Shown here: piece after piece, positions 1 through 64,000 of the stretch
How the letters are laid out: each line of letters begins with the position of its first letter
Numbering within the stretch: position 1 is the first letter of the stretch
Assembly: GCA_046758745.1 (NCBI GenBank)
Contig: JBHIAV010000003.1
Coordinates: 19,247-83,246 of the forward strand
DNA: 64,000 nucleotides
Reading direction: 5' to 3'
DNA from: Gemmatimonadota bacterium
Lineage (GTDB): Bacteria; Gemmatimonadota; Gemmatimonadetes; Palauibacterales; Palauibacteraceae
Position numbers and translations under genes: made by a program
The notes under the pieces: generated by a model
What the model was told of the DNA's origin: nothing
Seen by the model: only the letters and a program-made list of their open reading frames with translations
The model's database searches: none

Positions 1-1203
1 CTGGATCCGATTGGTGATCGCGAACTCCCCCGGCCCGTCGAACCTGGCCTCCACGATGTAGCGCTGCGCGGGAGCCAGCACGACGTTGTCCACCCACTCC
101 TCCCGCTCGAAGCGGCCGACGTCGGCCCCGACCAGCTTCAACCGCGCTCCGCCGAACACCAGGTTGAACATCCGCGTGTTCGAGACGTTCGTGAGGAAGA
201 AGCGCACCACGTCGCCCTTCCGGACGGCGAGGTCGTACTTCGGGTCCCCGTTCACCAGGAGCACGTTGCCGAAGCGCCCCATCAGGGTGTAGACCGATCC
301 CTCCTTTCCGAACGGGAAGAGCCCCTGCTCGTCGACCAGGAGGTCGTCCAGGATGAGCATCTCCTCCCGATTCGCCGGGTTGAAGTAGTCGGGATCGGGG
401 GAGTCGACCCGGAGATTCCCGTACAGGCCGAGGTCCTGTTGGATGTCCTCCCTCAGGTGCGGGTGGTACCAGTAGATCCCGGCATCCGGGAAGCGCACCC
501 GATACACGAACGAGCCGCCCGGAGGCACGGGATCCTGGGTCACGCCCGGCACGCCGTCGTACCGGTTGTCGAGCCGGACGCCGTGCCAGTGCACCGTGGT
601 GGGCAGGTCGATCCCGTTCCGGAAGTTCACCACGATCTCCGCTCCTTGCGGCACGCGGATGAGGGGGCCCGGATACTGCCCGTTGAAGCCATACATGGTG
701 AAGGACCGCCCCCGGATCGTGCGGCGCACGAGCATCGCCTCGAGCTGTAGGGTGTCCCCGTCCGCGAGCTCTACGACCTCGCGGAAGACGGCTTCGGGAA
801 CCGCCCCGGGGGCGATGCCTGCGCCGGGGAGGAAGGGGGCCACCCCCGGCTTCAGCCGCATCAGCTCGGGAAGCATCGGCATCGAGGTGGTCATCGGCGG
901 CATGCGCCACTTGGCGGAGGAGGAGCCGGCGGTCCCCGAACGCATCCCCGCCATGGCGTGTGCCTTCGCCGGACCCTCGGTTTCGGCAGGAGCGGAGGCC
1001 GCCGGACCCGCCGTTTCGATAGACGCGGGCGCCGCCACAACCTCGGTGCGAGCCGCCACCGCGCGCGCCTCCCCGCCTGCCTGGGCGCCGGCCGCGGCCC
1101 TCGGCGAGACCAGGATGAGCCCAGCCGCCGCAGCGAGGAGGGGCTTTCGGCCGGCTACCCGAACGAGGCCCCGGACGCGAGGCGCGGACGAACGGCTCAG
1201 CAA
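1..1203 (-). CDS. Multicopper oxidase (CueO/SufI-like), C-terminal part runs off the left edge
   Basis: Translated by hand because it is absent from the ORF track. Copper motifs TTVHWHG and YWYHPH; YGFNGQYPGP; Met-rich segment (HAMAGMR...MPPMTTSMPMLPELM); signal-like N-terminus. Probable TTG start overlaps the upstream stop. Confidence 0.92.
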   Translation of the reverse strand, partial: MLSRSSAPRVRGLVRVAGRKPLLAAAAGLILVSPRAAAGAQAGGEARAVAARTEVVAAPASIETAGPAASAPAETEGPAKAHAMAGMRSGTAGSSSAKWRMPPMTTSMPMLPELMRLKPGVAPFLPGAGIAPGAVPEAVFREVVELADGDTLQLEAMLVRRTIRGRSFTMYGFNGQYPGPLIRVPQGAEIVVNFRNGIDLPTTVHWHGVRLDNRYDGVPGVTQDPVPPGGSFVYRVRFPDAGIYWYHPHLREDIQQDLGLYGNLRVDSPDPDYFNPANREEMLILDDLLVDEQGLFPFGKEGSVYTLMGRFGNVLLVNGDPKYDLAVRKGDVVRFFLTNVSNTRMFNLVFGGARLKLVGADVGRFEREEWVDNVVLAPAQRYIVEARFDGPGEFAITNRIQ

Positions 1204-1778
1204 AGGGCGGTATGCAGCTCGAAGATCCCGTGGCCGGCCATCATGTGCATGCGGCCACTCGGGGAGAGGCCCGTCAGGTAGATGGGGCCCTCCCATGTCT
1301 CGGTGTCCGGCGAGGGCTCGGCCGTGACGAAGAGAAGGAACTTGTTCCACAGGATTCGACCGGAAACGGCTCCCTCCCCCACCGGACCGAGCTTCAACGT
1401 CTCGTCCAGCTCCGGGGTCGTTGCCCAGGCGACGTAGGTCACCCCCGGCCTCGGCCGGAGGCCCCGCGCGACCAGCGTCACCTCGTACACGTACCGTCCG
1501 TCTTCGGCCACCGTCACGCCGAAGGGAGACGCCGCGAAGGTGAGCTCCGCGTAGCCCGACGCAGCGCCGGCGCGCGCCGTCGGAACGAGCTCCACCCGGG
1601 TCGGATGGATGGAAGAAGAGATGAGCCGAAGGCACGCGGAGGGACGCTCGGCGCCGGGCGTGCCCCCCGAGAGATCTGCGACGGTCCGGCCACCGGGGGC
1701 ATGGCTCGGCCCGGCGGGAAGCAGGATGCCGATCATCAGGAAGAGAGCGGGCGACGAACCATGCAGTCGCCGCTTCAC
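1197..1778 (-). CDS. Secreted hypothetical beta-rich protein coupled to the multicopper oxidase
   Basis: Signal-like N-terminus (LFLMIGILLPAGPSHA), globular beta-rich body, C-terminal RMHMMAGH. Stop overlaps the oxidase start. GTG start at 1778 is inferred. Confidence 0.7.
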   Translation of the reverse strand: MKRRLHGSSPALFLMIGILLPAGPSHAPGGRTVADLSGGTPGAERPSACLRLISSSIHPTRVELVPTARAGAASGYAELTFAASPFGVTVAEDGRYVYEVTLVARGLRPRPGVTYVAWATTPELDETLKLGPVGEGAVSGRILWNKFLLFVTAEPSPDTETWEGPIYLTGLSPSGRMHMMAGHGIFELHTALC

Positions 1779-2032
1779 GGCCCTGATGCAGTCGGAACGC
1801 TCTGTTCTCGTCTCGTCCCCCTCATGTCTACGAGACATGTACGCCCGGGTACCTCGCCGTGTTTCGGGGCGGGGCGGCTTGATCGTAGCACGGAGACATG
1901 GCCGACCGGAAGTCCGTAGGTTGGATACGCCTCGGCGGCCGCGGGTTTGCTCGCCGCAGGAGCCCACCATTGCCTACCTGTGGGGCGCGCTTCGACCCTC
2001 CCCCACGTGCGTCAGGCCGGAGAGCGCTCCCG

Positions 2033-2419
2033 TCACGATCCCTTCGGCCCGTGGTTCTCCACCAGGTAGTCGATGAGGATCCGCTGCTCCTCCTCGGTGA
2101 TCCAGCTCGCCCCGTATCTCTCGACCATGTCGCGTACGACCCACTCCCAACCCGTCCGGTCGAGTCGCTGCGAGCGCGGGAGCATGAGGCTGTGGCAGGA
2201 AGAGCACCTCGTCTCGAAGAGCTCCGCCGGCGTGAGCGTCGCCGTCACACCCCTCGCCTCGTCGGCAGCGGCAGGAGCGGGAGCATCCGAGGGTGGGCGG
2301 GCGGGCGGTGCGGCGGCAGGGGCCGATCCGCTCTCCGGAGGGACGCTGGCGCACCCCTGCCCGGAGACGCCGACTCCGCCGACCAGCGCCACGAGGATCG
2401 GGAGGGAGGATCGCCTCAC
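2033..2419 (-). CDS. Small exported monoheme cytochrome c (SorB-like)
   Basis: CSSCH haem motif, WEWVVRDM distal Met, signal/lipobox-like GQGC, Pro/Ala linker. GTG start overlaps the sulfite oxidase stop (GTGA). Only the C-terminal part of ORF 2033..3334 is real. Confidence 0.85.
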   Translation of the reverse strand: MRRSSLPILVALVGGVGVSGQGCASVPPESGSAPAAAPPARPPSDAPAPAAADEARGVTATLTPAELFETRCSSCHSLMLPRSQRLDRTGWEWVVRDMVERYGASWITEEEQRILIDYLVENHGPKGS

Positions 2420-3813
2420 GCCTCGACGAGGACGGGTACTCGGTGCACGACGTTCCCCAGATAGCCCTTGGGGTTCCAGGGCTGCCGAAGGGGCTGGCCG
2501 CTTCCGTCCCGGTCGAAGGCGCGGGCCCAGATTTCGTAGTAGCCGCGCCGGCCGAAGCTGACCTCGGTCTCCCATCTCTGCCAGGCGTACCTGTTCGGAG
2601 GATCGGCGAGTGTCACCTCCTCCCACGTGATGCCGTAGTCGGTGGAAACCAGAACGCGCGCCACCTCCCGCTCGCCCGCCCACGCGTGCCCGGCCACCGG
2701 AACCCGCTCGCCGGTCGCGAGTCGGCTGTCGGCAGCCGGATGGGTGATCAGCGACTTGATGATCCACGAGGTGGCTACCACCATCTCCGACTCCGGCGGG
2801 ACGGTGCCGGGAGGCACGGGGTAGGCGGGCACCCGATAGGAGTACCCTGTCATCTTCTTCGAGTCGTGCTGACGGTCCCGCACCCAGATGCGGGTGAGCC
2901 ACTTCTGCGAGCAGCTGCCGATCCATCCGGGAACCACAAGGCGGACCGGATAGCCGTTGAGGGGAGCGAGATCCTCCCCGTTCATGGCGTACGCGATGAG
3001 CGTGTGCTCCTCCATGGCCTTGTCGAGCGGCACCCCTCGGGAGAACGGAGGCTCGGTGCCGAGCTGCGGATCCTCCCCGTAGTGCGCCGTGTACACCGCG
3101 CTCTCCCTCAGGCCGGCGCGATTCAGGACGTCCCGAAGTCGCACGCCCGTCCACTCGCTGCACGCCACCGCGCCTCGCCCCCACGGATTCCCTCGCACCG
3201 GGGGATCGAAGAGAGCGCGCCCGTTGCCGCCACACTCGATGACGAGCCGCAGCGTGACGCCCGGCATGGCCCGGAGATCCGCCAGGCTGAGGCGGAGCTC
3301 GCTGCGCACCTCGCCGTCCACCGTCAGACTCCACCCCTGCGGGTCGCGCCGCTCGGCCCGCTCCGGCACGAGGCCGTTGTTCCGCACGAAGTGGCGCTCC
3401 GTCGGGGTCACCGGATCGTCGAGGAGATGCGGGGGGAACTCTCCGTTCACCGGCCGCGTGTTGTGTACGATCATGCCCGGCTTGCCGGGGATCTCGGCCT
3501 CCTGGCCGGTCTCCTGCGCCCGTCCCACCCGCGCTCCCGCATCGGTCGAACCGTCCACCGTCCTCGGCGCCGCGCCGTCAGCCTCATCGGCCCAGGCGAT
3601 CGGGATCATGCCTCGCCGGAAGAGCCCCTTCATCACGGTGCCTCGGCCGGCGCCGATGCCGGTGAGCAGGGCGGCCGTCCCTCCGGCGAGCCCGAGCAGC
3701 CGTCGGCGCGACACCACCAGGCCGAGGCGCTCGACATCTTGCGGGTCGGCGTCCGCATCTTCCAGCATGCCGCGGAGGTCGTCCCAGCTCGGCTCGTCGT
3801 TCAGATCGTGCAT
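2416..3813 (-). CDS. Sulfite oxidase family molybdoenzyme (SorA/SoxC-like), Tat-exported
   Basis: SRRRLL Tat motif, HFVRNNG, Mo-ligating Cys in IECGGNGR, NGYPVRLVVPGWIG, C-terminal dimerisation domain WNPKGYLGN. Confidence 0.93.
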   Translation of the reverse strand: MHDLNDEPSWDDLRGMLEDADADPQDVERLGLVVSRRRLLGLAGGTAALLTGIGAGRGTVMKGLFRRGMIPIAWADEADGAAPRTVDGSTDAGARVGRAQETGQEAEIPGKPGMIVHNTRPVNGEFPPHLLDDPVTPTERHFVRNNGLVPERAERRDPQGWSLTVDGEVRSELRLSLADLRAMPGVTLRLVIECGGNGRALFDPPVRGNPWGRGAVACSEWTGVRLRDVLNRAGLRESAVYTAHYGEDPQLGTEPPFSRGVPLDKAMEEHTLIAYAMNGEDLAPLNGYPVRLVVPGWIGSCSQKWLTRIWVRDRQHDSKKMTGYSYRVPAYPVPPGTVPPESEMVVATSWIIKSLITHPAADSRLATGERVPVAGHAWAGEREVARVLVSTDYGITWEEVTLADPPNRYAWQRWETEVSFGRRGYYEIWARAFDRDGSGQPLRQPWNPKGYLGNVVHRVPVLVEA

Positions 3814-4100
3814 GCCGGCTCCCTCCCTACCCTATCGTCACGTCGCGTCCCCAACGCCGTCAAAAGCTCGACGGCGTCAGAACCCCGACGCTCTGCCGCC
3901 GCCGACAATAGCCCGACTGCCGATCGGGGGCGAGGCGCGGCAGCGGCGTGAATCCAGGGAAAGGAGAAGGCAAGGTTTTCATTCTCACGCCAAAAGCATC
4001 TCCCCCATGGCCGCTTCGAGCCCGTCGCATCGGGGGGGAGTAAGCGGCCCGGCTCTTGCAACGAACGAGAGTGGAGTTTCTCTTTTGCGGCGCCAGAGAC

Positions 4101-4700
4101 ATGAACCCGTCGGACCTCTTGATCCTCGTGTTCGGACTGGCGGCCCTCGGTGTGGGGGTCCCAAAGGCAGCCTCCTGGGTTCGCCGTCCCCGTCTCCATC
4201 TGTATGTGGAGAGATCGGGCGCGGCCGATCGGCTGCGGATCGGTGCGCAGATCGCGAACCGGTTTCTCGTGCGCGTCGAGAACACGGGTCTCTCGCAGGC
4301 CCGGGCCTGCCGCCCCACCCTGGATACGATCGATTACTGGGACGGAGAGCGTTGGCGGCCGCACCTCGGGTTTCCCTACTCGATCGGGCTCGCATGGGCC
4401 GACCGCAACCTTCCGAACGCGATCGACCTCTACCCGTCTTCGACCGCCGACCTCGTCCTCGGTGTGGCGGTGCAGGGAGAGTCGGCGTTCCGCCTCCTTC
4501 CCCCGGTCACCATCGCGTCGGGAATCCTGCTCGAGTACCCGGCCGGCGTTTACCGGCTCGGGGTCTCCGTGACGACCGGCGCGGGAGAGGTAGCACGCTT
4601 CGCCCGGCACTTCGTGGTGGAGCACGGTGGGGATTGGGAGGGGGTGCGCGTGCGGGCGGAGGGGCCGGAGAGCGCGGCGTATCAGGTCGCGGCGGCCTGA
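4101..4700 (+). CDS. Hypothetical protein, N-terminal TM anchor plus beta-sandwich-like domain
   Basis: Hydrophobic N-terminus followed by an alternating beta-strand pattern; ATG at 4101. Confidence 0.65.
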   Translation: MNPSDLLILVFGLAALGVGVPKAASWVRRPRLHLYVERSGAADRLRIGAQIANRFLVRVENTGLSQARACRPTLDTIDYWDGERWRPHLGFPYSIGLAWADRNLPNAIDLYPSSTADLVLGVAVQGESAFRLLPPVTIASGILLEYPAGVYRLGVSVTTGAGEVARFARHFVVEHGGDWEGVRVRAEGPESAAYQVAAA

Positions 4701-4834
4701 GCTGGCAGGCCCTGGAGCGACGCGCTCCCGGCACCGGCCGGTCCGAGCCAATCCCCTCCCATCCGCCTGAGCTGGCAGGCAGCCCTGGGGCGACGGGCCA
4801 CCGGTACCCCGGGTCCGAGCCAATCGCCCCATCC
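4695..4834. repeat. Degenerate tandem duplication, 2 x about 70 bp
   Basis: gcctgagctggcaggc at 4695 and 4765; gtccgagccaatc at 4741 and 4813. Confidence 0.85.
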
Positions 4835-5047
4835 TCGTGAGCCGAGCCTTGCGCGAATCGGTGCGCGCGTAATGCGCCGCGCCCCCGCGGTGACCCCTCG
4901 ACGCCACGACCACGCTCCGGTATCCTGATCGACACCGACGTCCACGACTGGGGTTGCCGCGGCCCTCTCGCGGCTCCGGCCGCGGGTCCCCGGCACTCGC
5001 GGCCACGTCGAGGCGACTTTCGAACGCGCCGGTTTCGCTCGAGGAGG

Positions 5048-6357
<1,310 letters not shown>

Positions 6358-6361
<4 letters not shown>

Positions 6362-6999
6362 CCGTTGTTCTCCCGCCGCTCCGACTCGGGCCAGATGCGC
6401 TCCGCCTCGAAGAGAGACTGCTGGGCGGGCGTCGGCGCCGGATAACGCACCGTCCCGCCGTGGAGGACCTCGGCGTCGGGGTGCAGCTGGTGCGGCTGCG
6501 TGCGGCCGGGACCGAGGATGTGCACAACGCTGGCGCCCCGCGCGACGAGACCGTCGGAGAGGAGCCAGCGGTGACAGCGCCACGGCAGAGCCTCGGCGCA
6601 CATGACGGCCACGGCGCGTCGTATACTCTCATCCAGCAGCCGCGTCACCGCGGCCGCGAAGGCCGGTGTCGCCATGTGGTCCGCATAGGCCCGGAATCCG
6701 GGGCTCCTGAGCGCGAGGTTCGGCGAATTCGGCCCCGGCAAGCGTCTCCCGCCGAGGTCTTCCTCGTGCCGATACTCGATCCGGGAAGCCGCCAGGTCCC
6801 GCGTCAGCACTGCCCGGCTGAAGTGAGGATGACGGCGAGATCCGGGGAACCTTCGGACGTCCACCAGGACCCTCACGTCATGCCCGCGCAGCAGGCGGAG
6901 GAACATCTCGGTGGAGCGGGTCGAGTGTCCGATGGTGAAGATGGGATGGCCCAAGTCGCTCACGCGCGTTGCTACGCGGGCCGGGTCGGTCCGTTCCAT
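6358..6999 (-). CDS. DUF488 family protein
   Basis: IFTIGHST, VDVRRFPGSR, MCAEALPWRCHR motifs; start trimmed to 6999. Confidence 0.88.
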
Positions 7000-7141
7000 T
7001 GACGCGCCGGGCCGACGGGACGACGGCATCTTCCTCGGCGCGGAGAACTTCCCGTGCCGCGGCCCAGATGGTGAGCTCCGGGGTGGCGGTCTATCTTGTC
7101 CCTCGGGTCGTGGCACGGATCCGTCCGCGTAGGAGCCTACG

Positions 7142-7837
7142 ATGAGGCTGTGGGTCGGGACGAGCGGGTACAGCTACAAGGAGTGGAAGGGAAGCTTCTA
7201 TCCCGAGAAGATCGCGGCGGACGAGATGCTCCGGTACTACGGCGAGCGGCTCCCCGCGGTCGAGATCAACAACACGTTCTACCGCCTGCCGAGCGAGAGC
7301 GTGCTGACCGCGTGGGCGGAGCGGGTGCCGGAGGACTTCCGTTTCTCCATCAAGGCGTCCCGGCGAATCACCCATATCAAGCGTCTGAAGAACGCGAGCG
7401 ACGAGACGACGTACCTCCTCCGCGCCCTGGCCATTCTCGGCCCCCGGCTCGGCGCCGTCCTCTTCCAGCTCCCCCCGAACCTGCGGAAGGACCTCGCCCG
7501 GCTGGAGAGCTTCCTCGACCTCATTCCGGAGGAGACGCCGACGGCCTTCGAGTTCCGGCACCAGTCGTGGTTCGACGACGAGGTGCTCGAATGCCTGCGA
7601 TCTAAGGGCCGAGCGCTGTGCGCGGCCGACACGGACGAAGCCGATCCTCCGGCCGTCATCGGGACCGCCCGGTGGGGGTACCTGCGGCTCAGGCGCGAGG
7701 AGTACTCCGACACCGACCTAGCGCATTGGGCGAATCGGGTCGCGGGCGAGGGGTGGAAGGAGGCCTTCGTCTTCTTCAAGCACGAGGAGGCGGGGGCCGG
7801 GCCGCGTCTCGCAAAGCGGTTTCTCGAGCTTTTATAG
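7142..7837 (+). CDS. DUF72 family protein
   Basis: VGTSGYSY, VEINNTFY, FSIKA, LFQLPP, AFEFRH motifs. Confidence 0.92.
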   Translation: MRLWVGTSGYSYKEWKGSFYPEKIAADEMLRYYGERLPAVEINNTFYRLPSESVLTAWAERVPEDFRFSIKASRRITHIKRLKNASDETTYLLRALAILGPRLGAVLFQLPPNLRKDLARLESFLDLIPEETPTAFEFRHQSWFDDEVLECLRSKGRALCAADTDEADPPAVIGTARWGYLRLRREEYSDTDLAHWANRVAGEGWKEAFVFFKHEEAGAGPRLAKRFLELL

Positions 7838-7887
7838 CCGGCGCCGCTGCTCCGCGAAACACGGCTGCTCGACACACAGACGACCGG

Positions 7888-8196
7888 CTAGTCGGCAAAC
7901 AGCTCAGGACGATGCTTGGCGATCCACTCGTGGAGGCTGTCCAGTTGGGTTTGCGACAGCGAATTCGGGTCCGTCTCTCGAAAGCTCGGAATCACACAGG
8001 CGGCCGCCCGCCACAGCAGGTACTTCCGCGTCATGATCTGTCGCTCGGCGGTCAGCGGTTTCAGGCGTGGAACATCCTGCATCGGCCTGATCAGCGTTCG
8101 GTAACTGAGCACATCTCGCCGGGAGAACCTCTTCGGTATCCGATAGGCCCGACCGCCCAGCTCGAACGCGCCGTCGCGACTGATGGTAATCCCCAT
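7888..8196 (-). CDS. Hypothetical protein (102 aa)
   Basis: Natural-looking composition with an SD-like ggggagc before the ATG; no family recognised. Confidence 0.6.
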   Translation of the reverse strand: MGITISRDGAFELGGRAYRIPKRFSRRDVLSYRTLIRPMQDVPRLKPLTAERQIMTRKYLLWRAAACVIPSFRETDPNSLSQTQLDSLHEWIAKHRPELFAD

Positions 8197-8430
8197 GCTC
8201 CCCCAGACTATCGATACCCTGGTCCGGTATACCCGCCAGAGGCCTCCGGTATCCGCCGCAGTTGCATGAGTCCTCGCATCTGCCTAGCCGACCGCGGCTG
8301 CCCCCCGTTTGCACTACCGGATGTCACCCCAGCACAGCCCGCCGACGTGGCGGCGTGCCCACACCGGGAGGTGCCCGCACGGTTGGCGGCGATCATCCAC
8401 CCGGCGACGGTGACCTGTCGCGCACGGTGA

Positions 8431-10341
8431 TCAACCGTCCTCGAGCAAAGCCTCCATCTCATCCATGATCTCGTTCATGCGCTTCACGAGCGCGCGATAC
8501 GGCTCCGGCTTCGCCATATCGACGCCCGCGTCGAGGAGAAGCCGGTAGGGATAGTCGGAGCCACCGGCGCGCAGGAGGTTCTTGAAGTTCTCCACCGCCG
8601 ACCCCCCCTCGGAACGGATTTTCTCATACATGGCCGTTCCCGCAGCGAGCGACGTGGCGTATTGATACACGTACATGTTGAAATAGAAATGCGGCACGAA
8701 CATCCACTCGTTGGAATAGAGGTCATCGACGACCACGACACCGTCGTCATGCCCGTGATACCGCTTGAGGATCTCCCCATATATCTCCGATATCCGTCTG
8801 CCTGAAAGCGCTTCCCCTCGTTCCACGGCTTCGTAGAGCGCCAGCTCGAACTCCGCGAACATCGTTTGGCGGAAAAAGGTCCCGCGTAGCTGCTCGAGAC
8901 CGGTTCCGAGATAGTAGAGCTTCTCTTCCTTGCTCCGTGCGTTCTCGACCATGTAGTGCTGCAAGATCAGCTCGAGAGTCGTCGAGGGAATCTCGGCGAT
9001 GAAAGTGGCATAGGAGGCCGTCTCGAAGGGCTGCCTCTGCTTCGCGTACAGCGTGTGCATGGCGTGGCCCCACTCGTGGGCGAACGTCGAAACAGACTCA
9101 TAGTCGTCGTTGAAGTTGAGAAGCAGATACGGGTGCACGTCGTACGCGAAGCCGTTCATGTAGGCTCCGGAGCGCTTGCCCTGTTGTGGGAATACGTGCA
9201 TCCACCGCTGGTTGATCGCATCGCGCTGCATCTCCACCCAGTCGTCCCCCAGCACCGACATGGCCTCCAAGGTGATCGTCTTCGCGTCCTCGACCGTGAA
9301 CTCCTTTTCGAGTGAGACGAGGGGGGGATAGATGTCGTAGTAGTGCATCTGATCGATGCCGAGCATCCGTTCCCGCAGCTTGAAGTAGCGGTGAAGCGTG
9401 GGAAGCGCCCTGTTCACCTCCTCTACGAGCGTCCGGTAGACTGCGGGCGGGATATTGTCCTGGAATAGCTCGCGCTCCAGGACGCTCTCATGCTTGCGAG
9501 CTCTGGAGAGGAATACCTGAGCCTGAAGATGCGAGTTGAGCGTCATTCCGACGCTGTTCTGGAACTCGCGCCACTTGCCCCAGAAGGCGTCGAATACCCT
9601 CTTCCGGTCCCCTCGGTTCTCCGCCTGGCGGTGAAGTGAATAGCCTTGAGAGTCGAGCCGTACCTTCTCGCCCGTCGAGAGGGTGATGGTGGGCCACGGA
9701 ATGTCGGAGTTGGCCAGCAAGCCATAGACATTGTACGCGGCGCCGAGGGGCTGCCCGGCTGCTGCCAGCACCCGCTCGGCCTCGTCACCCAGGGTGTGAG
9801 GTGCATTCCGCAGAATGTCATCCAGCCGATAGCGAAAGCGCTCGAGCCGTGGATCCTGGTCCACGAAGCCCATGATCTTGTCACGCCCGACGCGGAGCAC
9901 CTCCGGCTGATACCAGGCGGTGGCCTCGGAGAACCTGTTGAACATGGTCTGCGCGAGCTGGCGGCGTTCCTGGGTTTCCGGCAAGCGAAGGTCCTCATCC
10001 GCGCTCAGAGTGGCGTACACGGAAACACGGCCCGCCTTCTTCAACGTCTCGGAGATCAATGACGAGGCTGCGAGAAGCGCCTCCGGGCTGTCGCCGAGCG
10101 TTCCCTTCTTCGCTTCAATGTCCCGAAGGGCCGCCAGCACCTCCTGACGGGCCTGCTCCCATGACTCCACCGACGGGTAAAGATGGGTGAGATCCCAAGT
10201 GTAGGCGGGATCGGTCCTCGGGCGCTCTCCGGGGCCGGCGGCTTCCTGAGCGAGGGCCTGTAGCGGCAGCGCCGCCGATATGGCAAGGGAAGCGCCCAAC
10301 AGCCCGCGGAAAACGGGCGTCAGACTCCGGGCCAAGAGCAT
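8431..10341 (-). CDS. pepF: Oligoendopeptidase F (M3B) with signal peptide
   Basis: HEWGH zinc motif, GKRSGAY, HPYLLLN, YVYQYAT; N-terminal signal ending ALA-Q. Confidence 0.93.
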   Translation of the reverse strand: MLLARSLTPVFRGLLGASLAISAALPLQALAQEAAGPGERPRTDPAYTWDLTHLYPSVESWEQARQEVLAALRDIEAKKGTLGDSPEALLAASSLISETLKKAGRVSVYATLSADEDLRLPETQERRQLAQTMFNRFSEATAWYQPEVLRVGRDKIMGFVDQDPRLERFRYRLDDILRNAPHTLGDEAERVLAAAGQPLGAAYNVYGLLANSDIPWPTITLSTGEKVRLDSQGYSLHRQAENRGDRKRVFDAFWGKWREFQNSVGMTLNSHLQAQVFLSRARKHESVLERELFQDNIPPAVYRTLVEEVNRALPTLHRYFKLRERMLGIDQMHYYDIYPPLVSLEKEFTVEDAKTITLEAMSVLGDDWVEMQRDAINQRWMHVFPQQGKRSGAYMNGFAYDVHPYLLLNFNDDYESVSTFAHEWGHAMHTLYAKQRQPFETASYATFIAEIPSTTLELILQHYMVENARSKEEKLYYLGTGLEQLRGTFFRQTMFAEFELALYEAVERGEALSGRRISEIYGEILKRYHGHDDGVVVVDDLYSNEWMFVPHFYFNMYVYQYATSLAAGTAMYEKIRSEGGSAVENFKNLLRAGGSDYPYRLLLDAGVDMAKPEPYRALVKRMNEIMDEMEALLEDG

Positions 10342-10414
10342 GATCCCCTCCCGCGGGACATCAGCACGGCACCCCTCACGATTCCCCGCAACCACCGGAT
10401 CGGTTCCACTGCGG

Positions 10415-10960
10415 CTACCCGGCCTCCTCGGCCGCCAGCCGCTCCAGCATCTCCTCGTGCACCGCGCGGGCGGCGTCGCCGAACAGGACGAAGAGCACCC
10501 GCCTCACACGCGTCAGGCGCGGCACCTCATCGAGGATGGTGCGAAAGGCCACCTCGGCCGCTTCCTCCATCGGATAGCCGAAGGCTCCGGTGGAGAGCGC
10601 CGGGAAGGCGATCGAGTCGATCCCGCCCTCGTTCGCGAGGCGGAGGGCGTTCCGGTAGCAGTCGGCGAGCAGCTCGTCGGATGGCTCGTCGATCCCATAC
10701 CGAGGGCCGAGGCAGTGGATCACGTGCCGGTTGGGGAGACGATGGGCACGAGTGATGACGGCCTCGCCCGGCGAGATGGGCGCGAGAGGTCGGCACTCTT
10801 CCTCGAGCCCGGGACCGGCCGCGCGGTGGATCGCGCCTGCCACCCCGCCGCCCGTTCGGAGCTGGGCGTTGGCGGCGTTCACGATGGCCGCCACGTCGGG
10901 TTGGGCGGTGATGTCGCCCTGGCGGATCTCGATCTGGATGCCCGAGACGGTTCGGATCAT
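10415..10960 (-). CDS. Macro domain protein (O-acetyl-ADP-ribose deacetylase-like)
   Basis: GDIT, AIVNAAN, GGGVAGAIH, AFPALSTGAFGYP; start trimmed to ATG 10960. Confidence 0.92.
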   Translation of the reverse strand: MIRTVSGIQIEIRQGDITAQPDVAAIVNAANAQLRTGGGVAGAIHRAAGPGLEEECRPLAPISPGEAVITRAHRLPNRHVIHCLGPRYGIDEPSDELLADCYRNALRLANEGGIDSIAFPALSTGAFGYPMEEAAEVAFRTILDEVPRLTRVRRVLFVLFGDAARAVHEEMLERLAAEEAG

Positions 10961-11048
10961 GGCAGCGCTCGCAGGCTCCACTTCGACGCCGGCCGGTCCG
11001 CTCCAACATTCCCCGAAGCGGCCCTCCCGAAAGCCGGGCCGGTTACCT

Positions 11049-11828
11049 TCAATCCCCTTTCCTCCGGTCCCCTTTCCTCCCGAGTGTCTTCTCCAGGTAG
11101 GCGCGAATCGTATTGTGCGTCCCCGGGTCCTTCCAGGCCGCGGCCACATCCTCCTCACCGGCCGCTCGGGCTCGCTCGATGGCATCGAGGCTCGGCTCGA
11201 GGATCTGGCGCTTGGTGATCTCGAACGCGCGGGCCGGGATCGACGCGAGCTCCGCCGCCACCTCGCACGCCCGGTCGAGCAGGCGCTCCGGAGGGACGAC
11301 CTCGTCGACGAGGCCGCGCCGCTCCGCCACCTCGGGCGTGACCGTATCGCCGCGGTGGATGAGGGCGCGAAAACGTAGCGGCGCGGTGGCCGAGCGGACG
11401 ATCTCGAGCGCCGCCCGCGGAAAGGGGACGCCGACGCGGAGCTCCGGAAGGCCGATCGTCCCCTCTCCCTCGGCCATGATCCGGTAGTCGCACGCAGAGG
11501 CGAGGACGCAGCCGCCGGCGATCGCATGCCCGTTCAGCGCCCCCACGACCGGTCGCGGGAAGGTGAAGAGCCGTAGCATCGCCCGCTCGAGGGCGGGGAG
11601 GAGCGCGGCCACGTAGGGCGCTCCCCGTTCGAGCACCTGGAAGAGGTCGACCCCGGCGGAGAAGATCGAGCCGGTCCCGGTGAGGACCACGGCGCGGTGG
11701 GCCTCCGAGTGCTCGATCGCGTCCAGCTCCCCGACCAATGCCCCGCACAGCTCGAGGTCGAGGGCGCTCGCCTTCCCGTGGGCGAGACGGATACAGGCTA
11801 TCGGCCCTCTGTCATCGCGGACGATCAC
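11049..11828 (-). CDS. Enoyl-CoA hydratase/isomerase family
   Basis: FSAGVDL, NGHAIAGG, GLPELRVG motifs. Confidence 0.92.
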   Translation of the reverse strand: MIVRDDRGPIACIRLAHGKASALDLELCGALVGELDAIEHSEAHRAVVLTGTGSIFSAGVDLFQVLERGAPYVAALLPALERAMLRLFTFPRPVVGALNGHAIAGGCVLASACDYRIMAEGEGTIGLPELRVGVPFPRAALEIVRSATAPLRFRALIHRGDTVTPEVAERRGLVDEVVPPERLLDRACEVAAELASIPARAFEITKRQILEPSLDAIERARAAGEEDVAAAWKDPGTHNTIRAYLEKTLGRKGDRRKGD

Positions 11829-11939
11829 GTGCCCTTACTCCCGGCGGGAGGCTGTGCGCCCGCACCGCCGATCCAGGCGAGGCCAGCCCTCGGGCGGCGT
11901 GGCAGGGACCTCGAACGGAGCCCGGACACCCGACCCTCG

Positions 11940-12698
11940 TCAGCCCTCGGCAGGCTCCGTGGGAACGGGCTCCCAGATGTAGTCGCGATGCGAGCGGATC
12001 ATGTCGCCGAACTGCGTCATGGCGCCCGACTCTTGGAGTCGCTCGACGAAGCCTTCGAAGAAGTCGTCGATCGAATCCCAATCCTTGAAGAAGTAGAGGA
12101 TCTTCCAGTTGTGCTTCCCGCCCGTGTGGTGGCGGAGGACCACCCAACCACCCAGGGTGCCGTTCTCGACGGCCTCATTCAGCGCCGGGGCGGCGACTCC
12201 ATCGAAGAGCTCGTTCCACTCGCCCATCCGGCCGGCCGCCACCTGGAATAGCCCGGTCTGCAAGTAGGCGAACTCTTCACGCGGCGGGGTGTTCGGACCA
12301 ACGCTCCAGATCTCGTCCCGGTGCCCGACCCCGAGCTTCCCCCACTCCTCCCACTCTTCGTCCGACATGCGAGCCCGCATGCGCTCGAAGAAAGCCCCGA
12401 ATCCGGCCTCGATGTCCGACCACTCGTAGAAGCGCAGCGCGCTGCGCCAGTTGTAGTTGTCACCGTACACGTGCGTGAGAGCCGCCCAACCCTGAATCGT
12501 CCCTTCCTCGCGCAGCTCCCCGAGGACCGGCGCCACATGCCGGTAGTAGATCTCCCTCCATGCCGGCATCTGGGAGCTGGGAACCTGGAAGTAGGACTCG
12601 TAGACGATGGAAGGCGATCGTTCCGACGCCTCCTGGGGGAAGGCCGGCGCCGCCGAGAGCGCGAGGGCCGCGGCGAGGATGGGAACCGTGCGTCGCAT
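11940..12698 (-). CDS. Secreted protein with two internally repeated alpha/beta domains
   Basis: Signal peptide. The two about 100-aa halves align (FQVP/FQVA; GTIQGW/GTLGGW; NW..; HRDEIW/HRDYIW). Confidence 0.8.
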   Translation of the reverse strand: MRRTVPILAAALALSAAPAFPQEASERSPSIVYESYFQVPSSQMPAWREIYYRHVAPVLGELREEGTIQGWAALTHVYGDNYNWRSALRFYEWSDIEAGFGAFFERMRARMSDEEWEEWGKLGVGHRDEIWSVGPNTPPREEFAYLQTGLFQVAAGRMGEWNELFDGVAAPALNEAVENGTLGGWVVLRHHTGGKHNWKILYFFKDWDSIDDFFEGFVERLQESGAMTQFGDMIRSHRDYIWEPVPTEPAEG

Positions 12699-12891
12699 GT
12701 GAGCCTCCGGTCAGGTGGAGTTCGCACCATCGGGAACGGGAGAGGAGCGGCAACCTATCTTCCCGCCTCCCGCCGTGAAAGTGGCCTGCAGGGCCGCGCC
12801 GGGAGGCGAGCCCGGGCCGGGGTGGATCCAGCCTACGGCGCCTCGGCCCAGCCTGTGGCCGGCCTCCGCGCACCCCGCGCCCCAGCCGATC

Positions 12892-13971
12892 CTACGCGGC
12901 GTCCACGCGCGCCGCCCGCGCTCGCTCGAGGACCCGCTCGGCCTTCCGCCTCGCCGCGTGCGCGGGAGACTCGCCCGACGCGGCGGCATCGGCGAAGATC
13001 TCCGCCAGGCTGTCCCCGACCCGCACCACTCGGGCGCGAAGCTCCGCGTCGTCCGTCACCCCGCCGTGCATGAGCCCGAACGCGATCGCGCCGCCCGCGT
13101 TGACGATGTAGTCGGGGGCGTACAGAATGCCCCGCTCGTGCAGCCGGTCGGCGTCCGACTCGGATTCGAGCTGGTTGTTCGCCGAGCCTGCCACGATGTG
13201 GCAGCGCATCCGAGGGATGGTCTCCGAATTCACGGTCGCCCCCACGGCGCACGGAGCATACACGTCGCACTCGGCCCCGTATACCTCCTCGGGCGGCACC
13301 ACGCCGGCCCCGATCTCGGCAGCAAGCGCTTCGGCCTTCGCGGCGTCGAGGTCGCTCACCAGGAGCTCGGCGCCGGCTCCGGCGAGAAGCCGCGCGAGGG
13401 GAGCGCCGACGTCCCCGACTCCCTGAACCAGGACCCGCCGCCCTTCGAGGCCCTCGTGCCCCAGTGCGTGTCGGACCGCCACCAGGATGCCGGTGAAGAC
13501 CCCCAGCGCAGTGTACGGTCCCGGGTCCGCGCTCTCTCCCTCGGGGCCCGACTGGCCCATGATGTAGCGGCACTCCTCCGCCATGATCCCCATATCCGAC
13601 GGCGTGGTACCCAGGTCCTCGCCGGTGGCGAAGGCACCGTTCAGCGAATCGACCAGACGGCCGAACCGCCGGAGGAGCGCCTCGCGCTCGGGGCCCACGA
13701 GGGGGTGCGGCACGGCGAGGACGCCCTTCCCACCCCCGAACGGGAAGTCGATCGCCGCCCACTTGTATGTCATCCCCTCGGCGAGCCGCATCGCATCGCG
13801 CAGGCCATCCTCGGGAGTCGGGTAGCTCTTCATTCGGCACCCACCCACCGGCATGCCGAGGGTCGGATCATGCACCGCGATGAAGAACCAGGTCCCCGTG
13901 GCACGGTCGTGGCGGGTCACGACGGCGTGCCCGTCCCACCCTTCGATCAGTGTCCGCATTCGATCGGACAT
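12892..13971 (-). CDS. Glu/Leu/Phe/Val dehydrogenase (leucine dehydrogenase-like)
   Basis: GGCRM, GMTYK, GGGKGV, TGEDLGT, VQGVGDVG, GSANNQL, NAGG motifs. Confidence 0.93.
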   Translation of the reverse strand: MSDRMRTLIEGWDGHAVVTRHDRATGTWFFIAVHDPTLGMPVGGCRMKSYPTPEDGLRDAMRLAEGMTYKWAAIDFPFGGGKGVLAVPHPLVGPEREALLRRFGRLVDSLNGAFATGEDLGTTPSDMGIMAEECRYIMGQSGPEGESADPGPYTALGVFTGILVAVRHALGHEGLEGRRVLVQGVGDVGAPLARLLAGAGAELLVSDLDAAKAEALAAEIGAGVVPPEEVYGAECDVYAPCAVGATVNSETIPRMRCHIVAGSANNQLESESDADRLHERGILYAPDYIVNAGGAIAFGLMHGGVTDDAELRARVVRVGDSLAEIFADAAASGESPAHAARRKAERVLERARAARVDAA

Positions 13972-14042
13972 CCGGTTCCCTTCTGTTTCTTGGCGTGAGC
14001 CGCCTCGAGCCGGGGCGGCGACCCGCGGTCCCGCCCCGCTTG

Positions 14043-14843
14043 CTAGGCGACCGCCGGACCTGCCGCGCCCGCGGGCTTCACCGCGTAACCCATGAACAGC
14101 ACGGACTTGTCCTCGCTCTCTCCGAGATCCATGCGACGCGTCGCCTCCACATATGTGAGCCGACCGCGCTTTCGCGCGCGCAACGCACGGATCGTCCCCA
14201 AGGGATTCGCCCGTGGCCTGAGCCCTGTGAGGCCGCGAGGCTCCAAACCATGCCTGGTGAGCAGCGCCTGCAGCTCCCTCGGTTTGATGAACATTCGCCA
14301 GTCATGGAGGTGCGGCGGCATGAAGCTCGTCCAGCTCCATTCCTGAAAGAGCTTGATCACGATCAGCTTGCTTTGGAAGGTCCGGTTGATCGTGTCGTAC
14401 AGATAGACGCCACCTGCCCTGAGCACCCGGGCGCTTTCCGCGATGACCTGCTCCAGGTCGTCTACATGCTCCAGCACGTCGCAGCAGTACACGATGTCGA
14501 ACGCAGCGTCCTCGAATGGAAGGGCTTCACCGCTACCGTGCCGGTAGTTTATCTCGCGCCCCACCTGCGCGGCGTGAGCCCGCGCGGCAGCCAAGGATTT
14601 TTCGGAGGGATCGACGCCGGTTACGGCGCACCCGAGTCCCGCGAACTCCTCGGCAAGAATCCCGCCTCCGCACCCGACGTCCAGCGCCTTCAAGCCCTTG
14701 ACGTCAAGCCCGAGATCCTCGAGTAGAACCCTTCGCATGTAGCCGAACCGGCCTGGATTCAGCGCCTTCAGAACATGGAGGAATCCGGCCTCGTCCCACC
14801 ACGTGTCCGACAACCTATCGTAGAGCTCGTTATCGACGGGCAT
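14043..14843 (-). CDS. UbiG-like SAM-dependent O-methyltransferase
   Basis: WWDE, LNPGRFGY, LDVGCGGGILAE, CCDVLEHV, DTINRT, FIKP motifs. Confidence 0.85.
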   Translation of the reverse strand: MPVDNELYDRLSDTWWDEAGFLHVLKALNPGRFGYMRRVLLEDLGLDVKGLKALDVGCGGGILAEEFAGLGCAVTGVDPSEKSLAAARAHAAQVGREINYRHGSGEALPFEDAAFDIVYCCDVLEHVDDLEQVIAESARVLRAGGVYLYDTINRTFQSKLIVIKLFQEWSWTSFMPPHLHDWRMFIKPRELQALLTRHGLEPRGLTGLRPRANPLGTIRALRARKRGRLTYVEATRRMDLGESEDKSVLFMGYAVKPAGAAGPAVA

Positions 14844-14995
14844 GACAGCCTACTCCGACGCTCTCGACCCTCAGCCGGCCGGTCATCGACTCGCCTCCTC
14901 GGCTTCCCAGGAACCCGAAGTGACGGCCGTCACCCGCCGGACAGAGTCTTGATTCATCCCGGCGCGGCGACCAGAGGACGGACCCGCTCCTCGTC

Positions 14996-15502
14996 TCAGG
15001 GCGTCCTCCCGAGCCTCTCGGAGAGGGCATTCAGATACCGGCGCAGCGTACCATCGTAACCAAACACGAAGCGGGCCATGAAGCGGAAGATCGGGTTGTA
15101 GATCTCTCCCTTCTCGGTGATGGTGACCCGGGTGCCGGTTCCTTCCGGAACGAGGTCGTACGTCCAGCTCCCGCCGAAGGGCAGCTCTGGATCGGCGATC
15201 ACGGTCACCATGTGGCGCGGGGGATCGATCTCGGTCACCTCGTACGTCAGCCGTCCCTGCCTTCCGACCTCGACCCACACGGGATGTCCGTTGCGGTCGG
15301 GAAGGCGTTCCATCCGCTTCACACCGGGTCGCCACGCGGGCGCCTCCTCGAACGCCGTGATCACCGCCCACACCTCCTCGGGCGGGGCGTCGAGGGTCGC
15401 GCTGCCGGAGGCCACGTGTCTTTCCGGGAGGAGCGCCCCCACGATCCCGACCACGCTGACGAGCGCGACGACAAAGGCGATCGCGATGAGAACCCACTTC
15501 AT
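14996..15502 (-). CDS. SRPBCC (START-like) family protein with N-terminal TM
   Basis: PPEEVWAVIT, GGSWTY, TRVTITE pattern. Confidence 0.85.
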   Translation of the reverse strand: MKWVLIAIAFVVALVSVVGIVGALLPERHVASGSATLDAPPEEVWAVITAFEEAPAWRPGVKRMERLPDRNGHPVWVEVGRQGRLTYEVTEIDPPRHMVTVIADPELPFGGSWTYDLVPEGTGTRVTITEKGEIYNPIFRFMARFVFGYDGTLRRYLNALSERLGRTP

Positions 15503-15568
15503 GACGTGTCACCCCTTTCTTCGATGGGCGTCTTCCAGCTTTGGCCTCCCGGCTCCTCGGGCGGCCCG

Positions 15569-16063
15569 TCACCCGCCGCGTGCCAGCCGTACAGCCGTTA
15601 CCACGAGACCGATCCCGATGATCGCGCTCAGGCGAGCCAGCCACGCCGCGCGTCTCCGGAGGGACGCCGCGAGCGGAGTGCCGGGCTCGACCCGAGAGGC
15701 GCGGGGTCCGATCGCGAAGTCATGCAACGCCTGAAGGACGAGCATCGCGACGACCGCAGCCAGCTTCCATGCGAGGGCCCGGCCATACGCCGTGGACCAG
15801 AACGCCGCCTCGCCGAGCAGCTCCCAGCGGAGGATCTCCCGGAAGTGGAGGTTGGCCGTCCCGGTGACGAGCAGGACGACGACCGCGATCCACCCGGCGA
15901 GCCGGTAGCGCTCACCGAGCGATCGAAAGAGCTCGGCGCGCAGAGACTCCGGTTCCACCCGGCGGAGCACGGGCGCGCCGACGGCGGCGAGGAAGAACAT
16001 GCCGCCGAGCCAGAAGAGGGCGGCGAGGAGGTGGAGCGTGACGCTCAGTTGATAGAGCGACAC
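15569..16063 (-). CDS. CopD/DUF4149-like 4-TM membrane protein
   Basis: HLLAALFWLGG, VTG, WKL, HDF..GP motifs. Confidence 0.75.
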   Translation of the reverse strand: MSLYQLSVTLHLLAALFWLGGMFFLAAVGAPVLRRVEPESLRAELFRSLGERYRLAGWIAVVVLLVTGTANLHFREILRWELLGEAAFWSTAYGRALAWKLAAVVAMLVLQALHDFAIGPRASRVEPGTPLAASLRRRAAWLARLSAIIGIGLVVTAVRLARGG

Positions 16064-16160
16064 GCCGGCGCTCTCTTCCCGATCGGCCGGAGCGGAGCCA
16101 CCGCTCCCTCACCTCTCACCTTCGACTCCTCGGAGGGTGATCTCCCGGCTCGCCCACTCT

Positions 16161-16826
16161 TCACACGGGCCACTCCTCCCCGCGCCAGCACATCTCCCAG
16201 AACCGCCACTCGTAACGGCTCGAGAGGACGAAGAGATCGGTCAGACGCCGGCGCTTCTCCGACCCCACCCCCTCGACGACCCGGTTCGTCTCGGCCTGCA
16301 GCCACTCCGATGCCTCGCAGAACTCCCGGGAGGTGTACTGCGCGATCCAGTCGGCGTACCGCTGATCGGCCGGGGGGCTCGATTCGGCGAGATGGGCAGC
16401 GATGTGCGCGTAACCCCACGCGCAGGGGAGGAGAGCGGCGAGGAGATCCGCCATGTCCCCATCTGCCGCCGTGCGAACCAGAAAGTCCGTGTACGCCCGG
16501 GTCGTCGGCCACATGGGCTCGGCCTCCAGCTCCTCGGCCGAGATCCCGAAGCGGGCCGCGTATTTCCGGTGCAGCTCCATCTCCGTGTTCAGGGTGAGAT
16601 GGAGGGCGGCGGCGAACCAGCCCATGGACTCCAGCCGGTCCGCCTTCGCGGCCCCCCATGCGAAGATGCGCGCGAACTCCTTGAGGTACAGGTAGTCCTG
16701 CCTCACCCATCGGCCGAACAGCCCCTCGTCCAGCGTTCCGTCGCCGATCCCGACGACGAAGGGATGGCGGAGCTGGGCCTCCCAGATGGGCCGCGCGGCC
16801 TTCAACAGCTGGTCGGTGAACGCCAC
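16161..16826 (-). CDS. tenA: Thiaminase II / aminopyrimidine aminohydrolase (TenA_C type)
   Basis: HPFV..IGDG, QDYLYL, catalytic Cys in LLPCAWGY, YEWRFWEM. Confidence 0.93.
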   Translation of the reverse strand: MAFTDQLLKAARPIWEAQLRHPFVVGIGDGTLDEGLFGRWVRQDYLYLKEFARIFAWGAAKADRLESMGWFAAALHLTLNTEMELHRKYAARFGISAEELEAEPMWPTTRAYTDFLVRTAADGDMADLLAALLPCAWGYAHIAAHLAESSPPADQRYADWIAQYTSREFCEASEWLQAETNRVVEGVGSEKRRRLTDLFVLSSRYEWRFWEMCWRGEEWPV

Positions 16827-16829
16827 CCC

Positions 16830-17534
16830 TCAGCCGCGCGTCGGAACGGGGCGCACGCCCGCGGCGGCGAGCCCCGGGAAGGACTCGAGGCCCGGCCAGC
16901 TCTCGCCCTGCATGGCGAGCTCCCAGAAGGCCACCTCGTACTTCGTCGTCACCTCGAACAGGTCGGCCATCCGGGCGCGCGCGGCGGGTCCGACCTCCCC
17001 CGCCAGCGTGTCCAGCTCCCCCTCCAGGTACATGACGTACTCGCGAAACGACTCCCCACCCCACTTCTCGACGAACGGGTACCAGGACGAGGACGGATCG
17101 ATGCCCTCCTTCACCACGCGCCACGAATCGTGGTACGCCTTCTCGGCCACATAGTACACGGTGTACGCCTCCGCGTAGCTCGCCGCATACGCCGTGGCGA
17201 TGAGGAACTGCACGTACGCATGACAGATGAAGGAGGGGGGCGTGCCCTTGAGCTCGACTCCGAGCGCGGACGCGCGCTCCTCGAACAGACGGAGCTCCTG
17301 ATGGAGCGCGGCCAACGCGTTCGTCAGCGGCTCACGATGCCGCGCGGGAGCGCGGGGGATGAGCGCCGCCGTGAAGGGGATGGCCGCCTCGACGAAGAGG
17401 TAGTCCTGGCGCATCCAGGTGGCGAACTTCTCGGGGGGGAGGGTCCCGTCACGCGTCTCGCGCAGGAACGGGTGGGCCAGCATGAAGTCCCACAGCGGCC
17501 TGAGCCGCTCGAGCTGCTCGGCGCAGAATCCCAT
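16830..17534 (-). CDS. TenA family paralog lacking the catalytic Cys (TenA_E type)
   Basis: HPFL..DG, QDYLF, EKAYHDSW, YEVAFWELA; no Cys at the TenA_C position. Confidence 0.88.
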   Translation of the reverse strand: MGFCAEQLERLRPLWDFMLAHPFLRETRDGTLPPEKFATWMRQDYLFVEAAIPFTAALIPRAPARHREPLTNALAALHQELRLFEERASALGVELKGTPPSFICHAYVQFLIATAYAASYAEAYTVYYVAEKAYHDSWRVVKEGIDPSSSWYPFVEKWGGESFREYVMYLEGELDTLAGEVGPAARARMADLFEVTTKYEVAFWELAMQGESWPGLESFPGLAAAGVRPVPTRG

Positions 17535-17540
17535 GTTCGA

Positions 17541-17589
17541 CTCCCTCCGCCGGCATTACCCGGGCAGGTTCAAAGGGTGTGATCTCAGC
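17541..17589 (-). promoter_or_regulatory. TPP riboswitch, 3' portion only (J3/2, P2', P4, P5, P1')
   Basis: Minus strand reads GCTGAGATCACACCCTTTGAACCTGCCCGGGTAATGCCGGCGGAGGGAG directly before the TenA ATG. No GGGG/GGGTG 5' strand upstream. Confidence 0.8.
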
Positions 17590-17595
17590 GGGCGG

Positions 17596-17624
17596 ATCAT
17601 ACCGGCAGGGGCGCGTGGTGAAAA
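17596..17624 (-). promoter_or_regulatory. Putative sigma70 promoter for the tenA operon
   Basis: TTTTCA-N17-TATGAT on the minus strand. Confidence 0.5.
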
Positions 17625-17716
17625 GGAGCCTGGAGGACTTCCGAGCGTTGGCCGGCCTGCCGCGACCGGCGCTACATTGGGTGCGAAACTTTCCGACCGT
17701 CAGCGGGAGGAGAGCC

Positions 17717-18274
17717 ATGCGACTGGAAGGAAAGCGCGTCGCGTACCTGGTCGAGGAAGGCTTCGAGGACCTCGAGTTCTGGGTGCCCGTGATGCGGCTG
17801 CGCGAGGAAGGCGCGGAAGTGGTGGTCGTGGGAACGGGTCGGCAGGAATCGTTCCGTGGCAAGCATTGTCTGAAGGCGACCCCCGACACCACGGCGGATG
17901 ACGTGCGGGCGGAGGACTTCGACGCGGTGGTGATCCCGGGCGGATGGGCCCCCGACAAGTTGCGGCGATTCGAGAGCGTCCTCAGGCTCGTGCGCCAGGC
18001 AGCCGAGCTGGACCGGGTGGTGGGCGCGATCTGCCACGCCGGATCGGTTCCGATCAGCGCCGGGATCGTGCGCGGCCGCCGGGCCACCGGTTCCACGGGA
18101 ATCAAGGACGACCTCGAGAACGCCGGCGCGATGTGGATCGACGAGCCCGCGTTTCGCGACGGCAACTTCGTGTGGGGGCGCGTGGTGGAGGACATCCCCG
18201 ACTTCTGCCGGGAGCTGGTCCGGGCGATCGCCACGCACGTGCCGAGCGCTCCACGGGCCCAGGCGGTCGGTTGA
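17717..18274 (+). CDS. PfpI/DJ-1 family (type 1 glutamine amidotransferase-like)
   Basis: GFEDLE, VIPGGWAPDKLR, AICHAG, VWGR; SD ggagg before ATG 17717. Confidence 0.92.
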   Translation: MRLEGKRVAYLVEEGFEDLEFWVPVMRLREEGAEVVVVGTGRQESFRGKHCLKATPDTTADDVRAEDFDAVVIPGGWAPDKLRRFESVLRLVRQAAELDRVVGAICHAGSVPISAGIVRGRRATGSTGIKDDLENAGAMWIDEPAFRDGNFVWGRVVEDIPDFCRELVRAIATHVPSAPRAQAVG

Positions 18275-18461
18275 GCTGAGGCCGAGCCGCCGCCTATCCG
18301 GCCTCCGGTACGGGATCGCCGGCTCCGTACTGCCGCGCAACCGACGAGCCGCCGCCCTTACCCCTCCTTCTTCTAGGCCTCCGGATCGGCCTTCGCGTCC
18401 GTCGCCCGCGGCGGCCCGGCGCTGGACACGAGCACCGACGGATCGGCTCTCGCCTGCGACA

Positions 18462-19210
18462 TCAGCCTCCCTTCCCCAGAACGGCCAGAAGGTAGTCCCG
18501 GTTCAGCCGGGCGATGTAGTCGACGCTGATCTCTTTCGGGCAGGCGTTCTGGCAGGCCCCGTGGTTGGTGCAGTTGCCGAAGCGCTCCCGATCCATCTGG
18601 AGGACCATCTCCAGCACCCGGTCGTAGCGCTCCGGCTGTCCCTGCGGGAGCAGACCCAGGTGGGTGACCTTCGCCGAGGTGAAGAGCATCGCTGAAGCGT
18701 TGGGACACGCCGCCACGCATGCCCCGCAGCCGATGCAGGTCGCGGCGTCGAACGCCCGGTCCGCGTCCTCCTTACCCACCGGGATGGCGTTCGCGTCGGG
18801 AGCGCTCCCGGCGCGCACGGAGATGTACCCGCCCACCTGGATAATCCGGTCGAAGGCGCTCCGGTCGACCACGAGGTCCTTCACCACGGGGAAGGCGGCG
18901 GCGCGCCACGGTTCGAGCCACAGCTCGTCGCCGTCCCGATAGTGACGCATGTGGAGCTGGCACACAGTGGTGGCGGGGAGGGGCCCGTGCGGCCGGCCGT
19001 CGATCACGAAGCCGCACGAGCCGCAGATCCCCTCGCGGCAGTCGTGGTCGAAGGCGATCGGCTCCTCGTCCCGCTCCACGATCTCCTCGTTCACCACGTC
19101 CAGCATCTCGAGGAAGGACATGTCGGGACTCACCCCGCTCGCCTCGTAGGTGACGAAGCGTCCCTCCGCCGCGGGGCCGGCCTGGCGCCACACGTGCAGG
19201 GTGAGGCGCA

Positions 19211-19211
<1 letters not shown>
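18462..19211 (-). CDS. sdhB: Succinate dehydrogenase/fumarate reductase Fe-S subunit
   Basis: [33 protein letters not shown]; start trimmed to ATG 19211. Confidence 0.96.
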
Positions 19212-21124
<1,913 letters not shown>

Positions 21125-21139
21125 CTCGCGTCTTCCCGC

Positions 21140-21817
21140 TTACCGGACGATGCCCGCGAGGACCGCGGCCGGACCCGAGAGGAACCCCGCGACGATGAGT
21201 ATCGCTAGCGCCGCGGCGAGCGGTCGGCGGTGACGGTTGTACCGGGGGTGGTTGGCGCCGAGCGTCTGAAAGCCGCTCCACACGCCGTGGTAGACGTGGA
21301 GTCCCAGGAAGATCATGGCGGCCGCGTAGGCCAGCGCCACCGGCCATGTCTGGAAGCCGGTCACGAAGTTGTGGTAGGCGTCACCCGGGATGAAGTCGCG
21401 GTGCGCGGTCCCCCACGTGAAGTGCATCAGGTGGTAGATGACGAAGGCCGTGATGATGACGCCACCCCAACGCATGGTTCGCGACGCATAGCTGAATTCG
21501 ATCGACTCGGTTTTCCGGTATCCGACCGGGCGCGCCGCGTGGCTCATCCGCGAGAGCTGGATGGCGGCCGCGATGTGGATCGTCACCGACACCAGCAGGA
21601 CGATCCGAAGGATCCACAGGAGCTGGCCGTGGCCGAAGATCGGATAGCCCGCCTCGCGGAGGAACTCGGCGTACGCGTTGAACTTCTCAGGCCCCTGGAA
21701 GACCTTGAGATTGCCGAGCATGTGGACGACGACGAACCCGACGAAGAGGTACCCGGTGATCGCCATCGCCGCCTTCTTGCCGACCGAGCTGCCGTACACA
21801 GAAAGGACCCGGCGCAT
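21140..21817 (-). CDS. sdhC: Succinate dehydrogenase cytochrome b subunit
   Basis: SSVGKK.MAITG, VHMLGN, HLMHFT, LHVYHG; five TM segments. Confidence 0.93.
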   Translation of the reverse strand: MRRVLSVYGSSVGKKAAMAITGYLFVGFVVVHMLGNLKVFQGPEKFNAYAEFLREAGYPIFGHGQLLWILRIVLLVSVTIHIAAAIQLSRMSHAARPVGYRKTESIEFSYASRTMRWGGVIITAFVIYHLMHFTWGTAHRDFIPGDAYHNFVTGFQTWPVALAYAAAMIFLGLHVYHGVWSGFQTLGANHPRYNRHRRPLAAALAILIVAGFLSGPAAVLAGIVR

Positions 21818-21909
21818 TACCACTCGCTTCGTTGGGGAATGAGCCGGGGGGACAATATCGAGGGCCACGGACCGCAACAAGCAGCCGCCGAGGAGGACGA
21901 GGGACGCCG

Positions 21910-22293
21910 TCAGCTCTCCCAGTAGCGGGCCTTTCGCGGGAGGATCCCCCTCAGCCCGCCGGTGGGATCCGGCACATCTCCCAGGTGGCGCGGGATGACA
22001 TGGATGTGGGCGTGCTGGATCGTCTGTCCGGCCGCGAGCCCGTCGTTGATCCCGATGGTGAAGCCATCGGGCCTGAGGTCGGCGGCGAGCCGTCCCCTGA
22101 CCTCCGCCACCAGCTCCCAGATCGCCGCCTGCTCTCCCCTCGGTAGCTCGTAGAAGCCCTCGACGTGGCGCTTGGGCACGACGAGGGTATGGCCCTCTGT
22201 CGCCGGATAGAGGTCGGGCACGGCGACGGCCTCTTCCGTCTCGATCCAGATGCGCTCGTCCGGCAGCGGGCAAAAGGGACAATCGCTGTCCAT
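21910..22293 (-). CDS. HIT family hydrolase
   Basis: CPFC, GHTLVVP, GQTIQHAHIHVIPR. Confidence 0.93.
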   Translation of the reverse strand: MDSDCPFCPLPDERIWIETEEAVAVPDLYPATEGHTLVVPKRHVEGFYELPRGEQAAIWELVAEVRGRLAADLRPDGFTIGINDGLAAGQTIQHAHIHVIPRHLGDVPDPTGGLRGILPRKARYWES

Positions 22294-22563
22294 ACCAACC
22301 TCGAAGAGACCGGAGCCACGGGGGAAGCGGAGCGAGGCGCTCCGACGCTCCGCTCACACCAACCTACCACCCCGCCCGTGCCTCGTCACCGGGAACGTCG
22401 GGGCGTCCGGAATGGTTTACCGCCGCACGCCGCTCGCAACGGAACGCGTGCGGGAGGTTTCGAGGCCGCGTAGTTTCGTTCTTCCCGTCTCGCTCCCGTA
22501 AGAAGCCGGCCCGCCGGGGGATAGAGTCGGGCGCAGGATCCCCGCGTGGGCCAAGGAGGCCGT

Positions 22564-23997
22564 ATGCGTCCTCTAGGCTGCTCGATGGTGGCGGCGCTGT
22601 ACGCGGTGGCGCCGGCCCTGGGCGCGGTGGCGCCGGCCCTGGGCGCGCAGGTGTCGGGGGAGAGGACGACGTCGCTCACCGAACTGAGTTCCTCCTTCGA
22701 GCGCCTCTCGGCCGCGATCGCTCCCTCCGTCGTGCGGATCCAGACGACCGGTTTCGGACTCTCCGAGGAGAGCCTCCGGGCGGGCTCGTTCGCCCACACG
22801 CAGAGCGAGGGATCGGGCGTCATCCTCCATCCCGACGGCTATATCGTCACGAACGCGCATGTGGTCGAGGGCGCGCAGCGCGTTCGCGTCGAGCTGGCCG
22901 CCCCTCCGGAGTCGCTTCCCACGGGTCGGTCGATCCTTCGGCCCCGCGGAGAGCTGCTCGAGGCACGCGTCGTCGGGGTGGATGTGGAGACCGACCTGGC
23001 GGTGCTGAGGGTGGAGCGCTCGGGCCTTCCGGCCGTCCAGCTCGCCGACTCCGACGAGCTGCAACCCGGCCAGATCGTCCTCGCCTTCGGGAGTCCTCTC
23101 GGCCTCGAGAACTCCGTCACCATGGGCGTGGTGAGCGCGGTGGCACGTCAGCTCCGGCCGGGGGACCCGATGGTCTACATCCAGACGGACGCCCCGATCA
23201 ACCCGGGCAGCAGCGGCGGTCCTCTGGTGGACGCGACCGGCCGTGTCGTCGGAATCAACACCTTCATCTTCTCCCGGTCCGGCGGGAACGAGGGGATCGG
23301 CTTCGCCGCTCCCAGCAACATCGTGGCGAGCGTGTTCCGGCAGTTGAAGGAGACCGGCCGCGTTCGGCGGGGCATCATCGGGGTGACGGCCCAGACGATC
23401 GATCCGATGATGGCCGCCGGCCTCGGGCTGCCCCGCTCCTGGGGGGTGATACTGGGAGACGTACATCCCGGCGGGCCGGCGGATCGGACCGGGCTGCGAG
23501 TGGGCGACATCGTGCTCACTCTGGACGGAAAGCCTATGGAGAACGGGCGGCAATTCGACGTCAACGTGTACCGCAAAGTCATCGGCGACATCACCCGACT
23601 CGAGGTGTTGCGCGGCGACTCGACCCTCACTTTCGAGGTGCCGGTCTACGAGCGGGCGTTCGACCCACAGAGCCTGGCCGACCTCGTGACCGAGGAGGAG
23701 AACCTGATCCCGGAGCTCGGGATCCTCGGGATCACCCTGGACGCCGAGTTGGCCCGCCTTCTTCCGCCGCTCCGCAACCGCAGCGGGGTGATCGTGGCCG
23801 CCAGGGCGCCCGGCGTCACGTACTGGGGAGGGAACGGTCTTCTCCCGGGCGACGTCATCCTCGCGGTGAACGGGATACCCGTGAGCGGGCTGGCCACCCT
23901 GCGCTCGGCCATGGGGAGGACCCGTCACGGTGAACCGGTGGTCGTGCAGGTGGAGCGCCGCGGCGGGTTGCGCTACCTGGTCTTCGAGCGGGAGTGA
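22564..23997 (+). CDS. HtrA/DegP-like serine protease with two PDZ domains
   Basis: GSGVI, TNAHVV, DLAVL, INPGSSGGPL (N-to-S variant of GNSGG). Confidence 0.92.
   Translation: MRPLGCSMVAALYAVAPALGAVAPALGAQVSGERTTSLTELSSSFERLSAAIAPSVVRIQTTGFGLSEESLRAGSFAHTQSEGSGVILHPDGYIVTNAHVVEGAQRVRVELAAPPESLPTGRSILRPRGELLEARVVGVDVETDLAVLRVERSGLPAVQLADSDELQPGQIVLAFGSPLGLENSVTMGVVSAVARQLRPGDPMVYIQTDAPINPGSSGGPLVDATGRVVGINTFIFSRSGGNEGIGFAAPSNIVASVFRQLKETGRVRRGIIGVTAQTIDPMMAAGLGLPRSWGVILGDVHPGGPADRTGLRVGDIVLTLDGKPMENGRQFDVNVYRKVIGDITRLEVLRGDSTLTFEVPVYERAFDPQSLADLVTEEENLIPELGILGITLDAELARLLPPLRNRSGVIVAARAPGVTYWGGNGLLPGDVILAVNGIPVSGLATLRSAMGRTRHGEPVVVQVERRGGLRYLVFERE
22603..22644. repeat. Perfect 21-bp tandem repeat in the HtrA signal region (AVAPALG x2)
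   Basis: gcggtggcgccggccctgggc x2. Confidence 0.9.
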
Positions 23998-24001
23998 GAC
24001 G

Positions 24002-24814
24002 GTGATTCCACCGAAGAAGCGCGATGAGGCAAGGGCCGGAAGGGGCACGAAAGAGGGCGGGCGTCGCGGCGCTGTGGCGCCCCGCACCTTCACGGATCGC
24101 AAGAGCAACTCGGAGATGGTCCTTGCCGATTCCGAGCGCACCTTCAAGGTGGTGGAACGCGCGCTCCGCGAGCTGTGGGATGTGGTGGACGAGCTCGCGC
24201 GCATCCTCCCAACGCAGCCGGAGTACTATCGCGTCACCATATTCGGCTCCTCTCGCATGAACGCGGGCGATCCCCTGTACGCGGACGTCCGCCGCTTGGC
24301 CAAGGAGCTCGCCGGGATGGGGTGCGACATCGTGACGGGAGGGGGACCGGGCCTCATGCAGGCGGCGAACGAGGGGGAGCGGCTCGGAGACACGCTGCAG
24401 AGGACGCGCTCCTACGGGCTCAACGTCGAGCTCCCGCACGAGCAGATGCCGAACCCTTTCGTCGAGAAGCTGTACCACCACAAGACCTTCTTTTCACGCC
24501 TGCACCATTTCGTGAGGCTCTCCAGCGCCTTCGTGGTCGTGCAGGGCGGGATCGGCACCTCCCTCGAAACGATGCTCGTCTGGCAGCTCTGCCAGGTCAG
24601 ACACGTGCACGACCGCCCGCTCGTCCTGGTTGGACAGATGTGGAGGGGTCTCGTCGCGTGGGCGCGTGAGTACATGGTGGAGTCGGGCCAACGGCTCGCC
24701 GACCCGGAGGACCTCCAGATCCCGATCTGTGTCGACACCGTGGACGAGGCGGTGGAGGTCGTCCGGAAGGACCTGGAGCGCTGGAACGCGGCGAGGGCGG
24801 GTAAGACTCCGTGA
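24002..24814 (+). CDS. LOG family (Rossmann-fold nucleotide phosphoribohydrolase-like)
   Basis: VTIFGSSR, TGGGPGLMQAAN, LPHEQ.PNP, GGIGT..E; start uncertain. Confidence 0.88.
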   Translation: MIPPKKRDEARAGRGTKEGGRRGAVAPRTFTDRKSNSEMVLADSERTFKVVERALRELWDVVDELARILPTQPEYYRVTIFGSSRMNAGDPLYADVRRLAKELAGMGCDIVTGGGPGLMQAANEGERLGDTLQRTRSYGLNVELPHEQMPNPFVEKLYHHKTFFSRLHHFVRLSSAFVVVQGGIGTSLETMLVWQLCQVRHVHDRPLVLVGQMWRGLVAWAREYMVESGQRLADPEDLQIPICVDTVDEAVEVVRKDLERWNAARAGKTP

Positions 24815-25122
24815 ACTTCTAGGGCGGCCTCCCGCCGCTTGCTGCATGACGTGCGCCCCGGCAACCCCGCGGCGCGCTCGCTCTCAGACTCCTCACGCCC
24901 CTCCTTCCATCGCCTCGCCGGGGCGGCGAGGCGGGCAGAGCTTCCGCTCACCAGCAACGGAGATCGGGAATGCAACGTTGCTTCCGCTCAAGCTGACCTG
25001 AGTCAGGCCGGCCGGCGACGAGGGTTCACCCCACGGTCAACCCTTTCGCCGCGCGCGGAGTCTAAGCGTTGGGTGTGGGGAGGATCCGGCCGCGTGCGGC
25101 GCGGCCGACGCCCCACTACAGC

Positions 25123-25174
25123 GGGCGGTGGACGCGAGACTCCGGGCGGTGGACGCGAGACCCCGGGGCGGTGG
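25123..25174. repeat. Intergenic 21-bp tandem repeat, about 2.4 copies
   Basis: gggcggtggacgcgagac(t/c)cc x2 plus a partial third copy. Confidence 0.85.
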
Positions 25175-25225
25175 CACCCGCATGCCGGAAGAACCGAAAT
25201 GTGCCGGGCGTGGAGGGTGGCGAGC

Positions 25226-27499
25226 ATGCGGAGCCTCATCCTGGCGGCGCTGCTGGCTCTGCCGATCGGCAGCTTGCAGGCCCGGTCCTCGTCGACCGAA
25301 CAAGATCCCGAGACCTCCTCTTTCTTCGAGCCCAACATCCAACCGATCCTCCAGGTGCGTCGCGCAGCCGGCGATATCGAGATCGACGGTGCTCTCGATG
25401 ATCCCGGCTGGGCCGGAGCGGCGCGAGCCACGAACTTCGCCGAGAACTGGCCGCGGGAGAAGGGAGAGCCGCCGGTGGAGAGCGAGGTTCTGGTCAGCTA
25501 CGACGAAGACAATCTGTACCTTGGGTTCATCGCGCAGGACGATCCGAGCAGCATCCGGGCGTCTCTGCGGGATCGGGACGAGATGTGGTCGGACGACTAC
25601 TTCGGTATCCTGCTCGACACGTATGGCGACGCGTCGTGGGCTTACTTCCTGTTCGCCAACCCATTCGGGATCCAGGGAGACTCGCGATTCGTCTCCAGTG
25701 GAGGCGAAGATGACAACTTCGACATCATCTACTACACGGAGGGGCAGATCACGGAGACCGGGTACGTGATCGAGATGGCGATCCCCTTCAAGAGCCTCCG
25801 CTTCCCGGACCGGCCGGTCCAGGAGTGGCGCGCGACGTTCTGGCGAACGCGTCCGCGGGAAAGCCGTTCCACCTACACGTGGGCCGCCATGGATCGGGAT
25901 GAATCCTGCTTCCTGTGTCAGTTCGGAACGCTCGCCGGAATGGAAGGAGTGAGGCCGGGCGGAGCGCTGGAGATCATTCCGTCGGTGGTCACCTCCCAGG
26001 TAGGGATCCTGCGTGACGCCTCCGATCCCAATTCGGGAATCGAGAACGGGGGCGTGGATGGTGATGGCGCGCTCGGCATTCGCTACGCGTTCCCCAACGG
26101 AATCACGGCCGAGGTGGCGATCAATCAGGACTTCAGCCAGGTCGAGTCGGACGTCGCGCAGATCGACGTGAACACTACCTTCGCCCTCTTCTTCCCGGAG
26201 CGCCGACCCTTCTTCCAGGAGGGAAGCGACCTGTTCGATACCTTCATCAACGCCGTCTACACACGCTCGATCAACGACCCACAGGTCACGGGCCGCCTGA
26301 CCGCCCGGATGGGACGAACGAGCTTCGCGTACATCGGAGCCCGGGACGAGAACTCGCCGCTCCTCATCCCGTTCGAGGAGCGGAGCTTCATCGGCCAGGC
26401 GGGCAGGAGCTTCACGAACATCGGACGTGTGAAGCAGACGCTCTACTCCAACGCGTACGTGGGCGCGCTGTTCACGGATCGTCGTTTCGAAGGCAACGAC
26501 GGATCGGGCAGCGTCTTCGGAGCGGACGGCGTATTTACTCTGGGGCAAAAGCACCGGGTGGAGTGGCAGATTCTGGGCAGCCGCACCTCGGAGCCCAACG
26601 ATCTGAGCCTCACGGATGGCGTCGACCACCTCGATTTCGCCCGCGGGGCGCACACGGCCGCCTTCGATGGGGAGTCCTTCTGGGGCTACGCCCAATACAC
26701 GAGCTTCGAGCGAAGCGCCCGCACGTGGAACTTCCACTTCAGGTATTCGGCTCTCAGTCCCACCTTCCGCGCCGACAACGGGTTCGAGACGCGGAATGAC
26801 AACCGCCGGCTCACCATGTGGCAGTCGCTCGCGTTCTACCCGAACAGCTCCATCCTGGACCAGATCCGACCCGGATTCTTCGCCAGGCGCTCGTGGAACT
26901 TCGACGGCGTGCGAAAGCGCGATCTGGTGGAACCTACGCTTTCCCTCAATCTGAAGGCGCAGACCTTCCTCAACGTGTGGTACGACTTCGGGCGCGAGCG
27001 TTTCCAGGAAATCGAGTTCGACGGCATCCGTCGCTGGGGCGCATTCGTGAATTCGAACTTCAGCGATCCCGTGAAGCTCGGGTTCTTCGTCTCACACGGG
27101 CGCTCGATCGCCCGCAACCTCGACACTCCGGTGCTCGGTACGAGCACGGACTTCGAGCTGTTCGGCAGTTTCAAGCCGCACACGCGGCTGGTCATCCAGC
27201 CCTCGCTCACCTTCTCCGAGCTCAACGAGCCGAACGGAGACGAGGTGTTCAGCGGGTACATCCTCCGAACGCGCACGAATCTCCAGTTCACGCGCGAGCT
27301 CTTCCTGCGGCTCGTAGTCCAGTACAACGACTTCGGCCAGCAGCTCAGCATCGAGCCGTTGCTCACCTACAAGGTGAACCCGTTCACCCTCTTCTTCATC
27401 GGCTCGACGCTCGCCTACCGGAACTACGAAGAGCCCGATGTATTCGCTCAGACGGAGCGGCAGTTCTTCGCCAAGTTCCAGTACCTGCTGCGGCTTTAG
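25226..27499 (+). CDS. CBM9-like plus DUF5916 outer-membrane beta-barrel protein
   Basis: Signal peptide, IDGALDDPGW, NPFGIQGD, DFSQVESD, ERRPFFQEG, C-terminal FAKFQYLLRL. Confidence 0.85.
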   Translation: MRSLILAALLALPIGSLQARSSSTEQDPETSSFFEPNIQPILQVRRAAGDIEIDGALDDPGWAGAARATNFAENWPREKGEPPVESEVLVSYDEDNLYLGFIAQDDPSSIRASLRDRDEMWSDDYFGILLDTYGDASWAYFLFANPFGIQGDSRFVSSGGEDDNFDIIYYTEGQITETGYVIEMAIPFKSLRFPDRPVQEWRATFWRTRPRESRSTYTWAAMDRDESCFLCQFGTLAGMEGVRPGGALEIIPSVVTSQVGILRDASDPNSGIENGGVDGDGALGIRYAFPNGITAEVAINQDFSQVESDVAQIDVNTTFALFFPERRPFFQEGSDLFDTFINAVYTRSINDPQVTGRLTARMGRTSFAYIGARDENSPLLIPFEERSFIGQAGRSFTNIGRVKQTLYSNAYVGALFTDRRFEGNDGSGSVFGADGVFTLGQKHRVEWQILGSRTSEPNDLSLTDGVDHLDFARGAHTAAFDGESFWGYAQYTSFERSARTWNFHFRYSALSPTFRADNGFETRNDNRRLTMWQSLAFYPNSSILDQIRPGFFARRSWNFDGVRKRDLVEPTLSLNLKAQTFLNVWYDFGRERFQEIEFDGIRRWGAFVNSNFSDPVKLGFFVSHGRSIARNLDTPVLGTSTDFELFGSFKPHTRLVIQPSLTFSELNEPNGDEVFSGYILRTRTNLQFTRELFLRLVVQYNDFGQQLSIEPLLTYKVNPFTLFFIGSTLAYRNYEEPDVFAQTERQFFAKFQYLLRL

Positions 27500-27748
27500 A
27501 TGCGGGGGAGCGATCGGAGAGAGGGAGCGCGGCCGCCGAGATAGGCGGATGGCCGCGGGGCCGGCCGCCAGAGATCCGCTCGGCTTACGCTATGCCGGCG
27601 GTTCGCGCGAAGGAAACCAACCCCCTCCATCGAGGTAATATGCAGCTGGAGGCACGCCGGCTCGGGCTGGATCAGCGGCCGGAGGGCGTTCCATGCTGCC
27701 TCTGCCCGGGCCTCGGTCGACCACCCGAACACCCATCAGAGAAGGAAA

Positions 27749-28567
27749 ATGCGCTTGGGGCGCACGCCCTCCTCGGTGCGGCGTATCGCGCGGAATGGGC
27801 CCCACTTCAGGCGTGTCAGCCGGCGATACGATGCGCTGCGGACGTTTCACGGGAGCGTCGTAGAGAGGACCGTCGAAGCTCTCGAGCCGCTCCGGCGACC
27901 GATCACCCTGGTCGACGTCGGGGTGGGTACGGGCAGGTATCTCCTGCCGATTTTCCGGCGCCTGGAGGAGGAGGCGCCCGGATCGGTGCGCGCCGTCGGT
28001 GTGGACGCGGAATCGGCGATGCTCGAACGGTTCGTGGGGCGGGCCGGTGCCGCGAGCCGCCTGACGGCCCTCGTAGCCGATGGACACCGACTTCCCCTAC
28101 CAGACGGCGTCGTAGGCGCGCTCCTCCGCTTCAACGCGATACACCACCTCGAGCTACGCTCATTCCTCGCCGAGGCGGCACGCGTCCTCCTACGCGGCGG
28201 CCGGTTGCTTCTTTACACGAGGACTCCGGAGCAGAACCGACGCACGATCTGGGGGCGATACTTCCCCCTCTTCGCCGATAGGGAGAGACGTCTGCACTCG
28301 GCAGAGCGAATTCAACAGCTGCTCGAGCGGGCCGGCCGGTTCCAGCTCCTCGAGCTCGCTTCGGTGCGGCATGTCGAGCGCACGTCTCCACAGCGTCTGC
28401 AAGAGCAGGCTCGTCTCCGGCATTACTCCACCTTCGAGCTGTATACGTCGGAGGAGTTCCGGCACGCTCTCGAGCTTTTCCGGCATCGCCTGGAGGTTGA
28501 GCTCGACGGGGAGCGGACGATCGAGGTCACCCATGAGAACACGTGGGTAGCCGCGGAACGTGTCTGA
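27749..28567 (+). CDS. Class I SAM-dependent methyltransferase
   Basis: VDVGVGTG, ADGHRLPL, AIHHL, LLRGGRL. Confidence 0.85.
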   Translation: MRLGRTPSSVRRIARNGPHFRRVSRRYDALRTFHGSVVERTVEALEPLRRPITLVDVGVGTGRYLLPIFRRLEEEAPGSVRAVGVDAESAMLERFVGRAGAASRLTALVADGHRLPLPDGVVGALLRFNAIHHLELRSFLAEAARVLLRGGRLLLYTRTPEQNRRTIWGRYFPLFADRERRLHSAERIQQLLERAGRFQLLELASVRHVERTSPQRLQEQARLRHYSTFELYTSEEFRHALELFRHRLEVELDGERTIEVTHENTWVAAERV

Positions 28568-28665
28568 TCGGAGACCCTGGCCCGAGGACGTCCCTTCAGG
28601 TTCCCTTCGACCTCACGACCACCGTGCGCACGATGCTCATCGTGCAGCGCCTGACGGTTCCGGTC

Positions 28666-29853
28666 CTACAGTATCTCGAAGCCCACGGCGGGGGGCGTCG
28701 CCGGCGCGACCGAAGGAGCCCGCACGGCCCGAGGGGTCGCCGGCACCACCATCTCCGGGATCCGGATCCCCCGGATCTCGAACTCGGGCACGACGATCTC
28801 CGGCACCACCATCTCCGGGATGGCGAACTCCGGCAGGACGATCGAACGGGTCGAGATCTCGGGGATCGTGAACGAGGGAATCGTGAACTCTGGGATCACG
28901 AGCGGAGCCACATCGAACTCCGGGACCTCGAAGGAGAACTCCTCCGGGCCATCGAATTCGAAGTAGAAGGCCTGCTCGGAAGGAGGCCCGAAGTGAAGGC
29001 GGGAGCCCTCTCGCTCGGGGAGCTCGACCGTCAGGCTCCTTTCGCGCTTGTCTCGCAGAATCGTCACCGTGATCGGCCCGGCCTCCGCGTCTCGGACGGC
29101 ACGGGCCGCGTCGCCGGGATCCTCGATCTCCACGTCGCCGATCCGCGTGATCACGTCCCCCGCCTTGAGCCCTGCTTTCTCGGCCGGCGAGTCCTCGCGC
29201 ACGGAGGAGATGAGCGCGCCCTTGCCGTCAGACGCGCCGAAGTACTCCCCGAGCTGTTCGCTGAGGCTCTGCATTACAACCCCCAGCCGGCCCCTCTCCG
29301 CGTTGATGAAGATGCTGTACGCCCCGCCCGGCCCCACATGGCGCATGCGCTCCTTCATCGACTCGCCCAGCTCCCTCATCTCTTTCATCCGCCGCTCGTG
29401 GGCGCGCGCCCACGCCCTCCTCCCCGGACGCTCGCCCAATGTGACGGAGATCTCCCGCTCGTCCCCGTCCCGCCACACCCCGAGCCTCACCGTGCGATCG
29501 GCCGGTGTCTCTCGAACGAGACGCCGGAGCTGCATCGCGCTCTCCACCCGGGCCCCGTTCCAGCTCAGGATGATGTCGTCCTTCTCCAGCCCCGCCTCGG
29601 AGGCCGGGCTCTCCTCGGAGATATCCGTCAGGAGGGCACCGCGGGGCTCCGAGAGGCCGAGGCGGTCCGCCGCCTCCCGGTCCACCTCCTCGATGTACAC
29701 GCCCAGGTAGCTTCCGCCGGCACCGAACGCGAAGGCCCGAACACGCGGTTCGGGGGCGTCCTCCTTCTCCTGCGCCCGGAGCGAGGAGGAGAAACCGGCG
29801 ACGGCGGCGGTGGCGAGCAGAGCGCCGAGGACCAGCAGCAGCCTGCGTCTCAT
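28666..29853 (-). CDS. Exported double-PDZ protein without a protease domain, with a pentapeptide-repeat tail
   Basis: YLGVYI and RLGVVM PDZ starts, SPA..AGL...D.I twice, signal peptide. Confidence 0.85.
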   Translation of the reverse strand: MRRRLLLVLGALLATAAVAGFSSSLRAQEKEDAPEPRVRAFAFGAGGSYLGVYIEEVDREAADRLGLSEPRGALLTDISEESPASEAGLEKDDIILSWNGARVESAMQLRRLVRETPADRTVRLGVWRDGDEREISVTLGERPGRRAWARAHERRMKEMRELGESMKERMRHVGPGGAYSIFINAERGRLGVVMQSLSEQLGEYFGASDGKGALISSVREDSPAEKAGLKAGDVITRIGDVEIEDPGDAARAVRDAEAGPITVTILRDKRERSLTVELPEREGSRLHFGPPSEQAFYFEFDGPEEFSFEVPEFDVAPLVIPEFTIPSFTIPEISTRSIVLPEFAIPEMVVPEIVVPEFEIRGIRIPEMVVPATPRAVRAPSVAPATPPAVGFEIL

Positions 29854-30068
29854 CTTCCTATCTCCTTGCCATAAAGCGCGTTGCTAACCATCCGGCCGCG
29901 CCGGCGCCCTCGTCGCCGCGGATCGAGGCGAGCGATCCGCCTGCGATCCGGCGGCCCGAGGATCGGCGCACTACCCTCGCTTTCACACGGTTGGACATAC
30001 CAGGCGTCCGCCGAGTTGCCCGGACACGGTACGGGCCACTCCCACGCCGGCGACGGGGCGGCGTCCGG

Positions 30069-30995
30069 CTACGGCGCGGCTACGCGCCGCGACCCGGAGG
30101 AGCCGCCACCACGCCGGGGCGGAGCCACGATGCGGATCGCGCCCGGGAGCACCTCGAAGCTCAGAGGCCCTCCGGGACACCTCTCGCCGTCCACGTTGCA
30201 CTCGCCCGGTGGATCCAGCTCGAGCCGGACGCGGCGGGCCCGGCGCAGGAGGAGGCGGCGGCTCCCGGCCTGGCGCCCGAGCAGGATCCGCAGCGCCTCG
30301 GCGGCCAGCCGCGGGCCGGACAGGGCGGGCATGATCATGAGATCGAGCAGGCCATCGTCGGGGCGCGCGGCCGGGGCGAGCGGGATGCGACCCCCGGCGA
30401 AGCGTCCGTTCGCCACCACGACCATCACGCTCTCGAGATCGATCTTCTCGTCCCCGTCGAGCTCGACGTGGGTCCGATAGGGCCGTAGCGCTCCCACCTC
30501 GCCGATCGCCGCGCGCAGGTAGGCGAGCGGGCCCCACCTTCTCTTCATCACGGGGTCCATGCGTCGGTCGATCGTACCGCCGTAGCCGGCGACAAGCGCG
30601 TTCACGAAATGGCCGGATCGAGCGCCCGCCACGCGAACCACATCCAGCCTGCGCTCGGGACCCGCGCGAAGGAGGTCGATGGCCGGCTCCACCCTGCGAG
30701 GGATGCCGTAGCTTCGCGCCAGGTCGTTTCCCGTCCCGAGCGGGATGAGGCCGACCCGCACGGCGGGGAAGCCGGGCGCGAGCCCGGCGACGACCTCGCT
30801 CACCGTGCCATCGCCGCCAGCGGCCACGATCGTCTCGAACCCGGCCGCCGCCGCCTCGGCGGCCAGCTTCGAGGCGTCGCCGGGCGCACCCGTCACCCGC
30901 ACCTCGGCGCCGGGGAGCCGGGCGGCCGCGGCGCGCAGGACGGACGGGTCTGTGCCGCTGCCCGACACGGGGTTAAGTATTATGCATGTGCTCAT
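30069..30995 (-). CDS. Diacylglycerol/lipid kinase family (YegS/BmrU-like)
   Basis: NPVSG, AGGDGT, PLGTGNDLA, NGRFAGG, VDGE; start trimmed to 30995. Confidence 0.92.
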   Translation of the reverse strand: MSTCIILNPVSGSGTDPSVLRAAAARLPGAEVRVTGAPGDASKLAAEAAAAGFETIVAAGGDGTVSEVVAGLAPGFPAVRVGLIPLGTGNDLARSYGIPRRVEPAIDLLRAGPERRLDVVRVAGARSGHFVNALVAGYGGTIDRRMDPVMKRRWGPLAYLRAAIGEVGALRPYRTHVELDGDEKIDLESVMVVVANGRFAGGRIPLAPAARPDDGLLDLMIMPALSGPRLAAEALRILLGRQAGSRRLLLRRARRVRLELDPPGECNVDGERCPGGPLSFEVLPGAIRIVAPPRRGGGSSGSRRVAAP

Positions 30996-31093
30996 CCTTT
31001 CATATCTTGCGGGCGCGGGGCCGGTCGGGGCCATACCGATGCGGCGGGCCGGCCACGCGATCGCGCGGCGCGGCCCCCCTCTCCTGAGAGCGC

Positions 31094-32347
31094 GTGTCTC
31101 CCCCGCGTGTGGTGATCCTCGGAGCCGGCTTCGGCGGCCTTACCTGCGCGAGGGCCCTCTCCGGCGAGCCGGTTCGCGTCATCCTCATCGACCGGAACAA
31201 CTACCACCTCTTCACGCCCCTCCTGTATCAGGTGGCGAGCTCGCTCCTCAACCCGAGCGACATCGCCTACCCGGTGCGCACCGTCTTCCGCCGCTCGAAG
31301 AACGTGCGCTTCCGGGTGGGCGAGGCGGACGGCATTGATTTCGATCGCAAGTTCGTCCGCATGCGCGACGGGGATGTGCTACCGTACGACTTCCTGGTGA
31401 TCGCGACGGGAAGCGCCACCAACTACTTCGGGATGCGGGACATCGAAGCGGGAGCGCTCGGGCTCAAGGACATGCCGGAGGCGCTCCAGCTCCGGAACCA
31501 CATACTCCGCTGCTTCGAGGCGGCCTCGCGCGAGCCCGATCCCGTGCGACGCCGGCGGTGGCTCACCTTCGTGGTCGTCGGGGGTGGGCCGACGGGCATC
31601 GAGTACGCGGGCGCCCTGGCCGAACTGGTGCGCCTCGAGCTCGGCAGGGACTTCCCGGAGCTGGACATGGCCGAGGTGCGGATCATCCTGCTCGAGGCCA
31701 CGGGCCGGCTGCTCGCCGCATTCTCGGAGGAGCTCGGAGAGGACGCGCGGCGGCGGCTCGAACGCCGGAGGATCGAGGTTCGGCTGGACACCCCGGTAGA
31801 GGCGACGTCCGATGGAGCCGTCCGGCTGTCCGGGGGGCAGACCCTGGAGACGGAGACCCTGGTGTGGGCGGCCGGCGTGAAGCCCGGTGGCTTCGCGGCA
31901 CATATCGAGCTCCCCGCCACGCGCAGCGGCCGCATCCGGGTGGACGAGTACCTGCGCGTCCCCGGCCGGGAGGGCGTGTTCGCGATCGGCGATGTCGCCG
32001 GCGCCGTGCAGGACGGAACCGAGCTGCCGATGCTGTCGGCGCCCGCCATGCAGGAGGCGCGGAGCGTAGCCCGGAACATCCTCGCCGAGCTGCGGGGAAA
32101 GCCACCGAAGCCCTTCCGCTACCGCGACAAGGGGATCATGGCGACGATCGGACGGAACGCGGCGGTGGCCGAGATCGGGCGCTTCAAGCTGCGCGGGTTC
32201 CTCGGGTGGCTCGCCTGGCTGCTCGTCCACCTCTACTTCATCATCGGCTTCCGAAACCGGCTGTGGGTGCTCGCCGGCTGGGCGTGGAACTACTTCTTCT
32301 ACGACCGACCGATCCGTCTGATCGTAGGATCAAAGCGCTACAGATAA
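31094..32347 (+). CDS. ndh: Type II NADH dehydrogenase
   Basis: GAGFGG, HLFTPLLYQVA, VVGGGPTGIE, AIGD, DKGIMATIGR. Confidence 0.92.
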   Translation: MSPPRVVILGAGFGGLTCARALSGEPVRVILIDRNNYHLFTPLLYQVASSLLNPSDIAYPVRTVFRRSKNVRFRVGEADGIDFDRKFVRMRDGDVLPYDFLVIATGSATNYFGMRDIEAGALGLKDMPEALQLRNHILRCFEAASREPDPVRRRRWLTFVVVGGGPTGIEYAGALAELVRLELGRDFPELDMAEVRIILLEATGRLLAAFSEELGEDARRRLERRRIEVRLDTPVEATSDGAVRLSGGQTLETETLVWAAGVKPGGFAAHIELPATRSGRIRVDEYLRVPGREGVFAIGDVAGAVQDGTELPMLSAPAMQEARSVARNILAELRGKPPKPFRYRDKGIMATIGRNAAVAEIGRFKLRGFLGWLAWLLVHLYFIIGFRNRLWVLAGWAWNYFFYDRPIRLIVGSKRYR

Positions 32348-32487
32348 CGGCCGCAGGATCGTGCCGAGATCGATCCGGTCCCTCCGGGTCCTGGGGCATT
32401 CTCATCGCTTCCGCCTCGTCCCTTGACGGAGCGGTGTGCATATAGTTAGCTTGAAATGTTAGTTGACCAGCGGAGATCGAACATCGG

Positions 32488-32512
32488 ACCTGGCTGACGC
32501 CGGGTTTTTTTT
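32488..32512 (+). terminator. Intrinsic terminator-like hairpin
   Basis: acctggc-tgac-gccgggt stem-loop ending in an 8-T run. Confidence 0.6.
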
Positions 32513-32664
32513 GGCTGGTTGACCACTCCGCTGCGATCCGTCGGCCAGCAGCCGGCGGGCCGCGTGGGAGCGTCCAACGCGGCAAGTCCGCGACAACAGT
32601 GGGTCGGTACGTGCGGCAAATCCGGACTCCGATCACACCACCGATTAACAGAGGGAGTACGGCA

Positions 32665-32877
32665 ATGCCGATCACGGGGAAAGTAAAATGGTTCGATGAT
32701 GCCAAGGGTTTTGGCTTCATCACGCGCGACGATGGGCAGAAGGACTGCTTCGTCCATCATTCCGCCATCCAGAGCGCCGGCTTCAAGTCGCTGAGCGAAG
32801 GCGACATCGTGCAGTTCGATGTCGTGCAGGGCCAGAAGGGGCCCGCGGCCGAGAACGTGAGAAAGGTCGACGCCTGA
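32665..32877 (+). CDS. Cold-shock protein (CspA family)
   Basis: [30 protein letters not shown]. Confidence 0.97.
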
Positions 32878-32901
32878 GGAAACACACCTGAGGCAAGGCA
32901 G

Positions 32902-32942
32902 CGAAACGGGCCTTCCTCGAGACCCGAGGAGGGCCCGTTTCG
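32902..32942 (+). terminator. Strong hairpin between csp and rpsU
   Basis: cgaaacgggccttcctcg / cgaggagggcccgtttcg, 18-bp stem with one G-U pair; short T tail. Confidence 0.65.
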
Positions 32943-32967
32943 TTTCATGCAAAGAGCAGAGGTGATA

Positions 32968-33174
32968 GTGATCAGTGTGATTCTAAAGGAAGGCGACAGC
33001 CTGGATTGGGCGTTGAAGCAGTTTCGACGCAAGATGATACGGTCCGGACTGTTCAAGGACATGAAGAAACGACGCTTCTACGAGAAGCCCAGCGCGGCGC
33101 GGAGGCGCAAGTCGGCCGTGGCGAAGCGAAAGCGGCTCCGTTCCCTTCGGCGAGCCGCGCGTAAGAGATGGTAA
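32968..33174 (+). CDS. rpsU: 30S ribosomal protein S21
   Basis: ALKQFRRK, RFYEKPS..RRRK; GTG start with gaggtga SD. Confidence 0.93.
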   Translation: MISVILKEGDSLDWALKQFRRKMIRSGLFKDMKKRRFYEKPSAARRRKSAVAKRKRLRSLRRAARKRW

Positions 33175-33517
33175 GGGTGGCGTGGCGGTGATCTCGGACA
33201 CAATTCGGAAGACAGCCGAGATCAGGTCCCTCCTTGGATTTCGGATCGGAATTATGCACTTCAACGACACAATTCCGTTTCGGATTGTCTAATCGCAAAG
33301 ATGCCGGTCGTGGCTTGAATCTACACACGCCCGGCTGATACCGGAGGGCAGGCGCCCGTTGACAGTGCACCGGGCGGCTTCGGTCCAACGCTCGCTCGGC
33401 GCGTGTTCGAGAGACTCGAGCGCGGGCAGCAATGCGGGCCAAGGGGGAGTCTAGTGGCTGCCTCGGCGAGAAGCCGGGGGCGGCGGGGCGAGCGAGGCGG
33501 GCCGATGCCTCCGGTCT

Positions 33518-34219
33518 TCAGAGCAAAGCTTGCCGCAGCGACAGAATCTCGCTCCCGCCGAAGGGATCGATCCGGGACGCCACCGCAGGAGGTAGGTGCC
33601 GGCCCATCCAGCGAAGGCCGCCCTCTTCCAACAGCTCCGCCACGTAGTTCCAGTCGACGATCCGGGCGAGCCGGCGGACGTCCGGATCGTTCGTCCGCTC
33701 CGGACTACGTGAGCCTTTCCGCCGAGCCCTCGCTCTCAGATGCGAGACCGCCTTCGGGATGAATGCGAGCTCCGGCGGCCCGGCCCGGTAACGGACCCCC
33801 TCCCACGACAGATCCCGGCATCGCCCCATCACGCTCGCCGGGACCTCCAGCGTCAGCCCCGCTCCCAGCGTGAAGACCAGGGCGTTTTTCCTCTTGCGGT
33901 AGCAGGAGACGTCGAGCAGCCCGAGCGGTCCGGTGACATGGACGAAGCCCGTCCTCGGCGAAAGGAGTCGGGGAAGCCGGAGTTCGGATGCGATCGCGAC
34001 CTCCGACAGCCTCAGCACGCGGATCCTCTCGACGGCACTGAGCACCCGCTTGCCCCTCTCGAAGACCCCTCGCTCGATCGCGGCGTCGACGTCGTGTTCC
34101 GGCTGCCGGCAGTTCCCGAGCAACGGCAAGAAGCTGAGCGACCCGGATACGAAGTAGTCGTCGGAGCCTGCCACCGTCTCCAGCAGCCTCTCCAGCAACA
34201 ACCCGGCGTTCGCGGACAC
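33518..34219 (-). CDS. Nucleotidyltransferase-fold protein
   Basis: FVSGS-x13-HDVDAAI matches the hG[GS]...DhD Pol-beta superfamily motif. Confidence 0.6.
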   Translation of the reverse strand: MSANAGLLLERLLETVAGSDDYFVSGSLSFLPLLGNCRQPEHDVDAAIERGVFERGKRVLSAVERIRVLRLSEVAIASELRLPRLLSPRTGFVHVTGPLGLLDVSCYRKRKNALVFTLGAGLTLEVPASVMGRCRDLSWEGVRYRAGPPELAFIPKAVSHLRARARRKGSRSPERTNDPDVRRLARIVDWNYVAELLEEGGLRWMGRHLPPAVASRIDPFGGSEILSLRQALL

Positions 34220-34372
34220 TGCTAGCAGCGGCTCACCTGGGGTCCCCGCTTTTTCCGACCGTCACGCCCCGATGCGGAAGGGACGCCTCCGGGCATGCCC
34301 TCGCGCCGCGCTGCGTATCGCGCCGATCGATGGTTGTCGGGGGAGCCGGCGAGGTCGTGCGAAGCATGCGGA

Positions 34373-35122
34373 TCACTTCGGGGCAACCTGTCCGGCCCAC
34401 TCCGCGCTGACCCGACCGAGCTCCTCGATCACCTCGCCGTCCGAACGTCCCGAGCTCTTCCGCACATGGAACCCGTGGTCCGCTCCCTCCACGACATGGA
34501 GTGTCGCGGAATCCCCGAGCCGCTCGCACACCGGACGAAGCAGCTCGAGATCGGCGAGCGAGTCCCGGCTTCCCTGCACGAAGAGCATCGGCTGCGGGAC
34601 CCGGATGAGGTGATCGGCCCGGTCGGTCGAGGGCCTGCCGGGGGCATGCAGAGGGAAGCCGAAGAAAGCGATGCCGAGCACCCGATCCAATCCGCCCTCC
34701 GACGCCGCCAGGGACGTCATGCGACCGCCCATCGATTTCCCCCCCGCGTGCATCGGAAGATCTCCTGCCGCGCCGGCGGCAGCCTCGATCGCCGAGCGGA
34801 CGGTCGTGAGGAGGATCGGGTGTGGATCGGGCCTCCGACGCCCTCGCTCCATGTATGGGAAGTGATATCGGAAGGTCGCGATTCGGTGGTCGGCCAGCGC
34901 CGCCGCCATCGCCTCCATGAACCGGTGTCGCATGCCGGCACCGGCGCCGTGGGCGAACACGAAGAGCCACCGGGCGTCGGGCGGCCGGAGGAGCAGCGCG
35001 GACACCTCGCCCGAGCTGCGGGTCGCCTGGAAGCGGATCGCCTCGGCGGCGTTCTGGGCTCCGTCACCGCGGCAGCCGGCGCGGCAGGTCGCTTCGGCCC
35101 GCCGCGATATGCTCTCGGTCAT
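34373..35122 (-). CDS. Alpha/beta hydrolase (KANL3/Tex30-like)
   Basis: AHGAGAGM, GGKSMGGR, GFPLH, QGSRD, GADHGF. Confidence 0.9.
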   Translation of the reverse strand: MTESISRRAEATCRAGCRGDGAQNAAEAIRFQATRSSGEVSALLLRPPDARWLFVFAHGAGAGMRHRFMEAMAAALADHRIATFRYHFPYMERGRRRPDPHPILLTTVRSAIEAAAGAAGDLPMHAGGKSMGGRMTSLAASEGGLDRVLGIAFFGFPLHAPGRPSTDRADHLIRVPQPMLFVQGSRDSLADLELLRPVCERLGDSATLHVVEGADHGFHVRKSSGRSDGEVIEELGRVSAEWAGQVAPK

Positions 35123-35398
35123 TTCTGAATCTCCGGGACGCGGCTAGGCACGAGCCCGTCATAAGCAAAGAGCCAGTCCCCCCGGGCCGGGTCGCTCGTC
35201 GTAGGCGCCGGCGGCGGGCACCGCGAAAGCGATGATCGCCCCGGGCCACGAGAGATTCAACCGAGCGCGGACTGTTCGGCATCACCGGCCGCGGCGCACA
35301 CGATCGGCGCGGGGACGTCGAGCTGGACGAGAGGCGCTTCGACCCGGAGCACTGGACGGAGGGATCTCTCGAGTAGAGGCGCGGGCGGCGCTCAGCCT

Positions 35399-37003
35399 TC
35401 AGCGGAGCCGCTCGCTCAGCCACTCCGCCAGGTCGGCCAGCACCCTGCGGGCCACGGACTTCGAGGGGAGGCGGGCGTAGCCGGCCGGATCACCGTCGGG
35501 ATCATCTAGAAAGAGGTGGTTGACGTCTGGATACACCCGCACGGTAACGTCCGGATTCCCGCCTTCGCGCATCGCTGCTCCGAGCTCCTCCGCCTGATCC
35601 GGGGTGATCTGGGTGTCCGTCGCGCCCTGGAGTATGAGCGCCGGCGACCGCACCCGGCGGGCCTCCGCAAGCGGGTCGTGATCGAGGAACCAGGCGATCC
35701 AGGCGTGAACGGCGGCCAGCGAGTCGACCCGCTCCATGGCCGCGGCGAGCGCCGAGTCGCGGGCGACCGGCGCGATCGACGTGTCCCGTTCGATGGCGAA
35801 GGCGTTCTGGTAGCGCAGGATTTCCCGTCCCGTTCTGGAGGGTCCCGCCAGGGTGACGATCGCACCGATCGTCGGATCGGTCCCCGCCACCATCAGCGCG
35901 ATGAGGCCGCCCTCGCTGTGTCCGACGAGGGCGATGCGGGAGCTGTCCATATCGGGCCGCCCGCGCAGATACGCGACCGCCGCCCGGAAATCCTCGGCGA
36001 AGTCGGCCGTCGTCGCGTTCCTCACATCGCCCGTGGAGGCCCCGAAGCCGCGGTCATCCATCCGGAGCACCACGATCCCTCTTCGAGTCAGGGTATCGGC
36101 GATATCACGGAACGGGCGGTAGCCGGGCACTGTCGCCAGGGCCTCATCACGGTCCTGCAGCCCCGAGCCCGTGATGAGAACGGCCGCCGGGACGGGGCCC
36201 GTCGCCTCCCGCGGACGGGCCAACGTCCCGGCCAGGGTGTGGCCACCGGGCCCGCGTACGGTCACCTCCTCCGCCACGTAGGGCGCGTCCGCGGGCGCTG
36301 AGTAGTCCGGCGGGGCGACTCGGACCTGCCCGGGGGCCTCGCTCCGCCTGACCTCGACGCCCTGCGAGGGCACGTGCCCCCCCAGGAGACGCCCCGCCGT
36401 GTCGATCACGCCTCGGAACTCGACCGGCCCGAGCATCACGCGCACCGAGTCCCCAGGGAGCGACTCGACCCCGGCGGTGATGGTTTGCCCGTTCCCGACC
36501 AGGAAGAGTGGCAACTCGACGCTTCCCTCCCCCATCGCCCGAGCCCGGAGGATGACGTGCTCCACCAGAGCGAAGGAGAGGTTGAGGAACGGGATGGCAC
36601 CTTCGCGGGTGCCGAGTCGCTGGTGCGGCGGGGCCGGCGATCCGCGAACCTCGGCGAACGCGCTGTCGCCCCGAAAGTCGATCTCCGCCGTCATCAACGG
36701 CTCCGACCCCGGCTCTGCCGCCGGCCGGATCTCCAGCTCGAAGCGCTCAGCCGTGAAATCCTCGGCGCCCCGGAGCCGGTAGGTGAGCCACCGGCCGGTC
36801 AGACGATCGGCGAGCACTCCCTCCAAGGACGGCCCCGTTCGCTCGAAACGCTCCACCGCGATGGTGTCCTCGCCGAGCAGGACGACGAAGCCGGCGGGCG
36901 CCGCGGCATCCTGGGCGAGGAGCGGCCCGGCGAGGAGCACACGGCCGAGGAGCATCGCCACCCCGACGCCCGACGCCACCGCACCGAACCTCACCCTACG
37001 CAA
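35399..37003 (-). CDS. Exported alpha/beta hydrolase (S33/S9-like) with N-terminal beta domain
   Basis: ITGSGLQDRDE, GHSEGG, LQGATD, NHLF; signal ending LLA-Q; start overlaps the sdpI stop and is uncertain. Confidence 0.88.
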   Translation of the reverse strand: MRRVRFGAVASGVGVAMLLGRVLLAGPLLAQDAAAPAGFVVLLGEDTIAVERFERTGPSLEGVLADRLTGRWLTYRLRGAEDFTAERFELEIRPAAEPGSEPLMTAEIDFRGDSAFAEVRGSPAPPHQRLGTREGAIPFLNLSFALVEHVILRARAMGEGSVELPLFLVGNGQTITAGVESLPGDSVRVMLGPVEFRGVIDTAGRLLGGHVPSQGVEVRRSEAPGQVRVAPPDYSAPADAPYVAEEVTVRGPGGHTLAGTLARPREATGPVPAAVLITGSGLQDRDEALATVPGYRPFRDIADTLTRRGIVVLRMDDRGFGASTGDVRNATTADFAEDFRAAVAYLRGRPDMDSSRIALVGHSEGGLIALMVAGTDPTIGAIVTLAGPSRTGREILRYQNAFAIERDTSIAPVARDSALAAAMERVDSLAAVHAWIAWFLDHDPLAEARRVRSPALILQGATDTQITPDQAEELGAAMREGGNPDVTVRVYPDVNHLFLDDPDGDPAGYARLPSKSVARRVLADLAEWLSERLR

Positions 37004-37643
37004 CGCCTTTGCTCCTTTCCCGCCGGAAGGCCACATAGGAGAAGACGAGCGGGACCACCGCGGCCAGCATGACGGCCGTCCCCGCGATCCAGCCCCGCAG
37101 GCGCGCCGGGGCGACGATCGTGAGGAGGAACGTCACCCCCGCCCCGACGAAGCAGCGGCCGGCCAGGCGGTGCGTGGCCTTCCACACCGACTCGCTCTCC
37201 AGCGTCCACGGCGTTCGAATGCCGATCCACCAGTTCGACCTGACCCGCGGAAGGTAGTTGCCGATCGCAATCAGGACGACGCCGAGCGCGACCAGCATGA
37301 GACGCGGTCCCACGATCGGCCAGCCGAGGGCCTCCCCGAAGGAGAGCACCTCGATGAAGGCGATGAGAAGGACGATCCAGTTGACGAGAAGCCAGTACGT
37401 TTCGCGGAAGCGCTCGTAGTGCTGCCGGCGCGGATCGATGCGCGGCAGGAAGAGAAGGAGGAGCCACACCAGCAGGCCGAGGCCCGGGAAGAGGAACGCG
37501 CCAGGCCACTTCGCCATCCAGCCGTCCGCCTCCCAGCGCAGGTTCCAGTGGGTCGGGATCTCTCGGGGAAGCGAGGGGAAGGCGAGGAGCGAGGCCGCCA
37601 GCATGGCGGCGATCACCACCGGGGCGATCCACGGCCGCCTCAT
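36996..37643 (-). CDS. sdpI: SdpI family immunity membrane protein
   Basis: IPTHW...EADGW, GNYLPRVRSNWWIGIRTPWTL..VWKATHRLAG. Confidence 0.9.
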   Translation of the reverse strand: MRRPWIAPVVIAAMLAASLLAFPSLPREIPTHWNLRWEADGWMAKWPGAFLFPGLGLLVWLLLLFLPRIDPRRQHYERFRETYWLLVNWIVLLIAFIEVLSFGEALGWPIVGPRLMLVALGVVLIAIGNYLPRVRSNWWIGIRTPWTLESESVWKATHRLAGRCFVGAGVTFLLTIVAPARLRGWIAGTAVMLAAVVPLVFSYVAFRRERSKGVA

Positions 37644-37915
37644 CGCCTCTTCCCCACATCGAACAGCTCCATGATCTCCTCCAGCACTTCCTGGAAGACG
37701 GTGCTCTCGAGGGAGTACACGATGCGGCGCCCCTCCCGCACCGCGCTTACCAGCCCCGCCTCCTTCAGCACCGCCAGATGGTGCGAAACGGACGCGCCCG
37801 TGATCGGAAAGAGCGCCGCGATCTCACCGGCCGGCATATCCCTGCTCCGAAGCACGTGGAGGATCCGCCTGCGAGTAGGATCGGCCAGGGCATGCAGCGT
37901 CCGATCGATCGGCAA
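37640..37915 (-). CDS. sdpR: ArsR-family autorepressor SdpR
   Basis: ALADPTRRRIL, VSHHLAVLKEAGLV, YSLESTVFQE; coupled to sdpI. Confidence 0.88.
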   Translation of the reverse strand: MPIDRTLHALADPTRRRILHVLRSRDMPAGEIAALFPITGASVSHHLAVLKEAGLVSAVREGRRIVYSLESTVFQEVLEEIMELFDVGKRR

Positions 37916-37937
37916 CGGCCTCTCCGGGAGCGGGATG

Positions 37938-37970
37938 TTTAGACATACATCTATTAGATGACTGTCTAAA
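37938..37970. promoter_or_regulatory. 33-bp AT-rich palindrome, probable SdpR operator
   Basis: tttagacaTAcatctaTtagatgACtgtctaaa. A minus-strand TTGACG-N17-CATTAT lies immediately upstream of it. Confidence 0.75.
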
Positions 37971-38222
37971 TAATGTCGGCGTCATATCCGCCCGTCAAGC
38001 TTCCGGAGGCTCCGCATCGCCGAGGTGCCCGGGATCTCCTCTCCGGCCTTGCCGCGTGTGCGCTCACCGGAACGGGGAGAATCTCCCCGCGCCTCTCGAC
38101 GCCGGCCGTGTGGCGCGCTCGGTTGCCGCGCTACCTGACCCTCGGTTGCCGCGCCCCCGGCGGGGGCCGCATCCTGACCGCGGCCGGCCTCCAGCGAACT
38201 GACGGGGAGGGAGAGGCGACGC

Positions 38223-39773
38223 ATGTCTGCGGGGCATTCCGAGGCGGCGGAGCGCGATCGAGGCGCGTGGCGGAGCCAGCTCGCCCTCCCGATCGTGGGG
38301 ATCACGCTCATGGCCGTCCTCCTCCGCTTGCCGTCCCTCCTGGACGCCTTCTGGCTGGACGAGATCTGGTCGCTCGAGCTGGCGGAGCAAGCGGGCTCCG
38401 CCGCGCGGGTGTTCACGGCGCTGCACCACGACAACAACCACTACCTGAACACCCTCTACCTGCTCGCCCTCGGGCCCGAGGCGGCCTGGCCCCTCTTCCG
38501 CCTCCCCGCCCTCCTGGCCGGAGCGGGAGTCGTCTACCTGGCGGGACGCCTCGGGGCAAGAGAAGGACGGGCGGAGGGCGTCCTGGCGGCTTTCCTCCTC
38601 GCGGTCTCGTACCCCTTCGTCCTCTACTCCTCCGAGGCCCGGGGATACGGCCTCGTCGTCTTGCTCTCCCTGGCCGCGTACGCCACGCTCGCACGTCATC
38701 TGGAGGACCGGCGCTTCGCGACGGCAGGGGCTTTCGCCGCCACCGCGTCGCTCGGCTTCCTGTCGCATCTCACCTTCCTGACCGTGTACGCCCCGCTCCT
38801 GGCCTGGTCGGCGTTCCGGATCGTGACGACGCGGCGCGGCCTGCGGGAGACGGTGGCCCGCCTCACCGCTTGCCATCTCCTGCCAGTCGCTACCGTCGCG
38901 GTGCTCTTCTTCGTCGACCTCCGGCACCTTCGCGCGGGCGGAGGGCCGGACCTTCCGCTCCTCCGCGGGTGGCTCGACGCATACGTCTACTCGCTCGGCG
39001 CGCCGCGCACGGGTCTCCTCGGCCTTGTCGTCGTGGTAGGGGGCGCAGCCGCGGTACTGCTGGAGCTCGAGGCGCTTCGGCGGCGGCGCGCCGACGAGTG
39101 GATCTTCTTCCTCTTCGTGCTGGCCGCACCGGTCGGTCTCCTGGTGGCGACCGGGACCGGCTACGCTCCGCCGCGCTATTTCCTCGCCTCCCTCCCCTTC
39201 GCCCTCCTCCTCCTGGCGCGCACCCTCGCGAGGGGATTCCGCACCGCGCCGGCCGGCCGCCTCGCCGCCGGTGCGCTCCTTCTCACCTTCGGAGTGGGGA
39301 ACGGATGGCGGATCGGCCGATTCCTGGCCGAGGGCCGCGGAGCCTATCGGGAGGCGGTCGAGCACATGGCCGGGCACACGTCCGCCGCTCTGATTCGCGT
39401 CGGGAGCGATCACGACTTCCGGAACGAGAAGGTGCTTCACTATTACGCGCGCTTCCTGCCGGCCGGCAAGACGCTGAGGTACGTGACGGCCGGCGAGCGA
39501 CCGTCCGCCCCCCCCGAGTGGTACCTCATCCACGACCTGGAGGATGACTTCCGGCCGGAGGTGAGGATCGCGATCGCCAGCGGAACCGGATACGCGCTCC
39601 AGGCGGTGTTCCGGAAGTACGGCCTGTCGGGCTGGAACTGGGCCGTGTACCGGCGCGAGGAGCGGGGAATGGGCCGTGGTCCGGCGCGAGGAGGGAGGAG
39701 CGAGTCGGCGTCCTACTCGCCGTCCCCGGTCGGGCCGGCCGGCGTCGCGGTTCGCTCCCGTGCGCGGCGGTAG
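38223..39773 (+). CDS. GT-C fold membrane glycosyltransferase (ArnT/PMT, family 39-like)
   Basis: FWLDE, SSEARGY, PRY, many TM helices, soluble C-terminal domain. Confidence 0.8.
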   Translation: MSAGHSEAAERDRGAWRSQLALPIVGITLMAVLLRLPSLLDAFWLDEIWSLELAEQAGSAARVFTALHHDNNHYLNTLYLLALGPEAAWPLFRLPALLAGAGVVYLAGRLGAREGRAEGVLAAFLLAVSYPFVLYSSEARGYGLVVLLSLAAYATLARHLEDRRFATAGAFAATASLGFLSHLTFLTVYAPLLAWSAFRIVTTRRGLRETVARLTACHLLPVATVAVLFFVDLRHLRAGGGPDLPLLRGWLDAYVYSLGAPRTGLLGLVVVVGGAAAVLLELEALRRRRADEWIFFLFVLAAPVGLLVATGTGYAPPRYFLASLPFALLLLARTLARGFRTAPAGRLAAGALLLTFGVGNGWRIGRFLAEGRGAYREAVEHMAGHTSAALIRVGSDHDFRNEKVLHYYARFLPAGKTLRYVTAGERPSAPPEWYLIHDLEDDFRPEVRIAIASGTGYALQAVFRKYGLSGWNWAVYRREERGMGRGPARGGRSESASYSPSPVGPAGVAVRSRARR

Positions 39774-40312
39774 AGCCGGCGGAGGAGGAAGGTGACCGCC
39801 AGGATGGTGACGATGGCCAGCCACACGCCTCCGAAGACCGATGCGTCGAGCTGCGCGGCGGACTCACCGACCAGGTACCCGATCGTCCCGATCCCGATCG
39901 CCCACACCATGCAGTTGATCGCCTCGCCGATGAGGAAATAGGGCGCCGATACGGAGCTGAGGCCGATCGCCACGGCCCCGATTCGCCGCATCCCGTACAT
40001 GTACTGGAGGGCGATCACGGCGGTCAGAGATCGGCGGCGGATCAGCGCGTCCATACGGCCGATCCCCGGCCCCCAGCGGGGGAACCAGGCCAGTATCCGC
40101 TGGCCGCTGAACACGCGCCCCAGCGTGAAGAAGAGGAAGTGGCTGAACCAGCTGCCCACCGCCGCGGCGAGCCACACCGCGAACGGATCGAGCAACCCCC
40201 TGTTGGCCAGGGCGGCGGCGGAGATGAGAACGGTCTCGCCCTCCAGGAACGAGCCGAACGCCACGCCCAGCCAGCCGTACTCCCGCAGGAGCTCGAGGAC
40301 GGTGGGATCCAC
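39713..40312 (-). CDS. DedA family membrane protein
   Basis: GSFLEGET, QYMYGMR (F/YxxxR motif). Confidence 0.88.
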   Translation of the reverse strand: MDPTVLELLREYGWLGVAFGSFLEGETVLISAAALANRGLLDPFAVWLAAAVGSWFSHFLFFTLGRVFSGQRILAWFPRWGPGIGRMDALIRRRSLTAVIALQYMYGMRRIGAVAIGLSSVSAPYFLIGEAINCMVWAIGIGTIGYLVGESAAQLDASVFGGVWLAIVTILAVTFLLRRLYRRARERTATPAGPTGDGE

Positions 40313-40600
40313 GGGGCTGGAGCGGGCCGGGCGCCGCGGGCTATGCGCCCGTTTGTGCGGGCCGAGCCGGCCCGCCGGGGCCGGCCATCCGTCCCGTCAC
40401 CACCTACCCGACAGCTCGAGGCGCGCGAGCTTCATGCCGACCCTCCCCCGTGATGTGATGCGAAGTGCGAGCGTCGTTCCGTCGGCGTCAGGATGCGGCC
40501 GCTCCACCGCAAGGCACAATACCTCGCGGGGCGTGGGGTGGGGCGCGGTGCGGGCCGCGTCCGCTGGAAGAGGCGTCGTCCGACCCGGACGACGGATCCG

Positions 40601-40822
40601 CTACAGGCCGAGGAGAAAGCGGTGCTCCACCGGGCTTCCGCCCGCGTGCACCACCTTGTCCGGTCGGAAGTCCACCAGGGTGATGCGGTCGCAGCCGTCC
40701 GGATAGGACGTCTCGACCCGCCACCGCCGCATGTCGCCGTCGCGCACCTCGGCGATCGTAGCCCTGGTGGGGCGCTCCCGGTGCGGGCAGCTCTCGACGA
40801 CCACCGCCTTATCGGGCTCCAT
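40601..40822 (-). CDS. Small hypothetical protein (73 aa)
   Basis: ggagag SD upstream of the ATG; beta-rich natural-looking sequence in an otherwise empty gap. Confidence 0.4.
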   Translation of the reverse strand: MEPDKAVVVESCPHRERPTRATIAEVRDGDMRRWRVETSYPDGCDRITLVDFRPDKVVHAGGSPVEHRFLLGL

Positions 40823-41148
40823 CGCTGGGCGCTCTCCGCTGGGATTGACAGCCTCCGGACGGGCCGGAGCGTGGATCCGGGTTGCAGAAGCAAAGAGTCT
40901 GCCACACCTTGGGAATCAGCTTGGATCAGCCGCAACGTGCTGCAAGAGCGTCGCTTACGTGGCGCGCACATGCCGGGCTGGGTTGCCGCCCTCACCGGTT
41001 GCGCCCGACCGGGTGGCGATACGCAACACGCCCCGGTGAGCGGTGCGTGGCGGCTGCCACGTGCGCGCGACACCCGATGCCGTCGTATATTCCCCGCGAA
41101 GCGGCAATCCGCTTCCCTCCTACCGACAACCCACTCGCGGGAGCAAGG

Positions 41149-41655
41149 ATGGCGAGCGAGAAGCTTCGGAAGGCTATGAACGAGCAGATCGGGCACGAGC
41201 TCTACTCCTCTCACCTGTACCTGGCGATGTCGGTCTACTGCGCGGACCGAAACCTCAAAGGTTTCGCCCACTGGATGCGCCAGCAGAGCCGGGAAGAGGC
41301 GGGCCACGCCATGAGGTTCGTCGACTTCCTCCTCGAGTGCGGGGAGCGCGTGGAGCTCGCGGCAATCGACCAACCCCCTGCCGATTTCGGATCCCCGCTG
41401 GACATCATGCAGGGCTCGCTCGACCACGAAAGGAAGGTGACAGGGCTGATTGAGAGGCTGTACGAGACGGCGGGAGAGGAGAAGGACTACCCGGCCCAGG
41501 TCTTCCTGCAGTGGTTCATCAGCGAGCAGGTGGAGGAGGAGAGCCGTATAAGCGAGATCGTCGAGCAACTCAAGCTCTTTGGCTCAGAGGGCATCGCCCT
41601 GCTCACCCTCGACCGGGAGCTCGGCTCGCGGACCGCAGGCGAGGGGGAGGAGTAG
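41149..41655 (+). CDS. ftnA: Non-heme ferritin
   Basis: HELYSSHLYLAM, EE.GHA, FLQWFISEQVEEE. Confidence 0.95.
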   Translation: MASEKLRKAMNEQIGHELYSSHLYLAMSVYCADRNLKGFAHWMRQQSREEAGHAMRFVDFLLECGERVELAAIDQPPADFGSPLDIMQGSLDHERKVTGLIERLYETAGEEKDYPAQVFLQWFISEQVEEESRISEIVEQLKLFGSEGIALLTLDRELGSRTAGEGEE

Positions 41656-41663
41656 CGGGGCGT

Positions 41664-42425
41664 ATGGCTGGTTTTCGCGTCGGGTCCGTACTCGCGGCCT
41701 TCCTGGCTCTGGCCCCCGGCCTTCCGGCTCAAGCGCCGGAGGATGAGGAGCCGCTGCCGAGCGGGCTGCCGCAAGCTCGGGAGGCTCTCCCGATCACGCC
41801 GGCGGAGGTCCTCCGCGTTATCGAGTACGCGAACCCGCTCGGGATCGCGGTCCGTGAGCTTCCCCGGCAGCTGAGCCGCGCGGAGATCGGCCGCATCCAG
41901 GTGGCGCTGGCGGAGCGCGGCTTCGACCCGGGCACGCGGGAGGGAGAGCTGGACGCCGCTACCGCCGAGGCGCTCCGGGCGTTCCAGCAAAGTCGGGGGC
42001 TGGCCCCGTGCGGCTGTGTTTCCTACGAGACCGTGACGGAGCTCGGCATACCGGTCGTGATCGTGCTCCGGCTCGCCAATGCGGGGGATTCGAAGGGGAC
42101 GCGGCGAGTGAGCGCCGCGGAAGCCGGACCGGAAGGAGAGGTCGGGGGCCGGAGCAGCAACGCCTCGGCCGAGGGGTACGAAGGGGCCGAGCCCTGGGCC
42201 GCGTGGAGCCCCGTCTATCCGGTCCTCTTCCATCAGCGGGTGGAGTTTCTTCCCCCGGAAGACGGCGAGGGCGCGGTTCCATCGGCGGAGCCGCGAGGGG
42301 CCGGAACGACTTCCGGCGGCGCGACGGGTGACCGCGCGGTCCGTCCACCCGGGGTGCGCCCCGCCCCGCCCCCACGCACAGCGCCGCCCCTGCCCGGGCG
42401 GATGGCGCCTCGACGCTCGTTCTGA
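41664..42425 (+). CDS. Secreted peptidoglycan-binding domain protein
   Basis: IQVALAERGFDPG..EG.LD.AT..ALRAFQ...GL; signal peptide; Pro-rich tail. Confidence 0.8.
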   Translation: MAGFRVGSVLAAFLALAPGLPAQAPEDEEPLPSGLPQAREALPITPAEVLRVIEYANPLGIAVRELPRQLSRAEIGRIQVALAERGFDPGTREGELDAATAEALRAFQQSRGLAPCGCVSYETVTELGIPVVIVLRLANAGDSKGTRRVSAAEAGPEGEVGGRSSNASAEGYEGAEPWAAWSPVYPVLFHQRVEFLPPEDGEGAVPSAEPRGAGTTSGGATGDRAVRPPGVRPAPPPRTAPPLPGRMAPRRSF

Positions 42426-42448
42426 GGAGGCTCCTCCGCGTGCGGCGT

Positions 42449-42509
42449 GAACGCCGTTCCGAGCACGGTCGCGAGCGCGGATCCGAACGCCGTTCCGAGC
42501 GCGGATCCG
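42449..42509. repeat. Interleaved short direct repeats
   Basis: gaacgccgttccgagc at 42449 and 42485; gagcgcggatccg at 42473 and 42497. Confidence 0.75.
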
Positions 42510-42647
42510 CACGCGTGCGGGCGCCGGGGGGTGCGAGAACGCTCCGGGCGCGCATGCGCCTTGCGTACCTCCGGAGTGCGAGGTAGACAGGTGAAGGGAA
42601 CTCGGCACGAGCCCGAGGCAGGAAGAGGGACCCACCAGCGAGGACGC

Positions 42648-43136
42648 ATGTCACGTCTGCGCGCCGCTCTTCTCATCATCGCCCTCGTCGCCTGCGGCCG
42701 CCCGGATGCGGGAGGGAGCTCGGCCGAGGGCTCGGCCACCACCGGAGAGCGGGCCCGCGGCGAGATCAAGCATGATTTCGCCGAAGAGCTCGGGGTCAAC
42801 CTGGCTTCCATGACGCGGACGGCGTCGGGACTGTATTACCGGGACCTCGCCGCGGGGCGGGGGCTCGATGCCCGGCCCGGCCACGTCGTGGTGATCCGTT
42901 ACACGGAATGGCTCCCCAACGGCGCCCGGGTCAGCGGCCACGACAGGCTCGATTTTCCGCTCGGCGGCGGGAGGGTGATCGCCGGATGGGAAGAGGGGAT
43001 CACCGGCATGCGCATCGGCGGTAGGCGGCAGTTGGTCATCCCCCCACACCTCGCATACGGATCGCGGGGCCGTGGTGAGATCCCGCCGAACGCGACCCTC
43101 ATCATGGACGTGGAACTGCTCGAGATCCGGATGTGA
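42648..43136 (+). CDS. FKBP-type peptidyl-prolyl isomerase, lipoprotein
   Basis: LVAC lipobox, VIAGWEEG, IPPHLAYG, IPPNATLI. Confidence 0.93.
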   Translation: MSRLRAALLIIALVACGRPDAGGSSAEGSATTGERARGEIKHDFAEELGVNLASMTRTASGLYYRDLAAGRGLDARPGHVVVIRYTEWLPNGARVSGHDRLDFPLGGGRVIAGWEEGITGMRIGGRRQLVIPPHLAYGSRGRGEIPPNATLIMDVELLEIRM

Positions 43137-43186
43137 CAAGTCGCTCCCCGCCCGATGTGAGCCCGCCCGAGCTGGCTGTCGTGCCG

Positions 43187-43459
43187 TCATTCCTCCAAAG
43201 ACCCGGCGGCGATGCCCAGGAGGAGGGTCGCGAGACAGCCGCCGCCGTACACGACGAGGACGGGAAGCCAGCTCCGCCACACGAAGAGGGCATACCACGG
43301 GGCCACGGCTAGGGTCAGAGGGAAGAGGATCGAGGCCAGGATCAGCCCCCACAGACCCGCCAGCGCGTGCGCGATCTGCAGCCCGAGGGCCAGCCCCGAC
43401 AGGCCCACCACGCCCCACGACACGTATGCCGTCCCGCGCAGCCACACCGCTCGCCGCAT
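43187..43459 (-). CDS. Small 3-TM membrane protein
   Basis: Three hydrophobic segments; ggagg SD before ATG 43459. Confidence 0.7.
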   Translation of the reverse strand: MRRAVWLRGTAYVSWGVVGLSGLALGLQIAHALAGLWGLILASILFPLTLAVAPWYALFVWRSWLPVLVVYGGGCLATLLLGIAAGSLEE

Positions 43460-43741
43460 GACCCGCCCTCCTGACTGGGGCCGATTCGACACGGATCGCG
43501 GCGCCGGAAGGGGCCTCCCGGTCGCCGCGGTGCGCGGAAGGTGCACCCCTCCGGGTGCGCCGAGCTCCCGCGCGTGGGTTCCGCCTGCAGCTTCCCGGCC
43601 AGCTCGGGGTGGAGAGCGTTAATTGGCGGCCGGCAAGTGAGTTGCAGCGGAGAGCCGAGGCGAGAGTGGTCCGGCCGACGAGGAAAGTATTTTCACCGGT
43701 TCAGCGCCCGACTGTGGCGGGCACGGAGTGCTCCTGCCTCC

Positions 43742-44611
43742 CTAGGGCCCCTGGTTCCCGCGGGGCACGAGGGCGACGGCGCGGAGCGGGCCCCCGGAGC
43801 CGCCGGCGATCTTCATCGGAAGAGCGACGATGAGAAAGCCCGTGGCGGGCAGCCGGTCCAGGTTTGCGAGGTTCTCCAGACCCGGAACGTCGGCGGCGGC
43901 CGCGATGCGGTGAACGATGAAGTCCTGCGAGGGACCATAGTCGATGGACGCGACGTCGGCACCGAGAGCGGCCACTCCTCTCTCCTCTACGAGTAGCCGC
44001 GCCGCCGACTCGCCGTAGCTCGGAAAGTGCAGGTTCGAGGCATCCCCCGGGGTGTCATCACCCAGGTACGCCCTCGGGTCCGGCCACCGGGACCCATATC
44101 CCGTGCGCAGCAGGACGATGGTGCCCGGCTCGACGCGGCCGTGCCGCCGCTCGAACTCCAGGACATCCTCGGAGACGAGCCGATAGTCCGGCTCCTCGGC
44201 GGCTCGCTCCGTGATGTCGATCACCACACCCGGTGCGATGAGCTGCGAGAGGGGGATCTCATCCGTCGTGTGCCGACCCTCACCGAAATGCCTCGGGGCA
44301 TCGAGGTGGGTACCGCCGTGCTCGGGCGCGCGGAACGCGTTGGCCGCGTAGAAGTAGCCTGCCTCGGTCCACCCGTAGCTCAGTCGCTCGAGCTCGAAGG
44401 TGGACGGCGAGGTCGGCCAGTAGACGGTCGCGGAATCGAACGCATGGGTCAGGTCTACGATCTCGGCGCTGGAGAGGTCCACGATCTGGGAGGAGGCGGG
44501 GCCAGCCACGAGCCATAAGAGCAAGCCACACGCTCCCAGAGATCGGCGCGCGCACGAGCCGGAGCTCCGCCTTCGCGCATCACAGAACCGAGCGGTTCGC
44601 GAGGGCATCAT
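43742..44611 (-). CDS. Cyclase family metal-dependent hydrolase (kynurenine formamidase-like), exported
   Basis: EHGGTHLDAPRHF, LLRTG, GLENL, PMKIAGGSGGP. Confidence 0.92.
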   Translation of the reverse strand: MMPSRTARFCDARRRSSGSCARRSLGACGLLLWLVAGPASSQIVDLSSAEIVDLTHAFDSATVYWPTSPSTFELERLSYGWTEAGYFYAANAFRAPEHGGTHLDAPRHFGEGRHTTDEIPLSQLIAPGVVIDITERAAEEPDYRLVSEDVLEFERRHGRVEPGTIVLLRTGYGSRWPDPRAYLGDDTPGDASNLHFPSYGESAARLLVEERGVAALGADVASIDYGPSQDFIVHRIAAAADVPGLENLANLDRLPATGFLIVALPMKIAGGSGGPLRAVALVPRGNQGP

Positions 44612-44870
44612 CCTGTCACCTCCTGCGTCGTATTGTGCGCGGATCATCCTGTCATCTTCCCCGACGCGACCGTCCGACCTTCCCCGCGGGCACGAACCTC
44701 GGGCCTCTCCCCGACGCGCCGCTCGACGCTCGCGTGGGCGCGCCGCCCGGATGGATGGACGGCTCGGCGCCCGGCCGTCAAGGCGTGTCGACGATTCGCG
44801 CTACGCTTTGGCCGGTCGACATACTACCTTGGTCTTGAGCCCGGCGCGTCCCGGAGCCAGGGAGCTACAG

Positions 44871-45476
44871 GTGGAGAAAGCAAGCCGACGCGCGACCGAG
44901 AGGTCGCAGATCCGGGAGGCCGAGGAGAGACCGAAGAGCCTGGGGCGGAACAACTGGCTGGCGGCGGCTCTGTACGTCCTCGCCGCCGAGGGAGTCGCTG
45001 GCGTTCGCGTGGAGAAACTGGCCCGCCTGCTGGGCGTGACCAAAGGGAGCTTCTACTGGCATTTCAAGAACCGGAAGGCTCTGCTGCGAAGTCTCCTGGA
45101 CTACTGGGTGGAGGAGATGACCGACAGCGTCAGCAGGTTCGTCGAGCGCATCGGAGGCGACCCTCGCAGCCGGCTGCTCGCTCTACTCGAGCACATCGAG
45201 TTCGAGGGCCGCAACCGCTACGACCCGGCCATGCGAGCGTGGGCCGCGTTCGATGAGACGGCAGCCGCGGTCGTCAAGGAGGTGGACGAGCGCAGGCTCC
45301 GTCTCGTGACGCAGATCTTCCGTGACATGGGATTCAGCGACACCGAGGCCGCCCTTCGAGGTCGAATGTCCTACTACTATCTGGTCGGGGAGGCGACCGT
45401 CCTCATCCAGGATTCGCCAGCGGACCACTGGGAATTCCTCCGCCTCCGCCACCGGCTACTCACCCACCCCATCTGA
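44871..45476 (+). CDS. TetR/AcrR family regulator
   Basis: RVEKLARLLGVTKGSFYWHFKNR helix-turn-helix; start uncertain. Confidence 0.92.
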   Translation: MEKASRRATERSQIREAEERPKSLGRNNWLAAALYVLAAEGVAGVRVEKLARLLGVTKGSFYWHFKNRKALLRSLLDYWVEEMTDSVSRFVERIGGDPRSRLLALLEHIEFEGRNRYDPAMRAWAAFDETAAAVVKEVDERRLRLVTQIFRDMGFSDTEAALRGRMSYYYLVGEATVLIQDSPADHWEFLRLRHRLLTHPI

Positions 45477-45786
45477 GCCCGCCGCCGGCCGGGGACGGCG
45501 CCGTCACCATCCGTCGCCCGGTCCCGCACCATTCCTCCCCGTATGGCGAAGCGCCACGGTCTACCCGCCTCGTGCAAGAGTCGCCCGCGCCGCTTCGTAC
45601 CACTCTCCCTTCGTTCCGTCTTTTGTAAGTCCTTTTCTGAGCGGGGAGTAATCAACCCGGCGAGCCGCCCGATCCCGTTGCTCGCACTGTGAACGAGTCT
45701 TGCTGTGGGACCCGGACAAGACGGCTGACAATACGGACACGTATGTCCGATTAGGTTCAGAGCACTGCGGCGAAGGGGGTCCGAGC

Positions 45787-46284
45787 ATGCACCGCAAAGT
45801 GTTCTCTGCGCTCGCCTGCGTCCTGCTTGCGGCGGTCGCGGAGGCTCAGGCGCAGTCCAGCGTCGGCGCCACGGCGACGATCACGATTCCGCAGGTCCTC
45901 TTCCTCAGCGTCGACGAGACCGCCATCAGCTTCAACCAGCCGGCCGGGACGGATTTCGAGACCGGATGGATCTCGGCGAACCAGGCGAGCACGGTCACCC
46001 ACAAGGGCAACGTGCAACGGGACGTGCAGCTCTCGGCGGACGTCGCCACATTCACGGCGACCAACGACCCGATCAACAACATCAAGCAGGCCGGCGACTT
46101 CGAGTGGTCGACCGACGGGGGGAGCACCTTCTTCGGGATCACGACGGCGGGCACGGAGATCGTGACGGCCGCTCCGAAGGGTGCTTCCAACGTGACGGTG
46201 AACTATCGGACGCTGCTCGATTACACGTCTGACGCGCCTGACACGTATACGCTGAACTTCACCTACACGGTCATCCCCAACTGA
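45787..46284 (+). CDS. Secreted pilin-like subunit 1 (putative major subunit)
   Basis: Signal ending AQA-Q, Thr/Ala/Asn-rich beta protein, N-terminal alternating strand ATATITI, C-terminal YTLNFTYTV; clear paralog of 47153..47656. Confidence 0.65.
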   Translation: MHRKVFSALACVLLAAVAEAQAQSSVGATATITIPQVLFLSVDETAISFNQPAGTDFETGWISANQASTVTHKGNVQRDVQLSADVATFTATNDPINNIKQAGDFEWSTDGGSTFFGITTAGTEIVTAAPKGASNVTVNYRTLLDYTSDAPDTYTLNFTYTVIPN

Positions 46285-46294
46285 GCGGCCGACC

Positions 46295-47149
46295 GTGAGC
46301 GTCGCGAGTCGAGGGCGCGGCGGGCGCGGGATGCCGAGGCGACGACCGGGTCCCGACCGGTCGAGCCCCGCACACCGCCGGGGGCGTCGCGTCCGCCTCG
46401 CGTCAATCCTCTCCGCTGCGGTCGCCGCGGCCGCACTCCCGCGGGCCGTGGCCGCCCAGTACTCGGTGTATCCGGTCATCGTGCAGCTCGCGGGGGCAGA
46501 CACGGCCGAGAGCGGGGTGCTGGTCGTCCGGAACGAGGGAGATGCGGCTCTGCGGATCCGTCTGTACGCGATGGACTTCGAGCAGGCGGCGGATGGATCG
46601 CACGAGTATTCCGAGCTCGGCACGCATCCGAGGTCCTGTAGGGATCGGCTGGGTGTCTTCCCCGACATGCTGAGCGTTGACCCGGGCATGGAGGGCCGGG
46701 TCTACCTGCGCATGGAGCCCGCGATCTCGGGGGACATCTGCTGGTCCGTCGTCTTCGCGGAGACCCCTGCGCCGACGCGATCCGGCCTCCGGATAACGCA
46801 GCGCATCGGGACGAAGGTATACGGACTCGCGCCGGGGACGGAGCCGTCGGGTGAGCTCGCCAGCGCCGCGGTGCAGGGCGGCGGCTCGGGGCGCTCCGTG
46901 ACCTTCGAGTTCCGCAACACGGGGGATCGCCCCCTGCGCCCGGAGGGGAGGGTCGAGATCCGTTCCCTCGAGGGAGCGGTCGCCGCGAGCCAGGAGATCG
47001 AGTCGTTCAGCGTGCTTCCCGGGCATAGCAGGCGGGTCGAGGTCGAGATCCCCGGCGGGCTCGCCCCCGGCCGCTACCTGGCGATCCCGATCCTCGACTT
47101 CGGCGGGGACTACCTGGCCGGCGCTCAGGTGGCGTTCCGGGTTCGTTGA
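46295..47149 (+). CDS. PapD-like periplasmic pilus chaperone
   Basis: Mature N-terminus YSVYPVIVQL, VRNEG, SVDPG, WSVVFAE, QRIGTKVY; second Ig domain FRNTGD...PGRY; start 46295 or 46331. Confidence 0.75.
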   Translation: MSVASRGRGGRGMPRRRPGPDRSSPAHRRGRRVRLASILSAAVAAAALPRAVAAQYSVYPVIVQLAGADTAESGVLVVRNEGDAALRIRLYAMDFEQAADGSHEYSELGTHPRSCRDRLGVFPDMLSVDPGMEGRVYLRMEPAISGDICWSVVFAETPAPTRSGLRITQRIGTKVYGLAPGTEPSGELASAAVQGGGSGRSVTFEFRNTGDRPLRPEGRVEIRSLEGAVAASQEIESFSVLPGHSRRVEVEIPGGLAPGRYLAIPILDFGGDYLAGAQVAFRVR

Positions 47150-47152
47150 GCC

Positions 47153-47656
47153 ATGGCCGCCGCGCGGCAGGTGTGCTCGGTCCGACGGCGTCTCGGACGC
47201 CCGCTCCTCGCCCTAGTCTCGCTCCTTTCCTTCCCAGCGTGGGCCCACGCTCAGGGCTGCACGGCCGGGCGAGCGGGCACCTTTCGCCTCCGCGTACAGC
47301 CCGCAGTGATCGCGTTCGACCCGCCGGGCCCGGCGGACTTCGAAGCCGGCCGCATCGACGCGCAGAGGGAGATCCGCATCGACGTGAGGCCGGAGTTCGG
47401 GGGAGGATCGAACTGGACGCTGTGCATTCGTTCCGACAGCCCGGATGCCGGCGGGTACGGTAAGCCGACGTCCGACTTCGAATGGCAGCTGGCGGGCGAC
47501 GTGATGTGGACGCCGCTCGAGACCGCGAACCGGCTCGTCTACGCGGGGCGCAATCGCCGGCGGGTCATCCTTCTCTTCCGCACGGTCCTCGACTGGGGCC
47601 GGGACGAGCCGGGCGACTACGGCCTGCCGCTCACCCTCACCGCGTACCGGCAGTGA
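47153..47656 (+). CDS. Secreted pilin-like subunit 2 (putative minor/tip subunit)
   Basis: Signal ending AHA-Q; shared blocks with subunit 1; two Cys in the mature chain. Confidence 0.65.
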   Translation: MAAARQVCSVRRRLGRPLLALVSLLSFPAWAHAQGCTAGRAGTFRLRVQPAVIAFDPPGPADFEAGRIDAQREIRIDVRPEFGGGSNWTLCIRSDSPDAGGYGKPTSDFEWQLAGDVMWTPLETANRLVYAGRNRRRVILLFRTVLDWGRDEPGDYGLPLTLTAYRQ

Positions 47657-47660
47657 CACG

Positions 47661-50381
47661 ATGGTGCGTCGGAGCGAGCTCGCGTTCGCGGTCGTCTGGT
47701 TCGGCCTGGCTCGAGTGCCGGCTTCGGCGCGGGCGCAGGAGAGCACAGCGGTGCTGCCGGCGATCGACGAGGGCTCGGTCGCCACGGTGCCGGTGGTCCT
47801 CCCCGAGGCCCTGCTCGAGGACGGGGGAGCCGACGCGACCGACCACGTGATCCGCTTCTCGGTGGAACCGGCGGGGGGAGTGCGCCTCCTCGGTGCCCCG
47901 GCGGGCGCGTTCACCTGGAGGGACGGCGACCCTCCCTTCTTCCCGCTCACCTTCATGGTCCCCCGGCGCTTTCCCGCCGGTCCGTTCCTCGCCGCGCGGG
48001 TCCTCTTCCGGGGCGGGACCGGACGGGAAGCGAGGATCGAGGTGCGTGCCCGCACGAGGCGTCGTCGGGATGTCCGGCTCGAGCTGCGGCCGATCGATGC
48101 GTCCCTCCATCCGGGCGGGACCGCCCGGCTCCGCTACGTCCTCACGAACCGCGGCAACGCGGAGGACACGGTGCGGCTGGCAGCGACGGGCCCGGCGCTC
48201 GATGCATTCGATCTTCCCGACACGGTGATCGTACCGCCCGGCCACCCGGCGGCGGGGGAGTTCCGAGTACGTGCCCGGCGGCGCGCGGCACCGGGAAGCA
48301 CCGCCCTCGTCCGCCTCGAGGCGACGGACCGTGAGCCCCGCGTCATGGCGACCGCCAACCTGACGGTGGTGCGTGACCCGGGATGGCTTCCCCATCTGGT
48401 CCACCTCCCGGCCACGGTGTTCCTGGGAGGCTCCGTGGTCCCGGGATACGGAAGCGGAGGGGGTGGCGCCGTCCTGAATGTGCAGAGCGCGGGTCGCATC
48501 GGAAGTCGGTCGTCGCTCCGCTTCTCCTACCGAAAGACGCCTGAGGACGGCGGCTCGCCGATCTTCGCCGGCGCCGCCTTCGGACCCCGCTTACAGGTCG
48601 GGATGGAGCACGGCGCGCTCGGCCTCACGGCAGGCGATGTAGTGGCTTCGACCGGTCACGTCTTCGGACGGCAGCATCCGGGAAGCGGCATAGAGGCGAG
48701 GTGGCGTGGAGAGCGGCTGTCCGTGGTCGCCGTCGCCGCCCGCCCGAGGGGACCGCGGGGAGGACTCTCCGGAACGCTCGGATCGGCCGTGGTGGACTAC
48801 GGGACTCCATTCGGAAACGTCGGCTTCGAGTTCGACTACCAGGAGCGGCCCGGCGGGCCCGACGGCCGCGGCACTCGGGTAGGGGGTGGCGTGATCCGGT
48901 ACACGTGGGAAGGAGCCGGCGCGCACCGCGTCGCTGCCGAAGCCGGACCCATGTGGGTGGCCGATGCCGACGGGGCGACGGCGGGGCTCGCCGCGGATCT
49001 CCGTTACGCGTACGCGGGGCTGCGGGCCGGCCTGGATGTCCGCGGCCGAACCCTCCCGGCGACGGCCGCCGGCGCTCGGCTTCCCCCCCGGGAGCTGCGC
49101 GCGGCGGGATGGACGGGGCTGTGGCGGGGCTTGAGCGCTGTCGGAAGCGCCTTCGCCGAGAGGGATCCTCCGACTCCCGGTGCGAGGACGACCCCGGCCG
49201 CGACCGAGGGCCTGGAAGCGGGCTTCCGACTGACCACGGGCGAGAGCCATCTCGACCTCACCGGGATCCTACGCCGATCGGAGAGCTTCCCCGAACTCGG
49301 TGCTCTCCCCTCTACGCGGCGTACGCTGCGCGGCGGCTTCGGCATGCTCCTCGGTCCGTTTCGGATCGACGGAAGTATGGAGCTCGGCGCCTCCCGCCGC
49401 GGGGAGCGACGCGGACCGGCCCGAACGTACCGGGGAGGCATCGCTTGGCTCGGCGAGCGCGGGCGTGTGCGGCTGGGCGGAAGCTTCGCCGAGGATATCG
49501 AGACGCCGCGCTCGGGGCAGGCGGAGCTTAGCGGCGCCTGGCGGATCGTCGGGCCGCTCGAGTTCCGGGTAGGCGCAGCTGCGGTCCTCGACGGAGGCGA
49601 CCTGTGGCCGGATCTCACCGCGTGGGGCGCGGCCCGTCTCGACCTCGGCCGACGTACGACGCTCTACCTCGGCGCCGAGTCGAGGGCGCCGCTCGCCACA
49701 GCCGAGGCGAGGGGCTCGCGCTGGCGCTTCTCGCTCGGCGTCCGCCGCCAGCTGCCCGTGCCGCTACCGCTTCGCCGCCGCCCGGCCGCAGAAGGGATCG
49801 TCTTCGAAGACCGGAACGGGAACGGCCGGCGCGAGCCCGGAGAGCCGCCCGTATCGGGGGCGCTGATCCGCCTGGGCGGAGAGCATGAGAAGACTGGGGC
49901 GGACGGCCGATTCGTCTTCGCGCCGAATGACGGCTCCTCCAGCCTGTGGGTCGATCCGGCGTCACTGCCTCCGGGTCGGCTCCCCGCCCGGAGCTTCTTC
50001 CCTCCCTCCGGTCTGGTGGAGATCCCGGTGATCCGGACCGCATCTCTCACGCTGCGTCTCTTCCTCGATGGGAACGGGAACGGTCGACGGGACGAAGGCG
50101 AAGGGCCGGCGCCGGAGGTCACCGTCCACATCGGGGACGAGGCGGCGGGGAGCTGGGTCGTTCGCTCCGCGGCGGACGGCGACGTTCGGCTCTCCGCCAT
50201 CCGGCCCGGCCACTACATCGTGCGGGTCGGGGGCGAATCGCTTCCCCCCCGGGCCACACCTCCGGAGGAGCTCGGCTTGCAGGTGGTGGGCGGCGAGAGC
50301 CTCGTCGTGGAAGTCCCCATCCGAACCGCGCCGCGCGCCGTTCGTTTCTCCGAGGGCTCGTCTCTCGAGGCTTGGGACTGA
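47661..50381 (+). CDS. 906-aa usher-like outer-membrane protein (Ig domains, beta-barrel, two SdrD-B-like domains)
   Basis: Signal ending ARA-Q; LTNRGNAED Ig motif; long run of amphipathic strands; DRNGNGRREPGE and DGNGNGRRDEGE motifs. Confidence 0.65.
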   Translation: MVRRSELAFAVVWFGLARVPASARAQESTAVLPAIDEGSVATVPVVLPEALLEDGGADATDHVIRFSVEPAGGVRLLGAPAGAFTWRDGDPPFFPLTFMVPRRFPAGPFLAARVLFRGGTGREARIEVRARTRRRRDVRLELRPIDASLHPGGTARLRYVLTNRGNAEDTVRLAATGPALDAFDLPDTVIVPPGHPAAGEFRVRARRRAAPGSTALVRLEATDREPRVMATANLTVVRDPGWLPHLVHLPATVFLGGSVVPGYGSGGGGAVLNVQSAGRIGSRSSLRFSYRKTPEDGGSPIFAGAAFGPRLQVGMEHGALGLTAGDVVASTGHVFGRQHPGSGIEARWRGERLSVVAVAARPRGPRGGLSGTLGSAVVDYGTPFGNVGFEFDYQERPGGPDGRGTRVGGGVIRYTWEGAGAHRVAAEAGPMWVADADGATAGLAADLRYAYAGLRAGLDVRGRTLPATAAGARLPPRELRAAGWTGLWRGLSAVGSAFAERDPPTPGARTTPAATEGLEAGFRLTTGESHLDLTGILRRSESFPELGALPSTRRTLRGGFGMLLGPFRIDGSMELGASRRGERRGPARTYRGGIAWLGERGRVRLGGSFAEDIETPRSGQAELSGAWRIVGPLEFRVGAAAVLDGGDLWPDLTAWGAARLDLGRRTTLYLGAESRAPLATAEARGSRWRFSLGVRRQLPVPLPLRRRPAAEGIVFEDRNGNGRREPGEPPVSGALIRLGGEHEKTGADGRFVFAPNDGSSSLWVDPASLPPGRLPARSFFPPSGLVEIPVIRTASLTLRLFLDGNGNGRRDEGEGPAPEVTVHIGDEAAGSWVVRSAADGDVRLSAIRPGHYIVRVGGESLPPRATPPEELGLQVVGGESLVVEVPIRTAPRAVRFSEGSSLEAWD

Positions 50382-50437
50382 GGACCGCCCCGTGTCCCTC
50401 GCGGCTCGGGACTGAGGACCGCCCCGTCCCTCGAGGC
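50365..50437. repeat. Tandem duplication, 2 x about 34 bp, spanning the usher-like gene stop
   Basis: gggactgaggaccgccccgt at 50374 and 50408. Confidence 0.85.
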
Positions 50438-50681
50438 ATAGCCGGGTTCCGGCCCTTCCGCGCGCCCGCCTCCGACATGACTCCTCCGTGGCCGGGGTAG
50501 AACGGATCGGCCAGCGGGTGGTATTCTACCCGATCGGCCCGACCAGCGCCGCGGACGCGTGCGCCGGGTTTGGTCTCCACGCGGGGTGTCGCTCGAGCTC
50601 CGGCCGCAGCCGACGCCATGACCGCGGCCGGCGGAGGCGGATGACCGGGAGCACGCCGGCGCACGTGACGAGGAGCCACAC

Positions 50682-51080
50682 ATGTCGAAGAAGATCGTGA
50701 AGTCGGACGCCGAGTGGCGCGAGCAGCTCGGGCCCGAACAGTACCGGATCACCCGCCAGAAGGGGACGGAGCGGCCGTTCACGGGCGAGTACCATGACTG
50801 CAAGGACCGGGGCGTCTACCGGTGCGTGTGCTGCGGGAACGAGCTCTTCAGCTCCGAGACGAAGTTCGACTCGGGCACCGGCTGGCCCAGCTTCTACGCG
50901 CCGGTCGCTGCCGAGAAGATCGTCACGGCGGAAGACGACAGCTTCTTCATGCGGCGCACAGAGGTCCTGTGCGGCCGGTGCGACGCCCACCTCGGCCATC
51001 TGTTCGAGGACGGGCCGCACCCCACCGGCCTCCGGTATTGCATCAACTCCGCCGCTCTCGAGCTCGGCCAGGAGGAGTGA
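50682..51080 (+). CDS. msrB: Peptide-methionine (R)-S-oxide reductase
   Basis: [33 protein letters not shown]. Confidence 0.97.
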
Positions 51081-53974
51081 TGCGGAACGCCAGTTCCCGC
51101 CCTCCGATCGCCCGGGTCGGCGCGGCTCGCGCCCTCATCGCCGGTCTCGGGCGCTCGCTGAGCGCCACCGCCGGAGCCGTTCTCCTCTCCTTGGTCGCGT
51201 GCGGGGCGGCGGCGGCTCAGGAAGCGGCCGTGGCCGATCCCGTCGCGGCGCTCGACTCCCTGCTCCCGGTCGACCCCGACATCCTCACGGGCGTACTCGA
51301 CAACGGAGTTCGCTACTACGTCCGCCGCAACGTGCGTCCGGAGGCGCGCGCCGAGCTTCGGCTGGTGGTGAACGCGGGATCCGTGCTGGAGGACGAGGAC
51401 CAGCTGGGGCTCGCCCACTTCGTCGAGCACATGGCGTTCAACGGCACCGAGCGGTACCCGCGCCAGGCGCTGGTGAAATACCTGGAATCGATCGGCATGC
51501 GCTTCGGAGCGGACCTAAACGCGTTCACGAGCTTCGACGAGACGGTGTACATGCTCACCGTCCCGACCGACAGCGCCGGCCTCCTGGAGCGAGCGATCGA
51601 CATCCTGACCGAGTGGGCGGGTCGGCAGGCGTTCGATGCGGAGGAGATCGACCGGGAGCGCGGGGTGGTGATCGAGGAGTGGCGGCTCGGCCGCGGAGCC
51701 TTCGCCCGCATGCTCGACGAGCAGCTCCCCATCATCCTCAAGGATTCGCGCTACGCCGAACGGCTCCCGATCGGGAAGAAGGAGGTGCTGGAGGGCTTCG
51801 ACCACGCCACACTGCGGCGCTACTACGCCGACTGGTATCGGCCGGAGCTGATGGCGGTGGTGGCGGTGGGCGATTTCGATCCGGAACGGGTGGAGGCGGT
51901 CATCCGGGAGAGCTTCGCGGCACTGGAGCCGCGGCCCGACCCGCGAGCGCGCGAGCTGTTCGAGGTACCGGATCACGCGGAGCCCCTCTTCGCCATCGCC
52001 ACCGACCCGGAGGCCCCCACCACGAGCGTGTCGGTCTATTACAAGCAGCCGATGCGAATCATGCGGACGGTCGGCGACTACCGGAGAAGCCTCGTCGAGG
52101 ATCTGTTCAACGGGATGCTGAACCGACGTCTCGAGGAGATCGTCCGCCGGCAGGACCCGCCCTTTCTCACAGCGTCGTCCGGCCAGGGACGCCTGGTCCG
52201 CTCGAAGGAGGTGTACGCTCTCGGCGCGGCGGTCGAGGAGGGTGGGGTCGCCCGCGGGCTGGCCGCCCTCCTCGCGGAGGCGGAGCGAGTGGACCGGCAC
52301 GGCTTCACGGCCTCGGAGTTCGAGCGGGCCAAGCGGAACCTCATCCGCTCCTGGGAGCGCGCCTACGCGGAACGGGAGAAGATGAACTCCACTGTCTTCG
52401 CCTCGGAGTTCGTCCGGGCCTACCTGGAGGAGGAGCCCGTGCCGGGGATCGCGTACGAGTTCCAGCTGGTGAAGCGGCTCATACCCGGCATCGTTCTGGA
52501 TGAGGTGAACCGCCTCGCCCGCGAGTGGATCACGAGAGAGAATCGGGTCGTCGTGGTGAGCGCCCCCGAGAAGGCGGAGAGCCCGGTCCCCTCCGAAGCG
52601 GAGCTCGCGGACATGTTCGACTCGGTGGCAGACGCCGCGATCGAGCCGTACGTGGACGAGGTGACCGATCTCCCTCTGGTGGCGGCCGCCCCGCCGCCCG
52701 CCAGGATCGCCGAGGAGCGAAGCATCGAGGAGATCGGAGTCACCGAGTGGCGGCTCTCCAACGGCGTGCGGATCTTCCTGAAGCCCACCGACTTCAAGGA
52801 CGATCAGATCCTCTTCCGGGCGTACAGCCCTGGGGGGAGCTCGCTCGCCCCCGACGAGGAGTACGTGCCGGCCTCCACCGCGGCCACCGTGATCGCCCAG
52901 GGCGGCGTTGGTGAGTTCGATCGGGTGGCGCTCGAGAAGAAGCTGACGGGCAAAGCGGTCCAGGTCAGGCCGATCATCGGTGAGCTACGGGAGGGCCTCT
53001 CCGGAAGCGCCTCTCCGCAGGACATCGAGAGCCTTTTCCAGCTGGTATACCTCTACTTCACCGCTCCGCGCGCCGACACGGCGGCCTTCACCTCCTTCCG
53101 CCAGAGGGTCCGCGCCTTTGTCGAGAATCGGGGGGCGAGCCCGGAGGCGGTCTTCCAGGACACCGTCACGGTGACGCTGGCCCAGCATCATCTGCGTGCG
53201 AGGCCGCTGACCCCGGAGCTGGTCGATGAGATGGATCTCGGGGAGTCGTTCAACTTCTACCTCGACCGCTTCGCGGACGCCTCCGACTTCACCTTCGTGT
53301 TCGCCGGCAGCTTCGACCCCGACTCGCTCCGGCCGCTCGTGCGAACGTACCTCGGCGGCCTCCCCTCCGCGGCGCGAGAAGAGAGATGGCGCGACGTCGG
53401 GATCGACCCGCCGGTCGGCGTGGTGAAGAAGACCGTGCGCAAGGGGCTCGAACCCAAGAGCCAGACGGTCATCGTCTTCACGGGCCCGTTTGAGTTCTCG
53501 CGAGAGAGCGCGTTCGCGCTTGGGGCGATGGCCGAAGCGCTCGACATCGTGCTCCGCGAGACGCTCCGCGAGCAGCTCGGGGGAACGTACGGCGTGCAAG
53601 TCGGGGCCTCGGCTACGGGTGAGCCGAAGCCCCGATACTCCCTCCGGATCGCCTACGGTGCCGATCCGCAGCGTCTTGCCGCGCTCGCCGAGGTGGCGTT
53701 CGAGCAGATCGCTCGCATGGCGGAGCGCGGTCCGCCGGAAGACGTGCTGGGACGCGTGAAGGAGCAGCTGCGACGGGGGCGGGAGACGGCGGAGCGGACG
53801 AACGGGTTCTGGGTCTCACAGATCGGGAATTACGACCGGAACGGGTGGGATCTCGGCTCGATCACGGCGTACGGGGATCTCGTCGACGCTCTCACCGTCG
53901 AGAGAGTGGCCGAGATGGCTCGCCTCCTGCGACCCGACAACTACGTGCAGGTTTCTCTATACCCGGAGGAATGA
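51080..53974 (+). CDS. M16 family zinc protease (PqqL-like)
   Basis: GLAHFVEHMAFNGT, NAFTSFDETVY, duplicated LSNG half; TGATG coupling to msrB. Confidence 0.94.
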   Translation: MRNASSRPPIARVGAARALIAGLGRSLSATAGAVLLSLVACGAAAAQEAAVADPVAALDSLLPVDPDILTGVLDNGVRYYVRRNVRPEARAELRLVVNAGSVLEDEDQLGLAHFVEHMAFNGTERYPRQALVKYLESIGMRFGADLNAFTSFDETVYMLTVPTDSAGLLERAIDILTEWAGRQAFDAEEIDRERGVVIEEWRLGRGAFARMLDEQLPIILKDSRYAERLPIGKKEVLEGFDHATLRRYYADWYRPELMAVVAVGDFDPERVEAVIRESFAALEPRPDPRARELFEVPDHAEPLFAIATDPEAPTTSVSVYYKQPMRIMRTVGDYRRSLVEDLFNGMLNRRLEEIVRRQDPPFLTASSGQGRLVRSKEVYALGAAVEEGGVARGLAALLAEAERVDRHGFTASEFERAKRNLIRSWERAYAEREKMNSTVFASEFVRAYLEEEPVPGIAYEFQLVKRLIPGIVLDEVNRLAREWITRENRVVVVSAPEKAESPVPSEAELADMFDSVADAAIEPYVDEVTDLPLVAAAPPPARIAEERSIEEIGVTEWRLSNGVRIFLKPTDFKDDQILFRAYSPGGSSLAPDEEYVPASTAATVIAQGGVGEFDRVALEKKLTGKAVQVRPIIGELREGLSGSASPQDIESLFQLVYLYFTAPRADTAAFTSFRQRVRAFVENRGASPEAVFQDTVTVTLAQHHLRARPLTPELVDEMDLGESFNFYLDRFADASDFTFVFAGSFDPDSLRPLVRTYLGGLPSAAREERWRDVGIDPPVGVVKKTVRKGLEPKSQTVIVFTGPFEFSRESAFALGAMAEALDIVLRETLREQLGGTYGVQVGASATGEPKPRYSLRIAYGADPQRLAALAEVAFEQIARMAERGPPEDVLGRVKEQLRRGRETAERTNGFWVSQIGNYDRNGWDLGSITAYGDLVDALTVERVAEMARLLRPDNYVQVSLYPEE

Positions 53975-54342
53975 TGTCTCCCGACATCTACAAGTTCGTC
54001 CACATCCTCGGCATCCTTCTCGCCTTCACGGCGCTCGGCGCGGTGAGCCTCCACGCCCTCAACGGTGGGAGCAGGGAGTCGAACCGATCCAGGAAGCTGG
54101 TAGCCTTCACCTTCGGGACGGGCATGCTCCTGCTCCTGGTCGGCGGTTTCGGGCAGCTGGCAAAGCTCGGCATGGGCGGCGGGCTGCCGGGGTGGGCGTG
54201 GGGAAAGCTCGCCATCTGGCTCGCCCTCGGCGCCCTCCTCATCCTTCCCTACCACCGCCCGGATCTCGCGAGACTCACCTGGTTCGGGGCTCCCGCGCTC
54301 GGGGCTCTGGCCGCGTACCTCGCCCTAGACAAGCCGTTCTGA
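53971..54342 (+). CDS. Small 4-TM membrane protein (SirB2/DUF2269-like)
   Basis: YKFVHILG, LVGGFG, W..GKL.IW; ATGA overlap with the protease stop. Confidence 0.75.
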   Translation: MMSPDIYKFVHILGILLAFTALGAVSLHALNGGSRESNRSRKLVAFTFGTGMLLLLVGGFGQLAKLGMGGGLPGWAWGKLAIWLALGALLILPYHRPDLARLTWFGAPALGALAAYLALDKPF

Positions 54343-54396
54343 GGGAGCCGTGATCACGCGGCGGTCCACCAGCCTCCACGCGCCGGCGGGGCGGCC

Positions 54397-54561
54397 GTGA
54401 CCCCGAAGCGGCTCACGGGAATCTTCCTGTATCCGTTGAAGTCCGCAGCCGGCATCGCGGTGGACGCGTGGCCGGTGGACGAGTTCGGCCTGCGGGGAGA
54501 TCGCCGGAGCGGGAAGGAGGCCGCCTCGCAACCGAGCCGACGCCGGAACCGGGAAGCATGA
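54397..54561 (+). pseudogene. Truncated MOSC N-terminal (YcbX-like) remnant
   Basis: Hand translation gives LTGIFLYPLKSAAG...GLRGDRR, then loses similarity and stops at 54 aa. Confidence 0.75.
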
Positions 54562-55160
54562 GCTGGATCCGGAGCATCACGTACGGGGAGGCCACCGGGC
54601 GCCTCCGAAAGCTGTACGACCGGATCGGCGGCCCCGGGTCCATCGACAACATCCTGAAGGTGCACGGGCTCCGGCCACACACGCTCGAGGGGCACATGGC
54701 CCTGTACAAGAGCGTCCTGCACCACTCCGGAAACCGGCTCCCGCCATGGCTGCTCGAAGCCGTCGCGGTCTACGTGAGTCTCCTCAACCGCTGCGACTAC
54801 TGCGTGGAACACCACTCGGCCGGTCTCCGACGGCTGCTGGGGGATGACCGCCGGACCGAGTCTATCCTCGCGGCTCTGCGGGAGAGAGAGCCGGAGCGAG
54901 TCCTCGAGGGGGTCGAGCTCGCCGCCCTTTGCTATGCCGAGGCGCTGACGCGCGATCCCGGCGCGCTCCGGGAGTCCGACCTCGAGGCGATGCGGGCGGT
55001 GGGGATGGACGACGGGATGATCCTCGAGGTGAACCAGGTCGCCAGCTATTTGGCCTACGCGAACCGCACCGTCCTGGGGCTGGGAGTCACCACGCGCGGC
55101 GACACGCTTGGCCTGGCGCCGCGCAGGGCGGACGACCCCGAAGACTGGCGGCACGGCTGA
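54558..55160 (+). CDS. AhpD/CMD-like peroxidase-related protein
   Basis: DNILKVH, NRCDYCVEHH CxxC motif, AYANRTVLGLG. Confidence 0.9.
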   Translation: MSWIRSITYGEATGRLRKLYDRIGGPGSIDNILKVHGLRPHTLEGHMALYKSVLHHSGNRLPPWLLEAVAVYVSLLNRCDYCVEHHSAGLRRLLGDDRRTESILAALREREPERVLEGVELAALCYAEALTRDPGALRESDLEAMRAVGMDDGMILEVNQVASYLAYANRTVLGLGVTTRGDTLGLAPRRADDPEDWRHG

Positions 55161-55194
55161 GGGGGCGCGTCGGCGCTCTCGGCCGCGGTCCGGC

Positions 55195-55968
55195 TCAGGC
55201 GCACGCCGGCGACGGCAGCTTGACCGGCCGCAGCATGTAGTTGCGATCCTCCAGGATCGCGCCGGTCGCCTCGAAATATTCTTCCCAGAAGTCCTTCACG
55301 CGCTGCGCGGCCTCCGTGTCGACGCGCGCGCCCACCACCACGATGCACAGCCCGGTGAGGTCGGGCAGCGTGCCCCCCGCCTTCTCGGTCGCCACCCAGT
55401 CGGGAGGTGGCATCTTCCGGAGCCCCTCCATGTCGATGGTGCGGTTCGATTGGAGCATGTCGGAGAAGATGTACAGCGTGGCTTCTCGGTTCGGCCACGC
55501 TCGAAGCTCGGCCGCCACGTCGTGCAGTGTCGAGAGGATGTCGGTACCGTCGATGTGTTCCCTGTTCGCGGTATCGGTGAACGCCACCAGATAGTCCTGC
55601 GCATCCTTGAGGAAGCGCGCTCGGGTGATCGAGTCGCGGGCGAGCTCGAGTTGCTGCCACTGACGACGCGGCACGCTCTGGGCCCAGCGCTTCGGGGGCT
55701 CCTCGAGCGAGAGCTGAAGGAGCTGGAGGGCGGCGATCCGATCGTTGTGGGTGAGCTGGCCGATGCGCTCGTTCGTCAACTCCCGCGCCAGATCCAGCTG
55801 GTAGTCGTCGATGCTGGTAGAGCGGTCGTAGACGAAGATGACCAGCTCGGGCGGGCCCTCGGCGATCTCCGCTCCTCCCGCGGCGGATCCCTCCTGCGTG
55901 CAACCGGCGGCCAGCGGGGCCAGTGCAGCCACGCCGGCGATCCGGAGACGGAGCCCTCGGCGTCTCAC
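55195..55968 (-). CDS. Lipoprotein with VWA/MIDAS-like domain
   Basis: LAAGC lipobox; DRSTS (DxSxS), GTDI, FSDM. Confidence 0.78.
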   Translation of the reverse strand: MRRRGLRLRIAGVAALAPLAAGCTQEGSAAGGAEIAEGPPELVIFVYDRSTSIDDYQLDLARELTNERIGQLTHNDRIAALQLLQLSLEEPPKRWAQSVPRRQWQQLELARDSITRARFLKDAQDYLVAFTDTANREHIDGTDILSTLHDVAAELRAWPNREATLYIFSDMLQSNRTIDMEGLRKMPPPDWVATEKAGGTLPDLTGLCIVVVGARVDTEAAQRVKDFWEEYFEATGAILEDRNYMLRPVKLPSPACA

Positions 55969-57776
55969 CAGACGGTCGCCTCCTTGATGAAGCGGGTGCG
56001 GATCGCCTCGAAGCGCTCTTCCAGCCTGTGTCGCTCCGCCTCGTACTCCTCCGGATCACGCATCAACAGGGTGCGCGTCTCCTCCTCGGCGGCCTTGAGC
56101 TCCAGCTGAACGGGCTCCGCGAACGCCGGAATGGCACGGGGGTCCAGGCCCCGTGCCCGGCCGTTCTCCGCCCGAAACGTGGCGATCGCGGCCTCCAGCT
56201 CGTGCACCAGGGCCGGCCATTGCTTGAGCGGCCTCTCGGCCAGGAGGTTCTTGAGGTCGCGCGTGTGGTGCACGATCTCTGCCAGGAGTTCGGCGACCGC
56301 TCCGGCGGCTGCATCCCCGAGCTCGATGAGAGTCCGCCGTTCCCGCTCGAGCGGTCCTTCGTTGAACCGCTCGCGCCGCCGATCCCGCTGGTGGAAGTAG
56401 GAAGCCGAGATGGCGACGAGCACCAGCGTGGTGTTGAGGAGCAGGATGGGAAAGCTGAGCCCGCTCATCGACGCCGCGTACTCACGCTGTTCCGTAGCCA
56501 GGGCCTCCAAGTCGTCGGCTCGGTTGGCCTGCTCGTTTGCGGCCACCAGGTTGCCCTCCACGCGGAGCCAGCTCGCCGTCCTGCGGAGCTCCTCGATGAC
56601 GGCGCTGTCCTGCTCGAAGCGGTTTTCCGCCACCTGGCCGAGCGTGACCCGCGCCTCGAACAGAACTCCGATGACCAGGGCCAGGCCGAGACCCGCAATG
56701 CCCATCGGCACGACGTGCTCGCGCGTCGAGCGCGGCGACACGGTCTCGCTTTCCCTCCCGGATCCTGTCTGGACCAGATAGGATCGCAGAGACTGCCCGA
56801 AGAAATGAGCGAGGACGCACAGGAACGTGACGACGCCGGCGGCGAGAAGGGCAGCGTCCGGGCGCAGTATGAACTGGGACACGACGCGAGCCGCCCCCGC
56901 CAGCCATCCCTCGCTCGTCTCGGCCACCAACCTGAGCTGTCGTTCCGTCAGGGGGTCGCGGGGAAGCAGGGCGCCGAACACCGGGGCGTTGGCCAGAAAC
57001 TCCACCAGCCCAAGGAAGCCGATCGCCAGGGCATACCACCGTGTCCTGAAGCCTCGCTCCTCCTCGACCTCCGGCTTTTCGTCCGCTATTTCCTCGGCGA
57101 TCAGCTCCTTCCGCGTCTCCCAACGTGCCTTCAGACGAAAGAGCTCATTCGTCGTTCGCTCGAACCGGTCGATTCCGAGACCCACGCGTCCCAGCTTCTC
57201 GGCCGTCGCCCGCTCGGTGCGGGCGACGAGCGAGTTGAGGCGATCCCGCTCCCGCGCCTGCCAGCCCTCGAAGAGGGCGGAGCACCGGTCACGCAGTTCC
57301 TGCTCGGACTCGGAGCGGCCGGACACGTCGGCGCTCGGCAGGCCGGCGTCGGCATCCCGACGCGCCGTCTCGACCGCCTCGAGTCGGAGGCGGTGCAGCG
57401 CGACCGCGATGTCGTCCGCGAAGGTGGGCTTCGGTTCCTTTCGAGACGCTCCGGCGCGCTTCTCCTCGGAGGCCCGTTCCGGCTCCGAGAGGACGGTCGC
57501 GACCTCGGAAGCGGCCAGGGCGACCGCGGCCGGCCTAGTCGGGGCCGCTACCCGCCCCTGACCCGTCGGCTCGCCACCCTCGTGGGCCGCGCGCTCCACG
57601 ACCTCCGACCAGCTCGAGGGGTCGGCGGGGGCCGACTCGTGCGAGGAACCCGGCTCGGGGATGCGATCGAGCCAGGACGGAATCTCTCTCTCTTCCCGGG
57701 CGCCCCGGCGCTCTCGCTCGCTGGCTCTCATCCTCTTGCCATCTCGACGGTCACTCCTCGTCCAATCGCGTCCCAT
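55965..57776 (-). CDS. 603-aa coiled-coil membrane protein with four TM segments
   Basis: Glu/Arg/Ala-rich helical stretches plus four hydrophobic segments; ggagagg SD; overlaps the VWA gene start. Confidence 0.8.
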   Translation of the reverse strand: MGRDWTRSDRRDGKRMRASERERRGAREEREIPSWLDRIPEPGSSHESAPADPSSWSEVVERAAHEGGEPTGQGRVAAPTRPAAVALAASEVATVLSEPERASEEKRAGASRKEPKPTFADDIAVALHRLRLEAVETARRDADAGLPSADVSGRSESEQELRDRCSALFEGWQARERDRLNSLVARTERATAEKLGRVGLGIDRFERTTNELFRLKARWETRKELIAEEIADEKPEVEEERGFRTRWYALAIGFLGLVEFLANAPVFGALLPRDPLTERQLRLVAETSEGWLAGAARVVSQFILRPDAALLAAGVVTFLCVLAHFFGQSLRSYLVQTGSGRESETVSPRSTREHVVPMGIAGLGLALVIGVLFEARVTLGQVAENRFEQDSAVIEELRRTASWLRVEGNLVAANEQANRADDLEALATEQREYAASMSGLSFPILLLNTTLVLVAISASYFHQRDRRRERFNEGPLERERRTLIELGDAAAGAVAELLAEIVHHTRDLKNLLAERPLKQWPALVHELEAAIATFRAENGRARGLDPRAIPAFAEPVQLELKAAEEETRTLLMRDPEEYEAERHRLEERFEAIRTRFIKEATVW

Positions 57777-58159
57777 GAAGCCTCTCCGCCTCGTTCGTCG
57801 CTCTCCTGGCGCGGTCGCGAAACCGCTGGAGGGCGCGGGGTCTTCGCATCAGGGCCACGGTCGGACCCTGCCGTGGTCAGCCGGAGAAACGACCGTTGGC
57901 AAGAAGGCTGCCAGACACGGCTCCCGGCGGGGACTCCTGCCACCGCCATGTAGCGCTGGGACTTAAGTTGAGTTTTTCCGGAGGCGCCGTACGGCATTCG
58001 TGGGAAAAGTTTTCCGAGCGACGAGCCAGGTAGCCTGCCCGCAATCGCCGATACGAGACCGCCGGTAAGGGTAACCAGCGAAACGTGCGGGGAGATCACC
58101 CCCCTGAGGGGATGCCCGCTCCCCGCATCGCCGACATGGAGCGTGGCGCCACTCGGGGC

Positions 58160-58384
58160 TCAGCAGAGCCGCTCGCGGTGAATCTCGCGCGCCATCGCCT
58201 GGGCCGCTTCGGCCAGGGCCTTCTCGACCCGAAGCAGGGCGTGCTGCAGTATTCGGTCGACCTCCGCCTCGTTCTTCCGCGACATCGCCAGCCGCTCGGC
58301 CGACACCACGATCTCGTCGACCCTGGCCCGTACGTCGTTCTTGATGGCGTGGAGCAGAGCCTCGGTGGTCGGGCTGTACCCCAT
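58160..58384 (-). CDS. Small helical hypothetical protein (74 aa)
   Basis: ggagg SD before ATG 58384; amphipathic helix pattern. Confidence 0.7.
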   Translation of the reverse strand: MGYSPTTEALLHAIKNDVRARVDEIVVSAERLAMSRKNEAEVDRILQHALLRVEKALAEAAQAMAREIHRERLC

Positions 58385-58440
58385 GTTTTCCTCCCGCGCA
58401 GCCGGGGCTTCAGGCCTCGGCCGTCCTGCACGCGCTCGAT

Positions 58441-58602
58441 TTATGTCCGTTTGTTCACGATCCGGCGCACCACCCACAGCCACAGGGCGAGCGAGGCCGC
58501 CACGAACACCAGCAGCTCGTGGGAGGCCAGGAAGTCGACCAGCATCTCCCAGGCCCGCTGCCACAGCGGAGTCGGATGCGTCGGATCGCTCTGGTACAGC
58601 AT
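58441..58602 (-). CDS. Small single-TM protein (53 aa)
   Basis: Purine-rich run before ATG 58602; TM LLVFVAASLALWLWVV followed by RR. Confidence 0.55.
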   Translation of the reverse strand: MLYQSDPTHPTPLWQRAWEMLVDFLASHELLVFVAASLALWLWVVRRIVNKRT

Positions 58603-59134
58603 TCTCTCTCTCTCGGGGTCCGGGAGAGTGGTCGGTGCGGTACCGCCGCTCAGACCGATGGAGGCATCCCGGAGCGGGTGCACGCCGCCCGGGTGCCCCG
58701 GGTCCTTCGAGCGCCTCAGGAGGGCAAGGCCATGGCCAGGGGGGCGGGCTGTGTGCTTCCCTATTTATTTTATTACTCTGCTTGCCGTTACGTCATTTAT
58801 CGGTCCCTGCTGTGGCGCCCGCGCCGCACCCTCCTGTGGACCGACCATGGCAAAAAGCGCGGCCCGGTTGCAGAACGGGACCGCGCATGGTGCGGCGCGT
58901 CGACCATCCGATTCCGGGGCGAGGAGCGCGGCGGCATCCCGCGCGGATGGACCGAGCGACGTTGAGGGGCCGTTGACGCCCGTCACGCACCGTCCCCCCG
59001 TGGGCCGAGGACGGAGAGAGGCGGCGTCCGCCGGCTCCGCCGTCGCACGGGTCGGGAGGCCGGGAGGAAGTGGAGTGAGGGAAAGAGCGGGTGCGAAGCG
59101 GCGGACGGTGCGAGGGAGGGATGCGGCTGTCGAT

Positions 59135-60247
59135 GTGCCGCCACCGTCGCGAGATCGGGAGTCGCACGCCTGCGCGTGCGGGCGAGCGAGAGGCGTACCC
59201 CGCGGCTTCGCCCTCCCGACGACGCTCCTCGCCCTCATCGGCTTGACCGCCCTGGCCACGGCCGGTTTCCTGGTGTCCGCGTTCGAGCGCCGCATCAGCG
59301 AGGCGCATGCGACGAGCGTGAACGCCTTTCAGGCGGCCCGGGCGGGGCTCGAGACTTTCCTCGGGGAGGAAGGGGAGCCCGAAGGGACGACGCGCACCTT
59401 CTCGTTCCCGGATGGATCGGCAGTGGTCACCGGAACCCGACTCCTGACCGTCGACAGCGGTCGGGTCCTCCTCTTGGTCGCTTCCGACGGCTCGGCCGGT
59501 CCCTCGGCGCGGAGGGGGGCCCGTCGCTACGTGCGACTCGTCGCCCTGCTGCGCGATCGCTACCTGCGCCCGCCGGCCGCCCTCGCTTCGGCCGTCGGAA
59601 TCACCGTGCCGGGAACTCCCGATGAGATCTCGGGCTTCGACGCCGCGGCACCAGGCGAATGCCCGGCGGCGCCGGCTCCCGCCACCGCGGGGATCGCGGT
59701 TCCAACAGGGGGCTACGAGAACCCCGGGGCCTCCACGGCCGCCGTCGGCTCCCCCGACATCCAGGAGGCGGGAAGCGCGATCGAGCTCTTCGCCGGAACG
59801 GGGCTCGACTGGCCGGCCCTCGCGCCTCTGCTTGCCTCCGAGGCCGAGGTCACCGTCATGGAGAACGAATGGCCGGATTTCTCGCTCGTCGGGCCGGGCC
59901 GGTGGCCCCTGATCGCCATACCAGCGAAGGAACTTTCGCTCGGGCCCGCGCACAGCGGCAACGGGACGATCGTCGCCCTCGGCGATCTCACGCTCGAGAG
60001 CGGGTTCGAGTGGAGGGGCGTGATCCTGGTCGGCGGGCGGCTCTCCCTCGAGGGACCTGTCGTCCTCGAGGGAACGGCGGCCGGTGGGCTGAACGCTCTA
60101 GGCGGCGAGGTCACCGAACAGACGTGGATCGTCGGCGCGGGCGCCGTGATCCGCTATCAGTCCTGTGCCGTCGCGGCGGCTCTCGACGGCTGGCCGTTCG
60201 GCCTGGCCGAGGTGCCAGGCAGTCGGTACGAGTCATTCGGACCGTGA
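59135..60247 (+). CDS. PilX-like type IV minor pilin/assembly protein
   Basis: Prepilin-like RG|FALPTTLLALIGL, AFQAARAGLE, F.WRGVILVGG; start uncertain. Confidence 0.75.
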   Translation: MPPPSRDRESHACACGRARGVPRGFALPTTLLALIGLTALATAGFLVSAFERRISEAHATSVNAFQAARAGLETFLGEEGEPEGTTRTFSFPDGSAVVTGTRLLTVDSGRVLLLVASDGSAGPSARRGARRYVRLVALLRDRYLRPPAALASAVGITVPGTPDEISGFDAAAPGECPAAPAPATAGIAVPTGGYENPGASTAAVGSPDIQEAGSAIELFAGTGLDWPALAPLLASEAEVTVMENEWPDFSLVGPGRWPLIAIPAKELSLGPAHSGNGTIVALGDLTLESGFEWRGVILVGGRLSLEGPVVLEGTAAGGLNALGGEVTEQTWIVGAGAVIRYQSCAVAAALDGWPFGLAEVPGSRYESFGP

Positions 60248-60381
60248 CCGAACGCCTCCCGGCGACCGGCCCGCCGATGTCACGGCTCGTCCCGCGCGTG
60301 GTGCCTGCGGCGAGCTCGGATCCTCCCGACCGGTCGCACGTGACGGAACCCCGCCTTCGCGAGCTCCACACGATCCGCCGG

Positions 60382-61200
60382 TCAGGGCAGCCAGCGTCTG
60401 AGGAGCTCGAGCAGGTCGCCCGGATTCTCGAGGTTCACCCAGTGCCCCCCCGGCACACGATGGAGATGCAGCGTCCGGGTCCGCTTCGAGCCATCCTCGA
60501 TGCGGGCGCAGGCCTCTTCCGTCAGCACGTCGGACGCTTCGGCCTTCACCACATGGATGGAGACCTCGCCCGGCGGATCGAGGACGATGGACCACACATC
60601 GCTTCGGAAGAAGTCCGCGAGGAGCTCGGCCATCGCCTCCACTTCGAAGCGCCAGGCGTAGGCGGAGTCCCGTGGCTCCAGGTTGGTGGCCATCCACTCC
60701 GCCACTGACCGGCCGAAGCCGCGTCCTTCGAGCGCCCGGACGGCTTCGCGACGGGTCTCGAATGTCGGGGGCAGCTCGCGAAGCGCGGCGAGCATCTCGG
60801 CGGCGCTCCCGCGCGGCGGACCCGCGTCGGGCGTCGAGTCCACCACCCAGATCTGGCGAGGTCGTGGCGGTCCAGCAGCCAGCGCGGCGAGCGCGACCTT
60901 ACCGCCGAAAGAATGCCCGAGGAGAGCGATCTCCCCGGCACCAAGTCGCGCCGCTAGCCGCCTCACGTCGGCAGCACAGGCGGCGAGCGTGTGGGGCGGC
61001 GCGAAGCCCCGTGAGTCCCCGTGCAGGCGCAGGTCCACCAGCACCGCGCCCCAGTCGGGACGAGCCTCCACCAGCCTGCGCGCGAACGAGGCCCAATTGC
61101 GGCCGGCCCCGAAGATCCCGTGCAGGAAGAGGAGCCATCGCCCCGGCTCCGCCCCGGCCGAGACCCGAGCGTGGCTCAACAGGGGAGGCACGGATCCCAT
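60382..61200 (-). CDS. Alpha/beta hydrolase (YbfF-like esterase)
   Basis: LHGIFG, DLRLHGDS, GHSFGG, GHWVNLENP. Confidence 0.9.
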   Translation of the reverse strand: MGSVPPLLSHARVSAGAEPGRWLLFLHGIFGAGRNWASFARRLVEARPDWGAVLVDLRLHGDSRGFAPPHTLAACAADVRRLAARLGAGEIALLGHSFGGKVALAALAAGPPRPRQIWVVDSTPDAGPPRGSAAEMLAALRELPPTFETRREAVRALEGRGFGRSVAEWMATNLEPRDSAYAWRFEVEAMAELLADFFRSDVWSIVLDPPGEVSIHVVKAEASDVLTEEACARIEDGSKRTRTLHLHRVPGGHWVNLENPGDLLELLRRWLP

Positions 61201-61269
61201 CGCCTCGCGGAGGGCACGCGCCCGGCGGGACGCCACGAACGGACCGCTGCGCGCCCGACCTCTCCCTCG

Positions 61270-62244
61270 CTACGCCTGGGCCCGCACCCGGAACGGTCCC
61301 ATGATGTTCTCGATGCGAAGCAGGGCGTCGTGATCGAGATCGATCTCGGCCGCCGCGACGTTCTCCTCCACCTGCTTCACGCTCGTCGCACCCACGATGG
61401 CGGAGGCAATGCCCGGTTGCCGGAGCGTCCACGCCAGGGCGAGCTGAGCCGTGGAGAGCCCGAGAGGCCCCGCCACCTCCCGACCGAGCTTCTGTACCGC
61501 CTCGAGCACGTCCTCGGCCAGCGACTCGGTCATGAAGGCACTGGCCGCGTCGTCGGCCCCTCGGCTGCCGGTGGGAGGCGGCCTGCCGGGGAGGTATTTG
61601 CCCGTGAGGGCGCCGCCGGCCAGGGGGCTCCACACCACCTGACCAACGCCCTCGGCGAGGGAGCGAGGGACCACCTCCTCTTCTATGCCGCGAGCGATGA
61701 GGGAGTACTGCGGCTGGTTGCTGACGAGCCGGCGAAGGCCGAGGCGCTCCTGGATGCGGAGTGCGTCCGTGATCTGGGCTGCGCTCCACTGGCTGACCCC
61801 GGCGTACAGGATCTTCCCCTGGGTGATCAGATCGTCCAGCGCTCGCAGCGTCTCCTCCAGCGGCACGGTCTCGTCGTAGCGGTGGCACTGGTACAGGTCC
61901 ACGTACTCTAGATCGAGTCGACGGAGGGACGCGTGACACTGCTCCATGATGTGCTTTCGCGAGAGGCCTCGGTCGTTCGCTCCCTCGCCCACCGGGAAGA
62001 AGACCTTTGTCGCGACGACCACGTCCGACCGCGGGATGCGGCGCAGCCAGCGGCCGAGGGTGTTCTCCGCCTCACCCCGCGCGTACACGTTCGCGGTGTC
62101 GAAGAAGTTGACGCCGAGCTCGTAGGCCCTCGTCAGGCAAGCCTCCGCCGTGCCGTCGGGGACGCTCCGCCCGTAGGTGAGCCACGAGCCAAGGCCGATG
62201 ACGCTCACCCGTAGCCCCGAGCTGCCAAGTGCGCGGTATCTCAT
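61270..62244 (-). CDS. Aldo/keto reductase
   Basis: GLGSW, FDTANVY, DLYQCHR, WSPLAGG, IVGAT. Confidence 0.95.
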   Translation of the reverse strand: MRYRALGSSGLRVSVIGLGSWLTYGRSVPDGTAEACLTRAYELGVNFFDTANVYARGEAENTLGRWLRRIPRSDVVVATKVFFPVGEGANDRGLSRKHIMEQCHASLRRLDLEYVDLYQCHRYDETVPLEETLRALDDLITQGKILYAGVSQWSAAQITDALRIQERLGLRRLVSNQPQYSLIARGIEEEVVPRSLAEGVGQVVWSPLAGGALTGKYLPGRPPPTGSRGADDAASAFMTESLAEDVLEAVQKLGREVAGPLGLSTAQLALAWTLRQPGIASAIVGATSVKQVEENVAAAEIDLDHDALLRIENIMGPFRVRAQA

Positions 62245-62387
62245 CTACGCCTCTTCCGCCTCCGGCTCCTCATGTTCGACCCTCCCGCGGTCCGATCGTC
62301 GACCTCAACGGTCGGCTTCGTGTGGCTTGCCCGCCGACCGACCCCGGGGTCAGCTTCTCTTGGATGGGAACCAGGAGCTCGTCCACG

Positions 62388-63608
62388 ATGCCACCGACCG
62401 AGGTCTTGGACAACACAGCCCGGGGTGGGCCGGAATGGGCGCGGTCTCCTTTCCGACCGCCGTGGTGGCTCTCCGGGCCGCATCTCCAGACCTTGGCCGG
62501 TCGGCGGCTCCGGCCACGCTCCGGAGTCCACTACCGCCGCGAGCGCATCGAAACGCCGGACGGCGATTTTCTCGATCTCGATTTCGCGTCGGGGGGAGAC
62601 GGGAGGAGCGGGGGCGGGCCTTCGCCCTTCGTCCTGCTCCTTCACGGCCTCGAGGGCAGCTCATCCTCGGGGTACATGCTGGAGAGCTGCCGGCTCCTCG
62701 CCGGGCGGGGGCTTCGTCCGATCGCGCTCAACTTCCGCTCGCGGAGCGGAGAACCGAATCTCACCCGCCGATTCTATCATTCGGGAGAGACGGGGGACCT
62801 CGACCACGCGATCGGCGTTCTGGCTAATCGCCTGCCGGACGCCGAGTTCGGCATCCTCGGCTACTCGCTGGGGGGCAACGTCCTGCTCAAGTACCTCGGT
62901 GAGCGCGGCGAGGAGACGCACCCGCGACTGCGGGCAGCGTGCGCCGTATCTGTGCCGTTCGATCTGGCGGCGAGCGCGCGCCATCTCCAGCGGGGCCTCG
63001 GCCGCCTGTACAGCCGGTTGTTCCTCCGATCGCTGCGCCGGAATATCCGGGCGAAAGCCGCTCTCTTCCCGGGCGCCTACGATCTGCAGGCGGCCGCGCG
63101 GGCCCGTACCCTCTGGGAGTTCGATGACGCCGTCACCGCCCCGGTGCACGGCTTCGTGGATGCAGCGGACTACTATTCCCGCTCGAGCTCGGCCGCGTAC
63201 CTGACCAGGATCCGGGTGCCCACACTTCTCCTTCAGGCGGCCGACGACCCGTTCGTCCCCCGCGACTCGCTCCCCGTGGCCTCGATGCGGGCAAACCCGT
63301 GGCTCTCCGCCGCTCTCACCCGGCGCGGAGGTCACCTCGGATTCGTGACTCGCGATCGAGCTGGGCGATGGGTCTTTTGGGCGGAGCGCGAGGCGGCCCG
63401 GTTTCTGGCAAGCCATCTGACGCCCTCCGCCCGATGCTTCGGCGTGGGCAAGAGCCGGGGAGACGGGACGGCGCCGCCGGCGGGGGAGAGGAGGCCCCGC
63501 CCGTCATCGCCGGAACGGTCCGGCACCCACCACGTCCCGCCACCCACGGGATCTCGAAGGTACCAAGCGGAACTAAGCACGGGGTCGCGGGCGGACCGCA
63601 CGCCGTGA
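62388..63608 (+). CDS. YheT-like alpha/beta hydrolase
   Basis: HLQTL, TPDGDF, LHGLEGSS, GYSLGG, DDPF, GGHLGF; start uncertain; low-complexity tail. Confidence 0.9.
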   Translation: MPPTEVLDNTARGGPEWARSPFRPPWWLSGPHLQTLAGRRLRPRSGVHYRRERIETPDGDFLDLDFASGGDGRSGGGPSPFVLLLHGLEGSSSSGYMLESCRLLAGRGLRPIALNFRSRSGEPNLTRRFYHSGETGDLDHAIGVLANRLPDAEFGILGYSLGGNVLLKYLGERGEETHPRLRAACAVSVPFDLAASARHLQRGLGRLYSRLFLRSLRRNIRAKAALFPGAYDLQAAARARTLWEFDDAVTAPVHGFVDAADYYSRSSSAAYLTRIRVPTLLLQAADDPFVPRDSLPVASMRANPWLSAALTRRGGHLGFVTRDRAGRWVFWAEREAARFLASHLTPSARCFGVGKSRGDGTAPPAGERRPRPSSPERSGTHHVPPPTGSRRYQAELSTGSRADRTP

Positions 63609-64000
63609 GCGCCTCCATCCTCCAGCCGGTGCTCTGGCTCGCCGTCCTCGCGGCGGTGGCGGCGTGCCCGCGGGCCGCCACCCAGGAGACCCGGGAGCCG
63701 GCGCGGATGAGCGGCGTGCGCCTCGTCGAGGTGGCGAGCGGCCTGGCGAGCCCGGTACATCTCGCATCACCCCCGGGAGATGCGCGTCTCTTCGTGGTCG
63801 AACAGGACGGACGGATCCGAATCGTCCGCGACGGCGTCGTTCTCCCGCGGCCCTTCCTCGATCTGAGCGACCGCGTGCGGAGCGGGGGTGAGCGCGGGCT
63901 CCTCAGCATCGCCTTCCACCCCTCCTTCGCGACCAACGGATCGTTCTTCGTGAACTACACGGACGCGGCCGGTGACACGCGGATCGAGCGCTATCGGGTG
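63605..64000 (+). CDS. PQQ-dependent sugar dehydrogenase (GSDH family), runs off the right edge
   Basis: Hand translation gives LFVVEQDGRI, GERGLLSIAFHP, FFVNYT; lipoprotein-like N-terminus. Confidence 0.9.
   Translation, partial: MSASILQPVLWLAVLAAVAACPRAATQETREPARMSGVRLVEVASGLASPVHLASPPGDARLFVVEQDGRIRIVRDGVVLPRPFLDLSDRVRSGGERGLLSIAFHPSFATNGSFFVNYTDAAGDTRIERYRV

Follow-up and report, generated by a model that had tools for sequence, protein, structure and literature searches.

A probable TPP riboswitch relic upstream of tenA1-tenA2 in a Gemmatimonadota genome

In TPP aptamer structures, the P2-J3/2-P3 arm holds the pyrimidine moiety, while coupling of binding to the expression platform is the role of P1. 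Another small RNA of the thiamine pathway, the HMP-PP riboswitch (thiS motif), senses a precursor, and this class is described as an aptamer embedded in a terminator (PMC6478431). On tenA-associated TPP variants or riboswitch remnants, we found nothing specific in the literature. Here, we analyze a TPP-like element in a 64,000-nucleotide stretch of DNA (the window) from a Gemmatimonadota bacterium (GCA_046758745.1, contig JBHIAV010000003.1, positions 19,247 to 83,246). The source genome is a 3.07-Mb metagenome-assembled genome (MAG) that is 87% complete, and the nearest TenA available for comparison is 71% identical. An earlier note, made from the letters of the window, had described a near-consensus TPP 3′ part whose end doubles as the TenA Shine-Dalgarno (SD) sequence, with no GGGGTG-type P2 5′ strand upstream and with TTTTCA-N17-TATGAT where the 5′ strands should be. 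Our analysis bears out each part of this description.

A partial TPP element upstream of tenA1-tenA2

The element lies on the minus strand at 17525-17626, and its gene context is that of thiamine salvage, directly preceding tenA1-tenA2 (Table 1). An Rfam scan of the whole window at the gathering threshold returned no match. In a permissive scan of 17300-17900, RF00059 was the sole match, covering 17525-17626 on the minus strand at 32.1 bits (E=1.9e-4), where the gathering cut-off for this family is 54.3 bits. Infernal aligns this segment with non-canonical pairs throughout P1 and P2. The earlier note had also proposed a search with RF00059 in truncated mode, and we found that 17525-17590 alone gives a 5′-truncated match to model positions 29-105 with 41.5 bits and E=1.1e-7, which is likewise under the cut-off. 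Comparing the two scores, the upstream 36 nt thus cost the alignment ~9 bits. All strings quoted in the earlier note were found: GCUGAGA at 17583-17589, ACACCC at 17575-17580, UUUGAACCUG, CCCGGGUAAUGCCGGCGGAGGGA, and the ATG at 17532-17534. Read 5′ to 3′, the minus strand from 17626 to 17532 is CCUUUUCACCACGCGCCCCUGCCGGUAUGAUCCGCCCGCUGAGAUCACACCCUUUGAACCUGCCCGGGUAAUGCCGGCGGAGGGAGUCGAACAUG.

The window element retains ~65 of the 100 nt of an aptamer. It keeps consensus sequence in J3/2 (CUGAGA), the P2 3′ strand, P4/P5, and the 3′ strand of P1. GCUGAGA is the same in 39/39 complete relatives, and P4/P5 is present together with J4/5 and J5/4 (CCUG-C-CCGG-GUAAUG-CCGG-CGG-AGGGA). The end of this hairpin, J5/4 with the 3′ part of P4, supplies the SD-like GGAGGGAG. 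The 5′ strands of P1 and P2 are missing. At the position of the P2 GGGG(U)G the window has CCCC, whereas all 39 of the 39 complete relatives pair ACCC with GGGG, and no GGGG or GGGU run occurs on the element’s strand in the whole 182-nt intergenic region. For P1, the 3′ strand GUCGA is there, a GUUCGAC-like 5′ strand is not present, and Infernal’s best 5′ partner (UCACC) is mismatched at 2/5 positions. P3 can be paired by Infernal at 4/5 positions (GCCGG/CCCGC), with a 5′ strand that lies upstream of the predicted transcription start and may be promoter spacer.

The motif TTTTCA-N17-TATGAT (17624-17596) is the only sigma-70-like site on either strand of 17400-17850; 0.0 such sites are expected, with none in 50 shuffles. 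A leader beginning at the start predicted from this motif would be ~55 nt long, and its predicted fold is unremarkable (z = -0.63). On the plus strand, the DJ-1/PfpI gene may have a divergent, back-to-back promoter (TTGGCC-N19-TACATT, within 17640-17716), which was found by eye and was not called by the scan.

Table 1. Positions of the element’s parts, the promoter-like motif, and the flanking genes in the window
Feature	Position	Strand	Basis
tenA2, 221 aa, TenA family (3.7e-49), PCAWGY cysteine motif, conserved tandem partner	16161..16826	-	
tenA1, 234 aa, TenA/THI-4 family (PF03070, 1.4e-28), Ala at the catalytic Cys position of TenA2	16830..17534	-	
P1 3′ strand GUCGA, between SD and AUG, 5′ partner missing	17537..17541	-	Infernal; GUCGA or GUCAG in relatives
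Shine-Dalgarno-like GGAGGGAG, made up of J5/4, the 3′ strand of P4, and the first part of the P1 3′ strand	17541..17548	-	Sequence
P4/P5 pyrophosphate-sensor hairpin CCUG-C-CCGG-GUAAUG-CCGG-CGG-AGG, J4/5 of 1 nt	17544..17568	-	Infernal, comparison
P2 3′ strand ACACCC, partnerless	17575..17580	-	Sequence, Infernal
J3/2 CUGAGA, pyrimidine-pocket strand, consensus	17583..17588	-	Infernal, comparison with relatives
Predicted (inferred) transcription start, 6-8 nt downstream of the -10 box	17588..17590	-	
CCGCCCG, putative P3 3′ strand remnant (compare L105 UCGCCCGG before CUGAGA)	17589..17595	-	Comparison with relatives
-10-like hexamer TATGAT, 17 nt after the -35; in a rival alignment, loop of a surviving P3	17596..17601	-	Promoter scan, alignments
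-35-like hexamer TTTTCA, preceded by CC, like CCC-TTTxCx upstream of complete orthologous aptamers	17619..17624	-	Promoter scan
Divergent DJ-1/PfpI-family gene upstream	17717..18274	+	

Tandem tenA1 and tenA2 genes are found widely within the family, and the two paralogs of the window are 30% identical. A Cys-less TenA1 and a Cys-type TenA2 may thus be paired for two salvage steps. No relative examined has a DJ-1/PfpI gene upstream of tenA; because this neighbor is missing from all of them, the whole intergenic region cannot be aligned by synteny. Elsewhere in the genome, the only intact TPP riboswitch is found upstream of thiC (PF01964, 1.7e-186), with 67.7 bits at G000:C8:91050-91150 (L001:1501-1601). 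TPP control is thus kept over de novo synthesis of pyrimidine and apparently not over salvage.

Complete and truncated tenA leaders in relatives

The earlier note had suggested comparing orthologous leaders. We assembled 80 tenA1 loci from species-representative genomes, plus five leaders from sister genera. A TPP aptamer is present in 35/80 tenA1 loci, 34 of them detected by motif and the last (L105) missed by the motif and scoring 39.8 bits; 45/80 have none. P4/P5, CUGAGA, and GGGGYG occur together in 34/34 motif-detected aptamers, and with the five sister-genus leaders, which are also complete, all 40 other tenA-leader aptamers examined are complete. We found that the 3′ part of the window element matches 39 complete aptamers (38 tenA leaders and the genome’s own thiC switch) at every conserved block except J4/5, which is 1 nt in the window element and 2 nt in local relatives. 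We considered this 1-nt J4/5 as proof of decay and rejected it as such, since it is common in complete TPP aptamers of other groups in a metagenome scan.

Most complete leaders also carry a promoter-like motif just upstream of P1. In 24/37 complete leaders, the P2 GGGG is preceded by a TAnnnT whose start is 17-20 nt away, and a T-rich -35-like block, often CCC-TTTxCx, lies ~17-18 nt upstream of TAnnnT; from their position, the two would form a promoter that starts transcription at P1. For this comparison we relied on a census of TAnnnT positions, as a promoter scan at threshold called none of four orthologs’ promoters. TATGCT in L105 and TATGAT in L114 stand at the ancestral position, 9-12 nt before P1. 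L105 and the window tenA1 fall in the same unresolved fork of the TenA tree. The L105 leader reads CCCTTTTCT-N17-TATGCT-TTCCCCTCGACAGGGGTGCCGGGTGGG-TCGCCCGG-CTGAGA, with 27 nt between TATGCT and TCGCCCGG, and the window leader reads CCTTTTCA-N17-TATGAT-CCGCCCG-CTGAGA, so that the -10-like hexamer lies 7 nt before CUGAGA in the window versus 35 nt in L105. Three complete switches (L135, L145, and L141) have GGGAG followed by ATG after 8-9 nt, the same layout as in the window. Because they share this layout, we read the ancestral design as a translational switch, in which the P1 3′ strand would lie between SD and AUG and the SD would be part of the aptamer.

The complete leaders vary in other ways. 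The aptamer of L105 (1060-1157), which scores 39.8 bits, is complete, but its pyrophosphate arm is remodelled (CCUGGCCGGGUAAUGCCGAACCAGGGAG, with the J5/4 CGN replaced); CCGA-AAAGG forms resembling this arm are present in other phyla. A hairpin of 28-62 nt and of unrelated sequence occupies J2/4, from the P2 3′ strand to P4, in 8/38 tenA-leader TPP aptamers: L030, L059, L034, and L058 from sister genera, and L080, L129, L132, and L141. The four sister-genus leaders, which were the ones scanned, reach 33-38 bits with RF00059, which is under the cut-off; Infernal aligns them wrongly, treating the P2/P3 arm as absent. We considered the 67-nt Rfam matches in G023, G008, and G024 as natural mini-aptamers consisting of P4/P5 only, and rejected this reading: these are complete leaders with a 45-62 nt J2/4 hairpin. 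L139, L133, and L125 have tiled repeats of TTACTGATTAC / GGTTACCGGTCACCGG-like motifs just upstream of the promoter region, 60-120 nt ahead of the aptamer.

We mapped the riboswitch onto a TenA tree of 87 proteins. It is present on the deepest branches, well-supported branches require at least seven losses, and parsimony gives 13 changes for the label “none”. A set of close relatives forms a graded series in the ~120 nt upstream of the ATG at 1201. L139 is complete; L138 is truncated, with nothing but CGCAGGGAGUCAG / CGCAGGGAGUCAGCC and the expression platform left after the upstream gene’s stop codon; and L122 has the platform only. The 5′ truncations of L138 and L122 are independent of the one in the window. 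Loss of the 5′ side with the ribosome-binding end kept is thus recurrent, and the window element is the least eroded case that we saw. Where the riboswitch is lacking, the gene ahead of tenA is often an Fe-S (sdhB-like) one or encodes a product ending in ...GGLVTLEKAHVVLYR.

A probable riboswitch relic and the alternatives to it

Our data indicate that the leader is probably the remnant of a TPP riboswitch that formerly controlled translation of tenA1-tenA2, and expression of these genes is now predicted to be independent of TPP. The earlier note had listed a decayed switch converted to ligand-independent expression among its explanations, and the comparison supports this one, with 40 complete aptamers in other tenA leaders and a promoter motif only 7 nt from CUGAGA in the window. 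In the ancestral switch, P1 of the TPP-bound aptamer would have closed over the SD-AUG region. The 5′ third is missing, with the 5′ strands of P1 and P2 (GGGGUG in P2) and probably also the 5′ strand and loop of P3. The most likely cause would be a single ~27-nt deletion that placed the P3 3′ strand directly after the ancestral -10 box. The start of transcription from TTTTCA-N17-TATGAT would be at ~17589, at GCUGAGA, and the resulting ~55-nt leader would be unable to build P1, P2, or the pyrimidine pocket and would not respond to TPP. With the 5′ strands missing, TPP-dependent occlusion of the SD-AUG region is predicted to be lost and tenA1-tenA2 to be expressed without TPP control, from an SD that would still come from the old J5/4 and P4 sequence. 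Against this explanation, the 3′ part has hardly decayed, so that the event must have been recent or some constraint must act; the one local peculiarity, the 1-nt J4/5, is a natural variant elsewhere.

The size and place of the lesion are uncertain, because both MAFFT and a profile HMM favor, over a deletion, an alignment without gaps that makes UGCCGG-UAUGAU-CCGCCCGC a surviving P3 and ends the homology exactly 5′ of UGCCGG. On this alternative, P3 was retained (GCCGG/CCCGC, its loop containing UAUGAU), and replacement or mutation affected only the sequence 5′ of UGCCGG, possibly by a rearrangement that brought in the DJ-1/PfpI gene or by inversion of the quasi-palindrome CA-GGGG-UG; the promoter would be new, its -10 box having evolved from the P3 loop, and the outcome would be the same. 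We hold this history to be possible but not likely. MAFFT and nhmmer align UGCCGG...CCGCCCGCUGAGA to the P3 of relatives with similarity stopping at the GGGG/UG boundary, Infernal pairs 4/5 P3 positions, and the upstream DJ-1 gene is unique to the window locus. However, retention of P3 needs the old promoter to have been lost and both hexamers to have arisen, by chance or selection, at an exact 17-nt spacing, and no relative has an AT-rich P3 loop. Since CCGG or CGGG is a frequent end of promoter spacers in relatives, GCCGG ahead of TAT has no diagnostic value. The inversion leaves 4/15 mismatches: deriving CCCCUGCCGG from GGGGUGCCGG by mutation or inversion accounts for 11-12 of 14-15 positions and is needless given the promoter homology, and we therefore rejected it as an explanation in its own right and keep it only as a variant of the P3-retained route. 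Roughly rated, the deletion comes out ahead of P3 retention, and P1 and P2 are missing under both.

That the junction is an assembly artefact or a minority strain variant, with the real population carrying a full switch and ~27 extra nt (…CGACAGGGGUGCCGG…), is very unlikely: the sequence does come from a MAG contig, with no close relative confirming the junction, but the flanking genes are intact on a contig of 110 kb, no long collapsible repeat lies at the junction, and comparable truncations occur in independent assemblies (L138 and L122). We rate still lower the earlier note’s suggestion of a variant fold, in which a working TPP-family or thiamine-precursor sensor would use an alternative structure (e.g. 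P2 formed by GGUAUG/CACACC) and an unrecognised upstream start. The strands that contact the ligand (J3/2, J4/5, and J5/4) match the consensus and a full-length Infernal alignment exists (E=1.9e-4), yet that alignment is non-canonical through P1 and P2, falls 9 bits below the 5′-truncated one, and offers no acceptable alternative for either helix. GGUAUG/CACACC contains an A-C mismatch and leaves 9 nt at the place of P3, a P1 5′ strand is absent, and the start would have to lie upstream of the sole promoter-like site, where we found no other. Nor did a second example appear in the 80 orthologous loci (35 with an aptamer), the five sister leaders, or 80 metagenome matches. Even less credible is a new, ligand-independent translational brake, in which an 18-bp hairpin of a longer transcript (CCC.CUGCCGGUAU.AUCCG with CGGGU.AUGCCGGCGG.GGG) would sequester the SD. 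This hairpin is the minimum-free-energy fold of 17525-17626, but the z-score is only -1.57, its -33.9 kcal/mol duplex is matched by 8.5% of shuffles and by promoter regions of relatives at -30 to -38, and its 5′ arm is upstream of the predicted start; we rejected it as a feature, since it does no better than shuffles or orthologs.

Two further readings assign the near-consensus 3′ part a present function. We give very little weight to the idea that the 55-nt leader stays near consensus because it still senses, as a minimal pyrophosphate- or Mg-dependent translational element or as a half-aptamer completed by an RNA in trans. Least plausible of all is a true split aptamer, which the earlier note had raised, in which a separately transcribed 5′ half (the 5′ strands of P1, P2, and P3) pairs in trans with the leader. 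Nothing but the intact 3′ half speaks for it; RF00059 at E<=1 matches only the thiC switch and the window element in this 87% complete genome, and genome patterns of GGGGTG with a P3 or P1 partner give background matches only. The closest resemblance, at C3:5866, falls within an apparent reading frame and lacks a P3 partner. The search thus found no orphan 5′ half.

Comparison with known systems

Taken together, the element is most likely a broken TPP riboswitch, a case of ordinary regulatory decay and not a new sensor or mechanism. The value of this locus is as an example of how riboswitch control disappears. The comparison points to the origin of one remnant, in which the 5′ strands were lost beside a promoter and the ribosome-binding part was retained. 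For annotation it urges caution, as sub-threshold “half” riboswitch matches can be genuine remnants. The at least seven losses of TPP control at tenA, while thiC keeps its switch, suggest that pyrimidine salvage has often been freed from TPP feedback in Gemmatimonadota.

The HMP-PP riboswitch represents the alternative ligand type named in the earlier note. Unlike that class, the window region has no terminator-like site, and Rfam reports no family but TPP; neither the Rfam library nor the terminator scan gave evidence that the window element is related to it. The closest system is the TPP riboswitch (THI element, RF00059) of the translational OFF type, with the SD in the 3′ end of the aptamer. 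The window shares with it J3/2 CUGAGA, the P2 3′ ACCC, P4/P5 with J4/5 and J5/4, the P1 3′ strand, and a thiamine-salvage gene downstream, and it has the GGGAG-8 nt-AUG layout of the complete relatives L135, L145, and L141. It differs from RF00059 in scoring below the family cut-off, in lacking the 5′ strands of P1 and P2 and probably half of P3, and in having a promoter-like motif where the missing strands belong. Because the P1 and P2 5′ strands are missing, general knowledge of aptamer structure predicts that the window RNA cannot form the pyrimidine-sensor helix. The remnants at L138 and L122, relatives of the complete L139, resemble the window in having lost the 5′ side and kept the 3′ end or platform with the ribosome-binding region. 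In L138 and L122, the deletion reaches the upstream gene and tenA is probably co-transcribed with it, whereas the window operon has retained a promoter of its own and a much larger part of the aptamer.

Follow-up and report, generated by a model that had tools for sequence, protein, structure and literature searches.

A probable, strongly diverged chaperone-usher-type fibre assembly system in Gemmatimonadota

In the classical Fim/Pap-type chaperone-usher (CU) pathways, the chaperone cleft residues Arg8 and Lys112 anchor the subunit C terminus. Across the CU superfamily, the usher comprises an N-terminal domain (NTD), a barrel of 24 strands interrupted by a plug domain between strands 6 and 7, and two C-terminal domains (CTD1 and CTD2). 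Other large outer-membrane barrels, those of LptD and MtrB, have 26 strands. A D1-strand proline is the sole residue invariant across CU superfamily chaperones, and a non-classical branch of the pathway is known beyond Proteobacteria, in Cyanobacteria and Deinococcus-Thermus (PMC4654587). WxL pili are also assembled with chaperones; this system has no usher, is reported as confined to Bacillota, and carries a C-terminal membrane anchor on 96.7% of its chaperones (bioRxiv 10.64898/2026.10.17.759780). Tipless chaperone-pilin operons described in the same preprint may have a matrix role (bioRxiv 10.64898/2026.10.17.759780).

We analyzed a 64,000-nucleotide stretch (here, the window) of a Gemmatimonadota bacterium (GCA_046758745.1, JBHIAV010000003.1:19247-83246), whose genome is 69% G+C. 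A prior sequence-only reading had proposed a non-canonical chaperone-usher-type pilus system with an atypical usher at positions 45787-50381. The features of the locus are as follows.

44751-45476, plus strand: TetR-family regulator gene, 310 bp upstream of the operon (Pfam TetR_N, E = 5.9e-11)
45787-46284, plus strand: subunit A gene, 165 aa; AAGGGGG lies 9 nt before the ATG start
46295-47149, plus strand: chaperone gene, 284 aa if started at GTG 46295, 272 aa if started at ATG 46331
47153-47656, plus strand: subunit B gene, 167 aa
47661-50381, plus strand: gene for the usher-like outer-membrane protein (predicted), 906 aa
47742-48386, plus strand: two tandem N-terminal Ig-like domains (residues ∼28-136 and 137-242; DSSP of the model)
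48387-49778, plus strand: beta-barrel region (residues ∼243-706; ∼26 consecutive strands in the DSSP strand list of the model)
49779-50351, plus strand: two C-terminal SdrD_B/CarboxypepD_reg-like beta-sandwich domains (residues ∼707-793 and 794-897)
49809-49826, plus strand: DRNGNG motif (translated) in the C-terminal domains
50067-50084, plus strand: DGNGNG motif (translated) in the C-terminal domains

The four co-oriented genes are separated by 10, 3, and 4 bp, in agreement with the tight packing described earlier. Basic and hydrophobic segments and an AxA-type terminus mark the start of each product, and the putative cleavage ends are ...AEAQA before Q, ...AVAA before Q, ...AHA before QG, and ...ARA before QE. 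These N termini, assigned by eye, are signal-peptide-like, as the sequence-only reading had it; in the two modelled proteins (chaperone and 906-aa protein), AF2 rendered them at low confidence or as an isolated helix. A homolog of the TetR-family protein (45 to 51% identity) adjoins the operon in the four closest genomes, on the opposite strand there, making this protein a candidate local regulator and not a core part.

The order subunit-chaperone-subunit-usher was kept in ∼40 of 51 related loci, so the four genes do co-occur elsewhere, in dozens of loci. Members of the chaperone family were found in 58 of 401 Gemmatimonadota genomes, representing 29 of the 148 genera of the phylum. The nearest homologs come from named Longimicrobiales or Gemmatimonadota, which places this chaperone-usher-type locus in a non-proteobacterial diderm, as had been suggested. 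In many related loci the usher gene is followed by at least one additional subunit gene, suggesting variable composition. The genome assembly containing the locus (87% complete) held no further subunit genes and no canonical usher or chaperone. A true archaic CU operon (SCPU, PapD_N, and Usher) was detected in 1 of the 401 phylum genomes and is clearly distinct from this locus.

Fold and profile homology show the second gene product to be a predicted periplasmic two-domain chaperone of the PapD superfamily, bearing out its earlier description as PapD-like. When its AF2 model (pLDDT 91.5, pTM 0.81) was compared with the PDB by Foldseek, the top match was WxLIP (9i1y, E = 1.8e-11), followed by CfaA, CsuC, Caf1M, FimC, DraB, and PapD (E = 1e-9 to 1e-6), with TM(target) values of 0.5 to 0.6 to CU chaperones. 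By HHalign, the family reached 91 to 93% against 10 E. coli CU chaperones, with both domains covered, and 94.6% against an archaic chaperone of the same phylum; control pairings of chaperone with usher profiles gave 0.1 to 0.4%. Among PDB profiles, CupB2 was the top match to the chaperone profile, with EcpB, FaeE, and YadV also listed. Pfam PapD_N matched 13 of 51 chaperone homologs (best E = 1.1e-8) but was silent on this chaperone itself. The near-invariant P111 aligns with the superfamily-invariant proline, which E. coli chaperones carry within a PP motif and which the archaic chaperone of genome G284 also has. Likewise, K162 (in R-I-G-x-K-V-Y) is conserved and aligns with the classical G1-strand lysine, Lys112. 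The classical Arg8 position is not conserved in the family and is Val in this protein, and no hydrophobic or membrane helix was seen at the C terminus of the chaperone sequence.

The 906-aa protein had been predicted to be a barrel with N-terminal Ig domains and two C-terminal SdrD-B-like domains bearing DxNGNG motifs. Its AF2 model (pLDDT 89.8, pTM 0.72) supports this layout: beta-sandwiches, a barrel formed by a long run of ∼26 strands, and two further beta-sandwiches. The longest connection within the barrel is 18 aa, arguing that no plug domain is inserted. SdrD_B was the sole Pfam family over the cut-off in this protein (E = 3e-8, two stretches), and among usher-like homologs SdrD_B matched 50 of 50 and CarboxypepD_reg 47 of 50; D717 is invariant in the family alignment. 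At each end of the protein the paired domains resemble one another in HHalign comparisons, with 97.9% for CTD1 versus CTD2 and 91% for the first versus the second Ig-like domain (Ig1 and Ig2). The N-terminal Ig-like domains of the homologs match NPCBM_assoc, Ig_VWA7, and FixG_C, and in HHalign neither Ig1 nor Ig2 matched the NTD or the plug of ushers. Although 1371 library proteins matched the 906-aa protein at E ≤ 0.001, only ∼70 did so over their full length, most others matching the SdrD_B region only.

The sequence-only reading had found no PapC/FimD signature in this protein. At the level of Pfam HMMs this holds, since Usher, PapC_N, and PapC_C matched neither the protein nor 49 homologs; however, it does not hold for fold or profile comparisons. 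FimD and PapC filled the first 12 places among PDB matches of the full model (E = 3e-16 to 5e-10), leading TonB-dependent receptors, LptD, and MtrB by 6 to 9 orders of magnitude. By HHalign, the family aligned to ushers at 92.7% (E = 4e-7) over 305 columns, colinearly across the last third of the barrel, CTD1, and CTD2; the value was 44% against E. coli ushers alone and exceeded 90% only once one archaic usher joined the profile. Taken singly, the C-terminal barrel half versus the equivalent part of usher barrels (40%, P = 3e-4), CTD1 (P = 8e-4), and CTD2 (P = 0.012) gave three separate sub-threshold matches, all at the equivalent usher positions. Relative to the usher architecture, the barrel and two C-terminal sandwiches are present, the plug is absent, the strand number is ∼26, and the N terminus is a double Ig; with its SdrD_B-type CTDs, the protein is indeed atypical as an usher. 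The colinear HHalign match and the FimD/PapC folds make distant homology to ushers the most likely reading of the channel. Of the earlier proposal of a divergent or analogous channel, the first half is favored, and the analogous, non-homologous alternative is unlikely.

Subunits A and B, previously described as pilin-like paralogs, share 27% identity (E = 5e-11). No Pfam or NCBIfam family matched subunit A; it belongs with pilin-like proteins that form an unnamed family, aligned as A4 and A7, with a near-invariant C-terminal motif, P-x-x-Y...T. After its signal peptide, subunit A carries an N-terminal strand, SVGATATITI. N-terminal extensions of 9 to 26 aa with alternating T/S-x-V/I were present in 25 of 25 A4 subunits that are not pilB-type, at any locus position. 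In contrast, the subunit encoded between the chaperone and usher genes had 0 to 5 residues before the first core strand in nine of nine loci. On these sequence features, subunit A is a candidate major (shaft) subunit and subunit B, lacking the N-terminal strand, a candidate tip or cap subunit. Pfam SCPU (PF05229) matched 1 of 34 subunits (E = 0.024), and an HHalign comparison with a genuine SCPU subunit gave 1.7%; Pfam DUF4402 (PF14352) matched 0 of 34, with less than 1% by HHalign to DUF4402 subunits. Similarity to FimA-type, SCPU, and DUF4402 subunits thus went undetected, in a comparison of little power because known pilin families likewise fail against each other. Against the PDB, the A4 profile placed TLP-2 and TLP-1 at the top but with E values of 0.18 and 1.6, and the A7 profile lost both; the TLP-1 pond-water fibrils are those of PDB 9IKJ and 9IKK, with protomer TLP-1a/b.

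Taken together, the four genes probably specify a complete system for chaperone-usher-type fibre assembly, strongly diverged and missed by standard domain models: Pfam and NCBIfam recognize none of the four products as CU parts. Given their signal-peptide-like N termini, all four products would be exported by Sec. The G1 strand of the chaperone, R158-I-G-x-K162-V-Y, would then serve in donor-strand complementation to cap the subunits. As the putative outer-membrane usher, the 906-aa protein would provide the secretion channel with its barrel, and its Ca-binding-type SdrD_B-like domains, at the place of CTD1 and CTD2, may hold chaperone-subunit complexes under the pore. Two N-terminal Ig-like domains would replace the usher NTD, and since the barrel has no inserted plug, one of them might, more speculatively, also gate it. 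Subunit B, without an N-terminal strand, would enter first and end at the fibre tip, with subunit A polymerizing beneath it by donor-strand exchange, its strand ATATITI inserting into the preceding subunit.

Three other explanations were weighed. It is unlikely, although the most plausible of the three, that a CU-like machine makes something other than a thin pilus, either a capsule-like or matrix polymer (Caf1/F1 or TasA-type) or singly displayed subunits, with subunit B an assembly cofactor instead of a tip. The window contains no two-domain adhesin gene, subunit B is single-domain, and both the extra post-usher subunit genes of many relatives and the tipless operons of the WxL-pilus preprint would be in keeping with such a product. 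However, presence or absence of the N-terminal strand divides the subunits strictly and in step with gene position, which suits an ordered fibre with tip and shaft more than a capsule of one repeated subunit. We give a still smaller probability to the view that the 906-aa barrel belongs with outer-membrane transporters or sheaths such as MtrB, LptD, or TonB receptors and is unrelated to ushers, its likeness to them being generic to Ig-flanked large barrels and the small proteins being periplasmic or surface partners outside fibre assembly. Consistent with this idea, the barrel alone was equally close to other large barrels (FimD 3ohn, E = 3e-7; Cir, 1e-7; MtrB, 3e-8; LptD, 4e-7), its ∼26 strands fit LptD and MtrB and not the 24 of ushers, and Pfam Usher was unmatched in 50 homologs. 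Set against it are the adjoining PapD-superfamily chaperone gene (91 to 96% by HHalign), the colinearity of the usher profile similarity over barrel end, CTD1, and CTD2, the invariant linkage to pilin-like genes, and the absence of cytochrome, Lpt, or TonB-box context at the locus.

High-GC DNA yields many long spurious open reading frames in all frames, so that chance juxtaposition of such frames was also considered for a 69% G+C genome. Conservation already refutes this explanation, to which we give next to no credence: homologs of all four genes keep this order across dozens of genomes, an arrangement not attributable to chance, and the models of the two folded proteins (chaperone and 906-aa protein) were confident. 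The reading retained is that of a diverged chaperone-usher-type fibre system.

Among described systems, WxL pili (ElrE/WxLIP; DUF916 plus DUF3324; PDB 9i1y and 9i25) supply the best fold match to the chaperone, and both systems appear chaperone guided with small beta-rich subunits. Donor-strand exchange has been shown for Elr, whereas here it is proposed. Unlike in WxL pili, none of 51 chaperones matched DUF916 (PF06030) or DUF3324 (PF11797) in Pfam, the C-terminal chaperone anchor is absent, and none of 34 subunits matched the WxL domain of the pilins there; a putative outer-membrane usher is present, and LPxTG and sortase parts are absent. Membership in the WxL pili was rejected on these chaperone and subunit differences.

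Classical CU systems (FimA/C/D/H; PapD/PapC) provide the closest folds to the 906-aa protein, a conserved G1-strand lysine and D1-strand proline in the chaperone, and a FimH/FimA logic matched here by strandless tip and strand-bearing shaft candidates. They differ in their conserved Arg8, plug insertion, PapC_N and PapC_C domains, and two-domain lectin adhesin, all absent here, and structural alignments to the proteins of this locus show 10 to 16% identity. Fim/Pap-type membership was rejected since the cleft pair is incomplete, with the Lys112 equivalent kept and the Arg8 position variable. Archaic and alternative CU systems (Csu, CsuA/B-CsuC-CsuD; CFA/I, CfaA-CfaB; ECP, EcpB) resemble this locus in their operon plan, in a two-domain PapD-superfamily chaperone (CfaA and CsuC being its best CU fold matches) encoded together with subunits, and in an outer-membrane protein, here the putative usher, that ends in two beta-sandwich domains. 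However, this locus goes undetected by the Pfam Usher and PapD_N models, and its usher-like protein is plugless with ∼26 strands, an unrelated double-Ig N terminus, and SdrD_B-type CTDs with DxNGNG. Archaic (sigma, Csu-type) membership fails on the SCPU subunits found there and not here.

Close relatives are the DUF4402-subunit operons of Gemmatimonadales, for which we found no description in the literature searched. They have the identical gene order, as at locus L115 of genome G162 (DUF4402, 274-aa chaperone, DUF4402, and 816-aa usher-like protein). Membership in this type fails on the subunits, whose family differs, even though the chaperones are related (96.2% by HHalign) and the usher CTDs, also of CarboxypepD_reg/SdrD_B type, align to CTD1 and CTD2 at 99.2% and 96.6%. 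For the usher-like proteins, the alignment covers the last barrel third and both C-terminal domains (99.4%, E = 2e-21), whereas their N-terminal halves fail to align. Moreover, the match to true ushers spans 567 columns for the DUF4402-type usher (91.6%), compared with 305 for the present family. On these profile similarities, the DUF4402-operon ushers are a predicted sister family, linking the present family (99.4%) to ushers (91.6%). The locus is most probably a deep variant of the CU pathway, and a new one, rather than an analogous system.

Four co-oriented genes at positions 45787-50381 of the window encode a previously undescribed, deeply diverged chaperone-usher (CU)-type system whose channel protein is most likely distantly related to ushers but built from a rearranged set of domains. 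CU pili are a textbook example of how proteins are secreted and fibers assembled, and to our knowledge they have been studied almost exclusively in Proteobacteria. The sequence-only reading had proposed a CU-type system in a non-proteobacterial diderm. This proposal was borne out: the system is real, and the reading was largely right. Its description of the sequence was also accurate, since the four open reading frames (ORFs), the signal-like N termini, the paralogous small proteins, and the DxNGNG motifs were all present:

45787-46284, + strand: subunit A, ORF of 165 aa
46295-47149, + strand: chaperone, ORF of 284 aa from GTG or 272 aa from the ATG at 46331
47153-47656, + strand: subunit B, ORF of 167 aa
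47661-50381, + strand: usher-like protein, ORF of 906 aa
49809-49826, + strand: DRNGNG motif in the 906-aa protein
50067-50084, + strand: DGNGNG motif in the 906-aa protein

The spacers between the four ORFs measured 10, 3, and 4 bp. Subunit A lies downstream of a 310-bp gap and has a Shine-Dalgarno-like AAGGGGG 9 nt ahead of its ATG. Judged by eye, the N termini of all four products resemble Sec signal peptides with AxA-type end sites. In this window of 69% G+C, a scan of 45300-50800 for sigma-70 promoters and intrinsic terminators found none. Annotation by family models recovered little of the system: Pfam matched SdrD_B (E = 3e-8) and, below threshold, CarboxypepD_reg, both in the 906-aa protein, whereas none of the four products had a match in NCBIfam or among PDB sequences. 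Database names for the homologs were "hypothetical protein" or, for relatives, "carboxypeptidase regulatory-like." Neither Pfam Usher nor PapD_N matched anywhere in the genome assembly that carries the operon (87% complete).

We compared the chaperone with known systems by profile and by fold. An AlphaFold2 (AF2) model built from 27 gathered homologs plus 30 more from genomes of the phylum (pLDDT 91.5, pTM 0.81) had a signal helix at its start and two beta-sandwich domains behind it. In a Foldseek search of the PDB, WxLIP, the chaperone of Bacillota WxL pili, ranked first with its Enterococcus faecium structure (9i1y, E = 1.8e-11), followed by CfaA, CsuC, Caf1M, FimC, DraB, EcpB, and PapD (E = 1e-9 to 1e-6, TM(target) 0.5-0.6). 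PapD_N matched 13 of 51 members of the chaperone family (best E = 1.1e-8), and a PDB profile search with the family placed CupB2 first, with EcpB, FaeE, and YadV further down the list. HHalign comparisons gave 91-93% against 10 E. coli K-12 chaperones, with both domains covered, 94.6% against a genuine archaic chaperone found in this phylum, and 96.2% against the chaperone of a DUF4402-type operon; control alignments of chaperone against usher profiles gave 0.1-0.4%. A single proline is invariant across the CU chaperone superfamily (PMC4654587), and the near-invariant P111 aligned with it. Likewise, K162, within the motif R-I-G-x-K-V-Y, aligned with the classical G1-strand lysine; Arg8 of the classical chaperones was not conserved in the family alignment. 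Homology and fold together place the chaperone in the PapD superfamily, as a soluble protein of the periplasm; its binding mode is inferred.

An exhaustive HMMER search with the 906-aa protein retrieved 1,371 library proteins at E ≤ 0.001, of which ∼70 were full-length matches (870-1050 aa) and most others covered the SdrD_B region only. Its AF2 model, built from 69 sequences (pLDDT 89.8, pTM 0.72), had the following predicted architecture:

residues ∼28-136 and ∼137-242: N-terminal pair of Ig-like beta-sandwiches (Ig1 and Ig2)
residues 246-705: ∼26 consecutive long strands joined by connections of 2-18 residues
residues ∼707-793 and ∼794-897: C-terminal pair of beta-sandwiches (CTD1 and CTD2)

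The sequence-only reading had described the channel as "divergent or analogous," and the fold and profile comparisons bear on this choice. The 12 best PDB fold matches of the whole model were all FimD or PapC (E = 3e-16 to 5e-10, ∼790 aligned columns), followed by SdrD, MtrB, TonB-dependent receptors, and LptD (E = 1e-9 to 1e-6). The barrel alone was unspecific: it scored E = 3e-7 against 3ohn, the translocation domain of FimD, which does not set FimD apart from other large barrels; the usher signal therefore stems from the whole architecture. When 50 homologs were searched with Pfam Usher, PapC_N, and PapC_C, no match was found, and HHalign of the family against nine E. coli ushers gave 44% (P = 2e-4) over 306 colinear columns. 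With one archaic usher from the phylum added to the usher profile, the value rose to 92.7% (E = 4e-7; query 463-843, template 488-799). Compared piecewise, the C-terminal barrel half (P = 3e-4), CTD1 (P = 8e-4), and CTD2 (P = 0.012) each matched the corresponding part of the usher as well, and in CTD1 the family motif TD..GrF.F....l.VD..SLP aligned with the usher motif Td..G.av.p....valDt..l. HHalign detected no signal between the N-terminal Ig domains and either the usher N-terminal domain (NTD) or plug. Ig1 and Ig2 aligned with each other at 91%, forming a duplicated Ig-like pair, and the CTDs are a duplicated pair of SdrD_B/CarboxypepD_reg type (97.9%) with calcium-site-like motifs. Given the match to the extended usher profile and the FimD/PapC folds, the 906-aa protein is most likely a remote usher homolog and not an analogue: the "divergent" half of the earlier description stood, and an unrelated channel was disfavored.

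Two further types of CU operon in the phylum place this homology in context. Among the 401 sampled genomes of Gemmatimonadota, Pfam Usher found two, G284 and G162, with an usher over the Pfam cut-off in G284 only. G284 carries a textbook archaic CU operon (locus L114, G284:C1:3700000-3718000, positions 6667-10865, + strand) with an SCPU subunit (E = 2e-28), a PapD_N chaperone (E = 5e-13), and an usher (E = 9e-17). The G162 locus (L115, G162:C9:4000-20000, positions 6563-10829, - strand) has the gene order of the window but DUF4402 subunits, and its 816-aa usher-like protein gave only a weak Pfam Usher match (E = 1.5e-3). That protein heads a family of at least 129 Gemmatimonadales proteins whose annotation goes no further than "carboxypeptidase regulatory-like." By HHalign, this family bridges the window's family and true ushers, aligning with the former at 99.4% (E = 2e-21) over the last barrel third and C-terminal domains and with the latter at 91.6% over 567 columns. 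With the archaic operon, the DUF4402-type operon, and the window type, the phylum thus harbors no fewer than three CU lineages, of which the window type is furthest from canonical sequence models.

The chaperone family was detected in 58 of the 401 sampled genomes (about one in seven), spanning 29 of 148 genera of Gemmatimonadota, and in 3 of 41 genomes searched among the closest relatives, counting the genome that carries the operon. Scanning species-representative genomes with the chaperone alignment yielded 32 loci, all labeled Gemmatimonadota, Gemmatimonadales, or Longimicrobiales; because its patterns were close ones, the scan sets no bound on distribution. Cluster records of 10 distant homologs of the 906-aa protein carried no taxon names. 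The order subunit-chaperone-subunit-usher was found by HMM annotation in ∼40 of 51 loci. One locus (L047, G171:C1:2020000-2039999) holds two tandem copies of the system in a complete 4.7-Mb chromosome, in the HMM order p p C U p p p C U p, so that G171 might serve as an experimental model, either in culture or as a complete genome.

The operon's surroundings were also surveyed. A TetR-family regulator gene (44751-45476, + strand) lies directly upstream, and a homolog adjoins the operon in the four closest operon-carrying genomes, where it is divergently oriented. A sigma-54-dependent response regulator upstream of the operon in one metagenomic relative prompted a search for a sigma-54 promoter ahead of subunit A; this candidate was rejected, as pattern matches in the window were at chance level and none was close to the operon. 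Further upstream (42447-44647) lie genes for an FKBP-type peptidyl-prolyl isomerase, whose N terminus is signal-like, and for a putative cyclase (PF04199). Both look like housekeeping genes, and in relatives no homolog of either was found next to the operon. Downstream are msrB (50682-51080, + strand; SelR domain, E = 5e-52) and an ORF of ∼1000 aa (50822-53974, + strand), a putative M16-type peptidase judging by its sequence. This ORF overlaps msrB if begun at its first GTG, and its true start is therefore probably near 51100.

Subunits A and B are paralogs (27% identity, E = 5e-11) belonging to an unnamed protein family that they define: no Pfam or NCBIfam model matched it. HHalign against SCPU, DUF4402, and FimA-type pilins gave no signal, a weak test because controls among those known families also failed. 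Every family member closes with a near-invariant P-x-x-Y...T motif, and N-terminal length varied with gene position. In one subunit alignment (A4), all 25 subunits encoded 5' of the chaperone or 3' of the usher had 9-26 residues after the signal peptide. This extension holds an alternating strand (e.g., TASVTV; SVGATATITI in subunit A), in many cases with a Cys-x(n)-Cys loop ahead of it. All nine subunits encoded between chaperone and usher (pilB-type) had 0-5 such residues. This split is the pattern expected if extended subunits donate a strand to a neighbor and the pilB-type subunit is a distal cap that only accepts one, and we infer donor-strand assembly in the window system. The genome assembly that carries the operon holds only the two operon subunit genes. 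In more distant relatives (L038-L053), the usher gene is followed by at least one additional subunit gene, in some cases on the opposite strand. The products of these genes carry long N-terminal extensions that include a Cys-x(n)-Cys loop, and the window operon contains no gene of this kind. When profile A4 was searched against the PDB, the top matches were TLP-2 (9IKK, E = 0.18) and TLP-1 (9IKJ, E = 1.6), both of them orphan donor-strand fibrils that the CryoSeek study reported from pond water; the local alignment took in the N-terminal strand as well as the terminal motif PG.Y.L.V.F. These weak matches were absent with a second subunit profile (A7), and kinship was rejected at the sequence level, leaving a lead only.

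Taken jointly, these data allow a broader reading that we consider tentative and rather unlikely to hold as a whole: a separate deep CU class that would have the DUF4402-type operons as its sister group and stand outside the classical, alternative, and archaic systems. Such a class would have a plugless usher with a wider barrel of ∼26 strands, gated or recruiting through the duplicated N-terminal Ig pair; its C-terminal domains would be of SdrD_B type and calcium dependent, and its pilins would form a new fold family. Orphan environmental fibrils such as TLP-1 may then belong to this subunit family, in which case the operon would supply their assembly machine. The chaperone would stand structurally between diderm CU and monoderm WxL chaperones and could therefore help to place the root of chaperone-guided donor-strand exchange.

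The plug, NTD, and CTDs of ushers are thought essential for gating and handover. The 906-aa protein departs from the canon in all three and so offers a natural experiment on the features that an usher really requires. The literature searched did not mention DUF4402 and never linked CU systems with Gemmatimonadota, a phylum of mostly uncultured environmental bacteria in which a complete CU system is now apparent; the reviewed distribution of archaic systems comprises Proteobacteria, Cyanobacteria, and Deinococcus-Thermus (PMC4654587). Chaperone-guided donor-strand exchange has been described in the WxL pili of Bacillota, a system reported as confined to these bacteria (10.64898/2026.10.17.759780), and that WxLIP, a newly described Gram-positive chaperone, is the nearest solved fold of the window chaperone bears on the evolution of the process. 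The window chaperone resembles WxLIP in fold yet has none of its Pfam families, and it lacks the C-terminal membrane helix that anchors WxL chaperones. In contrast to the canonical usher, in which a plug is inserted in the barrel, the modeled 906-aa protein appears to leave no room for one, and its predicted strand count is nearer 26 than the usher's 24. With these differences, the window system is a variant of the known chaperone-usher mechanism and not a new mechanism.

Follow-up and report, generated by a model that had tools for sequence, protein, structure and literature searches.

Gene pair and distribution of its family

Two genes lie side by side on the minus strand of the window, the whole stretch of 64,000 nucleotides that was analysed. 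Gene A (55965..57776) starts with ATG and encodes an inner-membrane protein of 603 residues belonging to an unnamed family, and gene B (55195..55968), which starts with GTG, encodes an exported vWA-fold lipoprotein of 257 residues. The GTG of B lies over the TGA of A in a 4-nucleotide overlap (GTGA, context tgGTGAgac), through which B is predicted to be translationally coupled to A. A GGAGAGG sequence is placed 4 nt ahead of the ATG of A at 57776, and a second possible start, M16 at 57731, would give a protein of 588 residues, as in database entry P0001. The overlapping two-gene layout described in the first-pass annotation is borne out by this overlap, by codon-usage scoring, which calls both A and B as genes, and by conservation, since 27 of 37 Palauibacteraceae genomes have A and B as neighbors in this order. 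Within this family the pair is syntenic at 52-67% identity and, judged from these sequences, appears to be vertically inherited.

The two genes also occur together elsewhere, a point on which the first reading of them as one system had been made to depend: they adjoin each other in each of the distant loci examined, where identity is 21-35%, and B lies directly 3' of A in every locus examined, the most distant included, the overlap being usual and not universal. The A family comprises 168 clusters out of 1.84 billion representatives, and every source name and every placed genome belongs to the Gemmatimonadota, the phylum membership of one distant carrier having been established through overlap of genome sets. 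A and B constitute an envelope module of two proteins that is specific to Gemmatimonadota. An apparent natural fusion of A and B (L030, 799 residues), in which the hydrophobic leader of B is retained between the two halves, was found on a single short metagenome contig and may reflect a frameshift error.

The earlier view that the pair belongs to no named system still holds, as scans of Pfam, NCBIfam and PADLOC gave nothing above cut-off for A or B, and neither sequence nor fold searches of the PDB gave a match for A. In the PDB sequence profile searches no match was obtained for A, B or the TadG-like protein discussed below, a VWFA protein appearing for B at E=0.32. A search of Rfam over window positions 54000-60000 returned a single sub-threshold miRNA match, which is spurious.

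Architecture of the two proteins

The disordered N-terminus, four transmembrane segments and long helices ascribed to A from its sequence are recovered between the AF2 model, which is all-helical with long confident helices at residues 119-232 and 474-602, and the Kyte-Doolittle profile, which has four hydrophobic segments (249-267, 308-326, 355-373 and 440-458). Likewise, the motifs quoted at that stage are present, namely ARRDADAGLP (A, 138-147), VEFLAN (A, 258-263, in TM1) and DRSTS (B, 48-52). The monomer models are of moderate quality (pLDDT 72 and 67, the latter for B, with a pTM of 0.67), and the TM1-TM2 region of A is of low confidence. Residues 1-117 of A are modeled mostly as coil, with pLDDT below 50 over most of their length, and the short motif SWLDR is conserved within this otherwise disordered region. 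A conserved helical domain predicted to be cytoplasmic (residues ~118-245) leads into TM1 (56964..57041, minus strand; residues ~246-271), in which E259, N263 and P265 are invariant in the close family; across the wide family the conservation of N263 and P265 is 90% or more, and the consensus has D at position 259 (VDFxAN). A predicted periplasmic loop (residues 272-307) connects to TM2 (56787..56855, minus strand; residues ~308-330), which carries an LAHFFGxSLR motif whose G327 is invariant across the wide family. TM3 (56652..56714, minus strand; residues ~355-375) is followed by the invariant R376 and by a helical hairpin predicted to be periplasmic (56457..56651, minus strand; residues 376-440), which carries a net acidic charge (7 K/R versus 12 D/E) and, within the close family, is strongly conserved (WLRVDGNLVAANEQANRADDLEA). 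TM4 (56394..56456, minus strand; residues ~441-461) contains the invariant N448 (PILLLN), and after it come the positive stretch RDRRRERF and, at the C-terminus, a conserved helical domain that carries YRAENGRxRGLDPRxIPAF, both predicted to be cytoplasmic. Three intramembrane polar residues (N263, N448 and R376) are kept across the whole A family. In this arrangement both termini of A would be cytoplasmic, and the most conserved loop and the helical hairpin would face the periplasm.

No Pfam match was obtained for A at E≤1, and 56 diverse members of its family gave one stray match only. Against the PDB, Foldseek returned generic long-helix matches for the model of A, the best with an E-value of 0.011, and no fold match; likenesses to stators, ABC proteins, TTYH and alpha-pore-forming toxins were not taken as homology. 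The MotA/ExbB/TolQ stators and ZorA of Zorya share with A a general likeness only, being polytopic proteins with intramembrane polar residues, long cytoplasmic helices and a periplasmic partner, but no match to PF01618, to stators or to the PADLOC Zorya models was found for A, and the Pfam scan of the 56 family members (E≤0.01) gave none to PF01618. Furthermore, the stators have a partner of the MotB/ExbD/TolR type with a transmembrane aspartate, whereas the partner of A is a vWA lipoprotein, and the folds do not match. A is a 4-TM protein of a new family.

The description of B as a lipoprotein with a complete MIDAS has been substantiated. Its leader (MRRRGLRLRIAGVAALAPLAAG-C23) ends in a lipobox, L-A-A-G-C, whose cysteine (55900..55902, minus strand) is invariant in 32 close homologues, where by motif inspection the lipobox mostly reads L-A-G-C. 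Two distant members (L027 and L028) have the leader and lack the cysteine, and we predict that B proteins are exported and usually lipid-anchored. All 26 Foldseek matches of the B model to the PDB at E≤1e-3 are of the vWA type, with modest TM-scores (0.3-0.58); the top matches (E 3e-5 to 1e-3) are TFIIH p44, ITIH1, Sec23, Ku80, CLCA1, NorD and integrin I. At the sequence level B remains under the Pfam gathering cut-offs (VWA, 14.1 versus 23.8 bits; VWA_2, 13.7 versus 27), and the VWA match is confined to the beta-1/alpha-1 part. The metal site consists of DxSxS at the end of strand beta-1 (D48-R-S50-T-S52; 55813..55827, minus strand), T142 in G-T-D (55543..55545, minus strand) and D170 in F-S-D-M after strand beta-4 (55459..55461, minus strand), and these positions agree with the predicted strands, a MIDAS being expected to have DxSxS at the end of beta-1, T in the alpha3-alpha4 loop and D at the end of beta-4. 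All five residues (D48, S50, S52, T142 and D170) show no variation among the 32 close homologues, nor across 18 loci that extend to ~27% identity. B is a vWA protein with a complete, invariant MIDAS metal site.

Linkage to Tad pilus operons and predicted promoter

The main functional clue, which is missing from the first-pass annotation, is the position of the pair at the end of the tad operon in sister genera. In nine genera of the same family and two of a sister family, A and B are the final cistrons of a complete Tad/Flp operon with the layout flp ... tadZABC-DUF192-AAA+-A-B, and 7 of 16 genomes (8 loci) have TadB/TadC genes ~2 kb upstream of the pair and in the same orientation. One locus (L037) reads tadZ-tadA-tadB-tadC-DUF192-AAA+-A-B, and another (L041), whose pilus genes were confirmed with Pfam, reads flp, flp, peptidase A24, TadE, RcpC, secretin, TadG-like, tadZABC, DUF192, AAA+, A, B. 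The gene junctions in the tad-linked loci are short or overlapping, and the AAA+ gene is immediately 5' of A in further genomes too. The TadG-like gene of related tad loci matches PF13400 (E 1e-10); the TadG-like proteins of Gemmatimonadota tad loci have no DxSxS and no vWA match, and B is the sole MIDAS protein of the tad operon in these loci.

In the clade of the window the pair is found outside the tad operon, across 7 genera, and its neighbors are redox or housekeeping genes. The tad operon of the window genome lies on another contig (C31), where it ends after the AAA+ gene with no A-B, and RcpC is encoded on a third (C117). Upstream of the detached pair, 122 nt from the ATG of A at 57776, there is a putative sigma-54 -24/-12 element, TGGCAGCCTTCTTGC (GG-N10-GC; 57899..57913, minus strand). 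Such elements were defined by GG-N10-GC and boxes like TGGCAC-N5-TTGC, together with rpoN and enhancer-binding proteins in the genome, and rpoN (E 2.5e-64) and at least six enhancer-binding proteins (E≤1e-66) are encoded there. In an alignment of this intergenic region from 7 genomes, which is elsewhere 47% identical, the element does not vary, and further relatives also have it upstream of A, while a sigma-70 scan gave no site in the intergenic region upstream of A. Strict sites number 6 in the 3.07-Mb genome versus 17.7 expected, and one of them is upstream of a type IV pilin; sites with one mismatch precede two Flp pilins, three pilin-like genes, PilB, a TadG-like gene and a PilX-like gene. 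In a tad-linked relative a perfect site is located 140 nt upstream of flp. The detached pair thus has a predicted sigma-54 promoter resembling those of pilin genes.

Some other candidates in this region were considered. S74 (58160..58384, minus strand), a helical cytoplasmic protein of 74 residues, is the immediate upstream neighbor of A-B, conserved in the relocated clade, and in relatives it is preceded by a sigma-54 site of its own; it is confined to that clade and one genome without A-B, so that its membership as a third subunit is uncertain and it was set aside. A second sigma-54-like element with one mismatch, TGGCCATGGCCTTGC (58724..58738, minus strand), precedes S74 and an 80-residue ORF with a transmembrane segment (58441-58683), which is not conserved and was rejected as part of the system. 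The AAA+ protein of the tad-linked loci was also rejected as a sigma-54 enhancer-binding protein, given that its match to PF00158 is sub-threshold and that it is not among the matches to such proteins in the genome.

Possible role in the pilus envelope machinery

Owing to its terminal position in the tad operon of sister genera and to the pilin-like sigma-54 promoter predicted for its detached copy, the pair is probably an undescribed pilus accessory, and we assign a probability of roughly 0.55 to A-B being an accessory part of type IV (Tad/Flp) pili that constitutes a new family. A possible but clearly less favored explanation is an envelope module independent of pili, in which an ion-conducting or signaling 4-TM oligomer and a periplasmic metal-dependent binding subunit would act in envelope integrity, stress sensing or another surface structure, and which would have been captured by the tad operon in one clade. 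The Tad pilus is not the sole partner of the pair, given that in at least nine A-B genomes (three of the genus g7, and G096, G161, G186, G319, G351 and G378) no RcpC, Tad-type TadB/C or tad-operon AAA+ was found. The contexts of the pair in distant families are also unrelated (kinases, toxin-antitoxin genes, bactofilin/PilZ), and pilus independence is further favored by its persistence outside the operon across the 7 genera, in g7 despite the loss of AAA+ and RcpC, by the redox and housekeeping neighbors in the clade of the window and by the conservation of N263, N448 and R376 throughout the A family. Nevertheless, embedding in the tad operon of 11 genera with short or overlapping junctions is hardly accidental, and within the family the presence of A-B closely tracks that of the tad-operon AAA+ (both in 24 genomes, A-B only in 3, AAA+ only in 1, neither in at least 9). 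The pilin-like promoter predicted for the detached copy likewise argues against independence, as do type IVa pilus genes, PilC being present in all six of the distant Tad-less carriers checked, a set to which g7 does not belong. Of the earlier suggestion of a role in envelope integrity or defence, the envelope part stands in so far as the 4-TM protein of the inner membrane and the exported lipoprotein with its vWA/MIDAS make up a conserved envelope module, which may be a sensor, scaffold or channel as first suggested; the defence part is not supported, with no PADLOC match, vertical inheritance and no defence islands.

The AAA+ gene invites another explanation, which we regard as improbable, in which A-B would be the membrane and periplasmic arm of a remodeling machine of the MoxR-vWA kind, the ATPase acting on the disordered tail or cytoplasmic domains of A while the MIDAS of B holds the substrate. 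A divergent AAA+ gene is found immediately 5' of A in all tad-linked loci, SWLDR is conserved in the disordered cytoplasmic N-terminus of A, and partnerships of this sort are well established (MoxR-vWA, Mg-chelatase ChlI/ChlD and NorQ/NorD), NorD being among the fold matches of B; in the MoxR-type systems NorQ/NorD and the Bat operon (BatA/BatB), as in the tad-linked loci, a vWA/MIDAS gene lies beside that for an AAA+ ATPase. However, in the phylum sample 27 of 37 genomes carrying the AAA+ gene have no A-B, and at least nine genomes have A-B without it; no ATPase gene adjoins A-B in the window, and many carriers lack the AAA+ gene. The AAA+ protein gives sub-threshold matches to AAA (PF00004), AAA_16, Sigma54_activat and Mg_chelatase and weak ones to the classical CdvC and PAN models, with no MoxR family among them. 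In addition, NorD is cytoplasmic and BatA and BatB have their own transmembrane anchors, whereas B is exported; with the ATPase expected in the cytoplasm and B in the periplasm, any link between them has to run through A. An anti-phage defence or conflict system composed of a membrane effector and a vWA sensor is highly improbable: vWA proteins are found in some conflict systems, in one distant locus the neighbors are PIN/antitoxin genes and a ResIII helicase, and the tad-linked AAA+ faintly matches the IteA anti-phage ATPase (29 bits versus a cut-off of 510), but no PADLOC-DB 2.0 family matches A or B at E≤1, the pair is syntenic and apparently vertically inherited at the identities given above, its contexts are core genome or pilus operon, and the family is narrow, unlike the patchy cross-phylum spread typical of defence genes.

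Reading the pair as a pilus accessory places it beside several known proteins. TadG of Aggregatibacter actinomycetemcomitans and CpaL of Caulobacter crescentus are, like B, vWA proteins whose MIDAS is of the canonical DxS/TxS/T-T-D form and whose genes belong to a tad locus, although for A-B this location applies to the 11 genera and not to the window, its clade or the at least nine Tad-less genomes. Both carry the vWA/MIDAS in other bacteria, whereas the Gemmatimonadota TadG-like protein (PF13400) has neither. B differs from them in having a lipoprotein signal peptide in place of a pilin-like TadE/G N-terminus, with no PF13400 match, and in being obligately paired with a 4-TM protein, which TadG and CpaL lack; with only 257 residues, it also lacks the beta-rich insert of CpaL. 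As B is a lipoprotein and not a pilin fusion, it cannot be a CpaL-like protein of the pilus tip. PilY1 of Pseudomonas and PilC1 of Kingella/Neisseria, from type IVa systems, are likewise pilus-associated vWA proteins with genes in pilus regulons, but they are large secreted proteins that associate with the tip, contain a beta-propeller and have neither a lipid anchor nor a 4-TM partner dedicated to them, and no sequence similarity between them and B was detected. The type IVa alignment subcomplex PilN/PilO/PilP consists of inner-membrane proteins with periplasmic coiled-coil or helical parts and the inner-membrane lipoprotein PilP, and thus resembles A-B as an inner-membrane helical stalk and lipoprotein encoded in a pilus operon. 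Nonetheless, PilN and PilO are both bitopic, PilP folds as a beta-sandwich and not as a vWA domain, and A-B has no sequence or fold similarity to them (negative Pfam scans). CpaL, TadG, PilY1 and PilC1 are pilus-associated vWA/MIDAS proteins in adhesion and surface sensing, the role proposed for CpaL itself (PMC12607857, PMC13170226), and according to work cited within PMC12607857 the MIDAS of PilY1/PilC1 is required for adhesion and pilus function.

Based on the predicted topology, B would lie on the periplasmic face, where Mg2+ in its MIDAS may clamp an acidic residue, either of the periplasmic hairpin of A or of a pilus component (pilin, secretin or alignment complex). The cytoplasmic domains of A, together with E/D259, N263, H324, R376 and N448, would connect this periplasmic contact to a cytoplasmic partner, which in the tad-linked loci could be the AAA+ ATPase encoded just upstream. 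With such a clamp in B and such a coupling through A, the pair would provide, in trans, the vWA function in adhesion or mechanosensing that elsewhere is given by CpaL, TadG or PilY1, anchored to the cell envelope and not to the pilus tip. A bolder and doubtful extension is that A-B is a new trans-membrane coupling device for type IV filaments, in which oligomers of the 4-TM protein A would conduct ions or relay conformational change through an intramembrane network of conserved Asn/Asp/His/Arg residues, linking a cytoplasmic motor or regulator (the tad-operon AAA+, or others in Tad-less carriers) to the MIDAS clamp of B gripping the pilus fibre or its conduit, and thus acting as a cell-anchored mechanosensor, brake or anchor, unlike the vWA proteins known to date, which are located at the tip.

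vWA/MIDAS proteins such as CpaL and PilY1 are the foremost candidates for sensing force or contact at the pilus. In Gemmatimonadota the vWA function appears to have been separated from the minor pilin and tied instead to a dedicated partner in the membrane, which belongs to a new family and shows conservation on both its cytoplasmic and its periplasmic side. Confirmation of this would establish a second, envelope-anchored architecture for pilus-associated vWA function; two orphan families would then receive names and roles, as probably would the DUF192 and AAA+ genes encoded in these operons. These families and genes are widespread in marine and sediment Gemmatimonadota. The predicted sigma-54 sites, in turn, provide a testable regulon for an uncultured lineage.

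The two genes and their products

The pair consists of A, which encodes a predicted inner-membrane protein of 603 aa (55965-57776, minus strand), and B, which encodes a 257-aa lipoprotein (55195-55968, minus strand). Both were strongly called by a codon-usage gene caller trained on the window's own genome (G000), and they share a 4-nt overlap in which the GTG start of B lies on the TGA stop of A (tgGTGAgac), an arrangement typical of translational coupling. An alternative ATG of A at 57731 would yield a 588-aa product, which is the form found in the database. The first-pass annotation had described an uncharacterised envelope pair, and this description stands: every sequence detail that it quoted was found, and B is an exported vWA lipoprotein. 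Scans of A and B against Pfam, NCBIfam and PADLOC gave no match above a curated cut-off, and with nothing from PADLOC above cut-off the accompanying suggestion of a role in defence was not upheld.

Protein A appears to represent a new family. A profile search retrieved only 168 clusters among 1.84 billion representatives, with one common architecture, and no Pfam domains were found in 56 diverse members. Sequence search of the PDB gave no match, nor did a fold search with the AF2 model, the best hits being generic coiled coils (E 0.011). The AF2 monomer models of both proteins are of moderate quality; that of A (pLDDT 72) is helical throughout, with residues 1-117 mostly disordered and confident long helices at residues 119-232 and 474-602. 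Four hydrophobic segments are present (residues 249-267, 308-326, 355-373 and 440-458). Because A lacks a signal peptide and opens with a charged stretch of 245 residues, its N-terminus is likely to be inside, which would place loop 272-307 outside, the Arg-rich loop 331-354 inside, the net-acidic helical hairpin 376-440 outside and the C-terminal domain, after RDRRRERF, inside. Since B is exported, only the two putative periplasmic parts of A would be within its reach. Across the wide family E158, G327, R376, N448 and R535 are invariant, while N263, P265, F267 and P272 (in and just after the first transmembrane segment), R331, and the C-terminal cytoplasmic motif N538/R542/D545/F552 are at least 90% conserved. 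Conservation peaks in the first two transmembrane segments and the loop between them, and again in the hairpin tip and the fourth segment; A is under constraint inside the membrane and on both its sides.

The leader of B is of the lipoprotein type (LAAG-C23) and is followed by the MIDAS motifs DRSTS (48-52), G-T142-D and F-S-D170-M. The top Pfam match, VWA, scores 14 bits where 23.8 are required, and the PDB matches to its AF2 model (pLDDT 67) are vWA-type domains only (E 3e-5 to 1e-3), namely those of TFIIH p44, ITIH1, Sec23 trunk, Ku80, CLCA1, NorD and integrin I domains. All five MIDAS residues are unchanged among 32 close homologues and throughout an 18-locus alignment that extends to ~27% identity. 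On this invariance and the vWA-only fold matches, B is a genuine, if divergent, vWA protein bearing a MIDAS.

Distribution and linkage to the tad operon

Named sources are Gemmatimonadota throughout ('Candidatus Palauibacterales', 'marine benthic group'), the names being taken from database titles only, and a distant NCBI-derived carrier of A was placed in this phylum too. A was found in 14 of 301 sampled genomes of the phylum and in 27 of 37 genomes of the window's family, where B adjoins it in the same order. Likewise, a B homologue lies immediately 3', often overlapping, in members from other families (21-35% identity to A) and on four unplaced metagenome/NCBI contigs. An apparent natural fusion of 799 aa (P0255, L030:557-2956), known from one 5-kb Logan contig and possibly a frameshift error, retains the hydrophobic leader and LAGC lipobox of B internally, between the two halves, a layout that would fit a cytoplasmic C-terminus of A and an external B.

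In 7 of 16 genomes (8 loci), mapping of T2SSF domains revealed TadB/TadC-type genes ~2 kb 5' of A and on its strand. On L037, an annotated contig, the order is tadZ-tadA-tadB-tadC-DUF192-AAA+(491 aa)-A-B, the neighbouring genes overlapping or lying close together, and a second, Pfam-confirmed locus (L041) holds a whole Tad system, in the order Flp x2, A24 prepilin peptidase, TadE, RcpC, secretin, TadG-like (PF13400), tadZABC, DUF192, AAA+, A, B. Based on the AAA+ ATPase gene, the linkage extends to 9 genera of the window's family and 2 of a sister family; within the family 24 genomes carry both the pair and this gene, 3 the pair only, 1 the AAA+ gene only and at least 9 neither. Elsewhere TadG/CpaL themselves bear the vWA/MIDAS (PMC12607857, PMC13170226), whereas the TadG-like proteins of the A-B-linked tad loci displayed no vWA match and no DxSxS motif in strand context, and B is the sole MIDAS protein of the operon.

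The DUF192 protein and the divergent AAA+ ATPase (~430-490 aa) are encoded by two extra conserved genes 3' of tadC in Gemmatimonadota tad operons (L037:4849-6764; L041:10091-11856; G000 C31:4682-6471). By eye only, the N-terminal region of the ATPase resembles a winged helix; of 301 genomes sampled from the phylum, 37 have its gene, and most of these lack A-B. The pair is present twice in some relatives, namely G014 (C32, C61), G029 (C42, C54) and G018 (C61, C300), and in G014 each copy ends a complete tadZ...AAA+ operon of its own.

The detached pair and its predicted promoter

In 7 genera, the window's among them, the pair lies outside the tad operon. The tad operon of G000 (tadZ to AAA+) sits on contig C31 with unrelated genes after it, RcpC lies on C117, and the detached pair follows S74 (58160-58384), a conserved gene for a 74-aa cytoplasmic helical protein. 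S74 is confined to the window's clade and one genome without A-B; it is a neighbour whose membership in the system is uncertain.

Over the 380 nt upstream of A conservation is poor (47% identity) except for one block, TGGCAGCCTTCTTGC (57899-57913), a predicted sigma-54 -24/-12 element (GG-N10-GC); no sigma-70-like site was found in this region. The element also occurs upstream of A in other relatives, with a second copy before S74 in several, and in a tad-linked relative flp is preceded, at 140 nt, by a perfect site. G000 encodes rpoN and at least 6 enhancer-binding proteins. Across the 3.07 Mb of this genome the strict pattern is found at only 6 sites, where 17.7 would be expected; four lie in intergenic DNA with the right orientation, one of these four before a type IV pilin gene. 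When up to one mismatch to TGGCA-N6-TTGC is allowed, sites lie upstream of a type IV pilin gene, two Flp pilin genes, three further pilin-like genes, pilB/pilT, and TadG-like and PilX-like genes (contigs C35, C40, C55, C27, C8, C9 and C11), which suggests that the sigma-54 regulon of G000 is pilus-heavy. With a conserved site at A and like sites at pilin genes, the detached pair appears to have been retained in the pilus regulon.

Several further features were observed around these sites. An 80-aa ORF with one transmembrane segment (58441-58683, minus strand) lies between S74 and a sigma-54-like site with one mismatch (58724-58738), and had no homologue in related loci or elsewhere in G000. 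Divergent from the S74/A-B side, an ORF at 59138-60247 (plus strand) resembles a prepilin at its N-terminus, GFALPTTLLALIGLTALATAGF, and matches PilX_N weakly, below cut-off (E 0.0033); it was not found at the same position in relatives. Two other strict sites are TGGCAGACTCTTTGC (40890-40904, minus strand), followed after 67 nt by an unannotated ORF of 73 aa (MEPDKAVVVESCPH...), and TGGCACGCCCGTTGC, outside the window (C3, ~107742, plus strand), followed after 73 nt by a gene for 489 aa that has, by eye only, a KaiC/RecA-type ATPase-like N-terminus.

A probable pilus-associated envelope module

The main alternative to a role alongside pili is a pilus-independent envelope function, which we regard as less likely. 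Nine carriers of the pair (three from genus g7, the other six unplaced or belonging to other families) lack both RcpC and the tad-operon AAA+ gene. Those of the nine examined for Tad-type TadB/C had none, and type IVa PilC is present in all six distant carriers, the set covered by that check; the distant loci adjoin kinases, toxin-antitoxin genes or bactofilin/PilZ genes. These Tad-less carriers and varied contexts mark the module as self-contained and able to operate in the absence of Tad, whether alongside other type IV filaments or in a function apart from pili. We nevertheless favor, at a probability of about 0.55, A-B as a pilus-associated envelope module, in which A, an inner-membrane protein of a new family, would hold the periplasmic MIDAS-vWA lipoprotein B; transmission by A and a ligand for the MIDAS of B are the parts of this scheme that we infer.
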